The notes under the pieces are model-generated. The model made no database searches. It saw only the letters and a program-made list of their open reading frames with translations, and had not been told where the DNA came from. From NCBI GenBank assembly GCA_003104935.1, contig PQAE01000006.1, positions 1,037-65,036 on the forward strand: a DNA stretch of 64,000 nucleotides, in the 5' to 3' direction. Positions 1 through 64,000 of this stretch are shown here, in pieces; positions within the stretch are counted from its first letter, which is position 1, and each line of letters starts with the position of its first letter. Source of the stretch: Parcubacteria group bacterium (GTDB lineage: Bacteria > Patescibacteriota > Patescibacteriia > UBA1558 > GWA2-36-10). A program made the translations under genes and the position numbers.

Positions 1-765
1 TATTAGAAAGTCAAGAATCTTAGGATTATTTGGCGATAAAGATAAGGCCTTTTGGGCAGTTTCTAAAGATTTATGCTTATCCTCTAAATCTAAATACACT
101 TCGGCCAAAGACAGAAAATACAAATAATTGTCGCGGGCTAAAGATATGGACTGCAGATAATCCTCCTCGGCCTGGTGCAAATCTCCCCTTTCCCGGGCAA
201 TATCAGCCAGATAATAGTAAATGTCGGGATCATTTTTACCCGTTAATTTTAACAGATATTCTAAAGTCTCTTTAGCTTGAGTATATTCCTTGGTGGACCG
301 GTAAACCTGCGCCAACAGACGGTAGGCTTCGATATTGTGATGATCCAGACTCAAAATATCCAGGAGCACCTCCTCGGCTTTTTTGTATTCTTCCTGATTA
401 ATGAGTTGTTTAGAGGCCACCAGACGCTCGTCCGTTTCCTGAGACTGGCTGACAGCGGAGCTTAGCTTTTTATAGCCGCGGCGGCGCAGATCCCTTTCGG
501 CATTTTTTAATTTTTCATAATTCTGGCGAAACTTGGTACTGATTTTTTGTCCCGTCGGTTGCCACCAGTCTTGTAGCCGTGATAGAAATTCTTGCGACTG
601 TCGCTCCAGGCGATTTTTTAAAATAATATCTTTTTGTCGCTTGGCTACCAGAGTCGGCATGCTGTCAACTTTAATATTGGCCAAGCGGGGAAATCTCTTG
701 ACCACCTGCCAGACAATATAAACAAAGGATAAAATTGCTAAAATTATCAGGAAGATATCCCACAT
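1..765 (-). CDS. TPR-repeat protein with N-terminal TM anchor (partial; C-terminus beyond window start)
   Basis: Reverse-complement translation from ATG (rc of 763-765) gives MWDIFLIILAILSFVYIVWQ... followed by tetratricopeptide-like repeats (AYRLLAQVYRSTKEYTQAKETLEYLLKL..., YYYLADIARERGDLHQAEEDYLQSISL...). Not in the ORF track because it runs off the edge. Start lies 3 nt below the fba stop. Confidence 0.55.
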   Translation of the reverse strand, partial: MWDIFLIILAILSFVYIVWQVVKRFPRLANIKVDSMPTLVAKRQKDIILKNRLERQSQEFLSRLQDWWQPTGQKISTKFRQNYEKLKNAERDLRRRGYKKLSSAVSQSQETDERLVASKQLINQEEYKKAEEVLLDILSLDHHNIEAYRLLAQVYRSTKEYTQAKETLEYLLKLTGKNDPDIYYYLADIARERGDLHQAEEDYLQSISLARDNYLYFLSLAEVYLDLEDKHKSLETAQKALSLSPNNPKILDFLI

Positions 766-768
766 AGC

Positions 769-1638
769 TCAGGCCTTATTTTTACTGCCGAAAATATCAA
801 TCATTTTTTCCGCTTCTTTTTGCATGGCCTGAACGGACGGCGCCAGAATCTTTCGGGGGTCTATAAGTTCACGGCTCTTAACCAGATTTTTTAGCAGGGC
901 CTGATGAAAAGCCAGACGCAAGTTGGTATCAATGTTAATGACGCTGATGCCGTTTTTGATGGCCAGACAATAAGCCGCGGCCGGGAGCCCGGAACCTCCG
1001 TGCAAGACTAACGGTTTATTAGTGAGCTCTCTGATTTTTCTCAGGCGCGGCTGATCCACTTTTTCCCGGCCGCGGAAAGCGCCGTGTATAGTGCCGACGG
1101 ACACGGCCAGGGTATCTAGTCCTGTCTTGGCCACAAATTCTCTGGCCTGTTCCGGCCGGGTCAGCAGGTCTTTCATCTTTATCCGTCCGCTTTTTAATTT
1201 GACTAAACCCTCTTTGCCTAAGATGGAACCAAGCTCAGCCTGTAGCCAGGCGCCGTGAGTATGAGCCAGTTGCGCGGCCTGATGGCTGAGTTTGATATTG
1301 GCCGAAAAATCTTTTTCCGAAGCGTCCATATGTACCGAACTATAGCCGATATGAAGACATTCTTTGATGGTCTGCAGAGAATGCCCGTGGTCCAGATGGA
1401 TGGCAATCGGCACTCTTTTTCCTATGGTATTAGCCACATTACTGATCAGCTGAAATAAAGTCAGCACATTGGAATACTCAATAGCCGACTCGGAAGTGGA
1501 AATAATCACCGGTGATTTTTTGTTCACCGCGGCGCGCACTATAGCCAGAGTGATTTCCAAATTGGATGTATTAAACGCGGCCACGGCATAGTTGCCGGCC
1601 CGGGCCTTGTTTATTATTTGTTTGATGTGGACTATCAT
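769..1638 (-). CDS. fba: class II fructose-bisphosphate aldolase
   Basis: 289 aa; HLDHGHS metal-binding motif; GGSG and IAIHLDHG segments typical of class II FBA/tagatose-bisphosphate aldolase family. Confidence 0.85.
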   Translation of the reverse strand: MIVHIKQIINKARAGNYAVAAFNTSNLEITLAIVRAAVNKKSPVIISTSESAIEYSNVLTLFQLISNVANTIGKRVPIAIHLDHGHSLQTIKECLHIGYSSVHMDASEKDFSANIKLSHQAAQLAHTHGAWLQAELGSILGKEGLVKLKSGRIKMKDLLTRPEQAREFVAKTGLDTLAVSVGTIHGAFRGREKVDQPRLRKIRELTNKPLVLHGGSGLPAAAYCLAIKNGISVINIDTNLRLAFHQALLKNLVKSRELIDPRKILAPSVQAMQKEAEKMIDIFGSKNKA

Positions 1639-1639
1639 T

Positions 1640-2404
1640 TTATGAATTTTGTATTAATTCTACAAAAGTGGTGGCCTTCAGACTGGCACCGCCCACCAGC
1701 GCGCCGCGGATATTAGCCATCTTGGTAAAGTGATTGATGTTGGACGGATCGACGCTACCGCCGTAGATCACGCCCAAACTGTCCGTGTGACGCCCCTCCA
1801 TCACATCCACGTAGCTCTGCCGGATCATGGCCGCCGTCTGCGAGGCCTCTTCGCCGCTGATGGCCTGTCCTGATCCGATCACCCAAACCGGTTCATAAGC
1901 GATGATGATCTGATGATGGTTCTCCACCTCAACACCCTGCAGGGCTTCGAAAACCTGATGCATAATAATCGTGCCCTTATTACCCTCCTGCCTTTCCGTA
2001 AAAGTTTCACCCACGCAGATAATCGGAATCAGTCCATGTTTTAGGGCCGCCTTGACTTTGAGATTAATAGTTAGATTTGTCTCACCCAAAGCGCGGCGCT
2101 CAGAATGGCCCAAGATGATGTATTCGCAACCGCTGGCCTTGAGTTCGCGGATAGAAACCTGGCTGGTAAAAGCGCCGATGTCCTCATAAAAACCATCTTG
2201 CGCCCCCAGAGACAAATCGCTGTCTTTGAGCATCTTAGCTACCTCGGGCAAACTCAAAAAATCCGGACAAAGCACGATTTTCTTTTTAGCGCTGATTTTT
2301 TTCTCCGTCGCCAGGTTTTTTATGGTGCGGGCCAACTTTTTGGCTTCTTCTATGCTGAGTTGCATCTTCCAATTGGCCACGATAATCTGCTCAAAATTTT
2401 TCAT
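1640..2404 (-). CDS. tpiA: triosephosphate isomerase
   Basis: 254 aa; IVANWKM N-terminus, GHSERR catalytic motif, IAYEPVWAIGSG-like loop (AYEPVWVIGSG). Confidence 0.9.
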   Translation of the reverse strand: MKNFEQIIVANWKMQLSIEEAKKLARTIKNLATEKKISAKKKIVLCPDFLSLPEVAKMLKDSDLSLGAQDGFYEDIGAFTSQVSIRELKASGCEYIILGHSERRALGETNLTINLKVKAALKHGLIPIICVGETFTERQEGNKGTIIMHQVFEALQGVEVENHHQIIIAYEPVWVIGSGQAISGEEASQTAAMIRQSYVDVMEGRHTDSLGVIYGGSVDPSNINHFTKMANIRGALVGGASLKATTFVELIQNS

Positions 2405-2452
2405 AAATTGTGTAAAATAAGATCCATATTATAGTATAAAACAAAACACCGC

Positions 2453-3376
2453 TTAAAGCCAGCTAAAATTTTCCAGAGTCCAGGCCGACAAAATCTTGGC
2501 GTCTTTAAAGCGGTCATCCTGATTGTCCGATCCCAAAACCACGGTAATGATATTTTGCTTATCCCGACCGGCTACTTTCACTACCAGGCAATAGCCTGCC
2601 TGGTCAGTCGAGCCGGTCTTGCCGTTCTTGACTTTCAGGTAGCTACTGAGCAAATAATTTGTGGATTTTATTTTATAATTTTTTCCGCTCGGGGCGTTAA
2701 AATTATAAACTTTTAGGGTTGTGGCCGAATCAATATCTTTATTATTAAAAGCGGTTTTGGCCAATTTTAAAACCTCCAAGGCCGTAGAACTGTTTTGCGA
2801 ATTCAGGCCGATGGGATCGGCAAAATAAGTATTAACTAAGCCCATTTGCTTGGCTTTATCGTTCATCAGCTTAACAAAGTCATCCAGACTCAGACCGGTA
2901 CTGCGGACCAAAGCCCGCGTAGCATTATTATCCGAACCGACCAGCGCGGTAAAAAATAAATTTTTGACCGTCACCTCTTCGTCTTGCAATATATTCGGCG
3001 TGTCCGCACCGACTTCATCCTCGGCCAACATGGTAATTTTATTATCCCAGCCCGGATTGTGCTCCAGAAAAACTAAAGCGGTCATTAATTTGCTGATGCT
3101 GGCGATAGAACGGATCTCTTTGGCCGATTTTTGCCAGAGTACGGTTTCGCTGGCTTCGTCCATGACCGCCGCTGAGGAAGCACTGATCTTCACTCCCAGG
3201 GAAGACAGGTTTTTTCTCTGCGGCAAAACCAGAGAGTTATCGACGGCTACTCTTTGTATATTGGCCGTCGCCTCGGTCCCTTGATTAAAAACCTCCACGG
3301 TGGATAGATAAGATACCCGGGCCGGACTCAGACCCAGAGTGATTAAAATTACGGAAATAATGCTCCACAAATTCAT
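2453..3376 (-). CDS. D-alanyl-D-alanine carboxypeptidase (serine-type, PBP5-like)
   Basis: Signal peptide; SxxK (SISKLM), SxN (SDN), KTG (KTGST) active-site triad motifs. Confidence 0.75.
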   Translation of the reverse strand: MNLWSIISVILITLGLSPARVSYLSTVEVFNQGTEATANIQRVAVDNSLVLPQRKNLSSLGVKISASSAAVMDEASETVLWQKSAKEIRSIASISKLMTALVFLEHNPGWDNKITMLAEDEVGADTPNILQDEEVTVKNLFFTALVGSDNNATRALVRSTGLSLDDFVKLMNDKAKQMGLVNTYFADPIGLNSQNSSTALEVLKLAKTAFNNKDIDSATTLKVYNFNAPSGKNYKIKSTNYLLSSYLKVKNGKTGSTDQAGYCLVVKVAGRDKQNIITVVLGSDNQDDRFKDAKILSAWTLENFSWL

Positions 3377-3378
3377 AT

Positions 3379-4074
3379 TTATTTTATTTCCTCTTTGCTT
3401 AAAATACGGTACTGGCCCAGAGGCAAATTACCCAGATCTAATTTGCCTTCGCTTTGGCGGATGAGAGTCAAAACGTTACAACCCAACTCATCCAGCATGC
3501 GCCGGATCTGCCGCTTAAATCCCTGATGCAGGACAATCTGGATATAACCGTTGCCTTTATTTTCCACGGCATCGGCCCGAGCCCAGCCTTCGTTAAATTT
3601 CATTCCTTTTAACAGTTGTCCGGCCATCTCCTCAGTAAAGGGCCGGTCAATACGGACAATATAGGTCTTTTTTATTTCAAACTTGGGATGAGTTAATTTA
3701 AAAGCCAAGTCGCCGTCATTGGTCAAAAGCAATAGGCCCTGCGATTCTTTATCCAGCCGGCCGACCGGAAAAACTTTGGGCAATTTCGGAACCAGTGATA
3801 AAACCGTCTGCGGATTATACCTGTCCGTGACCGTACAGACATAACCGCGCGGCTTGTTTAACAAATAATATACTTTAAAATCTGGCTGTAGCAATTTGTT
3901 GTCCAGGGAAACATCGGTGGCATCGGGAGAAACATTGGTGGCTACGTCAGTCACTACGCCGCCGGCGATTTTTACCCGACCGGACTCTATGATGACCTCG
4001 GATTTGCGCCGCGAAGCTACTCCGCATTTGGCCAAAAAACTGGCCAATCTTATTTCCCGCCTATTTCTTCCCAT
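3379..4074 (-). CDS. rRNA pseudouridine synthase, RsuA/RluB family (S4 domain + catalytic domain)
   Basis: 231 aa; N-terminal S4-like segment (LAKCGVASRRKSEVIIESGRVKI), catalytic GRLDKESQGLLLLTND motif. Confidence 0.75.
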   Translation of the reverse strand: MGRNRREIRLASFLAKCGVASRRKSEVIIESGRVKIAGGVVTDVATNVSPDATDVSLDNKLLQPDFKVYYLLNKPRGYVCTVTDRYNPQTVLSLVPKLPKVFPVGRLDKESQGLLLLTNDGDLAFKLTHPKFEIKKTYIVRIDRPFTEEMAGQLLKGMKFNEGWARADAVENKGNGYIQIVLHQGFKRQIRRMLDELGCNVLTLIRQSEGKLDLGNLPLGQYRILSKEEIK

Positions 4075-4579
4075 ATAGTTCTTTAGCTTTTTGTAAAATA
4101 GCTAAATCTCTGCGGATGATGAATTTACCTTCATATGAGTCGGTGCTCTGCCCGGAAAAAACCTTCAGCGCCTGGTCAAAACCCAGCCAGTCCAATCTAA
4201 AACCGTCGGCGGTTTCCCCCGCGTCAAAATTTGTCTGACCCTTTTCCCCCTTTACCTCGGCAATAAAGCAATAAGACTTTTGGTGTAATTTATACTTATC
4301 ACGCCATTCTTCCACCAGGCCGATTTCCTGCAAATTATGGATATAACAGCCGGTTTCTTCCAGACATTCTCTGACCATGGCCGACAATTTGTTTTCGCCC
4401 GATTCCAGACCGCCACCGGCCAGTTTGTAATAACCGTCTTTAGCGACAAAAAGAGCCGCAATCTTGCCGGTAAAATCAAAAACTACGCCCCGCGACGCTT
4501 CGCGCAGAACATAATCAATTTTTTGTTCCCGATACCCGGGAAAAATATCTTTATCCCGCAAAGTTAAAATATGATCCAT
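4061..4579 (-). CDS. NUDIX hydrolase
   Basis: Nudix box GGGLESGENKLSAMVRECLEETG (GX5EX7REUXEEXGU). Confidence 0.7.
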   Translation of the reverse strand: MDHILTLRDKDIFPGYREQKIDYVLREASRGVVFDFTGKIAALFVAKDGYYKLAGGGLESGENKLSAMVRECLEETGCYIHNLQEIGLVEEWRDKYKLHQKSYCFIAEVKGEKGQTNFDAGETADGFRLDWLGFDQALKVFSGQSTDSYEGKFIIRRDLAILQKAKELYGKK

Positions 4580-4584
4580 ATCGT

Positions 4585-5151
4585 TTATTCTTCTTTACCG
4601 TCGCTCAAATCTGCTTGCAATAGTTGGGCCAGATTTTCATCGTTATTCAACTTTTCAAAATCAGGCAGATCTTTGACGCTGTCCAGTCCCAGATGGCGTA
4701 AAAAATCTATCGTCACTACATAAGTTGTGGCCAAATCATTTTTATTTTCACTGGTCTCAATCAGGCCGCGGATCAGTAAATTGCGAATTATCAAACTGCA
4801 ATTCACTCCCCGGATCTGCTCCAATTCCTCTTTGCTGATGGGCTGACGGTAGGCGATGATAGTCAGAGTCTCCAGTGAGGCCTTGGTCAATTCGCCACTG
4901 ATTTCTGCCTTGAAATAGGCGTTCAGCTCCGGTCCGTCAGCCGGATTGGAAATCATCTGTACTTTGTTATGGCTACTGGCGATGTGAATACCGCTTTCCG
5001 GATGATTATATTTACCCTCCAGTTCCTGCGTTAATTTTTCAACTTCATTTTCCCGGACGTCTAAAAAATCGGCCAATTCTTTGATGGTCAAGGGCTTGCC
5101 CACGGCAAACAGCAGACTCTCTAATAATGCCATTTTATTTTTCTCCGCCAT
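4585..5151 (-). CDS. scpB: segregation and condensation protein B
   Basis: 188 aa; MALLESLLFAVGKPLTIKELADFL typical ScpB N-terminal winged helix; adjacent to scpA. Confidence 0.8.
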   Translation of the reverse strand: MAEKNKMALLESLLFAVGKPLTIKELADFLDVRENEVEKLTQELEGKYNHPESGIHIASSHNKVQMISNPADGPELNAYFKAEISGELTKASLETLTIIAYRQPISKEELEQIRGVNCSLIIRNLLIRGLIETSENKNDLATTYVVTIDFLRHLGLDSVKDLPDFEKLNNDENLAQLLQADLSDGKEE

Positions 5152-5156
5152 ACAAC

Positions 5157-5858
5157 TTACAATTTCTTAATATTTAATTCGCCGAACATCTCGCTTTGTT
5201 GGACCACGATTTCACGCTGTTTGATCAGCTCCAGCATGGCCAGAAAACTAACCACAACCTCCACTTTATCATTGCTATTTTTTATCATCTGACTGAAGTT
5301 CAGACTGACTTTTTCTTTGATCAGATCACGCAGATTTTTTATTTTTTCGCTGATAGAAATAACGCGGTTCATCACCGCCTTGGGCATCTGCATGACCCGC
5401 TCGATCCGGTAAAGAATCTCCTGAAAAACCTGAGCCAGGATACCAGCGGTGATATGAATCGGCGGTAAAAACTCTTTGGCCGCTACGCGTCTATAAGGCA
5501 CATTGCGCACCAAAGCATAGCGTTTTTTACTGTTGTAAAGACGATTAACTACTTTACTGGCTTCATAATATTGTTTATAGATTTTCAGTTGCCGCTCCAG
5601 CGAGCCAGCGTCATCCTCGTCGGTCAGATCCAGATTGGGCAGTAAATACTTAGATTTGATATAAATCAATTTAGAAGCAATCAATAAAAAATCCGCCACC
5701 TCCGCCGATGGTAAATTTTCGCTTTTTTCTATATATGATAAATACTGGTCAGTGACCTGAGCCAGGGAAATCTGGGTAATTTGCAGTTTATCTTTCTCAA
5801 TCAGCGACAAAAGCAAATCCAGCGGCCCCTCAAATTTTTCCAATGAAAATTGGTGCAT
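5157..5858 (-). CDS. scpA: segregation and condensation protein A
   Basis: 233 aa; LEKFEGPLDLLLSLIEKDKLQITQISLAQVTDQYLSY kleisin N-terminus. Confidence 0.8.
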   Translation of the reverse strand: MHQFSLEKFEGPLDLLLSLIEKDKLQITQISLAQVTDQYLSYIEKSENLPSAEVADFLLIASKLIYIKSKYLLPNLDLTDEDDAGSLERQLKIYKQYYEASKVVNRLYNSKKRYALVRNVPYRRVAAKEFLPPIHITAGILAQVFQEILYRIERVMQMPKAVMNRVISISEKIKNLRDLIKEKVSLNFSQMIKNSNDKVEVVVSFLAMLELIKQREIVVQQSEMFGELNIKKL

Positions 5859-5916
5859 TATGGCTTAATTCTCAAATTTTAGCGCTTAAATTATATCATT
5901 TCAGGGTATTTTTTTC

Positions 5917-6151
5917 AAATAGAAAAGGGACCCTGCACGCAAGAACAGAGTCCCTTCCGCCACCGGCAGACAGCACGGTCTCGGGTGGCAACGGTCTCAG
6001 GGGGTGCGGGCCGGACGCGCCGCGTCTAGGATCCGTACAGCGTACACATCCTATTATCGCTTTCCCGTCAAATCGGGGAAGATTCGCTCCTCACCGGAAG
6101 CTCACGATAACTTGGGCATCTCCACCCCCTGATTTCTAATGAACTTTAATA
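5917..6151 (-). ncRNA. GC-rich structured small RNA candidate (family not recognised)
   Basis: About 235-nt GC-rich block between scpA and the upstream gene. Has its own minus-strand promoter (TTGACT-17-TAATAT). Only 5-7 codon ORFs. Predicted long-range stem CAGGGGGUG/CACCCCCUG enclosing hairpins (GUAC-GCU-GUAC, GACGC-GGC-GCGUC, GCCACC..GGUGGC). Ends in a 9-bp stem GGGACUCUG/CAGGGUCCC followed by UUUUCUAUUU (intrinsic terminator). Confidence 0.4.
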
Positions 6152-6158
6152 AGTATCT

Positions 6159-6187
6159 ATATTAGTATAAAAATCGGAAAAAGTCAA
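6159..6187 (-). promoter_or_regulatory. sigma-70-like promoter for the GC-rich sRNA (TTGACT-17-TAATAT)
   Basis: rc of 6182-6187 = TTGACT, rc of 6159-6164 = TAATAT, 17-nt spacer. Confidence 0.4.
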
Positions 6188-6207
6188 GGGCAATCATAAT
6201 AAATGAA

Positions 6208-6239
6208 AGACCCCGATCAAGCTGAGCTCGATGGGGTCT
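6208..6239 (-). terminator. intrinsic terminator of the 6264..6794 gene
   Basis: Hairpin GACCCCATCGAGCUCAGCUUGAUCGGGGUC followed by UUUCAUUU on the minus strand. Confidence 0.5.
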
Positions 6240-6263
6240 TCTTCCTAGGACGTGACCTAGGCT

Positions 6264-6794
6264 CTACTTCCGAGCGGTGCGCGGCTCCTTTGTGGTGGTA
6301 GCCGTGATGGCTGTCTTCATGGCCGCCCAGAAAGCGGACTGTTTGACCGAAGAGATGAATTCTTCGGTGTATCTGCACTGACTCTCGGCGCAGACGAGTT
6401 CCTTTGTCTCCACGCTGAGCGAAGTGTGCATCACCGTGCCATCAGTCGGCACGATGATTAGAATGGGATCGGTCATCGCCTTCTCGTTGCTAGCATACAC
6501 CCAGAAGGTGAAACCGCCGCCATTGATGCTGACCGTCAGGCTGGGATAGGCCGACAGGTACTTCTGGATTTCCTGATCCTGCCACACCTGGCACAGGAAT
6601 TCGGTGCTGAGCACCGGATCCTGCACGGCCTGAGTGATAGCCGTGCGCACTTCCTGCGGTACGATGGACTGGATCTTCGCAGTCTCGGCCGAGGCTGGAG
6701 TAGCTGCGAAGAAGCAGTAGGAGAACCAGATGGCTCCGATGATGGTGGCCCCGATAATGAGGCTGAATCCCATATATCCGAGATAACGACGCAT
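6264..6794 (-). CDS. hypothetical membrane-anchored protein, GC-rich cassette gene
   Basis: 176 aa; N-terminal TM helix; local GC about 55% against the AT-rich background; RBS AAAAGGGAGCGGAAA-ATG; own promoter and terminator. Confidence 0.5.
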   Translation of the reverse strand: MRRYLGYMGFSLIIGATIIGAIWFSYCFFAATPASAETAKIQSIVPQEVRTAITQAVQDPVLSTEFLCQVWQDQEIQKYLSAYPSLTVSINGGGFTFWVYASNEKAMTDPILIIVPTDGTVMHTSLSVETKELVCAESQCRYTEEFISSVKQSAFWAAMKTAITATTTKEPRTARK

Positions 6795-6842
6795 TTTCCG
6801 CTCCCTTTTGGGGTACTATCTAGCAGTTTGCTAGAACATAAT

Positions 6843-6871
6843 ATAATACCACATTTTTTACATTTTGTCAA
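6843..6871 (-). promoter_or_regulatory. promoter TTGACA-N14-TGg-TATTAT for the 6264..6794 gene
   Basis: rc of 6866-6871 = TTGACA; rc of 6843-6848 = TATTAT; 17-nt spacer with extended -10 TG. Confidence 0.45.
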
Positions 6872-7021
6872 CTACATTATAAACACAACACCTAACGCAG
6901 CCATGCTATCATTACAAATGTGGATAAAAAATATAATCATAAAAAAATATCGGAAATTTTCTGTTTGACCTTTTCTAACCATTTGATAAAATGATAACAC
7001 TAATAATTAATTAGAATTTGT

Positions 7022-7288
7022 ATGTTGAAGAAAGAGAAGCGACCCATTACTCCCGAGGCCTTCAAGGGCCTAGAAACCGTTGTCCGTTATGTGGTTAGAG
7101 AAGAACTAACTCCATTTCAGGAAGAAGTAAGATCTCAATTTCATCAACTCCAGCAAACAGTGGATGGTTATTTAAAGCAAACTATCGGTTGGCACGATGA
7201 ACAAACTATCCTGACCGCCCGCGTAGATAAAATACAATATGTAATGCTAAAAAAGAAGTTGGCCTCGGGATCGGAATTGGCAGTTTAA
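7022..7288 (+). CDS. hypothetical small protein
   Basis: 88-aa ORF isolated on the + strand, followed by the hairpin terminator at 7298-7335; no recognisable domain; weak RBS. Confidence 0.35.
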   Translation: MLKKEKRPITPEAFKGLETVVRYVVREELTPFQEEVRSQFHQLQQTVDGYLKQTIGWHDEQTILTARVDKIQYVMLKKKLASGSELAV

Positions 7289-7297
7289 TATTATTTA

Positions 7298-7335
7298 AGC
7301 AACATAAAAGAAGTTGGCTGGCCAACTTCTTTTGA
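7298..7335. terminator. bidirectional hairpin terminator (AAAAGAAGTTGGCTGGCCAACTTCTTTT)
   Basis: Perfect palindrome flanked by A/T runs between convergent 7022..7288 (+) and aspS (-). Confidence 0.5.
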
Positions 7336-7354
7336 TTTTGCAAAGTTAAATAAA

Positions 7355-8770
7355 TTATTTTTTTACCTGAATGCCTAATTCGTCTAATTGCTCTTTAGAT
7401 ACCGCCGAAGGCGAATCCATCATCGGATCCCGTCCGTCTGAAGTTAGTGGAAAAGCAGTTACTTCTTTCAGATTTTTCTCACCCAGCAAAACCATCAATA
7501 ATCTATCAATGCCCGGCGCAATGCCGCCATGCGGCGGTACGCCGTATTTAAAAGCTTCAAAATAATGGGCAAATTGTTTTTTCTGTTCTTTTGTAAAGCC
7601 GATAATGTCCCAAATTTTTTCCTGTAATTTCATATCGTGGATGCGAATCGCTCCTCCACCCACTTCAAAACCATTGAGTACCAGGTCATGCTGATAAGAT
7701 CGAACAGCACCAGGATTTTTGTCTAATTTCTTTATATCCTCTTCTTTAGGAGCGGTAAACATATTATGCGCCGGCCCCCATTTTTCGCCGGCATAATGAA
7801 AGGTGTCTTCTTTGGTCTGAGGCAGCATCAGAGGGAAATTTAAAATCCAGGCAAAAGCCAATTCATCCGGATTATTTTTATCTTTTCTTAGATCCGGCTT
7901 GTCGGTCTTGTATTTTTTTATAACCTCGTCATAATCCAAACGCGGCCATGGTTTTTGGCTAATTTTTTTCTCGGGAAATAAAGTTTCTACTAGTTCGGTG
8001 AATAATTTTTCAGTTAAGTCCAAAACATCTTCTTGTTTTACGAAAGATATCTCCATATCCAGCTGATAAAACTCGCCGGGACTGCGGTCAGCCCGGGCGT
8101 CTTCATCACGGAAGCACGGCGCAATCTGAAAATACTTTTCCATGCCGGCAATCATCAATAGCTGTTTGTACTGCTGGGGCGCCTGAGGCAGGGCAAAAAA
8201 CTCGCCGGGGTGTAGCCGCGACGGCACCAAATAATCTCGCGCTCCTTCCGGAGTGGATTTGGATAATATTGGAGTTTGGATTTCTACAAAATCATGCGCA
8301 TGCAAATATTCCCGGATAAAATGAATGACTTTGTCGCGCCACAAAATATTATTTTTCATGCGCTCATGACGCAGATCTAAATATCTGTATTTTAATCTTA
8401 ATTCTTCATTGGCCTGTCTGTCTTCATTAGCAATTTCAAAAGGCGGAGTTTCCGACTGGGATAAAACCTGTATTTTCTTGACCAGTAATTCAACCGTGCC
8501 CGTAGGCATATCATTATTAATCTGCTTGTCTCCTCTTTTCTGGACTACTCCTTCCACAGCCAAAACAAATTCCGGCCGGATATCCTTGATAATTTGCTGC
8601 GACTCGGAGTCCAGCTCATTTGGCACGACCACGACTTGCATGATTCCCCAGCGGTCGCGCAAATCTAAAAACACTATTTTGCCCATATTGCGCCGGTTAT
8701 TGACCCAGCCTTTGATTAAAACAGTTTTCCCGACCTGAGACACTGTTTCGATGGTTTTGATTCGGTTCAT
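7355..8770 (-). CDS. aspS: aspartyl-tRNA synthetase (short form lacking the GAD insertion domain)
   Basis: 471 aa class II aaRS; QQYKQLLMIAGMEKYFQIAPCFRDEDARADRSPGEFYQLDMEISF closely matches the AspRS motif 2 region (QLLM...CFRDEDLRADRQPEFTQ); N-terminal OB fold. Confidence 0.85.
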   Translation of the reverse strand: MNRIKTIETVSQVGKTVLIKGWVNNRRNMGKIVFLDLRDRWGIMQVVVVPNELDSESQQIIKDIRPEFVLAVEGVVQKRGDKQINNDMPTGTVELLVKKIQVLSQSETPPFEIANEDRQANEELRLKYRYLDLRHERMKNNILWRDKVIHFIREYLHAHDFVEIQTPILSKSTPEGARDYLVPSRLHPGEFFALPQAPQQYKQLLMIAGMEKYFQIAPCFRDEDARADRSPGEFYQLDMEISFVKQEDVLDLTEKLFTELVETLFPEKKISQKPWPRLDYDEVIKKYKTDKPDLRKDKNNPDELAFAWILNFPLMLPQTKEDTFHYAGEKWGPAHNMFTAPKEEDIKKLDKNPGAVRSYQHDLVLNGFEVGGGAIRIHDMKLQEKIWDIIGFTKEQKKQFAHYFEAFKYGVPPHGGIAPGIDRLLMVLLGEKNLKEVTAFPLTSDGRDPMMDSPSAVSKEQLDELGIQVKK

Positions 8771-8869
8771 CCCCTTAGAAATTTAATGATTTATGTTTTT
8801 ATAAATAAAGTGTTTTATCCCCCAGAAATTCTTGAAGTTTAGTTCGCAATTATTTAAATTTCTAAGGGG
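8771..8869 (-). promoter_or_regulatory. inverted-repeat leader hairpin sequestering the aspS RBS and start codon
   Basis: 16-bp perfect IR CCCCTTAGAAATTTAA (8771-8786) / TTAAATTTCTAAGGGG (8854-8869); in the mRNA the downstream arm contains the SD (AAGGGG) immediately before ATG. A second copy of the same element lies at 25884-25943. Confidence 0.4.
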
Positions 8870-8917
8870 ATTCATAAGTATTTATTATCTATATTTTGTA
8901 ATATTTTCTTTGGTGTG

Positions 8918-8941
8918 GATTCCCGCTTTCGCGGGAATGAC
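8918..8941. repeat. solo palindromic motif GATTCCCGCTTTCGCGGGAATGAC (also forms the inner arms of the element at 55702-55780)
   Basis: rc = GTCATTCCCGCGAAAGCGGGAATC; near-identical to GTCATTCCCGCGCAGGCGGGAATC at 55702-55725. Confidence 0.4.
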
Positions 8942-9034
8942 GGTTTGCAGTTTGTCAATGCGAGCCGCGCTCAGCGCGGCGTGGCAATCTACAAGCTTTT
9001 AGATTGCTTCGTCGCCAACAGCTCCTCGCAATGG

Positions 9035-9337
9035 CTACAGGTCCAACAAATCGTCATGTAAATCGCACCATTCTGGATTATCTTTTTTAATTAAAGCTAT
9101 CTTTTTCTTTCTTGGCCCTGCCTTTATATATTTTTCTCTGGAAATAGCATCATGTATATTATCAAATGTTTCATAATACATCAGATTATTAACATTGTAC
9201 CGAGCAGTAAATGATCTTGGATTTATCTTCTCTTTATGTTGGCGCACTCTCAATAATAAATTATTCGTGACGCCAGTATACAAAGTGCCGTTCTTATATG
9301 TAGCTAAAATATAAACAAAATACTGCTTATCGCGCAT
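9035..9337 (-). CDS. GIY-YIG nuclease superfamily protein (UPF0213/YhbQ-like)
   Basis: 100 aa; YFVYIL...GTLYTGVTNNLLLRVRQH matches the GIY-YIG catalytic core. Confidence 0.7.
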   Translation of the reverse strand: MRDKQYFVYILATYKNGTLYTGVTNNLLLRVRQHKEKINPRSFTARYNVNNLMYYETFDNIHDAISREKYIKAGPRKKKIALIKKDNPEWCDLHDDLLDL

Positions 9338-9358
9338 TGCTTTTCTTCACTTAAACAA

Positions 9359-9575
9359 TGGAGCCACCCGTCCCGCCTGTGGCGGGACGACCTCTTCCTT
9401 ATGCCGCCTGAGGCGGCACCCCGCCAGCGGGCGTGGCGAAATTATTGTTTGTGGAGCCGACTATCGGGCTTGAACCGATGACCTGCGGTTTATGCCGCCA
9501 GAGTATAACGAAGTGCGGCACCCCGCCCGCTGGCGGTGGCGATACCGCCGCTCCCCGCCTGCCTGCGCCTTGGTC
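9359..9575 (-). repeat. two tandem degenerate tRNA 3'-half-like units, each fused to a conserved GC-rich hairpin module
   Basis: Unit 2 (9461-9545): rc ends ...GGCGGCATAAACCGCAGGTCATCGGTTCAAGCCCGATAGTCGGCTCCA with a canonical T-arm, acceptor 3' strand and CCA, but no matching 5' acceptor strand. Unit 1 (9359-9443): rc ends ...GGCGGCATAAGGAAGAGGTCGTCCCGCCACAGGCGGGACGGGTGGCTCCA and shares TAAGGAAGAGGT with tRNA-Thr. Both share the module TTATGCCGCC..GCGGCACCCCGCC.GC.GGCG.TGGCGA. Confidence 0.4.
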
Positions 9576-9652
9576 TGGAGCCGATGGTCGGAATTGAACC
9601 GACAACCTCTTCCTTACGAAGGAATTGCTCTGCCAGTTGAGCTACATCGGCG
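9576..9652 (-). tRNA. tRNA-Thr (anticodon CGU)
   Basis: rc GCCGATGTAGCTCAACTGGCAGAGCAATTCCTTCGTAAGGAAGAGGTTGTCGGTTCAATTCCGACCATCGGCTCCA; cloverleaf with 7-bp acceptor, D-arm GCTC/GAGC, anticodon loop TTCGTAA, T-arm GTCGG/CCGAC, CCA encoded. Confidence 0.8.
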
Positions 9653-9699
9653 CAAGGCCATGGCGGGCAGGTACCAAACTGAGCTAAGTCGGCAAAAAA

Positions 9700-10992
9700 C
9701 TATGGTCGCAACCTATAAATCGTCCGGGGAAATGGAATAGACTCACGCACATGTTGCAGACCGCAGACCCAGGCCACCATTCTTTCTAAACCCAAACCAA
9801 ACCCGCCGTGCGGCACACTGCCATATTTACGCAAATCCAGATACCACTTAAATTCTTCCAAAGGTAATTTATGTTCTTGGATGCGCTTGAGCAAAATGTC
9901 ATAATCATCTTCTCTCTGACTGCCGCCAATAACTTCACCATAACCTTCCGGAGCCAGTAAATCGGCACACAAAACTCTATTATTATCCTCTGGGTCGCGC
10001 TTCATATAAAAAGCTTTGACCTTAGCCGGATAATGGGTAACAAAAATCGGATTATCATGGGTCAGGGATAATTTACCCTCATCTTCGGCGCCCAGATCGT
10101 CATCAGCTTTAATTTTAGAACCGTTTTTTTGCAGCCAGGAAACGGCTTCCGCATGAGTCATCTTGAAAAATGGCTTATCAATGTTTTCCAAGGGCTTAAT
10201 ATCCCTTTCCAAAATGGCCAGCTCTTCTTTATTTTTTTCTAAAACATTTTTGACCATAAAGCGCACCAGTTCTTCCTGAATCTTAAGATTGTCAGCAAGC
10301 TCGGTAAAGGCCATCTCGGCATCCATCATCCAAAACTCGGTCAGATGGCGACGGGTCTTGGATTTTTCCGCGCGGAACACCGGACCAAAATCAAATACCC
10401 GATTGTGGGCAAACATGGCTGCCTCAATATAAAGCTGTCCACTCTGCGACAGGTATGCCGTTTCGTCAAAATACTTGAGTTTAAACAACTCCGTAGTGCC
10501 TTCACAGGCATTAGGAGTTAGAATCGGCGCGTCAATCTTAGTAAAGCCGTTGATTTTCATAAAATCATAAATGGCCAAGGTCAAGGTATTGCGCACGCGC
10601 TGTATGGCCCACTGTTTTTTGGAACGCAACCAGAGATGCCGGATGTCCATCAAAAAATCTATGCCATGATCTTTTTTTGCGATCGGATAATCAGCCGCAA
10701 TCTGATAATAATATAATTCGCTAACCTGCAACTCGTACTCTTCGCGCTTGGGGTGTTTGGCCACTCTGGCGACTACCTTGACGGAACTTTCCAAGCTAAC
10801 ATCTTTGGATTTATGCCAAAGTTCCGGGGCTAATTCCGCCTCGTTTAAAATCGCCTGGCACTGACCCGTGCCGTCGGATAGCTCCCAAAAGGCGATTTTT
10901 CCAGAACTACGAAAATTCTTCACCCAGGCGTTGATTTCTACGCTCTGGCCGACATATTGACCCAAATCTTTGATAAATACTGCCTTAGTCAT
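9700..10992 (-). CDS. asnS: asparaginyl-tRNA synthetase
   Basis: 430 aa class II aaRS; FRAEKSKTRRHLTEFWMMDAEMAF matches the AsnRS motif 2 (FRAE..T.RHL.EF.M.E). Confidence 0.85.
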   Translation of the reverse strand: MTKAVFIKDLGQYVGQSVEINAWVKNFRSSGKIAFWELSDGTGQCQAILNEAELAPELWHKSKDVSLESSVKVVARVAKHPKREEYELQVSELYYYQIAADYPIAKKDHGIDFLMDIRHLWLRSKKQWAIQRVRNTLTLAIYDFMKINGFTKIDAPILTPNACEGTTELFKLKYFDETAYLSQSGQLYIEAAMFAHNRVFDFGPVFRAEKSKTRRHLTEFWMMDAEMAFTELADNLKIQEELVRFMVKNVLEKNKEELAILERDIKPLENIDKPFFKMTHAEAVSWLQKNGSKIKADDDLGAEDEGKLSLTHDNPIFVTHYPAKVKAFYMKRDPEDNNRVLCADLLAPEGYGEVIGGSQREDDYDILLKRIQEHKLPLEEFKWYLDLRKYGSVPHGGFGLGLERMVAWVCGLQHVRESIPFPRTIYRLRP

Positions 10993-11035
10993 AGTGCCTA
11001 AATAATAACTAAAAAAGTCATATAATACAAGGCCT

Positions 11036-11689
11036 TTATATGCCGCGGGCTCGAAAAATTACCCCGATGGTGCGGAAAATGATACTAAGATCAAACAAAA
11101 CTATTTTCCACCCGGGATTATGAGCGCAAAAAAGGATATACTCCCGATCCCACTCATATTGAGTAATGTCGGTCATACCTTTGCGGGATTGGTAAGGACC
11201 GGTTAGTCCGGACTTAATTACCTTCTTAGTATAGTTTTGGCGGGCCAGTTGTTTTTTGTAAACCTCCAGATTAACCGGCCGCGGACCAACTACGGAAATG
11301 TCGCCCACAAAAATACTCAGCAGTTGCGGCAACTCGTCTAAATATATTTTTTGCAGGACTCGGCCCACTCTGGTCAGACTGGCGCCGTCGTGCTCCAGCT
11401 CTTTGGTAAAGATAAAAGTTTTGCTTTTTTTTAAAGCGCGGATGACCTGAGGTTTAAAAATATTAAATTTTATAAAATTTACCGGCTGGCCACGAGAAAT
11501 TCTTTTTTCCACATAAAACAAAGGGGCGAAAAACTGCAGATGAATGATGTCTTCCAGAGCAATCAAAATTAAAATAATAAAAAATACCGGCCAGAGCAAT
11601 AAAATAAAAAATCCGGAAAATAAAACGTCAAAAGCCCTTTTTAAAGGGGCTATAGTGACGCAAGGCAGATTCGGATCAAATTCGGGCAT
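11036..11689 (-). CDS. polyprenyl-phosphate sugar transferase (Bac_transf family)
   Basis: 217 aa; N-terminal TM; DELPQLLSIFVGDISVVGPRP signature of bacterial sugar transferases (WbaP/WcaJ C-terminal domain). Confidence 0.7.
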   Translation of the reverse strand: MPEFDPNLPCVTIAPLKRAFDVLFSGFFILLLWPVFFIILILIALEDIIHLQFFAPLFYVEKRISRGQPVNFIKFNIFKPQVIRALKKSKTFIFTKELEHDGASLTRVGRVLQKIYLDELPQLLSIFVGDISVVGPRPVNLEVYKKQLARQNYTKKVIKSGLTGPYQSRKGMTDITQYEWDREYILFCAHNPGWKIVLFDLSIIFRTIGVIFRARGI

Positions 11690-11700
11690 TAATCAAAAAA

Positions 11701-12213
11701 CTAAATTTTTTTAATACTCTTTAGAAAACCGTAGGCGATGGCGCCGCCGATCAGAGCCGTGGCCAGCTGAGGCCAGGACATCATGCCGGAAATGGTCGGG
11801 GCCAATTCCTTTTTTATAACTAAATTAATAACCAAGGTGCTGGTGGACCATAAAAATAGAAACTTTAGCACACTGCCCGCCACTACACCAGACCAAAAAT
11901 CCTTTTGCCAGAGCCGGTCAAAAGCGATGACCATCACTACATTGGAGATCATAATAAAAGGTATCATCGGCGCCAGCAAGGGCGGTAATAAACCAACGGA
12001 CAAAGCAATGGTGCTGGGCAGTAAGGCCAAAATCATGGCATTACTCAGTCCTACCAAAACTACAGCGATAAAAAGCATAGCGTTGATCATGGGACCGGTG
12101 ATCCATTGCTGGTGAAAAAGCGGTAAAATTACTGATATTCCCAGGAGCCCGGCTAACTGGACTACAGTCAAAATTCCTTTTTTTTCTACCGATATTACTT
12201 TACTTAAGGCCAT
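11701..12213 (-). CDS. integral membrane protein (about 5 TM; possible ECF-transporter S-component-like)
   Basis: 170 aa highly hydrophobic; no catalytic motif recognised. Confidence 0.4.
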   Translation of the reverse strand: MALSKVISVEKKGILTVVQLAGLLGISVILPLFHQQWITGPMINAMLFIAVVLVGLSNAMILALLPSTIALSVGLLPPLLAPMIPFIMISNVVMVIAFDRLWQKDFWSGVVAGSVLKFLFLWSTSTLVINLVIKKELAPTISGMMSWPQLATALIGGAIAYGFLKSIKKI

Positions 12214-12256
12214 AAAAAATTTTGTTTATTTTTTTTATTTATTTGGATTTACACCG

Positions 12257-14017
12257 TTAAATCCGGCGACGCCGGACTCCGCCAACGGCGGAATATTTGA
12301 CGGGGTAAACTTCCTTTGATTTTTTCATATAATGCGTATGGCAAACACTCTTGGCATTTTTCTCGTCATCCAGAAAATTTTTATAAACATCCTGCACTAT
12401 CGGGCTGTCCTCGGCCACCCGGATTTTATTTTTAGTATCGATAGAGTACAGACCGGCGGCCCGCTTTTTTCTGATCTCGTCATCGACCGGCACCGGCTGG
12501 CCGCCGCCACCGATGCAGCCGCCAAAGCAAGCCATCACTTCCACATAATCATAAGCCCCGGGATTTTTCTTTAGTTCCGCGATAATAACCTTGGCATTGG
12601 CAATGCCGTTAGCCACCGCCACCTTAACAATTTTATCCTTCACTTTAATATCGGCTTTTTTCAGGCCTTGGATGCCCCGTACTTGTTCAAACTCTATCTT
12701 CGGCAATTTCCGACCGGTGATCATCTTATAGGCCGTACGCAAAGCCGATTCCATCACTCCGCCCGAGGCGCCGTAAATCACGCCGGCTCCGGTGGGCTGG
12801 GCAAATATCGGATCCGGTTTGGATTCGGGCATAGTTTTCAAATCAATGCCCTTTTTTCTAAAGATATGGGCCGCTTCCCGTACCGTATAGACATGGTCAA
12901 CGGCTCTTAGACCACTAATCTTCATCTCCGCCCTTTGTACCTCATATTTTTTAGCCACACAGGGCATGATGGACACCACTATTATATCCTTGGGATTGAG
13001 CTTCATTTTTTTGGCCCAGTAGGTCTTGATCAGCCCGGCCATGATCATCTGCGGCGATCGGGTGCTGGTCAGATAAGGGATGAGCTCGGGATGAAAAAAC
13101 TCTACATACTTGACCCAACCTGGACAGCAAGAAGTAAACAACGGCAAATTTTTCTTATTTTTAATTCGTTCAATCAACTCTTTAGCTTCTTCAATGGTGG
13201 TGACGTCCGCTCCCACGCTGGTATCAAAAACATATTTAACTCCTAATTTTTTTAAAGCGCTGATCAGACGCCCGGTAGCTACAGTGCCGTAGGGCAAGCC
13301 GAATTCCTCGCCGATAGTCGTACGCACCGAAGGCGCAAACTGCCAGACTACGGTCTTATCCGGCCGTTCAAATACTAGGTCTGAGTCCTCAAATTCTCCC
13401 ACGCCCTCAAAGGCGCCGACCGGACAATGGGTCAGACATTGACCGCAATAAATACAATCATGACAGGGATCGGCTGAGGGCATGACTTCAAAAAACTTGC
13501 CGTGTTTTTTATATTCCAGAAAATCCACGCCGACCTTATGACAGGCTTCTACGCAGAGTCCGCAGTCCACGCACTTTGAGCTGTCAAACTCCAGAGCCGG
13601 TCCAAAACGATGCACCGGATAACCGGCTTTGCGGTCGGGAAACTTATTAATGTTAATTTTCCAATCTTTGGCATAATGCCTGATTTTACAATTCTGCAAA
13701 TAAATACAGTCGCGGCATTCTTCGCAATGCTCGGTAAATATTAATTCTAAATTTACGGCCCGCGCTCTCCTGGCATCGGATGCCTCGCTATTTACTTCCA
13801 ATCCTTCCTGCACCGACAAAGTGCAGGCCGACTGCAGGCCCGGTTTGCCTTTGATTTTGACCTGGCAAAGACGGCAGGAACCCTGGATTTTTAAGTCCGG
13901 GTGAAAACAAAGATGGGGGATCTCCTGGCCATTGGCCAGAGCCACTTCTAAAACATTTTGCCCAGGATCAGCCAAACAGGTTTTACCGTTGATAATGATT
14001 TTTATCTTTTTAGACAT
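12257..14017 (-). CDS. hydA: [FeFe]-hydrogenase catalytic subunit
   Basis: H-cluster motifs L1 FTSCCPGW, L2 IMPCVAKKYE, L3 EVMACFGGCIGGGGQP; N-terminal 2Fe-2S and two 4Fe-4S Cys clusters. Start trimmed to MSKKIKII (ATG rc of 14015-14017) to avoid a 76-nt overlap with the upstream gene. Confidence 0.85.
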   Translation of the reverse strand: MSKKIKIIINGKTCLADPGQNVLEVALANGQEIPHLCFHPDLKIQGSCRLCQVKIKGKPGLQSACTLSVQEGLEVNSEASDARRARAVNLELIFTEHCEECRDCIYLQNCKIRHYAKDWKININKFPDRKAGYPVHRFGPALEFDSSKCVDCGLCVEACHKVGVDFLEYKKHGKFFEVMPSADPCHDCIYCGQCLTHCPVGAFEGVGEFEDSDLVFERPDKTVVWQFAPSVRTTIGEEFGLPYGTVATGRLISALKKLGVKYVFDTSVGADVTTIEEAKELIERIKNKKNLPLFTSCCPGWVKYVEFFHPELIPYLTSTRSPQMIMAGLIKTYWAKKMKLNPKDIIVVSIMPCVAKKYEVQRAEMKISGLRAVDHVYTVREAAHIFRKKGIDLKTMPESKPDPIFAQPTGAGVIYGASGGVMESALRTAYKMITGRKLPKIEFEQVRGIQGLKKADIKVKDKIVKVAVANGIANAKVIIAELKKNPGAYDYVEVMACFGGCIGGGGQPVPVDDEIRKKRAAGLYSIDTKNKIRVAEDSPIVQDVYKNFLDDEKNAKSVCHTHYMKKSKEVYPVKYSAVGGVRRRRI

Positions 14018-14040
14018 ATTATTTTTCGCCCACAGGACAA

Positions 14041-15033
14041 TCACCCTCTGGGTGATATTTTTATTTTGGCCAACAAACTGCGGAAGGGGACGACCACGGA
14101 TTTTCCTAAAGCACAAAAACTTGTGTTTTCCAAAACAAACATTAAATCCTCTATTTTTTTAGCGTCCAGCTTTTTATTTTCCAGCATCTTTTCCAGGCGA
14201 TAAGTGCCTTCGCGGCAGGGCGTACACTTGTCGCAATTTTCCCGCATAAAAAAAGTAACCCAAAACTTCATCAGCTGATACAAATCTGTTTTGGCTCTGT
14301 CAAAAATTACGATCGCTCCGGAACCACCCACTTTTTTCTTGGTCTCGCTAGGCAGTAATATTTCGCCGCTGGCTCCCCCGCCGATTTGCAAAAAATAATC
14401 TGTTTTCGGCAGATTGCCGGTGTGTTGTAAAATCCTCTGGATGGACCAGGAGTCCGGCAGTTCATACACGCCTGGTTTTTTGACGTCGCCGGAAATAGTA
14501 TAAAATCTGCTGTGTTGATATTTATTTTTAGCGATCTGACTGACAAAATAAAATGTTTCAATGTTATTAATCAATGTCGGGCAACCGAAAATGCCGGCTT
14601 GTCCCGGATAAGGCGGCTTAATTCGCGGTCGCGCCAGGTGATGCTCTATTTCCTGACATAACACTGTTTCCTCGCCGGAAAGATAGCCGCCTTTTTCACG
14701 AAATAATTTGATCGGAGCGCGGCCGATGAGCTTCTCCAGCTTAGCTTTATATTTCCGATAATAATCTTTGCGCAAAAAAATAATGGCCGTGGCATGGTCA
14801 ATATACTGCAGAGCGATTTTAATACCGCTAATCAGCTCCGCCGGATAGTGAGCTAAAATATAGCCGTCCTTCAAAACATTGGGCTCTCCCTCGGAGCCGT
14901 TTGCCACAATATACTTTTTTTCCGCCAACTGATTTTTTACTGCCTGCCATTTTACAGCTGTCGGAAAAGCCGCTCCGCCACGTCCGCTGAGCTGAGCTGA
15001 TTCTAATTTGGCGATGATGTCCCCCTTAGCCAT
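14041..15033 (-). CDS. NuoF-like NAD(P)H-binding flavoprotein subunit (hydrogenase partner, HydB/HndC-like)
   Basis: 330 aa; GGYLSGEETVLCQEIEH (FMN/NADH-binding region), CDKCTPCREG 4Fe-4S motif; immediately upstream of hydA. Confidence 0.7.
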   Translation of the reverse strand: MAKGDIIAKLESAQLSGRGGAAFPTAVKWQAVKNQLAEKKYIVANGSEGEPNVLKDGYILAHYPAELISGIKIALQYIDHATAIIFLRKDYYRKYKAKLEKLIGRAPIKLFREKGGYLSGEETVLCQEIEHHLARPRIKPPYPGQAGIFGCPTLINNIETFYFVSQIAKNKYQHSRFYTISGDVKKPGVYELPDSWSIQRILQHTGNLPKTDYFLQIGGGASGEILLPSETKKKVGGSGAIVIFDRAKTDLYQLMKFWVTFFMRENCDKCTPCREGTYRLEKMLENKKLDAKKIEDLMFVLENTSFCALGKSVVVPFRSLLAKIKISPRG

Positions 15034-15074
15034 ATTAGCTATTATTTTAGCACATTTTTCAAATTATTTAAACA

Positions 15075-15110
15075 AAAAACACAGGCTTGGGTTAAACCTG
15101 TGTTTTGAAA
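15075..15110 (-). terminator. intrinsic terminator after the anti-sigma-like gene
   Basis: Hairpin ACACAGG-N10-CCTGTGT followed on the minus strand by UUUUUUGUUU. Confidence 0.45.
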
Positions 15111-15127
15111 AAACTATTTTCGTTTTT

Positions 15128-16171
15128 TTAATCTTTGTGACCTGGCTCCCGCCCCTTTCTTTCGTCCTGATCATCATCTCGTCCTTGAGTGCTTGTCGCA
15201 GTGCTGGTGGCAACTCTGTGTTCATTATCATCATTATCAATACCGCTCCCGGTAGTAGTGGCCCGACGCTTGTCTTCCTGTTCCTTTTTTTTCTGATCTT
15301 CCGGACAGCGCCCGATAGTATCATCGTGTGACAAATGAGCCGCCAAAGCGGACTGAGCGATTATCAAATCATGCGATATGTTGGAGCCAGTTTTGTGGCA
15401 GACCATTAGCTTTTTTTCCAATATCCAACCCGGCGTGGTAGTAGCCGTAGATGTCGCGGTACTAGTCGCGGTAGAAGTCGCCGTGTTGATGATAAATTTC
15501 CAACCCTGACCTTCAAAATGAACTTTAATGGCGCCGTTATCTTCTTCCTCGGCTTCAATGTCAAATTGCTGGTTCTTATCTTTATTCTTAAATTTCGCCT
15601 GCCATTGCTCGGCACTATCCGAATCGGACAATTTATCTTCGATTGTTTTGACAATTCGCTCCACTTGGCTGTCCGCCCGACGATCACCGCTAGCCGCTAC
15701 CTGGCTTCGCAAATTAGCTACTAGATTCAGGGCGGTTTCTATGTTCTGGTCATTACTCTTCTCCTGTTCTAGTTTCAAATTTCCGGAATTTTTTTGTTTA
15801 TTAGCGTTATCAATAATAACTCTTAACTCCCCTGCTCTTTCCTCGGCAAATTTGACGCGTAATTCATTTTTCTTTTGCGGCACGCTCAATGCCAGCTGGA
15901 CTTTCTCCACAGCCTGATCTAAGGGAAATAAGACGTCGCCGGGTTTGGCATAATCCGCCGCCCGGACTGTAGCCACTGACCCGCCCAGTAACAAAACGAT
16001 AATTAAAGATACTATGCCCATATGTTTATAATTTAATGACAAATAAAAAGACCAGTGACTCGGCGATTGTTGTCTCCGAGATAAGATATTTAACCATAAC
16101 TTCGCGCTTTCCCCAACGCTCAAGTCTCTGGGTCTAATCTGCTCTAATTTTTTTTCTAAATTATTTGTCAT
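15128..16171 (-). CDS. membrane-anchored anti-sigma-factor-like protein with TATS tandem repeats
   Basis: 347 aa; start overlaps the sigma-factor stop by 11 nt (translational coupling); single TM (IVSLIIVLLLGGSVATV); charged coiled-coil-like region; TATSTATSTATSTATT low-complexity tract. Confidence 0.45.
   Translation of the reverse strand: MTNNLEKKLEQIRPRDLSVGESAKLWLNILSRRQQSPSHWSFYLSLNYKHMGIVSLIIVLLLGGSVATVRAADYAKPGDVLFPLDQAVEKVQLALSVPQKKNELRVKFAEERAGELRVIIDNANKQKNSGNLKLEQEKSNDQNIETALNLVANLRSQVAASGDRRADSQVERIVKTIEDKLSDSDSAEQWQAKFKNKDKNQQFDIEAEEEDNGAIKVHFEGQGWKFIINTATSTATSTATSTATTTPGWILEKKLMVCHKTGSNISHDLIIAQSALAAHLSHDDTIGRCPEDQKKKEQEDKRRATTTGSGIDNDDNEHRVATSTATSTQGRDDDQDERKGREPGHKD
15435..15490 (-). 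repeat. 12-nt tandem repeat encoding (TATS)n
   Basis: GGTAGTAGCCGTAGATGTCGCGGTACTAGTCGCGGTAGAAGTCGCC on the + strand = 4 to 5 units of a 12-nt period. Confidence 0.5.
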
Positions 16172-16694
16172 GTTTTTTTAATAATTCTTCCATTTTTTTC
16201 AAAGCCCGATAGTGCCTAATTTTCACATTATTTTCCGTAATTTCCAGAACAGCGGCGATCTCTTTGAGAGTCAGTTGCGACCAATACCTGAGTTCTATTA
16301 CCAGACGGTACTTTTCGTCTAATAAATTCAGCACCTTCCGAATCTGACCAAAATCCTCCGGTATAAATTCATAGCTATCACGGATATTTCCGTCCTGCCA
16401 CTGAGCCGCAGGCTTTTCCTGATAATGCCGGCTGAGTTTGCGACGGGCAATTCGGTAAACAAAGCCATAAAACTGAGCGTCGCTGTGGTAATTAAACCTA
16501 CCGCTGGCACGCCACAAATCAATGAATAACTCCTGTAAAATATCTTGGGCATCCTCCCTAGTCTTACTACGGGACAGTAAAAAACGAAATAAGGGCTGAT
16601 GCAAAATCTGATAAAAGCCGTAAAAAGCCTCCTCATTTCCCTGCCGGCTCGCGGCCAGCAAATCTTTAATATTGGGATTACTTGGTGTTTGCAC
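16161..16694 (-). CDS. RNA polymerase sigma-70 family ECF sigma factor
   Basis: 177 aa; region 2 (ILQELFIDLWRASGRF...YGFVYRIARRKL) and region 4 HTH (LTLKEIAAVLEITENNVKIRHYRALKKM). Confidence 0.8.
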   Translation of the reverse strand: MQTPSNPNIKDLLAASRQGNEEAFYGFYQILHQPLFRFLLSRSKTREDAQDILQELFIDLWRASGRFNYHSDAQFYGFVYRIARRKLSRHYQEKPAAQWQDGNIRDSYEFIPEDFGQIRKVLNLLDEKYRLVIELRYWSQLTLKEIAAVLEITENNVKIRHYRALKKMEELLKKHDK

Positions 16695-16743
16695 TTTTTA
16701 GGTCTTCTTAGATGCCATTATCTTAGCAAAAAGTTACAAAATC

Positions 16744-16766
16744 AGCCAAAGGCGGCCCTTTGGCTG
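16744..16766 (-). terminator. hairpin terminator between the pilin-like genes and the sigma factor
   Basis: AGCCAAAGGGCCGCCTTTGGCT on the minus strand followed by GAUUUUGUAACUUUUU. Confidence 0.4.
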
Positions 16767-16782
16767 TACAAAAAATTTCAAT

Positions 16783-17166
16783 CTATTGACGAGTGGCGTT
16801 ATATAGTTCGCCCAGCACGAAACTGGCGATAGCATAGGCCGACAAAACTATGGCAATACCCACTATACCAGCGCCCATAGTTTTTTTTGCTTCATCTATT
16901 TTCTCCGATGATCCCATAGAAAGCATCCATCTGAATCCGCCTAGTAAGAAAAGGAGGACAGCAATTACCCCTAAAAAGCCCAATAGAACATTGATAATTC
17001 CTGCGATAGCGGTTCGTAAATCTTTATTACCCAGCCGCACACCCTGTTGGATCAGATCATTGACTCCATAATAAGCGTCGGCATTATCGGCTAAAGTAAC
17101 TTGAGGGGCTACCAGCGCCGGCGTGAGCAATAGGGACAGAACAAATATTTTTTTTAGCAAAGCCAT
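16783..17166 (-). CDS. TrbC/VirB2-like pilin-family small membrane protein, paralog 1
   Basis: Signal peptide (MALLKKIFVLSLLLTPALVAPQVTLA|DNAD), soluble segment, then two hydrophobic helices separated by a short polar loop, the VirB2/TrbC topology; about 70% identical to paralog 2. Start trimmed to M15 of the track ORF. Confidence 0.5.
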   Translation of the reverse strand: MALLKKIFVLSLLLTPALVAPQVTLADNADAYYGVNDLIQQGVRLGNKDLRTAIAGIINVLLGFLGVIAVLLFLLGGFRWMLSMGSSEKIDEAKKTMGAGIVGIAIVLSAYAIASFVLGELYNATRQ

Positions 17167-17264
17167 AAACTTAACAGTTTTAATATTTAACGGCACAAAC
17201 AAATCCATTTAAAATACCACCGCTAGAAAAATTGTCAAGCTGAACTCCTAAGCGTTCCCAAAAA

Positions 17265-17636
17265 CTATCTCGTACCATTATACAACTCACCCAGCACAAA
17301 ACTGGAAATGGCATAAGCCGACAAGACTATGGCCAAACCAATCACGCCCGCAATAATTGCGGCACGGCCGGAACTATTTTTATCGGCCTGGCCCTGCGAA
17401 GTCATAATCTGAAATCCACCGTAAATAACTGCCACCACGGCGATCACGCCTAAAAAACCCAAAATAACATTGATAATACCGGCGATGGTAGTGCGTAGAT
17501 CTTTACTTCCCAGACGCACGCCTTGCTGGACTAAATCGTTAATACCATAATAAATATCAGCGTTATCCGCAAAAGTTACACGCGGCGCAAACAAAGCCGG
17601 GATTATTAACAGTGCAAGGATAAATAATCTATTCAT
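17265..17636 (-). CDS. TrbC/VirB2-like pilin-family small membrane protein, paralog 2
   Basis: 123 aa; MNRLFILALLIIPALFAPRVTFA|DNADIYYGINDLVQQGVRLGSKDLRTTIAGIINVILGFLGVIAVVAVIYGGF..IIAGVIGLAIVLSAYAISSFVLGE. Confidence 0.5.
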   Translation of the reverse strand: MNRLFILALLIIPALFAPRVTFADNADIYYGINDLVQQGVRLGSKDLRTTIAGIINVILGFLGVIAVVAVIYGGFQIMTSQGQADKNSSGRAAIIAGVIGLAIVLSAYAISSFVLGELYNGTR

Positions 17637-17704
17637 AAATAATTATTAATTAATTATTAGATTACATATATTATAGCAAATATTGTTAAAATTAATAACC
17701 CTCC

Positions 17705-17733
17705 TTGACAATAATCAAATAAAATGATATAGT
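17705..17733 (+). promoter_or_regulatory. promoter TTGACA-N14-TGa-TATAGT
   Basis: 17-nt spacer, extended -10; RBS GGGAGG 6 nt before the TTG start at 17770. Confidence 0.45.
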
Positions 17734-17769
17734 ATGGAAGTTTTTTAGTACCCTGTCCGGGAGGTAACC

Positions 17770-17979
17770 TTGTCCAGAGATATTGGCTTGGCCATAGACA
17801 AATTTGTGATTTGTCTGCTGACCGACGAACCCTCAAATGAGGCGCTGACTCAAGTCTGGCAGGATCTGGAAGAGCACGGCTTTGATCCCCACGCCTGGTA
17901 CGACCAGGCAAACTGCATTTCCATGCAACAGTGGTACGATGCCGTGGAATCGGAGATGGTCCTGCGCGGACTGTTCTAG
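17770..17979 (+). CDS. small acidic hypothetical protein, GC-rich cassette gene
   Basis: 69 aa, TTG start with strong SD; GC-rich ORF; followed by hairpin terminator; contains the QVWQD pentapeptide shared with the 6264..6794 product. Confidence 0.4.
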   Translation: MSRDIGLAIDKFVICLLTDEPSNEALTQVWQDLEEHGFDPHAWYDQANCISMQQWYDAVESEMVLRGLF

Positions 17980-17996
17980 AGCTACGGCTCGAAGCA

Positions 17997-18040
17997 AAGA
18001 GGCACCTAGAGCTTATTTAAGCCGGGTGCCTCTTCTAATT
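17997..18040 (+). terminator. intrinsic terminator (AGAGGCACC-N17-GGGTGCCTCT + TCT)
   Basis: 10-bp stem directly after the 17770..17979 stop. Confidence 0.5.
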
Positions 18041-18168
18041 GACAAAATAATCTTTTAGCGCTAAAAATACTCCGATTGTTGTCCGGCCAACAACAATGGA
18101 GCGGATGTGTTGGCAAACGGCCTGAAGCTCTTGCCAATGACGCTGAAGGTGTGTCACTTTTTCGCCGA

Positions 18169-18218
18169 AATGAACATACCCCCAGCTAATCGCTGGGGGT
18201 ATGTTCATTATTTTTCCT
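18169..18218. terminator. strong hairpin (AATGAACATACCCCC-N11-GGGGGTATGTTCATT) flanked by T-runs
   Basis: 15-bp perfect stem immediately downstream of the stop of the 18228..22073 giant gene; TATTTTTCC on the + side. Confidence 0.45.
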
Positions 18219-18227
18219 TACAGAAAT

Positions 18228-21200
18228 TTATTTAGCTTTAGCTCTTCTCCTAAATATAAAACCTAGTAAAATACCCATGCCGAAAGCCGCCGCAATCAAA
18301 AACCATTTTCTATCCCAAGCCGATGATGTTTTTAGTTCCACATCTTGGCTGACAAAATCTCCCTTACTGACATCAAAAATCTGCGACTTAAATTCATGAT
18401 AACCAGAAGCTTTGACGGTGAAATAATATTTACCTTCCGGCACCAGGAAATTATATTCACCGGTCTTGTCCGTATGTTGCGGATTAGTCTGATCAAAATC
18501 CTTGCCCGGCCATACTTTAAAATCATCTTGGCTCTGTGGTTTATAATACATCGTCACCTCGGCATCCGGTACCCTTAGCTCTTTGCCGTTGTATTTTTCA
18601 TAAACATAACCTCGTGGATCGATAAGTAGCTGAGTATTGCTGTCGTCCGTAGAGCCGTCTTGATAGTTAATCACGGTTTCCAAAATATATTCGCCGGCGA
18701 TCCAGGGCATATCAATATCGGCTTCATAGATGCCGTCACCATTGGTGTCTGTCAGTGTATATTCGCTGATCAGCCAGGTCTCGTCCGCCTGTGCCACTGG
18801 TACAAAATGCTGGATAATTTCCTTTTCTAAACTAACCTTGGCTGCTTTTTTGAAGATGACTCTGACCTTGATAGAAGTCACGGGTTTGTCCGGCTTGACC
18901 TCCTTTTTTAATTTGCTACCGGCTATCAGAGTAACCGTCTGGTCGCCTATACCTCGACTTAAGATAATCTGACCGGCTGTAGATTCGATAAAAGACTGTC
19001 CCGGTTGCAGGATATTTTCCGGCAGATTAGCCGACGGTGTTACTGGCGGTGTTGTTGGGACTTCCGGAGTCGGCAAAGTTACGACCGGTGCGGGCTGGGG
19101 TTGCGGAGCTGTAGTCGGTGGTCTCACTATCGGAGCCGGAATGGCCGGCAGTGGTGGTTTAGGAATAGTTACCGGCGGCTTGGTAATCACTACCGGCGGT
19201 TTTGGTTTTGATGCTACTGGAGTGACCGGTTTCGGAGGCACGGGAGGCGGCGGAGCCACAATCGGTGGAGTCACTACTGGCGCGGCCACCTGGGTATTTA
19301 AAATTATGCTGTCAAAAACTAGCTCCGAAGCCAAACCCCCGCTGGAATAATATTTCACATATACCGTATAGGTGCCATCCGGACAGGTATCACGCCGCAC
19401 CAGGCCGATATAACTGGAACAAAGATCCCATTGCTTGCTGGCAGTATAATCTTCTTGCCCGGCATCATTGAAGGTGCCGTCCATAGAAATAGCCATTCTG
19501 ACGGTGTTAGCGCCGGCGGTCAGATTTAAACTGACCAAGCGGTCAACAGCTTGAGTTGTTCCGTTATTAATAACTACTCCAAAATTTCCGCCCGGATTAC
19601 CTGACGATGGCGTGGGTGGTGCCGGCGGCACCGGCGGCAAACCGCCGCCGCCCCCGGGACAATTTGTTGTCGAAACGGTAGTGTTAACGGTTGCGGTTTC
19701 AATGCCATCGGCGTTTCTATATTTCACCGCATAAGTATAGCTATTGCCACAGGATAAAGAAGTATCGGTCCAGGAATTAGTATTTATCCAACCGGAATTA
19801 TGATTGCCGCCGGCAAAATAGTATCCCGAAGAGCCGACGCTATTGTTGGTCAAAGCATCAACGCTCAAAGCTACGCTATTGGTACTGCCAGTACCGCTAA
19901 AATTAGTCGGCGTATCGGCTAAAGTATATTTGCTGGCTACGGTGCCGTAAGTACTGGTGTTATTTGTCAGATCGCTAAACTGGACATCATAAGTATATTG
20001 GGTGTTATCGGTAAGACCTTGGTTAGTAATTGAAGATGTGGTGGTAGCGTTTGAGCCAAGGGCAGTAACGCTATCTCTCCGAGCCTGCCATTGATTTAAG
20101 ATGCCGCCCTCGGTTACTACGGTCGGCTTATTGACGACGATGGAGTTTGAGGTCACCGTGCCGAAAGTGGGCGCACCTACGGCTGAAGGCGCGACATTAT
20201 CCACGCCAAAAGCATTTGAGGTCGTCCAGGCGCTGGCATTGGCTGAGCCGTCGTTTGGTCGGACTCTGATATAAACACTGGCGTCTTCTGTGGTAGGCAG
20301 ATCAGTAGCGCTATCCCAGACAAAAGTATGACTAGTGCCGGGACTGGCCGAGGAACTAAGACCGGTCAATCCTTCTCCACCGCCGCTGGTAGCATCAGAC
20401 CAACTGGAATTATCTGTAGAATACTCAAGACCGGAAGAGCCGGTCTGCGAAATGTTTAAAGTATCGGCATCGGCGTCAATCAATTTATAATTTACCGTAA
20501 CATTGGCGCTGTCCCACTCGGCAAAATCATTGGTCAGCGTTGCGCTGGGAATATTATTATAGCCCACGGCGATATTATCCAGCTGGACTAACTGTGTTCC
20601 GTCCGAATGCAAAAAAGCCTTGAACAAAAAACTGCCGCTACCGGTGGAAAAAGTTCCGACGTTGGTATTGACAGTATCGGCCGTGCTGGCCTGAGCATAA
20701 GTGCCGTCCGAAGCGGTCCAACCGCTATTATAATAATACCAGGTAGAGCCCCCGTCATTGCTAATGACATATTTTATTTCTCCCCCGTTTTTAGTGGCTG
20801 TTTCGGTAAAACCAGACAAAGTACTAAAGGTCAAGACTGTAGCCGGTTGTATAGTGGGATCGTCATTAGGATATCTGGTCTGTTCGCTGCCGGCAGAAAT
20901 GCTTTCATCCAATACTTTCCAGACTTTGTAGTCGTCCCAAGAAGGCTGAGAATTCCAAGCATGCACTCCCGGATACAAAGTGGTAATACAATTTCCAGAA
21001 TTAATGCCGGTCAGATCAGCTCTGGTAGTGCCGTCTATCCAGGCCGTAACTCGAGTATTGGTAGGACAAGTAGTGCCATAAGTAACGCGCATCGTGCTAC
21101 GATAATCAACTCCGGTGGTAATCGTGAAAGTCCCGTAATTAACCGGCGTATTACCGTCAGCCAGCTTGGCGCCTAAACGCCAAATTTCCAAATCATTGGC

Positions 21201-22073
21201 CGAAGATCCATAAGTAGTAGTTCGTAAGCCATAACCAGTAGTTTCCGGAACAGAAGTAACCCAAGCGTGTCCGACAGTATTAGTGGTGACTGCTCTCTGC
21301 GACGTTACTTCTGAATACCACCCGCCTGTGGCTCCAAAGGCAAAACCGTTGCTAGTGTCTCCGGAAAATTTATCCGTAGCTTCGGTGGTTAGTTTTTTTA
21401 AACGCCCGGATCCGTCCGGATTCACCTCCCACTGAGTCAAGCCGGCATTAGCCCAAGTACTAGTTGTAGTGAAATCATTATAATAGGAATAAACATTGGT
21501 TAAAACCTGCGGACTAGATGTTGCCGCCCCACTATAACCGTAATACAAATAATAATTAGTGTCCGTACCCGAAGTAGAAACATTTGCCTGAGCTTTAAAA
21601 CGCACATCGCTGTTGACTGGTGCATTACTGGGCGTAGCGGCGATCGCTCCCAGACCGCTGGCCAAATAATCCATGTCAATATTGGTATTATCTGATCCAC
21701 TCCAATAAACTATACGCAAATCTGCGTGATCGGCGCGCATCTTTGAATCGCTGACCAAGGTGGCGATGTCTGCGTTTAAGGTCAGTGTATTCCCAGTAGC
21801 AACAGCGGTAGTGGAGCTGGCGGTGACCGTCAGTTGTTTGCGGTAAAGATAATTAGTGTCCCACCAGGGCGTGGAACGGCCGAGCTGGGCCTGGCCGCCA
21901 CTAAACTCAATCTTAGTGTTATCATAAGTATAGTCTCCGGCAGTGCCAAAATTATAAGTGCCGGAAGCGGCATCCACAGCGCCGGGTTGGTAATAAATAA
22001 AAAAAGAAGCCACAAGACAAAAAACAGTAAATATTACTATAGTTCTGCTTATTCTCCTATGGTTTATAAACAT
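18228..22073 (-). CDS. giant secreted/cell-surface protein (1281 aa) with Pro-rich stalk, CnaB/carboxypeptidase-regulatory-like domain and C-terminal TM anchor
   Basis: N-terminal signal peptide; long Thr/Ser/Gly/Asn-rich beta-rich region; Pro-rich linker (PPVPPAPPTPSS...PPPPVPPKPVTPVASKPKPPVV...); C-terminal GEYNFLVPEGKYYFTVKASGYHEF beta-sandwich motif; terminal FLIAAAFGMGILLGFIFRRRAKAK anchor. Confidence 0.7.
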   Translation of the reverse strand: MFINHRRISRTIVIFTVFCLVASFFIYYQPGAVDAASGTYNFGTAGDYTYDNTKIEFSGGQAQLGRSTPWWDTNYLYRKQLTVTASSTTAVATGNTLTLNADIATLVSDSKMRADHADLRIVYWSGSDNTNIDMDYLASGLGAIAATPSNAPVNSDVRFKAQANVSTSGTDTNYYLYYGYSGAATSSPQVLTNVYSYYNDFTTTSTWANAGLTQWEVNPDGSGRLKKLTTEATDKFSGDTSNGFAFGATGGWYSEVTSQRAVTTNTVGHAWVTSVPETTGYGLRTTTYGSSANDLEIWRLGAKLADGNTPVNYGTFTITTGVDYRSTMRVTYGTTCPTNTRVTAWIDGTTRADLTGINSGNCITTLYPGVHAWNSQPSWDDYKVWKVLDESISAGSEQTRYPNDDPTIQPATVLTFSTLSGFTETATKNGGEIKYVISNDGGSTWYYYNSGWTASDGTYAQASTADTVNTNVGTFSTGSGSFLFKAFLHSDGTQLVQLDNIAVGYNNIPSATLTNDFAEWDSANVTVNYKLIDADADTLNISQTGSSGLEYSTDNSSWSDATSGGGEGLTGLSSSASPGTSHTFVWDSATDLPTTEDASVYIRVRPNDGSANASAWTTSNAFGVDNVAPSAVGAPTFGTVTSNSIVVNKPTVVTEGGILNQWQARRDSVTALGSNATTTSSITNQGLTDNTQYTYDVQFSDLTNNTSTYGTVASKYTLADTPTNFSGTGSTNSVALSVDALTNNSVGSSGYYFAGGNHNSGWINTNSWTDTSLSCGNSYTYAVKYRNADGIETATVNTTVSTTNCPGGGGGLPPVPPAPPTPSSGNPGGNFGVVINNGTTQAVDRLVSLNLTAGANTVRMAISMDGTFNDAGQEDYTASKQWDLCSSYIGLVRRDTCPDGTYTVYVKYYSSGGLASELVFDSIILNTQVAAPVVTPPIVAPPPPVPPKPVTPVASKPKPPVVITKPPVTIPKPPLPAIPAPIVRPPTTAPQPQPAPVVTLPTPEVPTTPPVTPSANLPENILQPGQSFIESTAGQIILSRGIGDQTVTLIAGSKLKKEVKPDKPVTSIKVRVIFKKAAKVSLEKEIIQHFVPVAQADETWLISEYTLTDTNGDGIYEADIDMPWIAGEYILETVINYQDGSTDDSNTQLLIDPRGYVYEKYNGKELRVPDAEVTMYYKPQSQDDFKVWPGKDFDQTNPQHTDKTGEYNFLVPEGKYYFTVKASGYHEFKSQIFDVSKGDFVSQDVELKTSSAWDRKWFLIAAAFGMGILLGFIFRRRAKAK

Positions 22074-22166
22074 AAAACTTGAATAGATTGACGCATTTAT
22101 TCAGGAGTAATTATAACATATTTCGGCCTTAATGATAATAGTACTCAGAGATTTGCCACTTGAGTC

Positions 22167-22826
22167 TTGCTTAAAAACCCTAATAAAATTATAATTAAAA
22201 ACATGATAACTAATCTGATTGATTTTTTGGCACAACTGGTAGTAAATATTATCAGCCACATCGGCTACTGCGGCATTTTTTTACTGATGTTGGTAGAAAG
22301 CTGTGGTATCCCCATGCCCTCGGAAGTAATCATGCCCTTTTCCGGATTTTTAGTGGTTGACGGACAGTTAAATTTCTTAGCGGTAGTGATTATCGGCACC
22401 ATCGGCAATCTGGCCGGCTCAATACTGGCCTATTGGATCGGCGCCAAGGGCGGACGCCTGCTTTTGGAAAAATACGGGAAATATATTTTGATTTCCCGAC
22501 ATGATTTAAGTCTGGCCGACCGCCTTTTTGCCCGCTGGGGCCAAGCGGTTGTATTTTTCGGCCGGCTTTTGCCGGTTGTACGTACCTATATCTCTTTTCC
22601 GGCCGGCATCGCCCGCATGAATTTTAAAAAGTTTTGCCTCTATACTTTTCTCGGCGCCCTGCCCTGGTCCATTCTCTTTGTCTGGCTGGGAGTAAAAATG
22701 GGCAGTCACTGGGATCTGATCAGGGAAAAACTGCACGATTTTGATATGGCTATGCTGGCTTTAGTAATCCTGGCCATCCTCTTTTATATCTGGCGGCATT
22801 GGCAAAATAGAAAAATATCAAACTAA
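22167..22826 (+). CDS. DedA family membrane protein
   Basis: 219 aa; conserved DedA/SNARE-associated segment (LLMLVESCGIPMPSEVIMPFSGFLV...GRLLPVVRTYISFPAG). Confidence 0.75.
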   Translation: MLKNPNKIIIKNMITNLIDFLAQLVVNIISHIGYCGIFLLMLVESCGIPMPSEVIMPFSGFLVVDGQLNFLAVVIIGTIGNLAGSILAYWIGAKGGRLLLEKYGKYILISRHDLSLADRLFARWGQAVVFFGRLLPVVRTYISFPAGIARMNFKKFCLYTFLGALPWSILFVWLGVKMGSHWDLIREKLHDFDMAMLALVILAILFYIWRHWQNRKISN

Positions 22827-22828
22827 AA

Positions 22829-22868
22829 AACACCCGGGAGGCGAAACAATATGGGGTGTTTTTAATTT
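22829..22868. terminator. bidirectional hairpin terminator (ACACCC-N18-GGGTGT)
   Basis: Between convergent DedA (+) and cupin (-) genes, flanked by A/T runs. Confidence 0.4.
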
Positions 22869-22873
22869 AAACT

Positions 22874-23269
22874 TTATTCACTAGTCTGGCCGTCAAAATG
22901 CTCTTCCTGAGCCTCGGCTTCGGCTTTGCTGGCACGTACTACGCCGTCCTTGTGCTCCGGCGGAGAATATACCGTATAGAGTTTCATCACCTCTGTTGCG
23001 GAAGTATTGATGATGTTGTGTTTGGTGCCGGCCGGAATCACAATGGCAAAATTTTCGCCAATATCATGGGTCACTCCGTCTAATACGGCTTGGCCCGCGC
23101 CACGCTCTAGACGGATAAATTGGTCCAAGGTATGCACTTCTTCGCCAATGTCTTCACCAGGCTGAAGCGTCATCACTACCAGCTGACTATTTTTTGCTGT
23201 GTAAAGCACTTGGCGGAAATTATTATTTTCCAAAGTAGCTTGCTCTATATTAATTACATAACCTTTCAT
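22874..23269 (-). CDS. cupin domain protein
   Basis: 131 aa; two-motif cupin signature (QPGEDIGEEVHTLDQFIRLERG ... GENFAIVIPAGTKHNIINT). Confidence 0.65.
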   Translation of the reverse strand: MKGYVINIEQATLENNNFRQVLYTAKNSQLVVMTLQPGEDIGEEVHTLDQFIRLERGAGQAVLDGVTHDIGENFAIVIPAGTKHNIINTSATEVMKLYTVYSPPEHKDGVVRASKAEAEAQEEHFDGQTSE

Positions 23270-23364
23270 ATTTTTGTTATTAATAATTTTGTTATAACTT
23301 AATTATAGCAAACAACATTAAATATTAAAACTAATCTATTTTTTAGCAAGCTATTTTCATTATA

Positions 23365-23393
23365 TTGACAAATAAACGATATTGTGGTAGTAT
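23365..23393 (+). promoter_or_regulatory. promoter TTGACA-N14-TGg-TAGTAT
   Basis: 17-nt spacer with extended -10 TG. Confidence 0.45.
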
Positions 23394-23453
23394 CAACAGT
23401 TAGTGTACCTAAATCAAAATGGCACTATAGCCAACACTAGAAGAGGTTATGTC

Positions 23454-23759
23454 ATGGACCGCTTGGATCTGAAGTTCAGCCTGAAAGACGGCGATTTTCT
23501 GTGTTTGTTTTCCGATACCAATTCTCTTCAGGATGACCTGAAGGAAGCACAGATGGATCATACCGGCGACCACATCGTCGAGCATCTGGCTTTCGAGCCG
23601 GACAATATGGACGGCGAAGCCGTCTTGGATATTATCGACTCTACCGTTGATTTGGAGAAGGGTGTTTCTACCTTCGAAAAACTGGCGGGAGCGATTTTCA
23701 AATCCGGCGTCAACTACGGACGCGAACACGCGGCCAGAATCAAGGTCTCCGACCTATGA
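23454..23759 (+). CDS. small acidic hypothetical protein, GC-rich cassette gene
   Basis: 101 aa from ATG 23454 with RBS AGAAGAGG 7 nt upstream (the track start at 23403 lies within 10 nt of the promoter -10); GC-rich; strong terminator follows. Confidence 0.45.
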   Translation: MDRLDLKFSLKDGDFLCLFSDTNSLQDDLKEAQMDHTGDHIVEHLAFEPDNMDGEAVLDIIDSTVDLEKGVSTFEKLAGAIFKSGVNYGREHAARIKVSDL

Positions 23760-23770
23760 GCGACCAAAAA

Positions 23771-23816
23771 AGCCCCACCCACCCGAAGCATTTCGGTGCG
23801 GGGTGGGGCTTTTTCA
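23771..23816 (+). terminator. intrinsic terminator (AGCCCCACCCACCCG-N9-CGGGGTGGGGCT + TTTTTC)
   Basis: GC-rich stem followed by T-run directly after the 23759 stop. Confidence 0.6.
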
Positions 23817-23826
23817 GTTAAAAAAA

Positions 23827-24192
23827 TCAGTGCGGAAAAAGAAACTCCCCGCTTAAAAAAATGATAATAGCTAAGGCGTATAAAATGGCCAGATATTTAG
23901 CCACCACCCGGTCTTTATTTTTAAAGATGGCTAAGAGCCCTGATACCAAAGATAACAGTCCGGACAGATTAAGCGCCACCGATAATATAGGAATAAATAT
24001 ATTGCCCTCAATAACCTGTGATTCTCCTTTTATGACCGCCGCGACCAGCAGTGAAATTAACATCAGTCCATCAAAAATCAGGCCAAAGTAGACTGACCAT
24101 TTTCCTAAACGAGTTTTTGTGGTAATGCCAGATTTCATATATTTCATTTTCCAAAAAACACTAGTGCTGGCTAATGTTTTGGTTTTCGCCAT
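23827..24192 (-). CDS. hypothetical membrane protein (3 predicted TM)
   Basis: 121 aa hydrophobic ORF; no conserved motif recognised. Confidence 0.4.
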   Translation of the reverse strand: MAKTKTLASTSVFWKMKYMKSGITTKTRLGKWSVYFGLIFDGLMLISLLVAAVIKGESQVIEGNIFIPILSVALNLSGLLSLVSGLLAIFKNKDRVVAKYLAILYALAIIIFLSGEFLFPH

Positions 24193-24408
24193 TCTACTTA
24201 TGATGCCTTCTCTTAGCCTTATCTTCCAGCATTAGTCTTTTTATCTCCAGTCTTTTCTTGGTCTTTTTGGAGTGCGATTTTTGCCGCCTTCCAAAGGCAT
24301 GTGTTCTTTTAGCCATAAATATTATTTTCTAAATTTATTTAGTAGTTTATATGATACCTTATTTATTTGTTCTGGGCAAGGATCAACTGCAAATAGCAAT
24401 CTTCTTGT

Positions 24409-24855
24409 TTGTTAACCATGAAAATTTATGGTAGCATAAAATATATGTTTGAAAGGCCACCCGAAAATATTAATGAGGATATTAGCGCCGATGAAATGGC
24501 CAGGGGCGAAGCCATGGCCGCCGAGTTTTATCAGGAGACAGAGGTGCCTCAGGAAAACCGCAGAGAATGCGGACCAGAGGTTGCTGAATATGAGGATCTC
24601 TTGGCGTCTTTTGAGCAAACTCATAACCTAGAACAGTTGCACGCTATTATTGAACTTACGCCCGAAGATGCTCCCAAAAACCAATTGAGAGAACCCGCGC
24701 GTCTTGCTCTTTATCCCATCGTCACCTTACTAAACACTCTGAAAAAAGAAACCAATATCATGACTGCCAAACACGATGAATTAAAGGAACAATACATGAA
24801 ATTATCTCGAGCTGTGGGAATGATAAATAACAACATGGTTGATCACAATAGATAA
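24409..24855 (+). CDS. hypothetical acidic protein
   Basis: 148-aa ORF followed by hairpin terminator at 24858-24895 (AACACCAGC-N5-GCCGGTGTT + TTTATTTT). Confidence 0.4.
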   Translation: MLTMKIYGSIKYMFERPPENINEDISADEMARGEAMAAEFYQETEVPQENRRECGPEVAEYEDLLASFEQTHNLEQLHAIIELTPEDAPKNQLREPARLALYPIVTLLNTLKKETNIMTAKHDELKEQYMKLSRAVGMINNNMVDHNR

Positions 24856-24948
24856 TCTTTAAAAAACACCAGCTTCTAGCCGGTGTTTTTATTTTAACTT
24901 TGTCCTGGAAATTTATTACATTTAACTCCGCTTTAATATCACTTTAAA

Positions 24949-25128
24949 TTATTTTACGTAGCTAAATGCAAAATGCATTAAAACTATGGTTAAAGCGTTG
25001 AGCAATACTAAGCTGATTATTAATCGGGGTTCTGTAAAGGCTGGGATATTCATCAAGATATAAAGGGTATAAATTATCGCCACTATGACCGCCCCAATAA
25101 AATTACCTCTTATTATTAAGTGTTCCAT
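24949..25128 (-). CDS. possible 59-aa small hydrophobic protein
   Basis: Minus-strand ORF MEHLIIRGNFIGAVIVAIIYTLYILMNIPAF... just below the 60-aa track cutoff, in an otherwise ORF-free 430-bp region. Confidence 0.2.
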   Translation of the reverse strand: MEHLIIRGNFIGAVIVAIIYTLYILMNIPAFTEPRLIISLVLLNALTIVLMHFAFSYVK

Positions 25129-25285
25129 TTTTTTATATTTATATATCTATTCCAGCATACAAGCAAATAGCCTTTATTGAAAGGGCTTCTGAAAAACGGC
25201 TCCCACGGTAGGCCTCGAATCCCGTATAATCTCCTCCTCACTTGGCTCGAAGTCGATTTACGGGACAAGCCTACTTGTTACATAG

Positions 25286-25364
25286 TGGCTCCAGGGGATG
25301 GGATCGAACCATCGACATCGTGATTAACAGTCACGCGTTCTACCTCTGAACTACCCTGGAATCA
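25286..25364 (-). tRNA. tRNA-Asn (anticodon GUU), 9-nt variable loop
   Basis: rc TCCAGGGTAGTTCAGAGGTAGAACGCGTGACTGTTAATCACGATCGATGTCGATGGTTCGATCCCATCCCCTGGAGCCA; acceptor TCCAGGG/CCCTGGA, anticodon loop CTGTTAA, T-arm GATGG/CCATC, CCA encoded. Confidence 0.7.
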
Positions 25365-25538
25365 TCAAATAGCAAGAAAAAAACCGATCTTGCTGACCGG
25401 TCTAAATACTTATTTAAAAATAAAAATATGACCGGTCTTTATGGTCGGTTATTATTGTTATTATTTAAGCTGGAAAATTCAAAATAAGTCATATAAGTAT
25501 ATATAACACACAATGTATAAATTGTCAACCCATTTAAA

Positions 25539-25886
25539 CTATACCGTTGTTTTGCGGACCGTAGATAATGGCACTAAAAGTACCAATGCATTGCTCAACC
25601 ACATATACCAGGAGCTGAAAAAGCCCCAACCAGTAAAGGGTACGGTCAAAATAATATTGAGCACTAGACCAATTATAACCCAGAGAAAAGAATAGCTCAG
25701 CATAGCTCCGGCACTGTGCGCCGCCACGCTACGGCCAGCAAAATAAGAGGCAACTGCTACTGCGATAGCCACCACAATATCGACCCACGGGGTGCTTGTC
25801 GCTTTGTAGGCCACAAACACCGTGGCGACCAAATAAGCTACTGCCCACACTAAGACCCCGTACCCAAAAACTTTTTTGTAGTTCAT
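25539..25886 (-). CDS. hypothetical membrane protein (4 TM)
   Basis: 115-aa hydrophobic ORF; start codon embedded in the second copy of the aspS-type inverted-repeat leader. Confidence 0.45.
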   Translation of the reverse strand: MNYKKVFGYGVLVWAVAYLVATVFVAYKATSTPWVDIVVAIAVAVASYFAGRSVAAHSAGAMLSYSFLWVIIGLVLNIILTVPFTGWGFFSSWYMWLSNALVLLVPLSTVRKTTV

Positions 25887-25943
25887 CCCGTTAGAGATTT
25901 ATTAATTAGTCGAATCTCGTCGGAAAAAATCTCTAACGGGATT
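25884..25943 (-). promoter_or_regulatory. second copy of the RBS/start-sequestering inverted-repeat leader
   Basis: ATCCCGTTAGAGATT (25884-25898) / AATCTCTAACGGGAT (25929-25943); minus-strand RNA ...AAUCUCUAACGGGAUGAAC closely matches the aspS leader ...AAUUUCUAAGGGGAUGAAC. Confidence 0.4.
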
Positions 25944-25962
25944 CATAAATTAAAAATTAATT

Positions 25963-28668
25963 TTATATTTTACTTTCGATAATTTTGGCGGGTTTTGTGG
26001 TTTGAGAAAACTTGGCCGACAACCAGAGCGACAAGGGTTTGATTAATTCCGTGAGTAGCATCGCCGAAATAACGACCGAGATTATCAGCAGCCATTCGGA
26101 CCAGCTTAAGGGCGTAGTGCGCAGTACTTCATTGAAAAAAGGATGATAAATAGCCACCAGTTGTAGCAGGACGCCGATGATCACGGAAATATTTAAGTAC
26201 CAATTGCGCCAGGGCCGGCTTTTCAAAATATTTACTTCCAGCGCGCGCACGCTAAAAACATAAAACATTGTTTCCAAAGCCACGGTGGTAAAAGTAACAG
26301 TCCGAGCCAGCACTATGTCTTGACTCTGGGACCAAAAAAACCAGAAAATCCAAAGTGAACTGATGGAGGTAATAAGACTGATCGCTAAGATTAAAAATTT
26401 GCTTTCCCAATCCATAAGACTGGCTGATACTTTCGGCTTTTGATTCATGATCCGCTCCTCTTCCGGCTCCAGAGTCAGAGACAGGGCTGGCAAGCCGTCG
26501 GAGATAATGTTCACCCACAGAATCTGGGCGGTCAGTAATGGCAAGGGCAATCCTACCAATAGACTGGCGATGACTATAATCACCTGAGAAAAACTGTCGG
26601 ACAATAAAAATAAAATCACTTTCTTAATGTTGGCGAAAACGACTCGCCCCTGCTTGACGGCCATGACAATAGTGGAAAAATTATTATCCAGGAGCACCAA
26701 GTCGGCGGTTTCCTTGGCCACATCCGAACCGCTCATCACCGCTACGCCGACGTCGGCCGCTTTGAGCGCCGGTGCGTCATTGACGCCGTCGCCGGTCATA
26801 GAGACCACCTCGCCCCGCTGACGCCAGGCGTTGATGATGCGCAATTTGTCCGCCGGCGTGACCCGGGCATAGACTTTGATATTTTTGATGTCTCTGGCCA
26901 GCCGGGCATCATCCATTTTTAACAATTCTTCTCCGGTAATGACGCTTTCCGGACTCAACTCCCAGCCCAGACTCTGGGCGATGGTGCGGGCGGTATATTT
27001 ATTATCACCGGTGATGATCACCGTACGGATACCAGCCGCCAGTGTCTGCTGTAAAGTTTCCTTTATTTCCAAACGTAAAGGATCAGACAAACCCCAGATG
27101 CCCACAAATATAAAATCGCTTTCCGTCAATTCGCCTGCCAGAAAATCTTTATTTTTACTGACCAGGCGATAGGCCCCGGCTAAAACACGCAAACCCTGCC
27201 GGCTAAACTCCTGCCAGGCCTCGTCAAAATATTTTATTTTTTCCGGACCGAGACGCACATAATCATTGCGGTGCTGATAATACAAACAAAAACCCAATAT
27301 TTTTTCCGGAGCGCCCTTGAGATATTCAATATCCCGCGTCTGATCATAGTGATGGCGCGTAATCATATACTTATACTGCGAATCAAAGGGCAATTCGTTT
27401 TTGCGCGCCCGTTTTTTATCCAAATCCTGCCAATCCAAATGGCGTAGACCAAATAGAAATAGGGCTTTTTCCGTGGGCGTAGCAATCACTTTCCAGAGAT
27501 CCTGAGGCTCCTCACTATTTTCAACAATAGCATTATTACAGAGCAGAGAAATCTGGGAAATTTTGTTTAATTCCTGATCCCACTGCTGATCTTTGAGTGA
27601 ACTGGCCGCCAGATCAAGATGATGGCTGGCTGTAGCCAGCTGAGTAACACGCATCTCACCCTCGGTCAAAGTGCCGGTCTTATCAGTACAGATAACTGTA
27701 GTTGACCCCAAAGTTTCGGCGGAAACCAGGCGGCGGACCAAACCATTGTAGTGCAGGATGCGGCGCATGCCCACGGTCAGTATCATGGTCAAACTGATGG
27801 CCAGCCCCTCCGGTATGGCCGAAACGGCCACGGCCACTGAAATAATGAACATCTCCGGCATGGGATAATTTTTTATCATGCCAAAGACAAACATAACCAG
27901 TGAAACCAGACAAATAACTTTGGTGATACTTTTGGAAAAACTGCTCAATTTTTTTTGCAAAGGAGTCGGATCGTCGGCTGTCTCGGCCAACATGGTGGTG
28001 ATCTGCCCGATTTCGCTTCTGATGCCAGTTTCAGTCACGACTGCCGTGCCCCGGCCGACTACTACCAAGGTACCCATATAAACCATATTAGCCCGCTCGG
28101 CCAGGACCAGACCCGGCGATAATGGTTCTGTTTTCTTCTTTATCGGCCAGGATTCGCCGGTCAGCGAAGCCTCGTTGGTTTCCAGGCCACTCGAGTCAAT
28201 GACGCGGGCATCGGCCGGCACGCGGTCCCCGGACTGCAGATTGATAATATCCCCAGGCACTAACTGACTGGACTCAGTCTTTTTTTCCCGGCCGTCGCGC
28301 CAAACCAGAGTTTCTTTCTTGACGACGCTATTTAATTGCTCCAGAGATCTGTTGGCTTTATACTCCTGGATAAATCCGATTATGACATTGATCAACACTG
28401 CCGCTAAAATCAAGAGGGCATCCACTAAATCACTAAAAAAAACGCTGACTATACTGGCGATAATCAGAATATAGACCAAGGGACTCTTAAATTGGTATAA
28501 AAAAAGGCGAGCAACGGAAAAAGGACGCCTTTTGGCCAAAATATTAAGTCCATATCTGGACCGGCGCTTTTCGGCCTCGGACTCCGTCAAACCCTTAGTA
28601 GTGCTATTTAGATTTTTTAGTGACTGATGAGCACTAAGGGCATGCCAAACTGTTGCTGACTTTACCAT
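25963..28668 (-). CDS. cation-transporting P-type ATPase (P2-type, Ca2+/Mg2+-ATPase-like)
   Basis: 901 aa; DKTGTLT phosphorylation motif, TGDN, GDGVNDAPAL hinge, 10 TM. Confidence 0.85.
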   Translation of the reverse strand: MVKSATVWHALSAHQSLKNLNSTTKGLTESEAEKRRSRYGLNILAKRRPFSVARLFLYQFKSPLVYILIIASIVSVFFSDLVDALLILAAVLINVIIGFIQEYKANRSLEQLNSVVKKETLVWRDGREKKTESSQLVPGDIINLQSGDRVPADARVIDSSGLETNEASLTGESWPIKKKTEPLSPGLVLAERANMVYMGTLVVVGRGTAVVTETGIRSEIGQITTMLAETADDPTPLQKKLSSFSKSITKVICLVSLVMFVFGMIKNYPMPEMFIISVAVAVSAIPEGLAISLTMILTVGMRRILHYNGLVRRLVSAETLGSTTVICTDKTGTLTEGEMRVTQLATASHHLDLAASSLKDQQWDQELNKISQISLLCNNAIVENSEEPQDLWKVIATPTEKALFLFGLRHLDWQDLDKKRARKNELPFDSQYKYMITRHHYDQTRDIEYLKGAPEKILGFCLYYQHRNDYVRLGPEKIKYFDEAWQEFSRQGLRVLAGAYRLVSKNKDFLAGELTESDFIFVGIWGLSDPLRLEIKETLQQTLAAGIRTVIITGDNKYTARTIAQSLGWELSPESVITGEELLKMDDARLARDIKNIKVYARVTPADKLRIINAWRQRGEVVSMTGDGVNDAPALKAADVGVAVMSGSDVAKETADLVLLDNNFSTIVMAVKQGRVVFANIKKVILFLLSDSFSQVIIVIASLLVGLPLPLLTAQILWVNIISDGLPALSLTLEPEEERIMNQKPKVSASLMDWESKFLILAISLITSISSLWIFWFFWSQSQDIVLARTVTFTTVALETMFYVFSVRALEVNILKSRPWRNWYLNISVIIGVLLQLVAIYHPFFNEVLRTTPLSWSEWLLIISVVISAMLLTELIKPLSLWLSAKFSQTTKPAKIIESKI

Positions 28669-28735
28669 GAATATATTATAGCATAAAATATCAAATCACT
28701 TGATAATCTCCACTATTTCCAGTAATATTAAGACT

Positions 28736-30553
28736 ATGTTAATGGAACAAACTATAAAAAAAGTCCTGGTCGATCAGATCAAAAAAACCTTTGGTTTTGG
28801 TCTGACGGCCGAATCATTAAGCTTTGATCGCCCGCCGGATACTAAACTGGGCGACCTGGCTTTTTCTTGTTTTGATCTAGCCAAACAGCTCAAGAAAAAT
28901 CCCGCCGTCGTAGCCGAAGAATTGACCAAAGATTTTAGCGATCACCCATACCTAGAACAAGTCAAAAATTTCGGACCTTATATTAATTTTTTTGTCAGCC
29001 AAAAATACCTGAGTGACAATCTATTTGCAATGACTCGGGATAAAACCTTTGGACAATCCGCCCTTGGCCAAGGCCAAAAAATACTATTGGAATTTTCCGG
29101 ACCAAATACTAACAAGCCACAGCACATCGGTCACCTGCGCAACAATGTCCTGGGCCAAAGTCTGGTTAATATTTTTAAACACTGCGGCTATAAAGTCATT
29201 CCGGTCAATATTATTAATGACCGCGGCATCCATATAGTAAAAAGCATGCTGGCCTGGATGGAATTTGGCCAAGGCGAAACGCCGGCTTCCTCCGGAATCA
29301 AAGGCGACCATCTAGTGGGTAAATATTATGTGCGTTTTGGTCAGGAACTGGCCAAAGAAAAAGAAAAATACTTTACCGACAACAAAATCAATCTGGTAAA
29401 ACTCAGTAATCTGGAACAAAAAGAAGTGGCCGAAAAATTTTTGGCCCAATCACAGTGGATGGCCAAAGCCCGCGCTCTGCTGCTGCGCTGGGAACAGGAT
29501 AATAAGGAAGTAAAAAAACTCTGGAAGACCATGAACTCCTGGGTCTATGACGGCTACAAAGTGACTTACGACCGGCTGGGCATAAAGTTTGATAAAAACT
29601 ATTACGAGAGCGAGACCTATCTACTGGGCAAAGATTTGATAGCCGCGGGCTTGGATAAAAAAATATTTTTTAAAAAAGATGATGGTTCGGTTTGGGTGGA
29701 TCTAAAAGACGAAGGATTGGAAGAAAAACTATTGCTCAGAAGTGATGGTACCTCGGTGTATATGACTCAAGATCTAGGTACCGCCAAAGAACGCTATGAA
29801 GAATACAAGTTTGACCGTGCTATTTACGTCGTGGCTAGCGAACAGGAAAGACATTTTAAGGTCCTGTTTGCGACCTTAAAAAAGCTGGGCTTTGCCTGGG
29901 CGGAAAAACTCTATCACCTTTCCTACGGCATGATGTCTTTACCCAGCGGTAAAATCAAGTCCCGAGAAGGCGTAACCGCTGATGCTGATGATCTGATGGA
30001 TCGGGTGCACCAGAAAGCTAAAGAAGTCATGGCTGCGGCCGAAAAACAAATTACCACCAATGCCCAAGAAGAAGAAAATATAGCCGAAATAGTCGGCTTG
30101 GGCGCATTGAAATTTTTTATGCTCGGCACAACCCCGCAAAAAAATATTATTTTCAAACCGAGCGAATCAATTTCTTTTGACGGCTATACCGGCCCGTTTA
30201 TCCAGTACACGCACGCACGGATCAATAATCTGCTCAAAAAATACGGCAAAAAAATCACCGCCAAATTAAAATCTGATGAAAAGTTTAATACTGAAGAAAA
30301 GGAATTGATCACAACTCTTTTAGATTTTCCTGAAATTATAAAAAAATCTGCTTTGGATTATAATCCGGCGGTGCTTTGCCAATACCTCTTTAACCTGGCT
30401 AAAACCTTTAATAATTTTTACCAAAATCATTCCGTACTCAGCGCTGAAACTGAAGACCTGAAAAAAATGCGCTTACTTTTGTCAGCACAAACAAAAAAAG
30501 TCCTGTTTGACGGACTGGCTTTGCTGGCAATTAATGCGCCGGAAGTGATGTAA
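28736..30553 (+). CDS. argS: arginyl-tRNA synthetase
   Basis: Class I HIGH motif (PNTNKPQHIGHLRN); C-terminal DALR anticodon-binding domain. The track ORF starts at TTG 28700, which coincides with a TTGATA -35 hexamer; ATG 28736/28742 is more likely, but the start is uncertain. Confidence 0.75.
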   Translation: MLMEQTIKKVLVDQIKKTFGFGLTAESLSFDRPPDTKLGDLAFSCFDLAKQLKKNPAVVAEELTKDFSDHPYLEQVKNFGPYINFFVSQKYLSDNLFAMTRDKTFGQSALGQGQKILLEFSGPNTNKPQHIGHLRNNVLGQSLVNIFKHCGYKVIPVNIINDRGIHIVKSMLAWMEFGQGETPASSGIKGDHLVGKYYVRFGQELAKEKEKYFTDNKINLVKLSNLEQKEVAEKFLAQSQWMAKARALLLRWEQDNKEVKKLWKTMNSWVYDGYKVTYDRLGIKFDKNYYESETYLLGKDLIAAGLDKKIFFKKDDGSVWVDLKDEGLEEKLLLRSDGTSVYMTQDLGTAKERYEEYKFDRAIYVVASEQERHFKVLFATLKKLGFAWAEKLYHLSYGMMSLPSGKIKSREGVTADADDLMDRVHQKAKEVMAAAEKQITTNAQEEENIAEIVGLGALKFFMLGTTPQKNIIFKPSESISFDGYTGPFIQYTHARINNLLKKYGKKITAKLKSDEKFNTEEKELITTLLDFPEIIKKSALDYNPAVLCQYLFNLAKTFNNFYQNHSVLSAETEDLKKMRLLLSAQTKKVLFDGLALLAINAPEVM

Positions 30554-30692
30554 AATGATATTCGTTCTAACCTGTCGAGAATTAAATTCAAATAAGTTCT
30601 CGACTCCTCGGGCGTTACCCTCGTCACTCGAACAAATATTTTATACAAGAAGAACCTCCGCTGGATGTGTTTCCCTGCGCTGTTTTTTTAAA

Positions 30693-31508
30693 TTAAGAAC
30701 ATGGAATATAAGCGCAAGGCGGAAACAGCAGGGGCCAATGCGCGCGCAAATAAGTCAGCGCTATAACCGGCAATAGAGAAAAAACAAACGAGATAATAAA
30801 TGAATAAAGGCATTTTTTCCAGGTTTTAACTCTGTTGTCCGGCGCCGGGGGCAAACTGGCTAGCGCCGGAGCAATGATCAGATTATAGACGCTCATCGTG
30901 GGCAAAATCAAAAGTATTGCTCCCCAGAAATCTGTTCTTAAATAAGAAAGTGTTTTCTCGGCGTACAAGCCCCAAAGACCGATGATAAAAAATAAATTTG
31001 CGGATGTATAGCGATACCGCCGGTATAAAAAATACCAGCCAAATATAAAGCCGGTAAAAGCAAAAATGTTGAAAGCCCAAAACTGCAGAATTAATTGTCC
31101 CCAGCCCGTTAAAGATGCCCCGCTATTTAAAGCGTGAACCAGGGCCACCAAAATTTCTTCTGTCAGCACGGCACTGTAGCCCAACAAGACAAATTTGATT
31201 AGCGGGCGCAGTTTCCAATTTAATAAGATGTTACTCAGCTGCTCGCGATACTTCCAGAGCAATATTCCTCCCCCGCCCAACAATAAAATGTAATAGACAA
31301 AGACGATATAATGAGCGACAGAGATAAAATAAAAATTCAGTAATAAAACTGAAATTATAAGCGGAATAATTATTTTTCGGGGAAAAACGTGATTAAAACT
31401 GTAGTTGCCCACAACAATAGTTATAAATTTTAATGGCCTCCGCGCGCTACGAAGCAGCTTTACCTGGTGTGCCACGAGGATGCAAAGCAACTTCACGTGG
31501 CGCGCCAC
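30693..31508 (-). CDS. hypothetical polytopic membrane protein (start uncertain)
   Basis: 271-aa hydrophobic ORF; the first ~25 codons of the track ORF are encoded by the tRNA-fragment repeats, so the true start is probably internal. Confidence 0.35.
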   Translation of the reverse strand: MARHVKLLCILVAHQVKLLRSARRPLKFITIVVGNYSFNHVFPRKIIIPLIISVLLLNFYFISVAHYIVFVYYILLLGGGGILLWKYREQLSNILLNWKLRPLIKFVLLGYSAVLTEEILVALVHALNSGASLTGWGQLILQFWAFNIFAFTGFIFGWYFLYRRYRYTSANLFFIIGLWGLYAEKTLSYLRTDFWGAILLILPTMSVYNLIIAPALASLPPAPDNRVKTWKKCLYSFIISFVFSLLPVIALTYLRAHWPLLFPPCAYIPCS

Positions 31509-31530
31509 GTGGCTGCGCAGCAGCTTTACG
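31455..31530 (-). repeat. three tandem ~28-bp degenerate copies of the tRNA-Lys 3' end plus flank
   Basis: GCAGCTTTACCTGGTGTGCC / GCAACTTCACGTGGCGCGCC / GCAGCTTTACGTGGTGCGCC (the last is the authentic tRNA 3' end). Confidence 0.4.
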
Positions 31531-31607
31531 TGGTGCGCCCAGTAGGATTCGAACCTACGACCGTTTGCTTAAAAGGCAACTGCTCTACCAGGCTGAGCTA
31601 TAGGCGC
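31531..31607 (-). tRNA. tRNA-Lys (anticodon UUU)
   Basis: rc GCGCCTATAGCTCAGCCTGGTAGAGCAGTTGCCTTTTAAGCAAACGGTCGTAGGTTCGAATCCTACTGGGCGCACCA; anticodon loop CTTTTAA; T-loop TTCGAAT; CCA encoded. Confidence 0.8.
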
Positions 31608-31904
31608 ACGAAAAAAATTTGTTTTAAATTTACCCCATTGTGTCTAAAGCAAAAGAGCGAAGCCTGGAAGGCTGCTGTGCCCCGCGAAGCCCCGAACGAA
31701 GTGGGGGGCGAAGTGGGGAGCTATAGGCGCATGAAAATACCATTTAATTATACAGCAAATACGAAAAAAATTATATTGTATTTTGAGTTTTTTGTCAATC
31801 TTTAATATCTAAAAATTATTGTCATAATTGCTAAAAAACCTAAAAAATGATAGCATTTATAAAGAAAATATTATTTGTAAAAGTTTAATAAATAGATAAC
31901 CTTT

Positions 31905-32531
31905 GTGAATAAACTAGTAAGAGTCAATGGTATCTACAAACTGCCTCTAACCGTAAAAGCGGATTGGAGTGGATATTTAGCATTTTCAATTATTTTTGTT
32001 CCCATCTCTTTATTGTGGATTTATATCGCATTTGATAACCCCACTCAAAACTACTGGTTACCGAATTTAATTATAATTTTAGTTTATGGGTTTGTTTTGA
32101 TTTGGTTATTATCTTTCAAAATTATTTTGACCGCCGACGGAATATTCTACAAAACTTTGTTCTCCAAAGGACTTAATATTTACTTTGCCGAAATAAAAAA
32201 AGTAGAAATGGCGATTGGAATGAGTGCGACCGGCGGCGAAAAGACCGATCGTAGATTAAACGGATTTTATAGATTAAATATTTTCACAAATAATGCCAGA
32301 CAACTACGGACGATTAATTTAAGCCCTTTCGGCAAAAGAGATTGGGCGATATTGATTGATACAATAATGACTGCTAATCCAGCGACTGAGTTAGATGTGT
32401 TTTCAAAAAACTTATACAAAAATGATTTTAAACCTATTACACATGAAATCTTAAAAAAATTTTGGCAGTTTGCTCTCTGGTCTTTTTTTATATGTTTAAT
32501 TTTAAGCCTTCTTAGGGGTTTTATGACATAA
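31905..32531 (+). CDS. hypothetical membrane protein
   Basis: 208 aa with N- and C-terminal TM segments; no motif recognised. Confidence 0.4.
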   Translation: MNKLVRVNGIYKLPLTVKADWSGYLAFSIIFVPISLLWIYIAFDNPTQNYWLPNLIIILVYGFVLIWLLSFKIILTADGIFYKTLFSKGLNIYFAEIKKVEMAIGMSATGGEKTDRRLNGFYRLNIFTNNARQLRTINLSPFGKRDWAILIDTIMTANPATELDVFSKNLYKNDFKPITHEILKKFWQFALWSFFICLILSLLRGFMT

Positions 32532-32548
32532 TAAGTAAAAAATGATTT

Positions 32549-32971
32549 ATGCCCACCTGGATTATTTATGCTCTCTTATCGGCCGTCTTTGCCGCCGGCG
32601 TAGCTATCTTTGGCAAGATCGGAATCCAAAATGTGGATTCTACCCTGGCCACTACCGTGCGCTCGGTGATCATGGCCGTTTTTTTGCTCCTAGTTTCTTT
32701 CTCCCTAGGTAAGCTACAATTTGTCACCAGCTTTAATAACCGAACCCTGTCTTTCGTGGTATTGTCCGGTATTAGTGGAGCCCTGTCCTGGCTTTTTTAT
32801 TTTTTTGCTTTAAAAAACGGACCGGCTTCAGGCGTAGCTGCCTTGGATCGCTTGAGCGTAGTCTTTGTACTCATCTTTGCCATTTTGCTTTTGGGCGAGC
32901 ACCTGAGCTGGAAGTCCGGTTTGGGCGCAATACTGCTTACTATCGGCGCTATACTGATGAGTTTGAAATAA
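32549..32971 (+). CDS. EamA-like (DMT superfamily) small membrane transporter
   Basis: 140 aa, 4 TM, typical single EamA/DUF6 repeat composition. Confidence 0.55.
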   Translation: MPTWIIYALLSAVFAAGVAIFGKIGIQNVDSTLATTVRSVIMAVFLLLVSFSLGKLQFVTSFNNRTLSFVVLSGISGALSWLFYFFALKNGPASGVAALDRLSVVFVLIFAILLLGEHLSWKSGLGAILLTIGAILMSLK

Positions 32972-32999
32972 CTTCATCTGTATAAAATTTTCATCAGAC

Positions 33000-33028
33000 T
33001 TGACTGGCCTGTTTTTTTTATATATATT
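33000..33028 (+). promoter_or_regulatory. promoter TTGACT-17-TATATT
   Basis: Consensus spacing; GTG start with AAGGA SD at 33076. Confidence 0.4.
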
Positions 33029-33075
33029 TAGTCATTATTTGTTCGTCCCAATTTCCCTATCCAAAGGATAAAACC

Positions 33076-33351
33076 GTGATTAATTGGCCGTCTTTTTTTC
33101 ACGTCCTGGCTTTGGTCAGCTTTATGGCTGTGATCATCATGCTGGTCTACGTTTTTTTGCCCCGAGAAAATCGGCGCGATGGCAGACTGCATGCCGCAAC
33201 CATCGTCGAATCGATGTTTTGCACTCTCTACGGATGCATCGCTGATGAGCTCGGCGGTCAAAGCCACGTCTGGCTGATCCTATTTCTTTTGCCTTGTTTG
33301 TTCAGTCTAGCTGACCTGGCCTGGCTTTGGCAAAACCGCCAAAGAATATAG
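33076..33351 (+). CDS. small hypothetical membrane protein
   Basis: 91 aa, GTG start, 2-3 TM; own promoter and GCCCACAC/GTGTGGGC terminator. Confidence 0.4.
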   Translation: MINWPSFFHVLALVSFMAVIIMLVYVFLPRENRRDGRLHAATIVESMFCTLYGCIADELGGQSHVWLILFLLPCLFSLADLAWLWQNRQRI

Positions 33352-33374
33352 ACATGACATTTTGCTAGAAACAA

Positions 33375-33405
33375 GCCCACACTTCCCTGAGGTGTGGGCT
33401 TTGCT
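33375..33405 (+). terminator. terminator GCCCACAC-N9-GTGTGGGC + TTTGCT
   Basis: Same stem sequence as the terminator at 33764-33800. Confidence 0.5.
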
Positions 33406-33406
33406 A

Positions 33407-33435
33407 TTGACATAGCTTCGTTTATACCTTATTAT
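33407..33435 (+). promoter_or_regulatory. promoter TTGACA-17-TATTAT
   Basis: Perfect -35, near-perfect -10; RBS GGGGGA before ATG 33480. Confidence 0.45.
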
Positions 33436-33479
33436 TCCTTGTTATTTCGTTCACTTACATTCAACCACTGGGGGATATA

Positions 33480-33746
33480 ATGACAATAGCCGACCTGGTC
33501 TATGCCTTGGCCACGATCAACATCATCTTGGCCTTTTGCTCGGCCTACACTTTTATCAAAGCAAGCCCACACAGCCGGAAAGTGGAAATCAGCTGTCTGG
33601 TATTTCTCTTTCTGGCCTATGGCCTGACCGGCTACAACTGGCGAGAAGCCTCGCAAAACCCTGAAGGCTATGTGATCATCCTACTCATCGCCACTATCTG
33701 CACCATGGTGCTAGCTGTGGCTCCCCGACAATTCATCAAGATCTGA
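33480..33746 (+). CDS. small hypothetical membrane protein
   Basis: 88 aa, 3 TM; cassette-like (promoter + ORF + terminator). Confidence 0.4.
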   Translation: MTIADLVYALATINIILAFCSAYTFIKASPHSRKVEISCLVFLFLAYGLTGYNWREASQNPEGYVIILLIATICTMVLAVAPRQFIKI

Positions 33747-33763
33747 CCTCAGATCTGATTTGC

Positions 33764-33800
33764 GCCCACACTTTACCAAAGGTGTGGGCTTTGCTTTTTG
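33764..33800 (+). terminator. terminator GCCCACAC-N10-GTGTGGGC + TTTGCTTTTT
   Basis: Duplicate of the 33375 terminator stem. Confidence 0.5.
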
Positions 33801-33825
33801 TGCATAAACTGACTATAAATATGCC

Positions 33826-35349
33826 TTGAAAAAAGGCCTGAAATGGGTTAAGCTAACCCTACTAAATACATCCATGCCTATTGGAAAAATTCCCCAACAA
33901 AATCTGGAGGCCGAAGCCAGCCTGCTTGGCGCTTTACTTCTGGACAAGGAAAACATCATTAAAATCGCCGATCTTTTGCATTCGGATGATTTTTATAAAG
34001 ATTCCAACGGTCTGATCTATCAGGCTATTTTGGAATTATACGAAAAACATGACCCTATAGATATCCTCTCGGTCGGCAATAGGCTGATGGAAAAAAAGGA
34101 GTTGGAGGTCTGCGGCGGTAAAACCTATCTGGCCGAGTTGACTGCTTCCGTGCCAAACTCTTCGCATGTTGTTTCCTATGCCGACATTATCCGTAAGAAA
34201 TCCACGCTGAGAAAATTGGAAAGAGCGGCCGCGGAAATCAGCGAGTTTAGTTTTGCTGAAGATCAGGAAGTAGATAAACTACTGGACCAGGCCGAACAAA
34301 AACTATTTAATATTTCCCAGTCTTCGATGAAGAAAAACTTCATCCCCATCCGCAATATTTTAAACGACACTTTTAATCGTATTGATGAACTACATAAGCT
34401 GGGCGGCCGCGGTGTGCGCGGTATCCCTACCGGCTATGATGATCTGGATAAAAAGCTCTCCGGTTTTCAAAACTCCGATTTGATTATTTTGGCCGCCCGT
34501 CCCTCGGTCGGTAAAACTACTTTAGCCCTGGATCTGGTCAGAAGTATCGCCATCAAAGCCAAGGTGCCGGTCGGAATCTTTTCTCTGGAAATGTCCAAAG
34601 AGCAACTGGTGGACAAATTATTGGCCGCCGAGGCCAATGTGGACCTCTGGAAGATGCGTACCGGCCAATTGTCCGACCGCGAAGAAGACGATGACTTTCC
34701 CCGCATCGGCAAAGCCATGGGCGTACTCTCCGAAGCCCCGATTTTTATTGACGACTCCCCTAACCTCAATGCCATGGAAATTCGCACCAAGGCCCGCCGG
34801 CTAAAGATGGAAAACGGCCTGGGCTTTCTGGTGGTCGATTATATCCAACTGATGGAGAGCAGCCGCAAAAGTGAAAACCGCGTGCAGGAAATATCGGAAA
34901 TATCCCGCGCCCTCAAACAAATTGCTCGTGAGCTGGATGTGCCGGTCCTGGCTATCTCCCAGCTGTCCCGCGCCGTGGAAAACCGTTCACCCTCCATCCC
35001 CAAACTGGCCGACTTGCGCGAATCCGGCTCTATCGAGCAGGACGCCGACGTGGTTATGTTTATCTACCGTAAAGCCAAAGATAAAAATTTTCCCAACCTT
35101 TCCGAAGATGAAAAATATCTGGCCGAAATACATATTGACAAACACCGCAACGGACCGACCGGCCTAATCACCCTGTTCTTTGATGAAAATAAAGTCACTT
35201 TCCGCAGTGTGGACAAGGGATATCAGGCGCCGAGCCAGGCGCAAAATAGACCGACCGATCTGGCCAAGCCGGTTTCGGGTGAAGATCTGGCTCAGTCTAT
35301 GCCTGAAGAGCAATTACCGGCACTGGACTGGCAAGCCGAGGCTAAATAA
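33826..35349 (+). CDS. dnaB: replicative DNA helicase
   Basis: 507 aa; N-terminal DnaB domain, Walker A ARPSVGKTTLALD, DnaB C-terminal RecA-like motifs (IQLMESSRKSENR, SQLSRAVE). Confidence 0.85.
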   Translation: MKKGLKWVKLTLLNTSMPIGKIPQQNLEAEASLLGALLLDKENIIKIADLLHSDDFYKDSNGLIYQAILELYEKHDPIDILSVGNRLMEKKELEVCGGKTYLAELTASVPNSSHVVSYADIIRKKSTLRKLERAAAEISEFSFAEDQEVDKLLDQAEQKLFNISQSSMKKNFIPIRNILNDTFNRIDELHKLGGRGVRGIPTGYDDLDKKLSGFQNSDLIILAARPSVGKTTLALDLVRSIAIKAKVPVGIFSLEMSKEQLVDKLLAAEANVDLWKMRTGQLSDREEDDDFPRIGKAMGVLSEAPIFIDDSPNLNAMEIRTKARRLKMENGLGFLVVDYIQLMESSRKSENRVQEISEISRALKQIARELDVPVLAISQLSRAVENRSPSIPKLADLRESGSIEQDADVVMFIYRKAKDKNFPNLSEDEKYLAEIHIDKHRNGPTGLITLFFDENKVTFRSVDKGYQAPSQAQNRPTDLAKPVSGEDLAQSMPEEQLPALDWQAEAK

Positions 35350-35369
35350 CCAATAAACTAAATAAAAAT

Positions 35370-35663
35370 ATGTTCAACAAACTCAAACAAATAAACGATC
35401 TGCGAAAACAGGCCAACACCATCAAGCACGCTCTGGCCGAAGAAGTAATCGAAGTAGAAAATAGAGCCATTAAACTGGTGGTGGACGGCAATCAGGATAT
35501 AAAAAATCTGGAAATCAAGCCGGAATATCTGCACCAGGATAAAAAATCTGACTTGGAAAAAAACATCAAGGACGCTTTTTCCGAAGCACTAAAAAAAGTA
35601 CAGAGAAAAATGGCGTCCAAAATGCAGGATATGGGCGACTTCAAATTACCTAGTTTAAAATAA
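35370..35663 (+). CDS. ybaB: YbaB/EbfC nucleoid-associated protein
   Basis: 97 aa; typical length and position immediately upstream of recR. Confidence 0.7.
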   Translation: MFNKLKQINDLRKQANTIKHALAEEVIEVENRAIKLVVDGNQDIKNLEIKPEYLHQDKKSDLEKNIKDAFSEALKKVQRKMASKMQDMGDFKLPSLK

Positions 35664-35669
35664 TCTGCT

Positions 35670-36269
35670 GTGAAGCATCTTCCCGATTACATCCAAAGGA
35701 TAATAGATGACTTTGACAAATTGCCGGGCATCGGTCCCAAGACTGCCAGCCGGCTGGTTTTTAGTTTATTAAACCGTAAAGATGATGTGCAAAGGTTTTC
35801 GGAAAATCTAGCTGAAGCCTATCAGAAAGTAAACTACTGTGAACAGTGCTATAATCTAACCGACAAAAAATTCTGCAGTATTTGTTCTGATCCCCAGCGG
35901 GACCAGACCGTAGTCTGTGTGGTCGGGCACAATCAAGATGTGGACTCTATCGAAAAAACTAACCAATACAATGGCCTCTACCATCTACTCAACGGCTTGC
36001 TTAGTCCCTTAGAAGGTGTCACTCCGGACGATCTCAAGATAAATGAGCTCCTCAAAAGAATTGAAAAAAAAGAACTCAAGGAAATCATCCTGGCGCTGGA
36101 CCAAAGTCTAGAGGGCGAAGCTACCGCTATCTATCTGACTAAAATTTTAAAAAAATACCCGTCTGTTATTGTCAGCCAACTAGCCCGCGGCATACCCATG
36201 GGGGCTAATATTGAATACACCGACGAGGTAACTCTCTCCTCGGCGCTAAAAAATAGAAATAAGTTATAA
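35670..36269 (+). CDS. recR: recombination protein RecR
   Basis: 199 aa; HhH, C4 zinc finger CEQCYNLTDKKFCSICSD, Toprim domain. Confidence 0.85.
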   Translation: MKHLPDYIQRIIDDFDKLPGIGPKTASRLVFSLLNRKDDVQRFSENLAEAYQKVNYCEQCYNLTDKKFCSICSDPQRDQTVVCVVGHNQDVDSIEKTNQYNGLYHLLNGLLSPLEGVTPDDLKINELLKRIEKKELKEIILALDQSLEGEATAIYLTKILKKYPSVIVSQLARGIPMGANIEYTDEVTLSSALKNRNKL

Positions 36270-36302
36270 ATATTCCGTCCGTTGCGGGACAGTAATTAAA
36301 AA

Positions 36303-36337
36303 ACCCCGCCGCGTCTGACGCGGCAGGATTTTTTTAT
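36303..36337. terminator. bidirectional terminator CCCCGCCGCGTC-TGA-CGCGGCAGG + ATTTTTTTAT
   Basis: Between convergent recR (+) and rplU (-). Confidence 0.55.
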
Positions 36338-36651
36338 AATACTATTTTATCAATCTTGACTTCGGCCAACTGTTGGCGGTGGCCATAGCGACGTCTGTAT
36401 CTGACTTTACTCTTGTACTTAAAGACGTCAATTTTTTTGTCTTTATAGTTCCGTACCAAACTGGCCTCAACTTTGGCTCCGGTCACATGTGGTTTACCAA
36501 TAGTCACATTATCATTATCCGCCAGCAACAACACTTCATCAAAAACTACTTTATCGCCGGACTTTTGAGCCATGCTTAATTTCTCCACGCTTAAGATATC
36601 GCCCTGAGAGACTTGATATTGTTTTCCACCGGTCTTAATGATTGCAAACAT
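36334..36651 (-). CDS. rplU: ribosomal protein L21
   Basis: 105 aa; MFAIIKTGGKQYQVSQGDIL conserved L21 N-terminus. Confidence 0.85.
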   Translation of the reverse strand: MFAIIKTGGKQYQVSQGDILSVEKLSMAQKSGDKVVFDEVLLLADNDNVTIGKPHVTGAKVEASLVRNYKDKKIDVFKYKSKVRYRRRYGHRQQLAEVKIDKIVL

Positions 36652-36775
36652 AATTTTTTTCTTATCAATATAACGGGATGTATATTAACAAAAAAAACCA
36701 GAATTGTCAATTATTTAGGTTTTACATAATGTTTAGCCACATAAGTAGTAGCCTTGTTTATTCGACCTTACTGAC

Positions 36776-36804
36776 TTGACAAAAAGTCTAAAATGTGCTA
36801 TGAT
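36776..36804 (+). promoter_or_regulatory. promoter TTGACA-N14-TGc-TATGAT
   Basis: Perfect -35, 17-nt spacer, extended -10. Confidence 0.5.
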
Positions 36805-36871
36805 AGAGAGGTTATCTGTACACAACATTTTGTGCTTTTTTTGGTCCCACCCCCAAAAAGGATGGTCGCAA

Positions 36872-37252
36872 ATGTATACGAAGCTTCTGGCTTTGGCTGC
36901 CGCCGGCTGTGTACTGCTCATCGCTGTGTATATGCGCCACGGTGACCAGCATACGACTGGCAGCTGCTTCGTGGTCACTGATGGCCACAAAGCAGTCAGC
37001 TACGACCCGCGGGCAATGAAGTGCCGAACCGTCTTTTTTGACGCTGTTGGTGAACAGCGACAGATCCGGATCCAGAATCCGGCGCCACGCGATCAGTACC
37101 TGATGGTCTATAGTCAGACCACTGGTGAGAGCCACATCATCCACAATGATGGTGTGCTACTCCATAATCATTACACTATCTCCTGCTATCATCGCGATGG
37201 CAACAAATTTGCCCAAACCAAGCTCAACATCCTCAGAGGAAACGCCATCTGA
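36872..37252 (+). CDS. secreted/lipoprotein-like hypothetical protein, GC-rich cassette gene
   Basis: 127 aa from ATG 36872 (the track ORF begins at the -35 hexamer); signal peptide MYTKLLALAAAGC with lipobox-like AAGC; GC about 55%. Confidence 0.45.
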   Translation: MYTKLLALAAAGCVLLIAVYMRHGDQHTTGSCFVVTDGHKAVSYDPRAMKCRTVFFDAVGEQRQIRIQNPAPRDQYLMVYSQTTGESHIIHNDGVLLHNHYTISCYHRDGNKFAQTKLNILRGNAI

Positions 37253-37257
37253 GGATA

Positions 37258-37300
37258 ATCTAGACCCCCTGCCGAGAACGCTCGTGCGGGGGGTTTAATT
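37258..37300 (+). terminator. intrinsic terminator (CCCCCTGCCGAG-AACG-CTCGTGCGGGGGG + TTTAATTTTT)
   Basis: GC-rich imperfect stem plus T-run directly after the 37252 stop. Confidence 0.5.
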
Positions 37301-37307
37301 TTTATAT

Positions 37308-37336
37308 TGACAAATACTAATATATATGCTATATTA
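37308..37336 (+). promoter_or_regulatory. promoter TTGACA-N14-TGc-TATATT
   Basis: Perfect -35, 17-nt spacer, extended -10. Confidence 0.5.
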
Positions 37337-37340
37337 ACAA

Positions 37341-37379
37341 ATCACCATCTATAGCAACTTTCAGCTATAAAATGGTGAT
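37341..37379 (+). promoter_or_regulatory. 5'-leader stem-loop (ATCACCAT...ATGGTGAT with nested TATAGC/GCTATA)
   Basis: 8-bp outer stem and 6-bp inner stem in the predicted 5'UTR of the 37404 gene. Confidence 0.3.
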
Positions 37380-37403
37380 GTACATCAATATTTCACAGAG
37401 GAG

Positions 37404-38135
37404 ATGAAAATGTGCCTCACTCAGCACCTATTCCTGTCAGCGGCTAAAGTAGCCCCGGTCGGGAAAAATGAGTGGTCTTCGCCAGGAGGCAAAACCAATT
37501 CCGGACACTTCCGCAACCTCAAGGTCAGGGCCGTGCTCTATTTCAAGCCGCGCCTCGACCCCAATGACGGGCAGGAAAAATTTTCCGCCCGTTACGCCCA
37601 GGGACTGGACGGACGCAAGGGCCTGATGGTCTTTTGGCACCGCGATGTGCCCCGGCCGCCGAAACCCAGCCTGCGCATGGTGGAATTCCCCGTCTGGGGA
37701 AAAGCTAGATTCGCTCTGGCCATGCCCACCAAGGAGAAAAGGCAATTGACGGTTCTGATCAGGGATTTGAAACAGCAGCTTCGGGCTGCCGAACACCTCC
37801 CCGACCAGGAAACTACAGTCGACCAGGCGGACATTGTGTCCTTTTCAGTGGTGAAGTTCACCATGAAACAAAAGGGTCCGCAGGACGAATCCAAGCTCAA
37901 AACCGAATTTGGCTTGGGAATCGGATCGGATGGGCAAGGCATAGAAACCTTGCCTGATTGGGACGCTAATCCGCCTATCCGGCCAGGTTGGTGCCTAGTC
38001 AAGATCGGTATCAATCACAACAAGGGGTATGCTCTAGCACGCCCCTATCTGGATCCACAGACCCTCCGAGACGCTATTGCGGATCTGGAGAAGCAACTTC
38101 TGGAACTGGAACAATCGCCCTCTTCTATTAAGTAA
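37404..38135 (+). CDS. hypothetical protein, GC-rich cassette gene
   Basis: 243 aa; GC about 57%; RBS GGAGATGAAA-ATG; no recognised domain; followed by a 12-bp hairpin. Confidence 0.5.
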   Translation: MKMCLTQHLFLSAAKVAPVGKNEWSSPGGKTNSGHFRNLKVRAVLYFKPRLDPNDGQEKFSARYAQGLDGRKGLMVFWHRDVPRPPKPSLRMVEFPVWGKARFALAMPTKEKRQLTVLIRDLKQQLRAAEHLPDQETTVDQADIVSFSVVKFTMKQKGPQDESKLKTEFGLGIGSDGQGIETLPDWDANPPIRPGWCLVKIGINHNKGYALARPYLDPQTLRDAIADLEKQLLELEQSPSSIK

Positions 38136-38185
38136 GCGAGCTACTGATCCGGCAAACTAAATTCTCTCTTCTCTGTCACAATCAA

Positions 38186-38240
38186 AGACCCCTCACTGTA
38201 TTTGACAACAATCAAAATGAGTGAGGGGTCTTCAGTTTCT
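38186..38240. terminator. bidirectional terminator AGACCCCTCACT-N22-AGTGAGGGGTCT
   Basis: 12-bp perfect stem between convergent 37404..38135 (+) and the CDGSH gene (-). Confidence 0.5.
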
Positions 38241-38253
38241 ATAAATAATATTT

Positions 38254-38448
38254 CTATTTTAATTCTTCCCGACTACCATCGTCATGATAGCAATAGGTCA
38301 CACCTTCCTTTTCATCCAGGGTTCTCTTATGCGAGCCATCGCAAAAAGGCTGATTTTTAGAAAGTCCGCACATGCAGATGGAAACATTTTTATCCCCCAT
38401 CTTTAACTCCTGCGGTCCGTGGGCGGTTTTTTTTACTATTCTAGCCAT
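38254..38448 (-). CDS. CDGSH iron-sulfur domain protein
   Basis: 64 aa; CxC...CDGSHK signature (CMCGLSKNQPFCDGSHKRT). Confidence 0.65.
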   Translation of the reverse strand: MARIVKKTAHGPQELKMGDKNVSICMCGLSKNQPFCDGSHKRTLDEKEGVTYCYHDDGSREELK

Positions 38449-38465
38449 GTTCTTTATTTAATAAT

Positions 38466-39509
38466 TTATTTAGCTGATAAATAATCGGCGCATTCAGCGC
38501 TGATCAGCTCCCGCAGATTTTCCGTCACTGCTTTTTTAAATCCCAGCCTGGCTTTGTTGTGCATGGCGTGCAAGGGTCGCAACATGGTAGCCGCTTTGGA
38601 TAGACCCACAGCTTCTTCATCACCGAGCATAGTCAGACGTCCGCGCAAAACAAACGACTTTAGCATAGCTACGATGTCCTTGTCGCTATAATGATCAATA
38701 ATAGTACGAACGGCTTTCTGGACTTCATTCCAGTCGCCGGAGCGACGCAGTTCTTCCAGACCGATGCTCATAGTAAAATCTAGCAGATCAGTGGCTTTTT
38801 TATCAACTTCGGCGGTATTCTTTTCCTGGTTATAGATAATATCGGGAATATTTAAAATCGGCTTATCCAAACTACTACCCTCTGTTTCCCGCCAAATGAT
38901 ATCGCTGGGCAAAACTTCGCCGATTGCACCGTGACTTTCATGAATTTCTCGCACATATCCGGCGGCCTGACCCAAGGCCTGAAAACGGTCAATCTGCTCC
39001 AGCTTTGGATCGCCGATCAGGTCCGAACGGTAAATATCCTGCAATACGGTGCCGGCTTTATAAATATCCTGATCCTTAATCTCTATGCCCCACTCGTGCA
39101 AACCATATTCTTCGTCCAAACCTAGACGCTCAATATTTTCGGCGATCTCTTCGGGAGTGCCACGATATCGTTTCGTGCCCGGTGCTAAAAATCTAAAAAA
39201 TAATTTAGGGTGTCGTCGCAATAATTCCAAAGGCTCTTTGACCGTGTGCTCATCATAAGTCCGCAGGATGGCATCGCCAAATCTGTCCACTTTGGATACA
39301 AAACCGCGCATATCAAAAACCATACACTCCTGATCATCATAATTTATTTTGCCGCCGTAAACGCCTACGGTACTGTCATAACCCAAGGCTTCTCTGGTTG
39401 GTAACCTGGTCTCTTCAACTATGCCCTGGACTTTGGCACGGATATTATCAATAAACCCCTGAGGTTTTTCTTCTTTAGCCGGTACTGTAGGCGCTTGTTC
39501 TAAATTCAT
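38466..39509 (-). CDS. hypothetical protein (weak protein-kinase-like/APH-like resemblance)
   Basis: 347 aa; HESHGAIGEVLPSDIIW resembles an HGDxxxxN catalytic-loop; no confident assignment. Confidence 0.35.
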   Translation of the reverse strand: MNLEQAPTVPAKEEKPQGFIDNIRAKVQGIVEETRLPTREALGYDSTVGVYGGKINYDDQECMVFDMRGFVSKVDRFGDAILRTYDEHTVKEPLELLRRHPKLFFRFLAPGTKRYRGTPEEIAENIERLGLDEEYGLHEWGIEIKDQDIYKAGTVLQDIYRSDLIGDPKLEQIDRFQALGQAAGYVREIHESHGAIGEVLPSDIIWRETEGSSLDKPILNIPDIIYNQEKNTAEVDKKATDLLDFTMSIGLEELRRSGDWNEVQKAVRTIIDHYSDKDIVAMLKSFVLRGRLTMLGDEEAVGLSKAATMLRPLHAMHNKARLGFKKAVTENLRELISAECADYLSAK

Positions 39510-39623
39510 GATTTTTATTTAATAATTTGCTTTAATTATAACATAAAAAAACTCCCGTCAAAACAAGAGCTTGTGAACTACATCCGAGACAATTAAAAAC
39601 AAATCATCCAATGGTTAGCAATT

Positions 39624-40091
39624 TTATCTAACGAACCCACCGTGATAAAGGCATCTGTAAACAACCCTGTTGCCAAATAGAATCTCCTCTTTGCCAGAAA
39701 AATTATCCAATTCCCCATCAGCATAATTATTATAAACCCAACCATCGTCCTTAAATGTCTTTGGGCCTCTTACGGGAATTATATTGTCAGACTCCTGCAT
39801 TAAAGATTTCTTTAAAAAAACATAAACCTGTTTTGGGGCATAAGCGTCATCCAAGATAAACCCGTAATAATTTGCACCCCAAACAGGAACATTATTTTTG
39901 TAAACAACTTCCTCTCCAATAAAATCTTGCTCTCCGAAATATGTATCGTGATATGCCCAGCCGCCCCTTTTATATTCAAAGTCATCTGATTTCAACCGCG
40001 ATGACACAACCTTTTTGCCGTTCGCTGCATAAGTGCACTTATTGGCTATATTCAAAAAATTCGTAAACTCTTTTAAGTTAAATGTTTCCAT
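39624..40091 (-). CDS. hypothetical protein
   Basis: 155 aa from METFNLKEF; the longer track ORF start would overlap tRNA-Glu. Confidence 0.4.
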   Translation of the reverse strand: METFNLKEFTNFLNIANKCTYAANGKKVVSSRLKSDDFEYKRGGWAYHDTYFGEQDFIGEEVVYKNNVPVWGANYYGFILDDAYAPKQVYVFLKKSLMQESDNIIPVRGPKTFKDDGWVYNNYADGELDNFSGKEEILFGNRVVYRCLYHGGFVR

Positions 40092-40127
40092 AGATATTAC
40101 GTAGATACGAGTTGCTCGAAATGAATT

Positions 40128-40202
40128 TGGTGACCCCACCGGGAATCGAACCCGGATTGCCAGGTTGAGAACCTGACGTCCTAACCGTTAGACGATGGGG
40201 CC
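40128..40202 (-). tRNA. tRNA-Glu (anticodon CUC)
   Basis: rc GGCCCCATCGTCTAACGGTTAGGACGTCAGGTTCTCAACCTGGCAATCCGGGTTCGATTCCCGGTGGGGTCACCA; anticodon loop TTCTCAA; T-loop TTCGATT; CCA encoded. Confidence 0.8.
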
Positions 40203-40247
40203 TAAAACGACAGCTATTTCTAACAGATTTTCGGAAAATTGTAAAGC

Positions 40248-41513
40248 CTAGCGTTGCACTTTACCTACCAGGACTTCACTGGCTTCCCAGGGCTTGGCCA
40301 TGATTTCAAACACCATCTGTTCCATCTTGGAACCTCGTGAGCCCTTGACCAAGATCACGTCGCCGGGTTTGACCCGCTCCTGCACAAACTGGCCTGACCG
40401 CACCACAAAAGGAAAATGATAGATCTTGTCCTCATCCATACCGGCCTCACGGGCGCCGCGGGCAATATCGCGTGACCGCTCGCCAAAAACGTAAAGATAG
40501 TCTATGCCCAACTGGGCGGCCAAACGGCCTACTTCCTGATGTCCCTGTTCAGAGTGAGCGCCTAGTTCCAGCATGTCGCCAAAAATGGCAATACGACTGC
40601 CGTTGGCGGGCATATCATGCAAAATCTGCAAAGCGGCTTTAGCCGACTGCGGCGAAGCATTATAAGTATCATCAATAATCCAAGTTTTCTTAATACCGGG
40701 GATAAGATTGGTGCGGCCGCGGGCTGGTACATAATGGCCCAATCGTTCGCCAATGCGCACGATGTTCATCCCCATAGCCAGTCCGACTGCCGCAGCCGCG
40801 GCCGCGGCCTGAGCATGCTGCCACCCTAAAACACCGGGCAAAAACATCGGGGTTTCCGAGCCCTGGCTGCGCAGTTTAAAACTGGTGCCATATTGATCCT
40901 GATGTTGGCTGATTTTGATATTGGTCACTTGGACATCGCTACCCTCGCCTTGACCAAAAGTTTTTGTCCGGCATTTACAATTTTTTATAACTTCCTTCAG
41001 ATTTTCGTCGTCAAAATTAATGATGGCCCAACCGCCAGTGCCCAACTTTTTTAGAATACTGGATTTTTCCCTGATAATGTTTTTGATGCTACCAAAATAC
41101 TCTATATGGCTGGGACCGATGGCGGTGATCACGGCGATGTCGGGCTGGGCAATAGAACTGAGATAATCAATATCGCCGGGCCGGTCGGCGGCCATCTCTA
41201 GTACCAATACGCGCGGATAACGACGGCTTTTAAAAATCAACAGGCCGCAGGCCGATAAAAACAAAAACAACCAGCGGAAAATATTTTTACCGGGATTAGC
41301 TTTAGCCAATAAAATAGTAAGCGGTACCCCGATTTCGTTATTGAAATTTTTGACATTGCGCCGGACTTTGAAATCTTCGCGTAAAACGCAAAAAATGGCC
41401 TCCCTGGCGGAGGTCTTGCCAACCGAACCGGTAATACCGATTATTTTCGGTTTATACCTGGCCAATACCAGCCTGGCCAATATTTTTAATTTAAAATACA
41501 GCAATTTTTTCAT
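40248..41513 (-). CDS. murF: UDP-N-acetylmuramoyl-tripeptide--D-alanyl-D-alanine ligase
   Basis: 421 aa; Mur ligase P-loop GITGSVGKTS; position in the dcw cluster after ftsI. Confidence 0.8.
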   Translation of the reverse strand: MKKLLYFKLKILARLVLARYKPKIIGITGSVGKTSAREAIFCVLREDFKVRRNVKNFNNEIGVPLTILLAKANPGKNIFRWLFLFLSACGLLIFKSRRYPRVLVLEMAADRPGDIDYLSSIAQPDIAVITAIGPSHIEYFGSIKNIIREKSSILKKLGTGGWAIINFDDENLKEVIKNCKCRTKTFGQGEGSDVQVTNIKISQHQDQYGTSFKLRSQGSETPMFLPGVLGWQHAQAAAAAAAVGLAMGMNIVRIGERLGHYVPARGRTNLIPGIKKTWIIDDTYNASPQSAKAALQILHDMPANGSRIAIFGDMLELGAHSEQGHQEVGRLAAQLGIDYLYVFGERSRDIARGAREAGMDEDKIYHFPFVVRSGQFVQERVKPGDVILVKGSRGSKMEQMVFEIMAKPWEASEVLVGKVQR

Positions 41514-41525
41514 AAATATAGCGAT

Positions 41526-43340
41526 TTATCGGCTGGGAGCTATTTGGTAGTATTCTAGCAAATACTTGGCAATATCCGCAAACAGAGGCACGGCCGTAGA
41601 TTCGGCAAAGCGACCGGTCTGGGGATTATCCAGTTTCGTCAGCATTATAAATTTGGCGTTTTCGTGCGGCACAAAACCGATAAAGCTATGGATGGTCTTG
41701 CCGCTATCATAACGTTTGGTTTGGGGATTGGGCACATCAGCCGTGCCGGTTTTACCGGCCAGATAATAGCCGTCGATTTTAGCGGCTTGAGCGTGCCCAT
41801 TGTCGACATTATTCACCATCATAGCCGCCAACTGCGCTGCTGTGCTGGCTTGGATTACTTGCTGTACTACTTCCGGTTGAAATTTTTGCACCTGGCCGTC
41901 CGGCCAATTTATCTGACTGACGATATACGGCCTGAGTAAAGAGCCACGATTGGCAATAACATTAACCGCGGCGATCATCTGTAAGGGTGTAACAGTGATG
42001 CCTTGGCCAAAAGAAGCGGTCGCTTTAAAAATATCGCCTTTTTTGGCCAAGGCACTAATATCCCCGGCACTTTCCTGGCTGATGGTAATTCCAGTAGCTT
42101 TACCAAAGCCAAACTTTTCCATATAATCTTTGAAAATTGTATTGCTGATGTCGGCGGTCGCAAAGACGATACCGGTATTGAGTGAAGAAGCCAACACTTC
42201 TTTCATGTCCACTACGCCATGAGCTTTGAGATCAGCATTTTTTATTATTTCTCCGCCTTTAAACTTTACCTCGCCTTTGTCGTCAAAGGTAGTATTTGGT
42301 GTTACTTTGCCTTGATCGATAGCAATGGCCATAGCAATTACTTTCATTACTGAACCCGGCTCATAGGCGGCATAAACCGCGTTGTTATTGTAAACATCGG
42401 GGCTGTCTACTTTGTTATATTCATTAGGATCAAAAGAAGGATAATTGCACATGGCTCGGATAGCGCCGCTACTAGACTCCATAACTATGATTGTGCCACT
42501 ATCAGCCTGATAGAGCGGCAGAGCCTTAGCCAAGGCCTGGCAGGCGGCATACTGCACGTTGCGATCAATAGTCAGGACTAGATTAGCCCCGTTTTGCCGG
42601 GGACTGACATTTTCCTGATTGATTAAGCGTCCCTTTACGTCCTTTTCTCCCGTCAGACTGCCCTTGGCACCGGAAAGCTCTTGTTCAAAAAAACCCTCTA
42701 GTCCGTAACTGCCCACCCGCGAATATCCGTCTTGGCCATAACCAAAAAATCCCAAAACCTGGGCTCCGTCCTGTTTGTCGGGATAATATCTGAGTACGGT
42801 CTTATTAAAATTCACTCCCATTTCGGCCAAGCTGGTGATCGGCTTGGCGCCAGGATCGCTTTGATTTATATCCGTCCGTAACTGCTCCAAAGCCTGACGC
42901 AATTGTTCTTCTTTTTCCTTAGGAATTTGTTTAGCGATGGTTTCAAAATGCCGATCGGTTTTTTTTAGTTTGGCAAAGATCTCCGCTTTAGCCGTATCAT
43001 CTAAACCCAAGACAGAGGCAAAAATATCCGTTATATTTTGCGGCCGACTGATTTTGGCCGGATCGGCATTGATGTCATAATTAACATTATTAACGGCCAG
43101 AGGATAAAAATCAACGCTGTTATCTCCGGCTAATGCATAGATACTGCCCCGCTCCGGGGACAACTCCTCTACCACGGCCCGCTGGGCCAAGCCGGCCTGT
43201 AATAAATCTTCATGCCTGATAATCTGCAAATAAAACAAGCGACCGACGATAACGATCATGAGGAAAAAAATAACCCCTTGCAGGGCATTTAATCTTCGCG
43301 GAGAAATGGCATCGCCGCTATTGACCAAACCATAGGGCAT
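41526..43340 (-). CDS. ftsI: peptidoglycan D,D-transpeptidase (PBP2/FtsI class B PBP)
   Basis: 604 aa; N-terminal TM, SxxK (SVMK), SxN, KTGT motifs; dcw cluster position. Confidence 0.8.
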   Translation of the reverse strand: MPYGLVNSGDAISPRRLNALQGVIFFLMIVIVGRLFYLQIIRHEDLLQAGLAQRAVVEELSPERGSIYALAGDNSVDFYPLAVNNVNYDINADPAKISRPQNITDIFASVLGLDDTAKAEIFAKLKKTDRHFETIAKQIPKEKEEQLRQALEQLRTDINQSDPGAKPITSLAEMGVNFNKTVLRYYPDKQDGAQVLGFFGYGQDGYSRVGSYGLEGFFEQELSGAKGSLTGEKDVKGRLINQENVSPRQNGANLVLTIDRNVQYAACQALAKALPLYQADSGTIIVMESSSGAIRAMCNYPSFDPNEYNKVDSPDVYNNNAVYAAYEPGSVMKVIAMAIAIDQGKVTPNTTFDDKGEVKFKGGEIIKNADLKAHGVVDMKEVLASSLNTGIVFATADISNTIFKDYMEKFGFGKATGITISQESAGDISALAKKGDIFKATASFGQGITVTPLQMIAAVNVIANRGSLLRPYIVSQINWPDGQVQKFQPEVVQQVIQASTAAQLAAMMVNNVDNGHAQAAKIDGYYLAGKTGTADVPNPQTKRYDSGKTIHSFIGFVPHENAKFIMLTKLDNPQTGRFAESTAVPLFADIAKYLLEYYQIAPSR

Positions 43341-43353
43341 AAAACATAGATGA

Positions 43354-43677
43354 TTAATCTCTTAAAGCCACTGTCTTGTCCGGATTGCCTAAATAAGTTA
43401 TATCTTCGGACTGCACTTTTACCAAATTTAAACGCTTGCTTTCGGTTTCGATGCGTTGAGCAGTCTGGAGCTGGGTGGCTTGAGTATTGAGCAGAAGATA
43501 TTCATCGCTGATAGTCTGCACATCCAAACTGAGTTGGTGGCGCATCAAATTTTGATTGTTGGCGTAGCTGGTGGTCAAAAATAGCGTAATCAGCAAAGAA
43601 AAAACAAACCCGACGGCAAAATAGCGGTTATAACGCTGTAATTTTTTTAAAGTTTTAGCAAGGGTGGCTCTGGGCAT
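43354..43677 (-). CDS. ftsL: FtsL-like cell division protein
   Basis: 107 aa, single TM, coiled-coil, located between rsmH and ftsI. Confidence 0.55.
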   Translation of the reverse strand: MPRATLAKTLKKLQRYNRYFAVGFVFSLLITLFLTTSYANNQNLMRHQLSLDVQTISDEYLLLNTQATQLQTAQRIETESKRLNLVKVQSEDITYLGNPDKTVALRD

Positions 43678-43687
43678 TTTTTTGTTT

Positions 43688-44674
43688 TTATATTTTTTCG
43701 ATCACTCTCAGCTTGGCGCTGCGGCTACGCGGATTAGCTTTGATCTCCGCGGCACCGGGCTGAATTATTTTTTTAATTAGTATTTTTAATTTACTGCGAT
43801 GATTACAGTTACAGATCGGGTTCTGTGGCGGGCAAATACAATCTTTGGCCCCGTCCTTAAAAAAATCTTTGACTATCCGGTCCTCTAGAGAATGGAAGCT
43901 AATGACCGCAAGCCGGCCGCCCGGACGCAGAATCTCCAGAGCCTGCGGTAAAAACTGTTCCAGATTTTCCAGCTCATGATTGACCGCCAGGCGCAAGGCC
44001 TGAAAAACTAAAGTAGCCGGATGGCGACGAAAGCGCGGTAATTCCCGCTCTGGGATATATGAAATCCGGAGTATGGCCGAGACAAACGCAGAAGTTTTGA
44101 GCAATTTTTGTTTTTGTTTGACAAAATCACTGGGCGCCAAGTCTTGTCGCCAGGTCACAAGGCCATGGGACAGGTGCTTAGCATTGGGGATCTCGCCATA
44201 CTTCCGGAACATATTGACTAATTCAGATTCCGACCAAGTGAGGATGATTTCCGAAGCGGTCAACTTTTGACCGGGATCAAAACGCATATCCAAAGGACCC
44301 TGATCGCTAAAGGAAAAACCGCGGTTGGCCCGGTCTAATTGGTCGGAAGACAAACCTAAATCTATGACTATACCGTCAATGTGGGGAAGAGTATTTTTAT
44401 ATTTACTCCAGATTTCTTTTAAATGAACGTAAGACCGTTTGACTATAATTATTCGATCCTTATTCCTGGCCAGCCTCCTTTGACTGGCCACGACAGCATG
44501 GGGATCAATTTCTAGGGCTAACACTTTGCCGCCCGGCTTATTTTTTTTTAATAATTCTTCGCTGTGTCCACCGCCGCCCAACGTGGAGTCAATAAAATTT
44601 TGCCCAGGCCGAGGTTGTAAATAATCAATTACCTCTTTGGTCAGGACCGACTGGTGCTGATAATCAGCAGACAT
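43688..44674 (-). CDS. rsmH: 16S rRNA (cytosine1402-N4)-methyltransferase
   Basis: 328 aa; HQSVLTKEV...DSTLGGGGHSE SAM-binding motif typical of MraW/RsmH. Confidence 0.9.
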   Translation of the reverse strand: MSADYQHQSVLTKEVIDYLQPRPGQNFIDSTLGGGGHSEELLKKNKPGGKVLALEIDPHAVVASQRRLARNKDRIIIVKRSYVHLKEIWSKYKNTLPHIDGIVIDLGLSSDQLDRANRGFSFSDQGPLDMRFDPGQKLTASEIILTWSESELVNMFRKYGEIPNAKHLSHGLVTWRQDLAPSDFVKQKQKLLKTSAFVSAILRISYIPERELPRFRRHPATLVFQALRLAVNHELENLEQFLPQALEILRPGGRLAVISFHSLEDRIVKDFFKDGAKDCICPPQNPICNCNHRSKLKILIKKIIQPGAAEIKANPRSRSAKLRVIEKI

Positions 44675-44676
44675 AA

Positions 44677-45108
44677 TTAAACTCCCAAACCAACCAGACC
44701 TTCGGCAATCTCATTACTGTCTTTTTCGGAAGTACGTTGGTAAAGACTCCATAATTTCTCGTCCCAGACTTCCAAACGATTATACAAACCAGCTACAACT
44801 ACTTTCTTATTCAGACTGGCAAATTCTTTGAGATAATCGGGCAAAATAATCCGTCCCTGGCCGTCCAGGCGACAATCCATAGCTCCAGCCAGCATCAAAC
44901 GGGAAAAAGCACGGGATTTAGCTTGGCTGATCGGCAGAGCCGCTAATTTCTCTACTAATTTACTCCACTCTTTGGCCGTATAAATAAATAAACAACTGTC
45001 TAATCCCTTGGTAATAACTACGCCAGAGCTTAACAGTTTGCGGAATTTGGACGGCAAGGCTAAACGGTTTTTGCTATCCAAGTTGTATTTGTACTCGCCA
45101 ATAAACAT
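44677..45108 (-). CDS. mraZ: transcriptional regulator MraZ
   Basis: 143 aa; two MraZ repeats (LDSKNRLALPSKFR / DGQGRIILPDYLKE). Confidence 0.85.
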   Translation of the reverse strand: MFIGEYKYNLDSKNRLALPSKFRKLLSSGVVITKGLDSCLFIYTAKEWSKLVEKLAALPISQAKSRAFSRLMLAGAMDCRLDGQGRIILPDYLKEFASLNKKVVVAGLYNRLEVWDEKLWSLYQRTSEKDSNEIAEGLVGLGV

Positions 45109-45141
45109 AATGTCCGGCGCCTAGTTTAAGAGTTTAAAAAG

Positions 45142-45258
45142 TTATCCACAGGTCAATTTCCTATTTCACCACTTTTCCACACCACAATGGGATTCAAAGA
45201 CATTATACCCCACGGCAATGGTCTGTGTCAACAAATAACCCCCCGGCACTTATCCACA
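45142..45258. promoter_or_regulatory. three direct repeats TTATCCACA / TTTTCCACA / TTATCCACA upstream of mraZ (DnaA-box consensus; possibly MraZ operator)
   Basis: Perfect TTATCCACA at 45142-45150 and 45250-45258, TTTTCCACA at 45173-45181; on the mraZ strand they read TGTGGATAA. Confidence 0.35.
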
Positions 45259-45326
45259 ACTAAAAAACCGCCCCTGGCCAATGATCAAACCGGAAAGGCG
45301 GAATAAAAATCAATAATAGATGATAA

Positions 45327-45755
45327 TTATTTTATAATTTTATAACTCTGCCGACGCTTACTAATAGTAATGTCCGCCTTTTGATTATATTTTACTTTTA
45401 ATACTCTGAAATTTTTTTGTTTTTTTAGCTGAGTAAATATGGAAGCTATTTTTTTATCAATATTTGACGGTGAATAAAAAATACCGGCTACCGGAATTCG
45501 AAATTGCCAAGCTACGATATTAATCATGGTAGTAAAAACTTTTACCTGGGTCAGACTAGCACCATCAATAATCAGGCCTAAACCGCCGATAGCTTTCCAG
45601 TTTAGTTTGTATCTTTTGAGCAGGTGGTCCAGAAATTTTAAACTGTTATCCTCGCCGCGGGCAATTTCAAAATCCACCAAATATTTAGCCGTTCCTTTTT
45701 CCAGGATAAGCCAACAACCGTGATTATGATCCTTGATGTATAAGATGAGAAACAT
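45327..45755 (-). CDS. hypothetical protein (weak TsaB/YeaZ-like resemblance)
   Basis: 142 aa; IGGLGLIIDGASLT glycine-rich segment; no confident call. Confidence 0.35.
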   Translation of the reverse strand: MFLILYIKDHNHGCWLILEKGTAKYLVDFEIARGEDNSLKFLDHLLKRYKLNWKAIGGLGLIIDGASLTQVKVFTTMINIVAWQFRIPVAGIFYSPSNIDKKIASIFTQLKKQKNFRVLKVKYNQKADITISKRRQSYKIIK

Positions 45756-45773
45756 TAAAATAAAACCGTTCCT

Positions 45774-48700
45774 TTAAAATCCCAGTAGTTCTAACAGCCA
45801 ATTTTTCTTCGGTGCTGGTATGTTTTGACAAAGTCCCGTGGCGCTGATGCACTGCTGTCCGCTGGGACAACCGCAAAGACTACAGTTGTTGGAAAGGTTA
45901 CCGCTGGCATCGCAATATCTTGGTTTGACGCTACTGCAGGAATTAAGATTAGTGCGATCGCCGCATTGATTTACGACTTGATATACTTCCAAACCGTTCA
46001 GACCCCAAGAACAAGTGCCCGATGGCGTACAAATGCCGTCCATAGTAAAACGCAAATTCAGATAGCCGTCACTGACCATCACCGGCATCTGGTCCGAGCT
46101 GATGATGGGATAAGGAGCGGTGCCGGCGGTACTCTGCGCCGCTACCGTGCCAATCAGAACTCCACTCTCCTCTACTTTCATGGGCTGAGCAAAATTATTT
46201 GGATACTCGGTGTCTCCCCGATGCACGACAACCATATAGTTTCCATTGGCGGGAACTTTAATCTTAAAGGTCGGAGAATTTCTAGGATCGGTAGCGGACA
46301 AAGAGCTACCACGATTCATATAATCCTTGGTCATGACATCGCCCAAAGCACGCGTGCGACCACTGACACCATACATACTGGGCAAATCAAAACCATAACC
46401 TTGAACCTCACTATAAATGGAGTTGACGCTGTGTATTAGATTAGTCCAATCCCCACTACTCTGATTAGCGGCATCACTATTCATATTAAAATCAAATTTT
46501 TGTAACCAGCCAATGCCGCCGGGTGTTTGGGCGGTGGTGGTGAAGGAATTGTCAGCGGACCAAGCTATGTTTCCGCCGGCGTCAGCCGAACGGACCCGAT
46601 AATGATAAAAAGATGAGGCCGTCAAACCGCTGATGCTCTGGCTATGATTTAATACTAAAGACGGATCCAAGACAGTATTCTGGCCATAGCTGACGGTCAG
46701 GCCGTATTCTATTTGCGAGTTGGCCGCTTCGTTGGTATCCCAGATAATATCGGCACTATTTGTGGTTAAATTACTGGTCAGAACATTGGATATGACCGGG
46801 GCTATAATATCGATAGGTGCAGTGGCGGTAGTAAAAGTATAATCACCGGAAACAGCTTCATTGTTACTGGCATCTTTGGATCTAACCCGATAATGATAAG
46901 TGGTGTTGGCCTGTAAAGCAGACAAAGTTTGGCTATGGTTCAGTACAAAATTAGTGTCTAAAGTGGTGCTGAAGCCATAGCTGGCAGTCAAGCCGTATTC
47001 TATTATTGACGTGGCTGGTTCGTTGGTAGTCCAGCTGATAACAGCACTCTGCTGGCTGATAGATCCAGCCGAAACACCACTGATCTGCGGCGGGATAATA
47101 TCCCCGGCTCCCGGAGTAATAGTGAACGAAATCAAAGTATCGGCACTATTGATATTTCCAGCTACATCCTTACAACGCACATAATAACTATAAGTACCGG
47201 GGCTAAAACTAGCTACTGAGCGCGAACGGTGAATGTTTTTTCCGGTGATGGGCAAATAGTAAGGCATCAGCGGGTAGCTTTGTCCGGCACTTAAGCTATA
47301 TTTGCAAGTGGCGGCTTCATTGGTACTAAGGCCAAAACGCGTACTCGTGCCCGCCACTACCGAAGCCGCAGGAACAATACTGGAGATCTGCGGCGGCGTA
47401 GTATCAATTACAGCGGCGCCAGCATTGATGCTATATCGGATCAAAAAATTATTATCACCCGATGGGACTGTTACATTTGCCGTTTGATTACTGCCTCCCG
47501 GCAAAGGAGCGGGTTCGCCGCTCAGATCGTTGGCTGCCCAATAGACTTGATTACTGCTGGGCGGATATAAGTACAAATCATTATTATCTACTCTTTGCTC
47601 ATCAAAATATAAATTTTCTACCAAAGGTTTAGCGGCCGACTTTATCATATAGGACTCTGTGTTGGCCGGGGCGGTCCACTGCAATTGCCAGTTATTGCCT
47701 CCCAGACTCTGCTTCTGCGGAGTGATAAAACCGCCGCCTAATTTATTACGGTTAAGCCAAGTCCAGATAAAATCCTGTGCCGCGATGTCCGATCCTCTCT
47801 CATAGGGTTCATACTGCATCATCCGGCAAAACATACCCTGGCCAACTTCCAGAAAAATGGCGTTACCGGTTTGTTGATATGCCCAGCCATAGGCGGCCGG
47901 CAGATAGTCGGCGCGTTTAAATTCTTCCGTAACCGACGGAGAACTGGAGGTCACGGGATTGGGATATTGATAGGAGATACGGTAGGGAGTGCGCCAACCG
48001 TCAAAAGAGCCATTGCCGGGCACGCGACTATACTTAGTGATTTCCGTAGGCTCAAACTCGGTTTGCCCCAGGAGAAAATCAGACAATTCTTCTACGCGTC
48101 CCGGATCGGCGGCATCAGTACCGAGATCGCGCAAGACTCGGGCAGCCTCCCAAGTGCCAAAAGGCACAAAATATTGATGATAAAAACTATTGCCGCGGCC
48201 ATAAGGACAATCCATATGGCTCTGGGAATACAAAAATCCCCTGTCCATATTGCGGCCGTCATACTTAGTACCGTTACTACAGCCTCCGCCGTCGCGGCTA
48301 CTTATCAGTTGATCGGTCATAAACCTCAAATACTGCCATTCCCTGGGCAGGTTCAAATATTCGGCAAATAAGGCATGGTCACGATAAGAGTTAGGCCAGC
48401 CGCGCAGACCTCCAGATCCAAAACCATAAGTAGAAATTATTCTGTTGCGGGCGCCATATTCCCCATTTTCTCTAAGCGCTATATAATCTGCTATCTCCCG
48501 CGTGTCATTATAAAACTCATTTTCGCCGGTCAATAACCAGGCGACTAAGATTGACTGCCAGTGCGAATGATTACGATTAGATTCTAAGGTGTTGCCGCTG
48601 ATTCCCCCGCCGTTATACCCGCCAACATAATCACCCCAATTCCAAGCATTGGGATTGGAGTTTGGCCAAGTAGCGAGAAGATCGCAATCGTCACAACGCA

Positions 48701-50420
48701 CGGCCGCTTGGTCGGCTTTAAAACGGCTATCATGATAAGCCCGTAAAAACAAACCGCCCTTGCCGGTACGTAAATAATCGAGAAAATATGAAACAGATTT
48801 ATCCAATTGATTATTACCACCAGTCTTGCCCCAACTTCTGGCTCGCCAGACCACGTCCTTGTTTTCATTCGCTAGCAAGGAATCACGCAAAGGCCGACAG
48901 GTTACGGACTGGCCAAAAGCACTGTCGGTAGCGCTGATAAATTGACTAAACTCGGTTTCATCCACCAAATGCTTTGCCCCTAAGATTGAACCGGCTTCGT
49001 AATAATGATAATCTGTCGCCCGGCCAAATAAGGGATTGGCTAAAGCCAAAAAAGCACTGTTGTCCGAGGCTACCGGAACAGTATTATGAAAATCAATCAT
49101 TATTTGCCGGCTATCCCTGGCGCCCCAGGTAAAATAAATCGGCTGATAACTATTGTGCGGGGAAAATATCTGCAAATCCAGGTTGCCGTCTGGGCTAAAC
49201 TCAAAACCCCCTCCCCAAAACTCCGAAAGATGATTTTGGGCAATAGTGATAGCTCTGTTTTGACCAGTACTTTCGGACAAACGGGCCCAACCGAGAGACC
49301 ACTCTAAATCGCTCCCTAAACTATGAGAAACACTGGGGCCATTTTTTATTTCCATACCGGTCTGAGTCCCGACTGTAGGAGCGATAACATCCCCATAATC
49401 ACCGTCTATTTTATTTTTACTATAGGCCTGAAACAAATAAGCCGTGCCGGTACTGAGCGCTCCGCTAAAATTGCCGACATTGGTGGGAAATAAAAATTGC
49501 GGCGCGCCAGTCAGATTGGTCGGCAGACGCAGACCAAGGCTACGAAAGGCCTTTTTGCTAAGATCGGAACTGTTGGCATTGCGTAGCGCCAGGTCCATCT
49601 TAATTTGAGCGGAATTGCGGAAAAAATGCAGACGCAGAGTATAATACAAATTATGATTTAATCTATCAACAGAGGTCAGAGTACCTATGGCTTTGACTAT
49701 GGTATGCGCCGGACCGTCTTGTTCTACAGTCACCTGCGGAGCCGGATCGTAAATAGAAGAAAAAGTAGTACCATTATTGTCCAGGAGCCACAAACCGCCG
49801 CTATGCCCGGCGGTGATAAAAGACTGACCGTTGACTATGGCGCTGTCTATAACATTGAAATTGCTTTTTTTGATATCAAACTGAGCCACGCCGGTATTGA
49901 CAGCTATTTTACCGGCCGAAACCATAGCCATAGTATTGTTGGCCGGATTACCGTCATTATCAAAATTGCCACTTCCGTTGGTTAAGGCTATGTTTGTGAA
50001 GCTACCAGCCGCTACTGTAGCCTCAGTATCAACCGTTACCCATTGTAGATTTCCAGACTTGGGCCAACGGCGAGTTTCCTTAAACTGGCCTACGGTCACC
50101 CCGCTTAACCCCAGCTGACTGACATTAGTCACGGCATATTCATCTTTTAAGGGAATGCCAAAGGTAACAATCTGATTATTCCTATTAGTCCCAGTTACGC
50201 CCGAGGGCAATAGCTCTTCGACCGTAACCGGAACACTAAAAGACTGCACGGCGACCTTCTGCGGAATGGACAATAGCTTTAAAGTCTTATAGTTATTAAC
50301 TACTAATCCAGCTAAAATCAGGGCGGAAGAAACAAAAAGTAAGGCCAAAAAAATCCTTACTCTGATAGACAAAATAGTTTTAGTTGCGGAAGAATTCCTG
50401 GCCTTACGTTTCATAGACAA
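45774..50420 (-). CDS. giant extracellular protein (1548 aa) with three or more fibronectin-type-III repeats, a central polysaccharide-lyase/hydrolase-like region and a C-terminal Cys-rich module
   Basis: N-terminal TM/signal; three ~100-aa FN3-like repeats (PPQISxV...W.TNE.A.S.IEYG.T..YG....LD...VLNHSQ.LS.L.A...YHYRVRS.D..GN); C-terminal CGDRTNLNSCSSVKPRYCDASGNLSNNCSLCGCPSGQQC. Confidence 0.7.
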   Translation of the reverse strand: MSMKRKARNSSATKTILSIRVRIFLALLFVSSALILAGLVVNNYKTLKLLSIPQKVAVQSFSVPVTVEELLPSGVTGTNRNNQIVTFGIPLKDEYAVTNVSQLGLSGVTVGQFKETRRWPKSGNLQWVTVDTEATVAAGSFTNIALTNGSGNFDNDGNPANNTMAMVSAGKIAVNTGVAQFDIKKSNFNVIDSAIVNGQSFITAGHSGGLWLLDNNGTTFSSIYDPAPQVTVEQDGPAHTIVKAIGTLTSVDRLNHNLYYTLRLHFFRNSAQIKMDLALRNANSSDLSKKAFRSLGLRLPTNLTGAPQFLFPTNVGNFSGALSTGTAYLFQAYSKNKIDGDYGDVIAPTVGTQTGMEIKNGPSVSHSLGSDLEWSLGWARLSESTGQNRAITIAQNHLSEFWGGGFEFSPDGNLDLQIFSPHNSYQPIYFTWGARDSRQIMIDFHNTVPVASDNSAFLALANPLFGRATDYHYYEAGSILGAKHLVDETEFSQFISATDSAFGQSVTCRPLRDSLLANENKDVVWRARSWGKTGGNNQLDKSVSYFLDYLRTGKGGLFLRAYHDSRFKADQAAVRCDDCDLLATWPNSNPNAWNWGDYVGGYNGGGISGNTLESNRNHSHWQSILVAWLLTGENEFYNDTREIADYIALRENGEYGARNRIISTYGFGSGGLRGWPNSYRDHALFAEYLNLPREWQYLRFMTDQLISSRDGGGCSNGTKYDGRNMDRGFLYSQSHMDCPYGRGNSFYHQYFVPFGTWEAARVLRDLGTDAADPGRVEELSDFLLGQTEFEPTEITKYSRVPGNGSFDGWRTPYRISYQYPNPVTSSSPSVTEEFKRADYLPAAYGWAYQQTGNAIFLEVGQGMFCRMMQYEPYERGSDIAAQDFIWTWLNRNKLGGGFITPQKQSLGGNNWQLQWTAPANTESYMIKSAAKPLVENLYFDEQRVDNNDLYLYPPSSNQVYWAANDLSGEPAPLPGGSNQTANVTVPSGDNNFLIRYSINAGAAVIDTTPPQISSIVPAASVVAGTSTRFGLSTNEAATCKYSLSAGQSYPLMPYYLPITGKNIHRSRSVASFSPGTYSYYVRCKDVAGNINSADTLISFTITPGAGDIIPPQISGVSAGSISQQSAVISWTTNEPATSIIEYGLTASYGFSTTLDTNFVLNHSQTLSALQANTTYHYRVRSKDASNNEAVSGDYTFTTATAPIDIIAPVISNVLTSNLTTNSADIIWDTNEAANSQIEYGLTVSYGQNTVLDPSLVLNHSQSISGLTASSFYHYRVRSADAGGNIAWSADNSFTTTAQTPGGIGWLQKFDFNMNSDAANQSSGDWTNLIHSVNSIYSEVQGYGFDLPSMYGVSGRTRALGDVMTKDYMNRGSSLSATDPRNSPTFKIKVPANGNYMVVVHRGDTEYPNNFAQPMKVEESGVLIGTVAAQSTAGTAPYPIISSDQMPVMVSDGYLNLRFTMDGICTPSGTCSWGLNGLEVYQVVNQCGDRTNLNSCSSVKPRYCDASGNLSNNCSLCGCPSGQQCISATGLCQNIPAPKKNWLLELLGF

Positions 50421-50491
50421 AAATAAAAAAGTTTAGTAAGCAAAAATTGAGAAAACAATTTTCCCCTCCTATAATTTTGTTGTGCCCGGAA

Positions 50492-50875
50492 CTATTTTTT
50501 CTTCATCCGGAAAAATGCCCCAACCTGATAAAGCATAGCGATGTAGGCCAATACAATACCGATGTAATAAAATAGCCGATTAAACACACCGCCGAGAGCG
50601 GCGCTATGAGCCATAAACATCAAGAGTAGCACCAAAGAGGGAATAGCAATGCCGATGATCAGGGAAAGCGTAGCGACAAAAGCCGAGAGCTCGCTGTATT
50701 TGTTTGGTTTGCGGACGCCAAAACCAAAAGGGATATACAGAAAGGCGGTAGCTAGTAGCGGCGCCAAACCGTAATAAGCGCTCTTGTTATCCAGAAAACC
50801 ATAACTGCCAAACATGTAGGGGACAAATACTAAAAGGATTAGTATTGTCAAAACATTGTATTTACTAATAACCAT
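50492..50875 (-). CDS. small hypothetical membrane protein (4 TM)
   Basis: 127-aa hydrophobic ORF. Confidence 0.4.
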   Translation of the reverse strand: MVISKYNVLTILILLVFVPYMFGSYGFLDNKSAYYGLAPLLATAFLYIPFGFGVRKPNKYSELSAFVATLSLIIGIAIPSLVLLLMFMAHSAALGGVFNRLFYYIGIVLAYIAMLYQVGAFFRMKKK

Positions 50876-51007
50876 GTTTTGTTTTTTATTTTATTAATTT
50901 AAAAAATATTAAAAATTTCCAGTGGATTTTTCAGACTCTATTATACCATAAAAATGAATTTTAGGAAAACGAAAGCCCCCCACTTTCCGGATGGAAAATG
51001 AGAGGCT

Positions 51008-51355
51008 TTAGATTGGCCGCAGGCAGATACGGTACTGCAGACTGTCGGCGATCTGGTAGATGACGCTCACGAAGTGAGCCGCATAGCAACAGGAAAACCT
51101 TATTTTCCTAGTCGCAAAATAATCTTCCACCAGACTCAGGGCCTGCCAATCGCCGCAACACTGTGCGCACAGGACGCACTCCGGCGTCTGGCCATATATG
51201 GCGATGGAACCAACCGGATTTTGACCAAGTTCGGCTATGACCAGAGAGATCATCTGTTCGGCCAACTGCTGGCTAGCGGCGCTAAGTGTCGGTTCGCTGA
51301 TTACCACATGGATCGCCCCTAATTTCAAGAACACCGTTCTCCTAAAGTTTGACAC
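51008..51355 (-). CDS. Cys-rich hypothetical protein in a GC-rich patch (strand ambiguous)
   Basis: 115-aa minus ORF (CVLCAQCCGD, FSCCY) overlapping an 82-aa plus-strand ORF (51074..51322); local GC about 52%; neither ORF has a recognised domain. Confidence 0.3.
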   Translation of the reverse strand: MSNFRRTVFLKLGAIHVVISEPTLSAASQQLAEQMISLVIAELGQNPVGSIAIYGQTPECVLCAQCCGDWQALSLVEDYFATRKIRFSCCYAAHFVSVIYQIADSLQYRICLRPI

Positions 51356-51428
51356 TCCCCTGTTGCTTTGTCAAAAAAATCGCCCAGGCGAGCGATTGAT
51401 TAATGTTTTATGCAAAAAGGAAGCCGGG

Positions 51429-52037
51429 TTATTCCTTATAATGTTTGATATTAAAATCGTCGTAGGTATTTTGCCGGAGATCCTTGCTAATATTATCCAC
51501 CACGACAACTTTGTTGCCCGCCCAAATATCATAAATAAACTTATCGGTGATCTCTAAGCGGTAGAGATAATCACTGCGGGACATAAAAGTATAACGCAAT
51601 TCATCGGGTATTCCCTCGGCAATCTTTTTCAGATAGCGGTCAAATTGGCTCTTGGATACTTTACCCACGATCAGCACGTCGGTTGGTGCCTGGGTCTTGG
51701 TCAAGACGCCGGTAAAAATCAACAAATTCAGGCCGGGAATCCTGGACATATGGTGGGCGATTTTCATCTCCTCCAAGGCCAAGGCCTTAAAGACTAGATT
51801 TTTTATTTCCGGCAATAAATCAAATTTTTGGTTGCATAAATAATATTTTTTGCCGCCGTGATTTTCTGATTTGACAAAACCAAACTTTTCCAGATTGGCC
51901 AGCTCACGCCTGGCGGAGTTCAACTGCAAGCCTAATTTGCGGGTCAACTCCCGGACAAAGTATTTTTCCTGGCCGTGAATACAAAAAAACTTGAGAATTT
52001 TTGTTCTGGCCTTTGAACTAAAAATTTGTTCAAGCAT
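51429..52037 (-). CDS. winged-helix (ArsR/MarR-like) transcriptional regulator with C-terminal extension
   Basis: 202 aa; N-terminal wHTH KILKFFCIHGQEKYFVRELTRKLGLQLNSARRELANLEKFGFV. Confidence 0.55.
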   Translation of the reverse strand: MLEQIFSSKARTKILKFFCIHGQEKYFVRELTRKLGLQLNSARRELANLEKFGFVKSENHGGKKYYLCNQKFDLLPEIKNLVFKALALEEMKIAHHMSRIPGLNLLIFTGVLTKTQAPTDVLIVGKVSKSQFDRYLKKIAEGIPDELRYTFMSRSDYLYRLEITDKFIYDIWAGNKVVVVDNISKDLRQNTYDDFNIKHYKE

Positions 52038-52099
52038 AGAAGACGTTTATTTACTTGAGAAGCTAAATATAGTATAATATTATTTGATATAAATGTAAA

Positions 52100-54241
52100 A
52101 TGGCGGTTTTACAAAACCAGAAAATCTTCACTTACGACCCCGTCCATGCCCGAGAAATATCCGAGAATTATTTGAGCGAATACACGGAACGCGGGCAGCT
52201 TTTTATCGTCCTAGAAACTCCCCAACATAATAAAATAAACCAACAGCCGCTGATTGACGAATTTATCCAAAAAACGGCTAATTATTTTGATATTCTCAAA
52301 GAGGAAAATCCGGAAAAACTCCTGGAACAAATACTCCAAAAAATAAACCAATTTCTGCCGCTGATGGCGGCGGAGAGCAAAATCCGCAACTGGCTCTCCG
52401 GTCTGGCCATTTCCGTGGGCATAATCCACGAAGATTGGATCTATCTGTCCTGCCTGGGCAATATCAATGCCATCAATTTCCACCACAACCAGATTGTGAC
52501 TCTGACGCAAAAAGGCCAACCAATCAGTCCGACTAAAATATTTGCCGATCTTTCCAGCGGACAAATGAGCGAAGGCGACGCCCTGATCGTCGCCACCGAT
52601 TCCCTGTTCGACTATATCTCACTGGAAAAAATCCGACAGATTATCAAGCAATATACGGCTGAAGCCGCGGTACGCAAAATCAACAGCCTGCTGGAAGGAG
52701 TGCCCGATTTCGTTACTTTTAATGCTTTACTCATAAAAAAACCCGGCCTCGCCGATATGGAACTGGCAGTAGCTAAAACCAACAACGAGGACGAAGCCGA
52801 GTCAGACACGGAGTTGCCCAGCCAGGGCACTATCTTTGCGCCCGATAATACCCCCAAAAACTTTCGCGCCCGCACGCCGCAGCTTAAATCCAAGCTGGTC
52901 GTGGATCCGCGCGGTTTTAATAATTTCAGTTTTTTTAGAAAAGTGGGGCGGATTTTAGCAGCCATCGGTTTATTTTTTAAATTAGTTTACGTTTCGGTGG
53001 CGGCCCTAGTCCGGGCCGTAAAAAAGGCGGCGTTATTTATCTTTTCCAAAAATTACCGTCGCCGGCAGGAAAACCGCAGCTTAGAAAATATCAGTCGCTT
53101 GGGAGAGCAGAAGATAAATTGGTGGCAACAGCTCAGCCTGCTAAAAAAAATATCTTTGCTGACACTTTTGGTAATCGCTCTGATTTTTTTGCAAAGTTTA
53201 GTTTTTTCTACTCAGAACAAAGCTGAGCAAAACAAAGATCAATCCTATGACCAGCTGATAGTCGATGTTAATCGTCTGATGGGTGAAGAAAAAAACGCCC
53301 AGGAAATACTGAAGGATGAAATCGCGGCCGAAAAAATATTGGTTGAAATCCAGGATAAGCTCAATCGGGCTACTCCCCGGTCAGCCCAACAGCAACAGGA
53401 AATCAGCGCCTACCAGGAAAAAATATCGCACGAATTAAACCAAGTCCGCCATATCCACGAAGTGCCCGCCGTGGCTCTGTCAGAAATAGCCGATTTAAGC
53501 ACTAAATTAGTATCCGCCGAGCAAATCGTCCAAAAAAACGGTGTTTTTTATATCCTAGATTTAAATCTGCTCTACCAGTGGAGCCCACCAAATAATTTTG
53601 AACAGATCGCGACTTTTGAAAATAGCCGTCTGCTTAGTGACTGGCCAAATAAAAATAAACTGCTGGTCGGCAATGATAAACAATTCTACATTTTTGACCT
53701 GGACAGCCACCAGCTCAACCAAAATCCGATCAACAAAGTCGCGGCGAATAATGATATCAAAGACATCTCCGTCTACGGCGACAATCTCTATGTCCTAGAT
53801 ACGCAGGCCGGACAAATTTTCAAATACCCCCAGAGCGGCGATAGCTTTGGTAGCGGCCAGGCCTGGCTGAAAACAAAACAAGACCTGAGTCAAGCCAGCA
53901 GTATTGCCATAGACGGTAATCTCTATATCGTGGACAATCAGGGAAATATCAAGAAATACCTCAAAGGTGATCTGCAGGAATTTGACTACCACCAACCCCG
54001 ACCAATAATCGGACCCGGAGCGATCATCAAGACGTTCAGGGATTCACAGTATCTCTATATTGTTGATCCTTACAATAAGAGGGTAATTATACTGGATAAA
54101 AACGGCCAGATCAAAGAACAATGGACTTCGGCCAGCTTTGATAAATTAACCGACCTGGCTGTAGATCTGGGTGAAAAAGTAATCTACCTCCTCAACGGCA
54201 ATCACCTCTATCTCCTACCCGTCAACCAAACGACTAACTAG
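52100..54241 (+). CDS. membrane-spanning PP2C/SpoIIE-like phosphatase fused to an extracellular NHL-repeat beta-propeller
   Basis: 713 aa; N-terminal PPM-like region (GLAISVGIIHEDWIYLSCLGNINAI...GDALIVATDSLFD), central TM (ISLLTLLVIALIFLQSLVF), C-terminal repeats (NLYVLDTQAGQIFKY, GNLYIVDNQGNIKKY, YLYIVDPYNKRVIILDKNGQ). Confidence 0.55.
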   Translation: MAVLQNQKIFTYDPVHAREISENYLSEYTERGQLFIVLETPQHNKINQQPLIDEFIQKTANYFDILKEENPEKLLEQILQKINQFLPLMAAESKIRNWLSGLAISVGIIHEDWIYLSCLGNINAINFHHNQIVTLTQKGQPISPTKIFADLSSGQMSEGDALIVATDSLFDYISLEKIRQIIKQYTAEAAVRKINSLLEGVPDFVTFNALLIKKPGLADMELAVAKTNNEDEAESDTELPSQGTIFAPDNTPKNFRARTPQLKSKLVVDPRGFNNFSFFRKVGRILAAIGLFFKLVYVSVAALVRAVKKAALFIFSKNYRRRQENRSLENISRLGEQKINWWQQLSLLKKISLLTLLVIALIFLQSLVFSTQNKAEQNKDQSYDQLIVDVNRLMGEEKNAQEILKDEIAAEKILVEIQDKLNRATPRSAQQQQEISAYQEKISHELNQVRHIHEVPAVALSEIADLSTKLVSAEQIVQKNGVFYILDLNLLYQWSPPNNFEQIATFENSRLLSDWPNKNKLLVGNDKQFYIFDLDSHQLNQNPINKVAANNDIKDISVYGDNLYVLDTQAGQIFKYPQSGDSFGSGQAWLKTKQDLSQASSIAIDGNLYIVDNQGNIKKYLKGDLQEFDYHQPRPIIGPGAIIKTFRDSQYLYIVDPYNKRVIILDKNGQIKEQWTSASFDKLTDLAVDLGEKVIYLLNGNHLYLLPVNQTTN

Positions 54242-54322
54242 ATTTTGCTAAAAAAAATACCCCCTCGGTCGCTTTTGCGACACCTTCCCTAGTTTTATGG
54301 AAGAAAGAGAGGGTGTATTTTT

Positions 54323-54730
54323 TTATTTCAAAGTGACAGTAGCGCCGGCCTCGGTCAATTTCTTTTTGATAGTTTCGGCTTCATCTTTAGTAGCTCCTTC
54401 TTTGACCATCACCGGGGCACCATCGGCCATATCCTTAGCTTCCTTCAGACCCAGTTGGGTAACTTCGCGGATGGCTTTGATCACATTGATCTTGGTAGCA
54501 CCGGCAGTAGTCAACTCCACATTGAAGCTGGTTTTTTCCTCGGCGGCTTCAGTCGGAGCACCGGCCGCGGGCGCCATAGCCATGGCCATCGGGGCGGCGG
54601 CGCTGACGCCAAACTTGTCTTCCAATAGGGAGACGAGCTCGGAAAGATCTAGCACAGACATCTGCTCTATCTCTTCCACGATTTTCTTGAATTTGGCGGG
54701 CACTTCTACATTCTTTTTCTCTTCAGACAT
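54323..54730 (-). CDS. rplL: ribosomal protein L7/L12
   Basis: 135 aa; Ala-rich hinge and conserved C-terminal domain ([40 protein letters not shown]). Confidence 0.9.
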
Positions 54731-54809
54731 AATATTTATTTATTAATTATTGATTAATTAAATTTTATTGATTAATTTCGCCCAAAGGGCGATTTGCCTT
54801 TGGCGGAAA

Positions 54810-55331
54810 TTAACTCTTTTTCTCTTTGATGGCGCTCAGGGCATAAACCAGTTTACGGGTATTGCCACTCAGTACTTGAACCAAACCACTGATCGGAGCA
54901 TTGATAGTGCCGACCAATTTAGCCAGTAATTGCTCGCGGCTGGGCAGTGTGGCTAAGCGTTTGACCATGTCGGCCAAGACAAACTTGTTTTCCAAAATAC
55001 CGCTACCGAGTTCCAGAGCTTCATTTTCCTTGGCATACTTATTGATTATCTTGGGCCCGGTTACCTCGTCTCCATAAGACAAAGTTACGCCGACAGAACC
55101 ACGTAAGTTGTCCAAAGCCTCGGCTTCACCTAGTTCTTTGGTAGCCAACTGTAAAATGGTTTTTTTGGCGACCAAATACTCTGCTCCACCCTGCTTTAAC
55201 TCACGACGCATTTTTTCTACGGTTTTGACGTTTAACCCCTTGTCGGAACTAAAAACCACGGCCTTACTTTTGGCTATTTTTTCCTTGATATCCTCTAAAA
55301 CCTTCTTTTTTTGGGCTTTACTTTTTGGCAT
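54810..55331 (-). CDS. rplJ: ribosomal protein L10
   Basis: 173 aa; immediately upstream of rplL; typical L10 N-terminal region. Confidence 0.85.
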   Translation of the reverse strand: MPKSKAQKKKVLEDIKEKIAKSKAVVFSSDKGLNVKTVEKMRRELKQGGAEYLVAKKTILQLATKELGEAEALDNLRGSVGVTLSYGDEVTGPKIINKYAKENEALELGSGILENKFVLADMVKRLATLPSREQLLAKLVGTINAPISGLVQVLSGNTRKLVYALSAIKEKKS

Positions 55332-55560
55332 ATATTTAATAAAAAACTGCGACTTTCACCGCAGACAGAGCCAAAATATGGCTATTTTCCTCGGTAGGAT
55401 TTATCCCTCGACTTCGCTCGGGACCTACTGTCTACGGCTATATTTAAATTATGGCTATATACTAGCGGAAATGTGGAATGCTGTCAAGTGTTTAGGCAAA
55501 TGAAAGAGCCGGAACCACAGATGATCTCGGCTCAAAGAGTGGACGCCGGGCGAACTCCCT
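55332..55560 (-). promoter_or_regulatory. putative rplJ leader (L10-leader-like structured 5'UTR)
   Basis: About 230-nt GC-enriched untranslated region upstream of rplJ with several hairpins (AGGGGAAACTCTCC.., CCCTCGACTTCGCTCGGGACC..); by analogy with L10(L12)4 autoregulation. Confidence 0.3.
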
Positions 55561-55680
55561 CTATATGAGAGGGGAAACTCTCCAACTCTCGGAGATGGAG
55601 GTAACTACCACGGCGTCCATAAGAGTACTGTTAATAAACGTAAATTACCACAAAAAATCTAATGTGCCAACAGTTATAGC

Positions 55681-55806
55681 GGCCGAAGCTGGCCTTATTT
55701 TGTCATTCCCGCGCAGGCGGGAATCTAAAAGTATTATCATATCACTTAGCCTGTAGATTCCCATTTTCATGGGAATGACAGACAAGGCATACGGCCAGCT
55801 TCGGCC
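55681..55806. mobile_element. MITE-like nested palindromic element
   Basis: Outer 14-bp perfect IR GGCCGAAGCTGGCC (55681-55694) / GGCCAGCTTCGGCC (55793-55806). Inner inverted pair of hairpin motifs GTCATTCCCGCGCAGGCGGGAATC (55702-55725) and GATTCCCATTTTCATGGGAATGAC (55757-55780). No coding capacity; intergenic between the rplJ leader and mltG. Confidence 0.45.
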
Positions 55807-55819
55807 GCATCAAAAAATA

Positions 55820-56818
55820 TCAAGGCAAATATTTTTTCTTGTTGGCTAAATGTTCCTCGTAGGTCTTGCTATAAATCACCGTGCCGTCTTTGGTGGTCAG
55901 AAAATAATAATAAGGATTATCGGTCGGGTAAATCACTGCTTTGATGCTGTCTAAACCCGGGTTGCCGATCGGCCCGGGTGGCAAGCCTTTAAATTTATAG
56001 GTATTGTAGGGTGAATCCACCTGCACATCATCGCCTGTGGGCTGGACCAAGCCTTTGCCGGTAATAAAATTAATTGTAGCGTCGGATTGCAGGCCGATCC
56101 CATTTTGCAGACGCTTAATAAAGACATCGGCAATCATTTTTTTATCGGCTTTGGCCGGCACCTCTCTTTCTACGATTGACGCCAAAGTAATAACCTCAAA
56201 AATTGTTTTATTTTGTTTCCTTATTTCCGCTCTTAACTCCGGGTCCAATTGGCGGCCGAAATCATCCAGCATCTTATCGATCAAATCTTTTTCTGTGGTT
56301 TGCTCGTCGATAAAATGAGTATTGGGAAAAAGATAGCCCTCTAAACTGGCCGTCGCCGGCGCCTCAGCTAAAAAATCATATTGCTCCTGCCAGTCCTGTT
56401 TATGGGCAGTCCATTTTAAAAATTGGTCATAATCAAAACCATTTTTCTGCAACAGATCTTTTAATTCCGCTCGTCCCCTGTCCCAGCCCTCAATGAAAGT
56501 AAAAGAGGTTTGCCGGTGGCCAGGGCCCAGCAATAAAATATTTACCAGCCGACGGACGGATACATGGGCCGGGATAACATAACTGCCGGACTTGATGTGC
56601 GTACCGGCCTGTTTGAACCAAACCCAGCTCTCAAAAATAAATTTATTTTGGATGATACCCTGGCTATAAAAATCGCGACTAATCTCGTGCACCCCCTGAC
56701 CGCTGGCGACGACGACGGTTTGTTGCTCATTCAGTTTGTTGCCCCGGATTACTCCTCCGCTCAGCCAGATTGCCCCGGCCAGCAACGCGATAAATAATAA
56801 AACGATTATTTTTTTCAT
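55820..56818 (-). CDS. mltG: endolytic murein transglycosylase MltG (YceG family)
   Basis: 332 aa; N-terminal TM; YceG-like domain (GLPPGPIGNPGLDSIKAVIYP). Confidence 0.8.
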   Translation of the reverse strand: MKKIIVLLFIALLAGAIWLSGGVIRGNKLNEQQTVVVASGQGVHEISRDFYSQGIIQNKFIFESWVWFKQAGTHIKSGSYVIPAHVSVRRLVNILLLGPGHRQTSFTFIEGWDRGRAELKDLLQKNGFDYDQFLKWTAHKQDWQEQYDFLAEAPATASLEGYLFPNTHFIDEQTTEKDLIDKMLDDFGRQLDPELRAEIRKQNKTIFEVITLASIVEREVPAKADKKMIADVFIKRLQNGIGLQSDATINFITGKGLVQPTGDDVQVDSPYNTYKFKGLPPGPIGNPGLDSIKAVIYPTDNPYYYFLTTKDGTVIYSKTYEEHLANKKKYLP

Positions 56819-56822
56819 AAAT

Positions 56823-57578
56823 TTAAGGAAGTAATAAGACCGTTATTCCCAGAATCAAGGTATAAAAAGAAAACCAATAAAAATAATCCCGATTCATAAT
56901 TGACCGCAACCAGGATAAAGCCAGGAAACTAACCAGGGCCGTAAGCGCAAAACCAAAAATCATGTAGGGATGAAAAACCAAAGTGTTCTCAGACAAGATA
57001 AAAGCTCCGATGATAGCCGGTATGGCTAAGATAAATGAATATTCAAACGCCTCTTTTTTATTTAATCCTAAAATCAAGGCTAGGGCAATGACGCTACCGC
57101 TACGCGATAGTCCGGGCAACACGGCCAGACCCTGCATCAGTCCCAACACTACCGCCAAAGTCAAATTCATCTTTTTAGCTCCCTGACAAAACTTGGTAGC
57201 CAGGACCAAAATACCGGTAACAATAAAGAAAACAGCAACACTGTGCGGTTGCCGGAAAGCGTCCATGCGGTCATAAAAAAAATAGCCGATCAGCGCCGTG
57301 ATAGCGGTGCTAAGTATGATATACCAGCCCCAGCGATGATGCTCACTATTTTGGTCCGGGCGTCCAAAAAAATCTCTGGCCACCGACCGGATTTCTTTGC
57401 GGAAAAAAATCAGTAGAACCAGCAGACTGGCCAGGTGCAAAAAAATGTCAAAACCCAAACTGGCTTCTTTGATGGCTAGCCATTTTTCCCACAAAATTAA
57501 ATGTCCGGAACTGGAGATGGGTAGCCACTCAGCCAAACCCTGGGTAATGCTCAAAATAATAGTGTCAAAAATATTCAT
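56823..57578 (-). CDS. uppP: undecaprenyl-diphosphatase
   Basis: 251 aa; BacA motifs (SSSGHLIL; SRSGSVIALALILG), 8 TM. Confidence 0.85.
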   Translation of the reverse strand: MNIFDTIILSITQGLAEWLPISSSGHLILWEKWLAIKEASLGFDIFLHLASLLVLLIFFRKEIRSVARDFFGRPDQNSEHHRWGWYIILSTAITALIGYFFYDRMDAFRQPHSVAVFFIVTGILVLATKFCQGAKKMNLTLAVVLGLMQGLAVLPGLSRSGSVIALALILGLNKKEAFEYSFILAIPAIIGAFILSENTLVFHPYMIFGFALTALVSFLALSWLRSIMNRDYFYWFSFYTLILGITVLLLP

Positions 57579-57623
57579 TGTCCAATTATTCTATTATTTG
57601 ATATAATACCTATAAATAAATAT

Positions 57624-58055
57624 ATGGAATATAAACTCATTCTCATACCGCTGGCCGTGCTCGTCATCAATCAGGCTATCAAGATGATCATTGAACTGGC
57701 TAAAGGAAGTCTGACCTGGCCTTCACTACTGAGCTATGGAGGTATGCCGTCCTCGCACTCGGCTTTAGTAACCTCCTTGGCGACTGTCATGGCTTATTAC
57801 CAAGGACTAAATTCCGCCGAATTTGCCATGTCCATTATCTTGGCGCTGATAGTCATGCGCGATGCCTCCGGCATCCGCTGGCAACTGGGCAACCAGGGGC
57901 GCACTATTAATCAACTGATCAAAGAGCTGCCGGACGACCGGGAATACCATTTTCCAGTGCTGAGCGAAAAGTTTGGACACAAAAATACCGAAGTACTGGT
58001 AGGCATCTTACTGGGCCTGGTCCTGACGATAATCATCATTAATATCCTGCCCTAA
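57624..58055 (+). CDS. divergent PAP2-family membrane protein (DUF212)
   Basis: 143 aa; GGMPSSHSALVTSLAT and RDASGIRWQLG motifs typical of the divergent PAP2 family. Confidence 0.65.
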   Translation: MEYKLILIPLAVLVINQAIKMIIELAKGSLTWPSLLSYGGMPSSHSALVTSLATVMAYYQGLNSAEFAMSIILALIVMRDASGIRWQLGNQGRTINQLIKELPDDREYHFPVLSEKFGHKNTEVLVGILLGLVLTIIIINILP

Positions 58056-58068
58056 AAAATGAATAAAA

Positions 58069-59646
58069 TCAAATTAAGGGCCTGCCGGTCATCTCCGGCG
58101 GTTTTTTTAAACCCATAATTTTTAAAATGGTTGGCGCGATATCGGCTAACACTCCCACCGGCGTGACATGACTCAAATCAGTTCCCATTGTCCCCACCAG
58201 AACACTTTTGCCGGCATAATCCTGCCCGATGACAAAGAGGGGCACGGAGCTGTTTGAATGTTCCTTATCTATTTCGCCGGTCTGAATATTGTACATATTT
58301 TCGGCGTTGCCGTGGTCAGAGGTAACCAAAACTAAACCGTCATAAGACAGAGCTGTATCGACGATGTCACCTACAAGGGAATCTAACAATTCCACCGCTT
58401 CCACCGTCGCTTCGATATTGCCGGTATGTCCGACCATATCCGCATTGGCATAATTGATCACGATAAAATCATAAGTACCCTCCTTGATAGCCTCGGTGAC
58501 GCGAGCCGTGATTTCCCGGGCGGACATGGCCGGTTTTTGGTCATAAGAGATGACCTGGGGCGAAGGAATAAGTGCCCGGTCCTCTCCCGGATATATCTTT
58601 TCCTGACCGCCGTTGAAAAAATAAGTGACGTGAGCGTATTTTTCCGTCTCGGCGATATGAAACTGCTTTAAGCCAGCTTCCGATATTACCCGAGCTAAAG
58701 GAAACTCCACATGCAAAGGCGGAAAGGCCACTTCCACTGGCAGGTCTTTTTCATATTCAGCCATAGTGACCAGCAATAAATCCTTAAAATAGGCGCGCGG
58801 GAATTTTTCAAAACCTGGTAAAACCAGGGCCTTACTCATCTGTCGCGCCCGGTCGGCACGAAAATTGAAAAATATAACCGCATCTTGGTCGCAGATAGTG
58901 GCTCGCGGCTCACCGGCGGCATTGGTAATCACTACCGGTTCAAATTCTTCATCGTAAACTTTTTTGGCGTAGGAATCCTGAATCGCTTGGAGCGGATCAG
59001 TAAACTTGTGCGACGCCTGCCCGTCCACTATGGCCCGAAAAGATTTTTCGGTCCGATCCCAACGGTTGTCCCGGTCCATGCCCCAAAAGCGTCCAGCCAC
59101 AGTCGCGATCTTGCCCACGCCCAAGGCCCTGATTTTTTCCTCCAGCTTATCCACAAAATTTAGTCCGCTATTAAAGGGCGTATCGCGTCCGTCCAAAAAG
59201 ACATGGATAAAAACATTTTTAATTTTTTGCTGCTGGGCCAACTCCAGCAAAGCATAAAGATGCTCATTATAACTATGCACTCCGCCGGAAGAAACCAGAC
59301 CCATCAAATGCAAAGTGCTTTTATTTTTTTTAACATGATCACAGGCCTTCAAAAATGCGGGATTAGTAAAAAAATATCCGTCCGTAATCGCTTTGGTGAT
59401 ACGCGTCATATTTTGATAAGCCACTAAACCGGAGCCGATCGACAGGTGTCCTACCTGGGAATTACCCATTTCCCCCCAGGTCAATCCCACCGCTTCTCCC
59501 GAAGCCGCCAGAGGCATGATCGGATAGTTGGAAGCATACTTATCAAAATTAGGAGTTTTAGCCAAAGAAATAGCATTGGCCCGCGAAGGAGGAGCAATAC
59601 CAAATCCGTCTAAAATTATCAGCACTACCGGCTTAGGTCTAGTCAT
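58069..59646 (-). CDS. gpmI: 2,3-bisphosphoglycerate-independent phosphoglycerate mutase (iPGM), copy 1
   Basis: 525 aa; LIILDGFGIAPPS, SGGVHSY (catalytic Ser region), HVFLDGRDT, TSDHGNAE. Confidence 0.85.
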   Translation of the reverse strand: MTRPKPVVLIILDGFGIAPPSRANAISLAKTPNFDKYASNYPIMPLAASGEAVGLTWGEMGNSQVGHLSIGSGLVAYQNMTRITKAITDGYFFTNPAFLKACDHVKKNKSTLHLMGLVSSGGVHSYNEHLYALLELAQQQKIKNVFIHVFLDGRDTPFNSGLNFVDKLEEKIRALGVGKIATVAGRFWGMDRDNRWDRTEKSFRAIVDGQASHKFTDPLQAIQDSYAKKVYDEEFEPVVITNAAGEPRATICDQDAVIFFNFRADRARQMSKALVLPGFEKFPRAYFKDLLLVTMAEYEKDLPVEVAFPPLHVEFPLARVISEAGLKQFHIAETEKYAHVTYFFNGGQEKIYPGEDRALIPSPQVISYDQKPAMSAREITARVTEAIKEGTYDFIVINYANADMVGHTGNIEATVEAVELLDSLVGDIVDTALSYDGLVLVTSDHGNAENMYNIQTGEIDKEHSNSSVPLFVIGQDYAGKSVLVGTMGTDLSHVTPVGVLADIAPTILKIMGLKKPPEMTGRPLI

Positions 59647-59648
59647 GA

Positions 59649-61229
59649 TTATTTTTTTATTAAACTCTGGCCGGTCATTAGCTTGGGTTTGGAGATCTTC
59701 AGTATGTCCAGGATAGTCGGTGCGATACTGGCTAGACGGCCTTTATTTTTTAATTTGTATTTTTTTTGATTGGTGATAAGTATAAAGGGGACGGGATTGA
59801 GAGAGTGTTCGGTATCGACCTCACTGGTTTTAACATCGATCATTTCCTCGACATTGCCGTGGTCGGCGGTAATGATCAATGTTCCTTTTTTAGACAAAAT
59901 AGTCTTTGCCAGCTCACCCAAGGATCGGTCCAATATTTCAATGGCTTTGACCGCCGCCAACATGTTGCCGGAGTGTCCGACCATATCAGGACTGGCATAA
60001 TTTATCGTCACAAAATCATATTTTTCTTTAGTGATCGCCTGTATCACATAGCGGGTGATTTCCCGCGTACTCATGGCCGGCGCCTGATCATAGGAATCCA
60101 CATTTTTGGAGGGAATATTGACGCGAGTCTCACCGGCAATAGAATGATCGTAGCCGCCGTTGAAAAAATAAGTGACGTGAGCATATTTTTCCGTTTCGGC
60201 GATGTAAAGTTGACGCAAACTATGCAGAGCCATGGGCAAAGTATCGGCGATATCAATACTGGGGTAAGCGGTGATGATATGATCCAGATCCGGGCCAAAA
60301 TCGGTCAGGGTGACAAACAAAAGATTTTTGGGCAGATGCACGCGCCGGAAGGATCCGGGGTTTCTGGTTTCAAAATCTTTTTGGGCAAAAACCTTAGCCA
60401 GTTGCCGAGCGCGGTCCGAACGTAAATTAAAAAATACCAAAGCATCATTTTCGGAGATACTGCCAATCGGCTGACCGTTTTTGACCACGACCGACGGCTT
60501 GATAAATTCATCGCTCTCACCGCGGTTATAAGCCTGGCTAACGGCATCTATGCCGCTTTTAACATAATAGCCCCTGCCCAAAACCAAGGCGTTGTAGGCC
60601 AGTTTGGTGCGATCCCAGGCCTTTTTGCGGTCCATAGCATAAAAGCGACCCATGACAGTGGATATCCGGACGCGGCCGTTGTTAAAAATAGTTTTATACT
60701 GGCTGAGCAGTTTCAGGGCGGCAAAACGCGGACTGTCCCGGCCGTCGGTAAAAAGATGTAAATAAATTTTTTGCTTGGTCTTGCTCAAGAAAAAACTAAG
60801 CAGGGATAAAAGATGATCGTTATCGGCATGAGGACTGGAACCATCCGAAAGCAATCCCATCAGATGGACGTCCGATTGGCAATCCTCCACCTGCTTCGCG
60901 GCCTGTAAAAAAGCGGGATTTTTATAAAATGTCCCATTGCTGATGCTCTTGGAAATAATCACCGCATCCTGCTCAACCACCCGGCCGGCACCGATGTTCA
61001 TGTGCCCGGCCTCGGAATTTCCCGGTTGTCCCAGCGGCAAGCCGACGTCCCGGGAAGAAGCACTTAATTTGGCATGAACATATTTTTTATTCAGACAATC
61101 CATGACCGGTGTCTTGGCCTGACCTTCAGGGTTGCCTTTTTTTTCGACGCTGACTCCGTAGCCATCCAGGATAGCTAAAACCAGCGGACAATAGGGACGG
61201 GAGGATGGCTTTGTTTTACGGCTGGGCAT
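59649..61229 (-). CDS. iPGM-family paralog, copy 2
   Basis: 526 aa; LAILDGYGVS, SDGSSPHAD, HLFTDGRDSP, ITADHGNVEE; tandem with copy 1 (2-nt gap). Confidence 0.8.
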   Translation of the reverse strand: MPSRKTKPSSRPYCPLVLAILDGYGVSVEKKGNPEGQAKTPVMDCLNKKYVHAKLSASSRDVGLPLGQPGNSEAGHMNIGAGRVVEQDAVIISKSISNGTFYKNPAFLQAAKQVEDCQSDVHLMGLLSDGSSPHADNDHLLSLLSFFLSKTKQKIYLHLFTDGRDSPRFAALKLLSQYKTIFNNGRVRISTVMGRFYAMDRKKAWDRTKLAYNALVLGRGYYVKSGIDAVSQAYNRGESDEFIKPSVVVKNGQPIGSISENDALVFFNLRSDRARQLAKVFAQKDFETRNPGSFRRVHLPKNLLFVTLTDFGPDLDHIITAYPSIDIADTLPMALHSLRQLYIAETEKYAHVTYFFNGGYDHSIAGETRVNIPSKNVDSYDQAPAMSTREITRYVIQAITKEKYDFVTINYASPDMVGHSGNMLAAVKAIEILDRSLGELAKTILSKKGTLIITADHGNVEEMIDVKTSEVDTEHSLNPVPFILITNQKKYKLKNKGRLASIAPTILDILKISKPKLMTGQSLIKK

Positions 61230-61236
61230 ATTGCTC

Positions 61237-62508
61237 TTACTTTAATTGTTCTTCGATGTTTAACAAGCGATTGTATTTGGCGATCCGCTCACCGCGGGAA
61301 GTAGCTCCGGCTTTGATATATTCGGCATTGACGGCTATTGCCAGATCGGCAATCGTGGTATCAGTAGTCTCCCCGCTACGGTGGGAAACTGCGATCTCAT
61401 AATTGTTCGCCTGGGCTAATTTGATTGTCTCTAGGGTTTCGGTCAGAGTACCGATCTGATTCGGCTTGATCAAAACAGTATTGGCCACAGACAAAGATAT
61501 ACCCTTAGCCAGACGATCTTTATTGGTCACAAACAAATCATCGCCGATCAGGCGGATATGATTGGCCCGCACAAAATGATCACTGCTTATCCTCTGCCAA
61601 CCCCCCCAATCTTCTTCGGCCAGAGGATCTTCCAAAAAGCGCACTGGATAAACCTCCATCAGATCGACATAATACTCAATCATCTCGTCGGTAGACAAAC
61701 GGCGCTTATCCAAATTTAATTTATAAATCCGCTCCGCCTCGTTGTAAAAAACAGAAGAGCCCGCATCCAGCCCAAAAAGAATATCTTCACCCAAACGCAA
61801 ACCGCTACTCTCCACGGCCTGCTGGAGCAGATCCAGCACTTGGCGGTGCGACTCAAAATTTGGCGCGTAGCCGCCTTCATTGCCCAGATCCGTATCCAGA
61901 CCCAGTCCGGACAGCAAAGAGCCCAGACTCTGAAAAACCTCGCTGGCTTGGCGCAATCTCTCGCCAAAAGTGGGAGCGCGATGCGGCACGATCCAAAATT
62001 CCTGAATGTCCAGATTAGTGCTGGCATGTTTGCCGCCGTTAACCACGTTGACCAGCGGCACGGGTAGCTTATATTTCTTTTCGGACGGATCATAGAGGTG
62101 GCGCAAATATTCATACAAGGGTAATTTAGCAGTCAGAGCTCCGGCCTTGGCTACGGCCAAAGATACGGCTAAGATGGCGTTGGCACCTAGCCGGTTTTTA
62201 TTTGGCGTGGCGTCCAGCTCGATCATCAGGTCGTCAATTTTAGACTGCTCGGTGGCTTGTAAACCCTTTAATTCCCTATTTAATAACCCGTTGATGTTTT
62301 CTACGGCCTGGAGCACCCCTTGGCCGTGGTAACGGGCCTGATCGCCGTCGCGCAGTTCGCAGGCTTCAAATTGGCCGGTAGAAGCCCCGGATGGTACTGC
62401 CGCGGTAGCAGTCAGACCGTTACCCAGCTCTACAGTGGCCTGCACTGTCGGTTTTCCCTGCGAATCCAGTATTTCCAAGGCGCTGATTTTTTTTATTTTG
62501 TCAGGCAT
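61237..62508 (-). CDS. eno: enolase
   Basis: 423 aa; SHRSGETTDTTIADLAIA and LLKPNQIGTLTET-like motifs (IKPNQIGTLTETLETIKLA). Confidence 0.9.
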   Translation of the reverse strand: MPDKIKKISALEILDSQGKPTVQATVELGNGLTATAAVPSGASTGQFEACELRDGDQARYHGQGVLQAVENINGLLNRELKGLQATEQSKIDDLMIELDATPNKNRLGANAILAVSLAVAKAGALTAKLPLYEYLRHLYDPSEKKYKLPVPLVNVVNGGKHASTNLDIQEFWIVPHRAPTFGERLRQASEVFQSLGSLLSGLGLDTDLGNEGGYAPNFESHRQVLDLLQQAVESSGLRLGEDILFGLDAGSSVFYNEAERIYKLNLDKRRLSTDEMIEYYVDLMEVYPVRFLEDPLAEEDWGGWQRISSDHFVRANHIRLIGDDLFVTNKDRLAKGISLSVANTVLIKPNQIGTLTETLETIKLAQANNYEIAVSHRSGETTDTTIADLAIAVNAEYIKAGATSRGERIAKYNRLLNIEEQLK

Positions 62509-62568
62509 TTTTTCTTTGTCATTCTAAATTTATTTCAGAATCTGGCTTTTTTTAAAAGCGCTACTTTT

Positions 62569-63726
62569 CTACTTTTTTAAAACCTCTAAAGACGGCAAAG
62601 GAGCTCCTTCTAAAAAAGTGAGCATGGCGCCGCCGCCGGTAGAAACAAAGCTAAATTTATTTTGCAGTTTTAATTTATTGACCATGGCTACAGTCTCGCC
62701 GCCGCCGATAATCACTTCGGCTTTGAATCTGGATAAGGCCAATAACATAGTACGCGAGGCGACCATAAACTTTTCATTTTCAAAATAACCCAAGGGGCCG
62801 TTCCAGACAATCACTTTCTGTTTTTTTAAAATCGCCAGATAATTTTTGACTGTCTGCGGACCCAGATCAGCGATAAAATATTTTTCCGGCACCTGATTGG
62901 CCTTGACCGCCCGTCCGCTCCGAGCTCCTAAACTCTGGGCCACCACCACATCAACGGGCAAGTGCACCCGGGGGCCGGTCAGTTTGCGGGCGGCCGCTAA
63001 ACCGTCGTCGTCTACCAGCGACCGACCGATATCGTGGCCGCGCGCCTTGAGCATAGTGTTGGCCAGAGCGCCGCCTAAAAATACCTGGCCGCGCGATACA
63101 AATTTATTGATTAATTTAATTTTAGTGGAGATCTTGGCCCCGCCAAAAATGACGGACAGCTGGCGGCGCGTATTTAATACTTTGGTCAAATATTTGATCT
63201 CATCCTGCAACAGCAGGCCGGCGTAAGACGGTAAATACTTGGTAATCATATACATGGAAGTATCCTGACGGTGAATATTGCTGAAAGCGTCGTTGACATA
63301 AATATCGGCCAGCTGGGCCAATCTCTTGGCCAGCACCGCACAGTCCAGCTGTTCGCGGGGCTGAAAACGGATATTTTCCAATAGTGCCAATTGACCCGCC
63401 GACAGAGAACGACTCTGATCGGCCAGTTTGATCCAATCATGCTTCCAAAGCGGTACCGGTTGTTTTAATCTCCGGCCTAAATACCTTGCCACCGGTCGCA
63501 GACTCAAAGCCGGCACCACCCGACCCTGAGGACGACCCAAATGAGCGACCACGATGACTTTGGCACGGTGGCGCAATAAATATTTTATGGTCGGCAAAGA
63601 GCGCTCTATCCGCCAGGCATCGGCGGCTAAAACCCGTCCCTGCTCCAAAGGCACATTTAGGTCCAGCCGCAATAAAACTCTTTGGCCGGCGATCTTTTTG
63701 ACGTCTTGTACTTGGCGCAAAGTCAT
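62569..63726 (-). CDS. pgk: phosphoglycerate kinase
   Basis: 385 aa; RLDLNVP N-terminal motif, GGGETVAMV and STGGGAML C-terminal motifs. Confidence 0.9.
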   Translation of the reverse strand: MTLRQVQDVKKIAGQRVLLRLDLNVPLEQGRVLAADAWRIERSLPTIKYLLRHRAKVIVVAHLGRPQGRVVPALSLRPVARYLGRRLKQPVPLWKHDWIKLADQSRSLSAGQLALLENIRFQPREQLDCAVLAKRLAQLADIYVNDAFSNIHRQDTSMYMITKYLPSYAGLLLQDEIKYLTKVLNTRRQLSVIFGGAKISTKIKLINKFVSRGQVFLGGALANTMLKARGHDIGRSLVDDDGLAAARKLTGPRVHLPVDVVVAQSLGARSGRAVKANQVPEKYFIADLGPQTVKNYLAILKKQKVIVWNGPLGYFENEKFMVASRTMLLALSRFKAEVIIGGGETVAMVNKLKLQNKFSFVSTGGGAMLTFLEGAPLPSLEVLKK

Positions 63727-63730
63727 AAAA

Positions 63731-64000
63731 TCATTCGGTCACGGGAGCGGGCGGTGTCATAGGCCCGGTGTCCAATATTATATTTGACGGTAATTGGTCA
63801 GCACGGTCCGCCTGATTTTGTTCGGGAATAAAGATGGACTGTACTGCCGGCAATTTGCTCAAATCGCAAAGACTGGCCGTCGGGATTTGAGCCAGGATAT
63901 TGCCGCTTATCTCAAAAATCTGGGAGCCGATATCCAGCGAAACTCCGAGTTGCGCCAGACGGTCAACTGTGTCGGTAGCCAGAGGCATGCGGTCAAAAGA
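63731..64000 (-). CDS. C-terminal fragment of an unidentified protein (LRR-like periodicity), continues beyond window
   Basis: ORF ends 5 nt upstream of pgk; LAQLGVSLDIGSQIFEISGNILAQIPTASLCDLSKLPAVQSIF leucine-repeat-like pattern; no confident identity. Confidence 0.25.
   Translation of the reverse strand, partial: SFDRMPLATDTVDRLAQLGVSLDIGSQIFEISGNILAQIPTASLCDLSKLPAVQSIFIPEQNQADRADQLPSNIILDTGPMTPPAPVTE

Follow-up and report, generated by a model that had tools for sequence, protein, structure and literature searches.

Do neighbouring genes for a giant surface protein, two pilin-like proteins, an extracytoplasmic function (ECF) sigma factor and a membrane protein form a single attachment module under control of the sigma factor, or do they merely lie next to one another? 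The question is raised by a 64-kb stretch of DNA (hereafter the window) from a Parcubacteria-group (Patescibacteria/CPR) MAG. We conclude that the region probably consists of three separate, largely ordinary units set side by side, with no regulatory module: a large surface protein, two pilin copies, and a self-contained ECF sigma/anti-sigma pair. The gene order shared with some relatives is likewise probably inherited synteny within one narrow clade, carrying no regulatory meaning.

The ORF listing and family searches confirmed that the five genes named in a preliminary description of the locus are present and for the most part correctly named: the giant protein, two pilins, the sigma factor and the membrane protein. 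All five are on the minus strand, and the ORF listing agreed with the positions first assigned to them.

The two small proteins belong to the VirB2-like pilin family

Pilin 1 (123 aa; positions 17265 to 17636, minus strand; NCBI locus tag C3F02_02270) and pilin 2 (127 aa; 16783 to 17166, minus strand) both match the VirB2-like pilin family PF18895 (T4SS_pilin) above its curated cut-off of 26.6 bits, with scores of 28.2 and 32.2 bits, respectively, and the same family is matched by all 28 aligned relatives. The mechanical ORF of pilin 2 runs from 16783 to 17208 (141 aa); an independent gene call and the alignment of homologs both moved its start to 17166. PF04956 (TrbC/VirB2) was matched by 21 of the 28 relatives, with a best E-value of 1.4e-7. 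The two pilins themselves align with profile positions 9-97 of 98 at E=1.2e-3 (pilin 1) and 2.5e-4 (pilin 2), and score 19.4 and 21.6 bits against a gathering score of 27.9 bits. These matches support distant homology to TrbC/VirB2, short of curated membership in PF04956. The top NCBIfam match of both pilins was NF045849 (Mbov_0395 pilin-like), aligned over positions 8-78 of 80 (E=1.8e-8 and 7.1e-6), with 34 and 25.6 bits under a curated cut-off of 40. Thus, the proposed assignment of the small proteins to the VirB2/TrbC-like pilin family holds.

The proposed topology was also confirmed. Kyte-Doolittle hydropathy placed segments at residues 2-24, 47-80 and 88-119, and AlphaFold2 modelled two helices, 47-79 and 84-122, at a pLDDT of 88 or more. 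The N-terminal hydrophobic signal segment ends at an A-x-A-type site (TFA/D and TLA/D), followed by a soluble, polar stretch of about 20 residues and then by two long hydrophobic helices. Small size, a long signal peptide, two hydrophobic helices and a short charged loop are features shared with Agrobacterium VirB2 and RP4 TrbC, although the full-length profile similarity to these is weak and below the PF04956 gathering threshold. Unlike VirB2 and TrbC, the window pilins are found in a monoderm host with no adjacent virB operon and no evident cyclisation or processing genes. The Mbov_0395 family of Mycoplasma ICEs, which gave the best NCBIfam match, is likewise from monoderm cells and an MPF-FATA-type context, whereas the window pilins are not on an ICE and score below the cut-off of that family.

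The two pilins had been described as about 70% identical. They are indeed close paralogs, but the measured identity is slightly lower, at 65% (83% similarity) over 123 aa. Because this exceeds 54%, the maximum identity within reported pilin arrays (PMC12102498), the pair likely arose by recent duplication. Pilin 1 is the more divergent copy: it forms the longest branch in the pilin tree and, in the alignment of relatives, has Ile at the nearly invariant W77 and is missing the EKxDEAKK loop motif. A third paralog, C3F02_01910, is located on another contig of the same genome. From the pilin tree and this third paralog, the window pilins appear to derive from the third gene of an array of several pilins, present elsewhere in the same and related genomes, and to have dispersed from it.

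Pilin neighbourhoods and type IV secretion

About 55 ORFs of the window were scanned with Pfam or NCBIfam profiles, and VirB4, T4CP and VirB6 families were absent from them, in agreement with the earlier observation that the window holds no T4SS machinery. Pilins without T4SS genes nearby are not notable in themselves, since such cases are already documented in Patescibacteria: VirB2-like pilins occur in 1,948 assemblies and near virB4 in just 1,135 of these, VirB4 is present in 2,417 of 3,035 assemblies, and 441 pilin arrays have been counted (PMC12102498). Being away from virB4, the window pilins resemble about 40% of the reported cases (PMC12102498). They are also of the same family, size and architecture (signal peptide plus helical hairpin) as the Patescibacterial VirB2-like pilins (PF18895; Wang et al. 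2023 Cell; Quinonero-Coronel et al. 2025, PMC12102498), with tandem paralogs and a chromosomal location in common (PMC12102498). The window pair differs from the reported arrays in having two genes only, each with its own promoter, and in adjoining an ECF sigma operon, a neighbour unmentioned in PMC12102498.

It is conceivable, if rather unlikely, that the small proteins are VirB2-like by descent yet build no T4SS pilus and work independently of such a system, for instance as a scaffold in the membrane or at the surface linked to solute-binding-protein-dependent uptake, with the window genes as spare copies. What speaks for this reading is the neighbourhood of the subfamily. The 81 species-representative loci contain 6 pilin ORFs in the median; 58 of these loci have an SBP_bac_1 gene, which in 52 is on the same strand and no more than 300 nt upstream, so that the usual neighbour is a solute-binding-protein gene and not a T4SS ATPase. 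No VirB4-like ATPase, VirB6 or T4CP was found within 10 kb on either side of these loci, and the large Walker-A proteins checked nearby were all SMC, ComM-like, ABC-F, FtsH or FtsK. The nearest paralog arrays (L003, L084 and L086) share the SBP-pilin layout, and the window itself is without T4SS genes. Against it stand the profile links of the family to TrbC/VirB2 described above and the common occurrence of distance from virB4 even among pilins presumed to serve a T4SS (PMC12102498). A pilin array is essential in Southlakia epibionticum, and in other Patescibacteria pilin arrays are inside T4SS loci and essential along with the T4SS (PMC12857230). Adjacency to a solute-binding-protein gene could also be plain operon packing of secreted proteins, and no gene in the window ties the two pilin copies to such a protein.

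An ECF sigma factor and its probable anti-sigma factor

The 177-aa protein encoded at positions 16161 to 16694 (minus strand) is an ECF (group 4) sigma-70 family sigma factor, as had been proposed. Sigma70_r2, Sigma70_r4_2 and Sigma70_ECF all scored above their cut-offs, as did TIGR02937 (76.5 bits against 42.9), and the protein has regions sigma-2 and sigma-4 only, with a length inside the ECF range of about 170-200 aa. Its stop codon overlaps the start of the next gene by 11 nt (ATGACAAATAA). That gene (15128 to 16171, minus strand) encodes a single-pass membrane protein of 347 aa that matches DUF5667 (PF18915, 33.3 bits against 27). The protein has a cytoplasmic N-terminus of about 45 aa, one transmembrane segment by hydropathy (residues ~48-74), the DUF5667 domain, an acidic segment, a (TATS)n linker with the run TATSTATSTATSTATTT, and a Cys/His motif. 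Its family contains 1338 clusters, in which the conserved part is residues 1-125.

Among 28 DUF5667 loci, 22 have an ECF sigma gene directly upstream and five of the other six end at a contig edge, which gives 22 of the 23 evaluable homologous loci. Because of this linkage, the DUF5667 protein is very probably the anti-sigma factor of the overlapping sigma gene, and the suggestion made earlier for the (TATS)n repeat protein gains ground. The zinc-binding anti-sigma motif HxxxCxxC was absent from residues 1-45 of the protein.

Bacillus subtilis SigX/RsiX and SigW/RsiW are co-transcribed pairs of an ECF sigma factor and a single-pass anti-sigma factor. The window pair resembles them in a sigma factor made of regions 2 and 4 only, in the overlapping downstream gene for a single-pass membrane protein, and in a putative autoregulatory promoter with an 'AAC' -35 element; the TGTAAC of the window presumably matches the SigX-type -35. 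Unlike the B. subtilis pairs, the candidate anti-sigma factor has an extracytoplasmic DUF5667 domain and no HxxxCxxC in its short N-terminus, and the predicted -10 element is CAT at 18-nt spacing rather than CGT or CGAC.

The giant surface protein

The largest gene of the locus (18228 to 22073, minus strand) encodes a mosaic cell-surface protein of 1281 aa. Hydropathy showed an N-terminal hydrophobic segment (residues 7-31) and, at the C-terminus, a transmembrane helix (1256-1276) with RRRAKAK after it, and Pro-rich stretches span residues 798-835 and 918-1025. An LPXTG motif was absent before the C-terminal helix. No Pfam family scored above its cut-off on the protein itself, a match to PF13620 (E=8e-6) being under the curated cut-off, and a PDB sequence search found no match. 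Its homologs carry PF10102, PF13385, PF00041, PF16656, PF13620 and LysM, with domains including DUF2341, Laminin_G_3, fn3 and CarboxypepD_reg. By comparison with the homologs, the N-terminal region of the giant protein is probably DUF2341/LamG-like; the protein also has fn3-like beta-sandwich domains and a CarboxypepD_reg-like domain. Hydropathy and homolog domains together bear out the earlier view of a membrane-anchored multidomain surface protein with Pro-rich segments and a C-terminal anchor. An export signal, a surface anchor and beta-sandwich domains are all seen on the protein, and it may have a role in binding or adhesion.

The most widely conserved module of the giant protein is an unannotated beta-sandwich at residues ~393-510 (20544 to 20897, minus strand). 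Of 66 homologs, 63 extend over this module, with 45-72% identity, and some other proteins that share it are prepilin-type. AlphaFold2 modelled it as a confident beta-sandwich (pLDDT 90.6); a fold search of the PDB gave no significant match, the best hits being weak ones to carbohydrate-binding modules (best E=0.043). Dozens of DUF2341/LamG/fn3 mosaic surface proteins of Patescibacteria share the N-terminal region, the 393-510 module and the fn3-like middle, while the giant protein differs from them in combining its domains in its own way, with long Pro-rich spacers and, at the C-terminus, a transmembrane anchor that has no LPXTG. Orthologs were found in two related loci, L088 (60% identical) and L090 (50% identical).

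Promoter-like and terminator-like signals separate the units

The preliminary description had placed the giant gene immediately beyond the pilin genes. The two are in fact separated by a 591-nt gap that contains an opposite-strand ORF and a strong hairpin. The ORF (69 aa; 17770 to 17979, plus strand) points away from pilin 1 and towards the giant gene, and the hairpin, with an 18-bp stem (18169 to 18209), lies just downstream of the giant gene, between the two convergent genes. The ORF is kept in relatives: L088 and L090 have homologs in the corresponding place, of 69 and 89 aa, respectively. An 11/12 match to a sigma-70 promoter is found near it at 17705-17733 on the plus strand; no Pfam-type or PHROG family was found for its product.

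In a motif scan, the giant gene was preceded by a promoter-like site of sigma-70 type (22110 to 22138, minus strand) whose extended -10 reads TGTTATAAT, and the identical TGTTATAAT is present upstream of the ortholog in L088. Pilin 1 is preceded by the extended -10 TGCTATAAT (17670 to 17678, minus strand), and in L087, L088 and L120 the identical element stands before the first of the pilin genes. An extended -10 of the form TGnTATAAT before the giant gene and pilin 1 is thus conserved among the window, L087, L088 and L120. Pilin 2 has a promoter-like site of its own (17211 to 17238, minus strand; TTGACA-16-TATTTT with a preceding TG). In hairpin scans, pilin 2 was divided from the sigma gene by a hairpin resembling an intrinsic terminator (16743 to 16766, minus strand), with hairpin and T-run conserved in L087, L088, L119 and L120, and a terminator-like hairpin closed the sigma/anti-sigma operon (15076 to 15106, minus strand). 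Because of the opposite-strand ORF and hairpin, the sigma-70-type promoters of their own, and the terminator that cuts pilin 2 off from the sigma gene, the giant gene, the pilins and the sigma operon appear to be separate transcription units.

Where, then, would the ECF sigma factor act? Comparative sequence analysis points to a promoter of the form TGTAAC-N18-CAT upstream of the sigma gene (16704 to 16740, minus strand), which is presumably autoregulatory. Of 18 independent sigma/DUF5667 loci, 14 have GTAAC-N18-CAT at a distance of 30-55 nt before the sigma start, and GTAAC taken alone is there in 17. In the 64-kb window the exact match occurs once, upstream of the sigma gene itself, and neither the two pilin genes nor the giant gene is preceded by one. 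A position weight matrix scored 26.7 bits at the sigma promoter and no more than 15 bits elsewhere in the window, the best non-self match being inside a coding region; the matrix was trained on autoregulatory sites, and divergent ECF target promoters could escape it. No sigma locus had a second ECF-type site, and some 1.3 Mb of pilin loci did not contain the promoter.

Gene order is shared within a narrow clade

The pilins adjoin the sigma gene in all five lineages in which the sigma factor is at least 62% identical (the window, L087, L088/L089, L119 and L120), and the order giant gene, small ORF, sigma gene, DUF5667 gene is kept in L090. Within this clade the giant gene is missing in L087 and L120, the pilins are missing in L090, and the pilin copy number is 1 or 2. 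None of the 81 pilin loci from other species had a homolog of the sigma factor, the DUF5667 protein or the giant protein, even at E<=5, and none of the 28 other sigma/DUF5667 loci had a homolog of the pilins or the giant protein. Conservation of the sigma/anti-sigma-pilin arrangement is therefore restricted to the narrow clade. Because flanking housekeeping proteins are 80-87% identical among the relatives that share the order, the shared order likely reflects shared ancestry.

These observations bear on the proposal of an ECF-controlled surface filament and adhesin module, in which the sigma/DUF5667 pair would sense an envelope or host-contact signal and switch on the adjacent pilins and giant gene as one attachment module. 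Envelope proteins are typical targets of ECF sigma factors, and the products here are all envelope proteins. The retention of the pilin-sigma-DUF5667 order in five related lineages, and of the giant gene with the small ORF and the sigma pair in L090, would also fit. We nevertheless consider such a module very unlikely. The ECF-type promoter was found at the sigma gene and not at the pilins or the giant gene, which carry conserved sigma-70-type promoters; the sigma gene is cut off from pilin 2 by a terminator, and pilin 1 from the giant gene by an opposite-strand gene. Within the clade, the giant gene and the pilins have been lost independently, the adjacency is absent from the 81 pilin loci and 28 sigma loci elsewhere, and the relatives that share the order are just ~18-20% diverged in housekeeping proteins. 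There may still be some selective reason for the proximity of the pilin and giant genes to the sigma gene.

A proposed working of the three units

It is hardly credible that the small proteins have nothing to do with pilins and are two-helix membrane proteins of a generic kind, such as holin-like ones: an AlphaFold2 pilin model did not significantly match solved pilins in a PDB fold search (best E=1.2) and a search of PDB sequences with the family profile gave no hit at E<=10, but both proteins and all their aligned relatives match PF18895, the PHROG searches gave no holin or other meaningful match, a cleavable signal peptide with a helical hairpin is the VirB2/TrbC layout and not that of holins, and window scans showed a housekeeping chromosomal setting around the pilin genes with no phage genes.

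With three separate units as the preferred reading, we propose the following. The N-terminal signal of the giant protein would direct its export and the C-terminal helix would anchor it in the membrane, with beta-sandwich modules displayed on Pro-rich spacers. The pilins, as recent duplicates, would each be transcribed from their own housekeeping-type promoter, exported by Sec, cleaved after the A-x-A site and inserted in the membrane as a helical hairpin. They may then be extracted and polymerised by an MPF-FATA-like T4SS encoded elsewhere on the chromosome, a system that about 80% of Patescibacteria carry. The short cytoplasmic N-terminus of the DUF5667 protein would keep the sigma factor tethered to the membrane; once released by an extracytoplasmic signal, the sigma factor would act on its own GTAAC-N18-CAT promoter and on targets outside the window.

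Genes of the locus and their surroundings

All five open reading frames listed in the preliminary description were found on the minus strand at the coordinates claimed, namely those of the two small proteins (pilin 1, 17265-17636; pilin 2, 16783-17166), of a sigma factor (16161-16694), of a 347-aa DUF5667 protein (15128-16171) and of a giant 1281-aa protein (18228-22073). The observation itself was thus confirmed, and the assignments made for single genes were largely right. Genes in the window carry the locus tags C3F02_02260, C3F02_02270 and C3F02_02280 of a metagenome-assembled Parcubacteria group bacterium, and the remaining genes are housekeeping genes (glycolysis, aminoacyl-tRNA synthetases, DnaB, RecR, mraZ/mraW/PBP/Mur, FeFe-hydrogenase and P-type ATPase). 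No VirB4, T4CP or VirB6 gene was found in the 64-kb window.

Just downstream of the sigma/anti-sigma operon come genes for a NuoF-like protein and an FeFe-hydrogenase (12257-15033, minus strand), which the related locus L088 also has and the syntenic locus L087 lacks. Two tandem genes of cofactor-independent phosphoglycerate mutase (iPGM; 58069-59646 and 59649-61229, minus strand) sit within a glycolysis cluster that also includes enolase and PGK. No Pfam family matches the 713-aa protein encoded at 52100-54241 (plus strand), which has a pair of hydrophobic segments in its centre; its faint NCBIfam similarity to the contractile-injection-system protein CIS12 (E=2e-5) is far under the cut-off.

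The two small proteins are members of a published pilin family

Pilin 1 and pilin 2 share 65% identity and 83% similarity over their full length; in the family alignment and in an independent gene call, pilin 2 starts at 17166 and is 127 aa long. Both small proteins pass the Pfam curated threshold of PF18895 (T4SS_pilin), with 28.2 and 32.2 bits against 26.6; PF04956 (TrbC/VirB2) and the NCBIfam family of pilin-like Mycoplasma-ICE proteins also match both at full length, but below threshold. Among the aligned relatives, PF18895 was found in 28 of 28 and TrbC/VirB2 also in 21 of 28, and several relatives are already annotated as pilin by NCBI. At the level of the sequence family, the proposed pilin identity therefore holds. 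The AlphaFold2 model of the pilin consists of a signal helix, one short helix and, at residues 47-79 and 84-122 (pLDDT at least 88), a long helical hairpin. Foldseek searches of the model against the PDB returned no significant match to a solved pilin, and the pilin-family profile had no match among PDB sequences at E<=10. Formation of a pilus by the small proteins is presumed. A holin-like identity was rejected, as neither protein matched a PHROGs holin.

Quinonero-Coronel et al. 2025 (PMC12102498) used PF04956 and PF18895 to identify VirB2-like pilins in 1,948 Patescibacteria assemblies, in only 1,135 of which the pilins are near virB4; the same study counted 441 pilin arrays of 2-11 genes each and found VirB4 in 2,417 of 3,035 Patescibacteria assemblies. 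By these counts, pilins distant from T4SS genes are normal for the phylum. The pilin array of Southlakia epibionticum is essential (PMC12857230). Both pilins of the window are further members of this published family.

The same genome encodes a third pilin paralog on another contig, the genomic context of which we infer from the orthologous arrays L003, L084 and L086. The closest homologs in relatives occupy position 3 in an array of four pilin genes downstream of a solute-binding-protein gene, and in a neighbour-joining tree every sigma-adjacent pilin falls within this 'third-gene' clade of the arrays. Pilin 1 has the longest branch in the tree; its loop motif is unlike that of the family, and so is its residue at a Trp position that is otherwise nearly invariant. 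For the pair, the best reading is that both genes are dispersed copies of an array pilin and were duplicated recently.

The giant protein is a mosaic surface protein

The N-terminus of the 1281-aa protein has a hydrophobic segment, residues 798-835 and 918-1025 are rich in Pro, and RRRAKAK follows a transmembrane helix at the C-terminus. DUF2341, Laminin_G_3, fn3-like, CarboxypepD_reg and LysM domains occur in its homologs, which are mosaic surface proteins of Patescibacteria. The most conserved piece is a beta-sandwich domain, unannotated and some 115 aa long (residues 393-510; 20544-20897, minus strand), which is present in 63 of 66 matches at 45-72% identity, some of its carriers having prepilin-type N-termini. 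The AlphaFold2 model of this domain is a confident one and shows a small beta-sandwich (pLDDT 90.6) with no significant neighbour in the PDB, and the giant protein had no match among PDB sequences. Of the earlier label, 'surface protein' is well supported, and 'adhesin' goes no further than a reasonable inference.

A second giant surface protein, of 1548 aa, is encoded at 45774-50420 (minus strand), upstream of the mraZ/mraW cell-division cluster, and contains a PcRGLX-like beta-sandwich, fn3 and Pur_ac_phosph_N. We rejected the idea that the two giant proteins are paralogs, as they share only 25% identity, over an fn3-like stretch.

The sigma factor, its DUF5667 partner and a conserved putative promoter

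Family profiles identified the 177-aa protein as a standard ECF sigma factor, as had been proposed. The stop of its gene and the ATG of the next gene overlap by 11 nt, and the 347-aa product of that gene matches DUF5667 above threshold and contains a single transmembrane segment as well as a Thr/Ser run of the TATS type. When metagenomes were scanned with an alignment of four DUF5667 orthologs, 28 loci were returned; in 22 the gene immediately upstream, in the same orientation, encodes an ECF sigma homolog, and five of the six others reach a contig end within 212 nt. The DUF5667 family comprises 1,338 clusters at 50% identity, with a conserved core at residues 1-125. The conserved pairing, the translational coupling and the topology support the putative anti-sigma role of the DUF5667 protein.

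Of 18 independent loci with DUF5667-linked ECF sigma genes, 14 have a conserved GTAAC-N18-CAT element 30-55 nt upstream of the sigma start codon, and 17 have at least its GTAAC part. In the window, the putative ECF-type promoter tGTAAC-N18-CAT lies at 16704-16740 (minus strand), and the same element is found in loci L087-L111. Judged by its sequence, GTAAC-N18-CAT has the form expected for an autoregulated ECF promoter. The promoter matrix scored 26.7 bits at 16704-16740 and no more than 15 bits elsewhere in the window, where the best other site sits inside a coding region. Searches found no second ECF-type promoter in the window, in its relatives or in any fetched locus, the sigma loci included, and no ECF-type site above 17 bits in about 1.3 Mb of pilin loci. 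No other recurrent neighbour emerged among the loci searched as a possible target of the sigma/DUF5667 pair. Nothing relevant to DUF5667, or to ECF sigma factors in CPR/Parcubacteria, turned up in the literature searched. The pair belongs to a large, conventional ECF family that is apparently undiscussed.

After a Thr/Ser-rich linker, the DUF5667 protein carries a conserved Cys/His motif, CHxxG..I....SA..AHLxHGD..G.C (residues 258-289; 15305-15400, minus strand), found in 4 of 4 close homologs and 7 of 22 distant DUF5667 homologs, and also as 5-15 tandem stretches in other large proteins (P0161, P0163 and P0182). The motif may be a small metal-binding extracellular repeat. L088 also has another ECF-like sigma gene, which differs from the first and encodes 190 aa; together with an overlapping 270-aa gene (L088:519-1881) it adjoins LemA/TPM genes, some 8 kb upstream of the pilin-sigma locus.

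The evidence speaks against a single regulatory module

The preliminary description had proposed that the ECF sigma factor controls a pilin/adhesin module. Four lines of evidence speak against this proposal: the transcription signals, the ECF promoter, the synteny elsewhere and the variation within the clade. Between the giant gene and pilin 1, a conserved 69-aa ORF runs on the opposite strand (17770-17979, plus strand), convergent with the former and divergent from the latter; a hairpin with an 18-bp stem separates the convergent genes. Pilin 1 has an extended -10 promoter, TGCTATAAT, an element that recurs in L087, L088 and L120, and the giant gene has an extended -10 promoter of its own, TGTTATAAT, which recurs in L088. 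Pilin 2 has a separate TTGACA-16-TATTTT site, and a conserved hairpin with a T-run stands between pilin 2 and the sigma gene.

The 69-aa ORF occupies the same position in L088 and L090, with the motif NPHAWY...CIT.EQW..LESE..FR; it has its own near-consensus promoter and no family match in family scans.

Homologs of the sigma, DUF5667 and giant proteins were sought by phmmer among all ORFs within 10 kb either side of 81 pilin loci of other species, and none was found even at E<=5; a general pilin-sigma linkage is therefore rejected. Conversely, none of the 28 sigma/DUF5667 loci has a pilin or giant-protein homolog. Within the clade, L088/L089 show the gene order of the window. The giant gene is missing from L087 and L120, where one or two pilins are present; in L090, whose sigma factor is 49% identical, the pilins are missing and both the giant gene and the small ORF are present. 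Because the flanking housekeeping proteins in the order-sharing clade are 80-87% identical, the shared order is what common descent predicts. The adjacency of these genes should not be taken for a regulatory module.

Pilin arrays are coupled to solute-binding-protein genes

We surveyed 81 species-representative Patescibacteria loci of this pilin subfamily (L003-L083; examples, with the closest paralog arrays, are L003:5533-8913, L084:5469-8914 and L086:5533-8839), which have a median of 6 pilin ORFs (range 1-13). An SBP_bac_1 gene precedes the pilin array in 58 of the 81 loci, and in 52 it lies on the same strand within 300 nt upstream. No VirB4-like ATPase was found within 10 kb either side of the 81 arrays. 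With the solute-binding-protein gene directly upstream and VirB4 absent from this range, the coupling leaves room for a T4SS-independent role of the 'pilins'. In the literature searched, we found no paper linking solute-binding proteins to these arrays. The fuller proposal, that this PF18895 subfamily therefore builds a T4SS-independent surface or uptake structure in Patescibacteria and that, in this one clade, two dispersed copies came to lie beside, possibly loosely under, a DUF5667-type ECF switch, seems to us rather unlikely.

Significance

As found, the locus matters little: it adds two more VirB2-like pilins, one ECF sigma/anti-sigma pair and one mosaic surface protein, and all three families are already catalogued in Patescibacteria. 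The residual novelty is in two by-products, which specialists may find useful. With GTAAC-N18-CAT, the conserved ECF promoter, one could predict which genes the DUF5667-linked ECF sigma family controls in closed Patescibacteria genomes. The coupling of the pilin subfamily to solute-binding-protein genes, tight, widespread and away from T4SS ATPases, bears on the role of essential 'pilins' in epibiotic ultrasmall bacteria.
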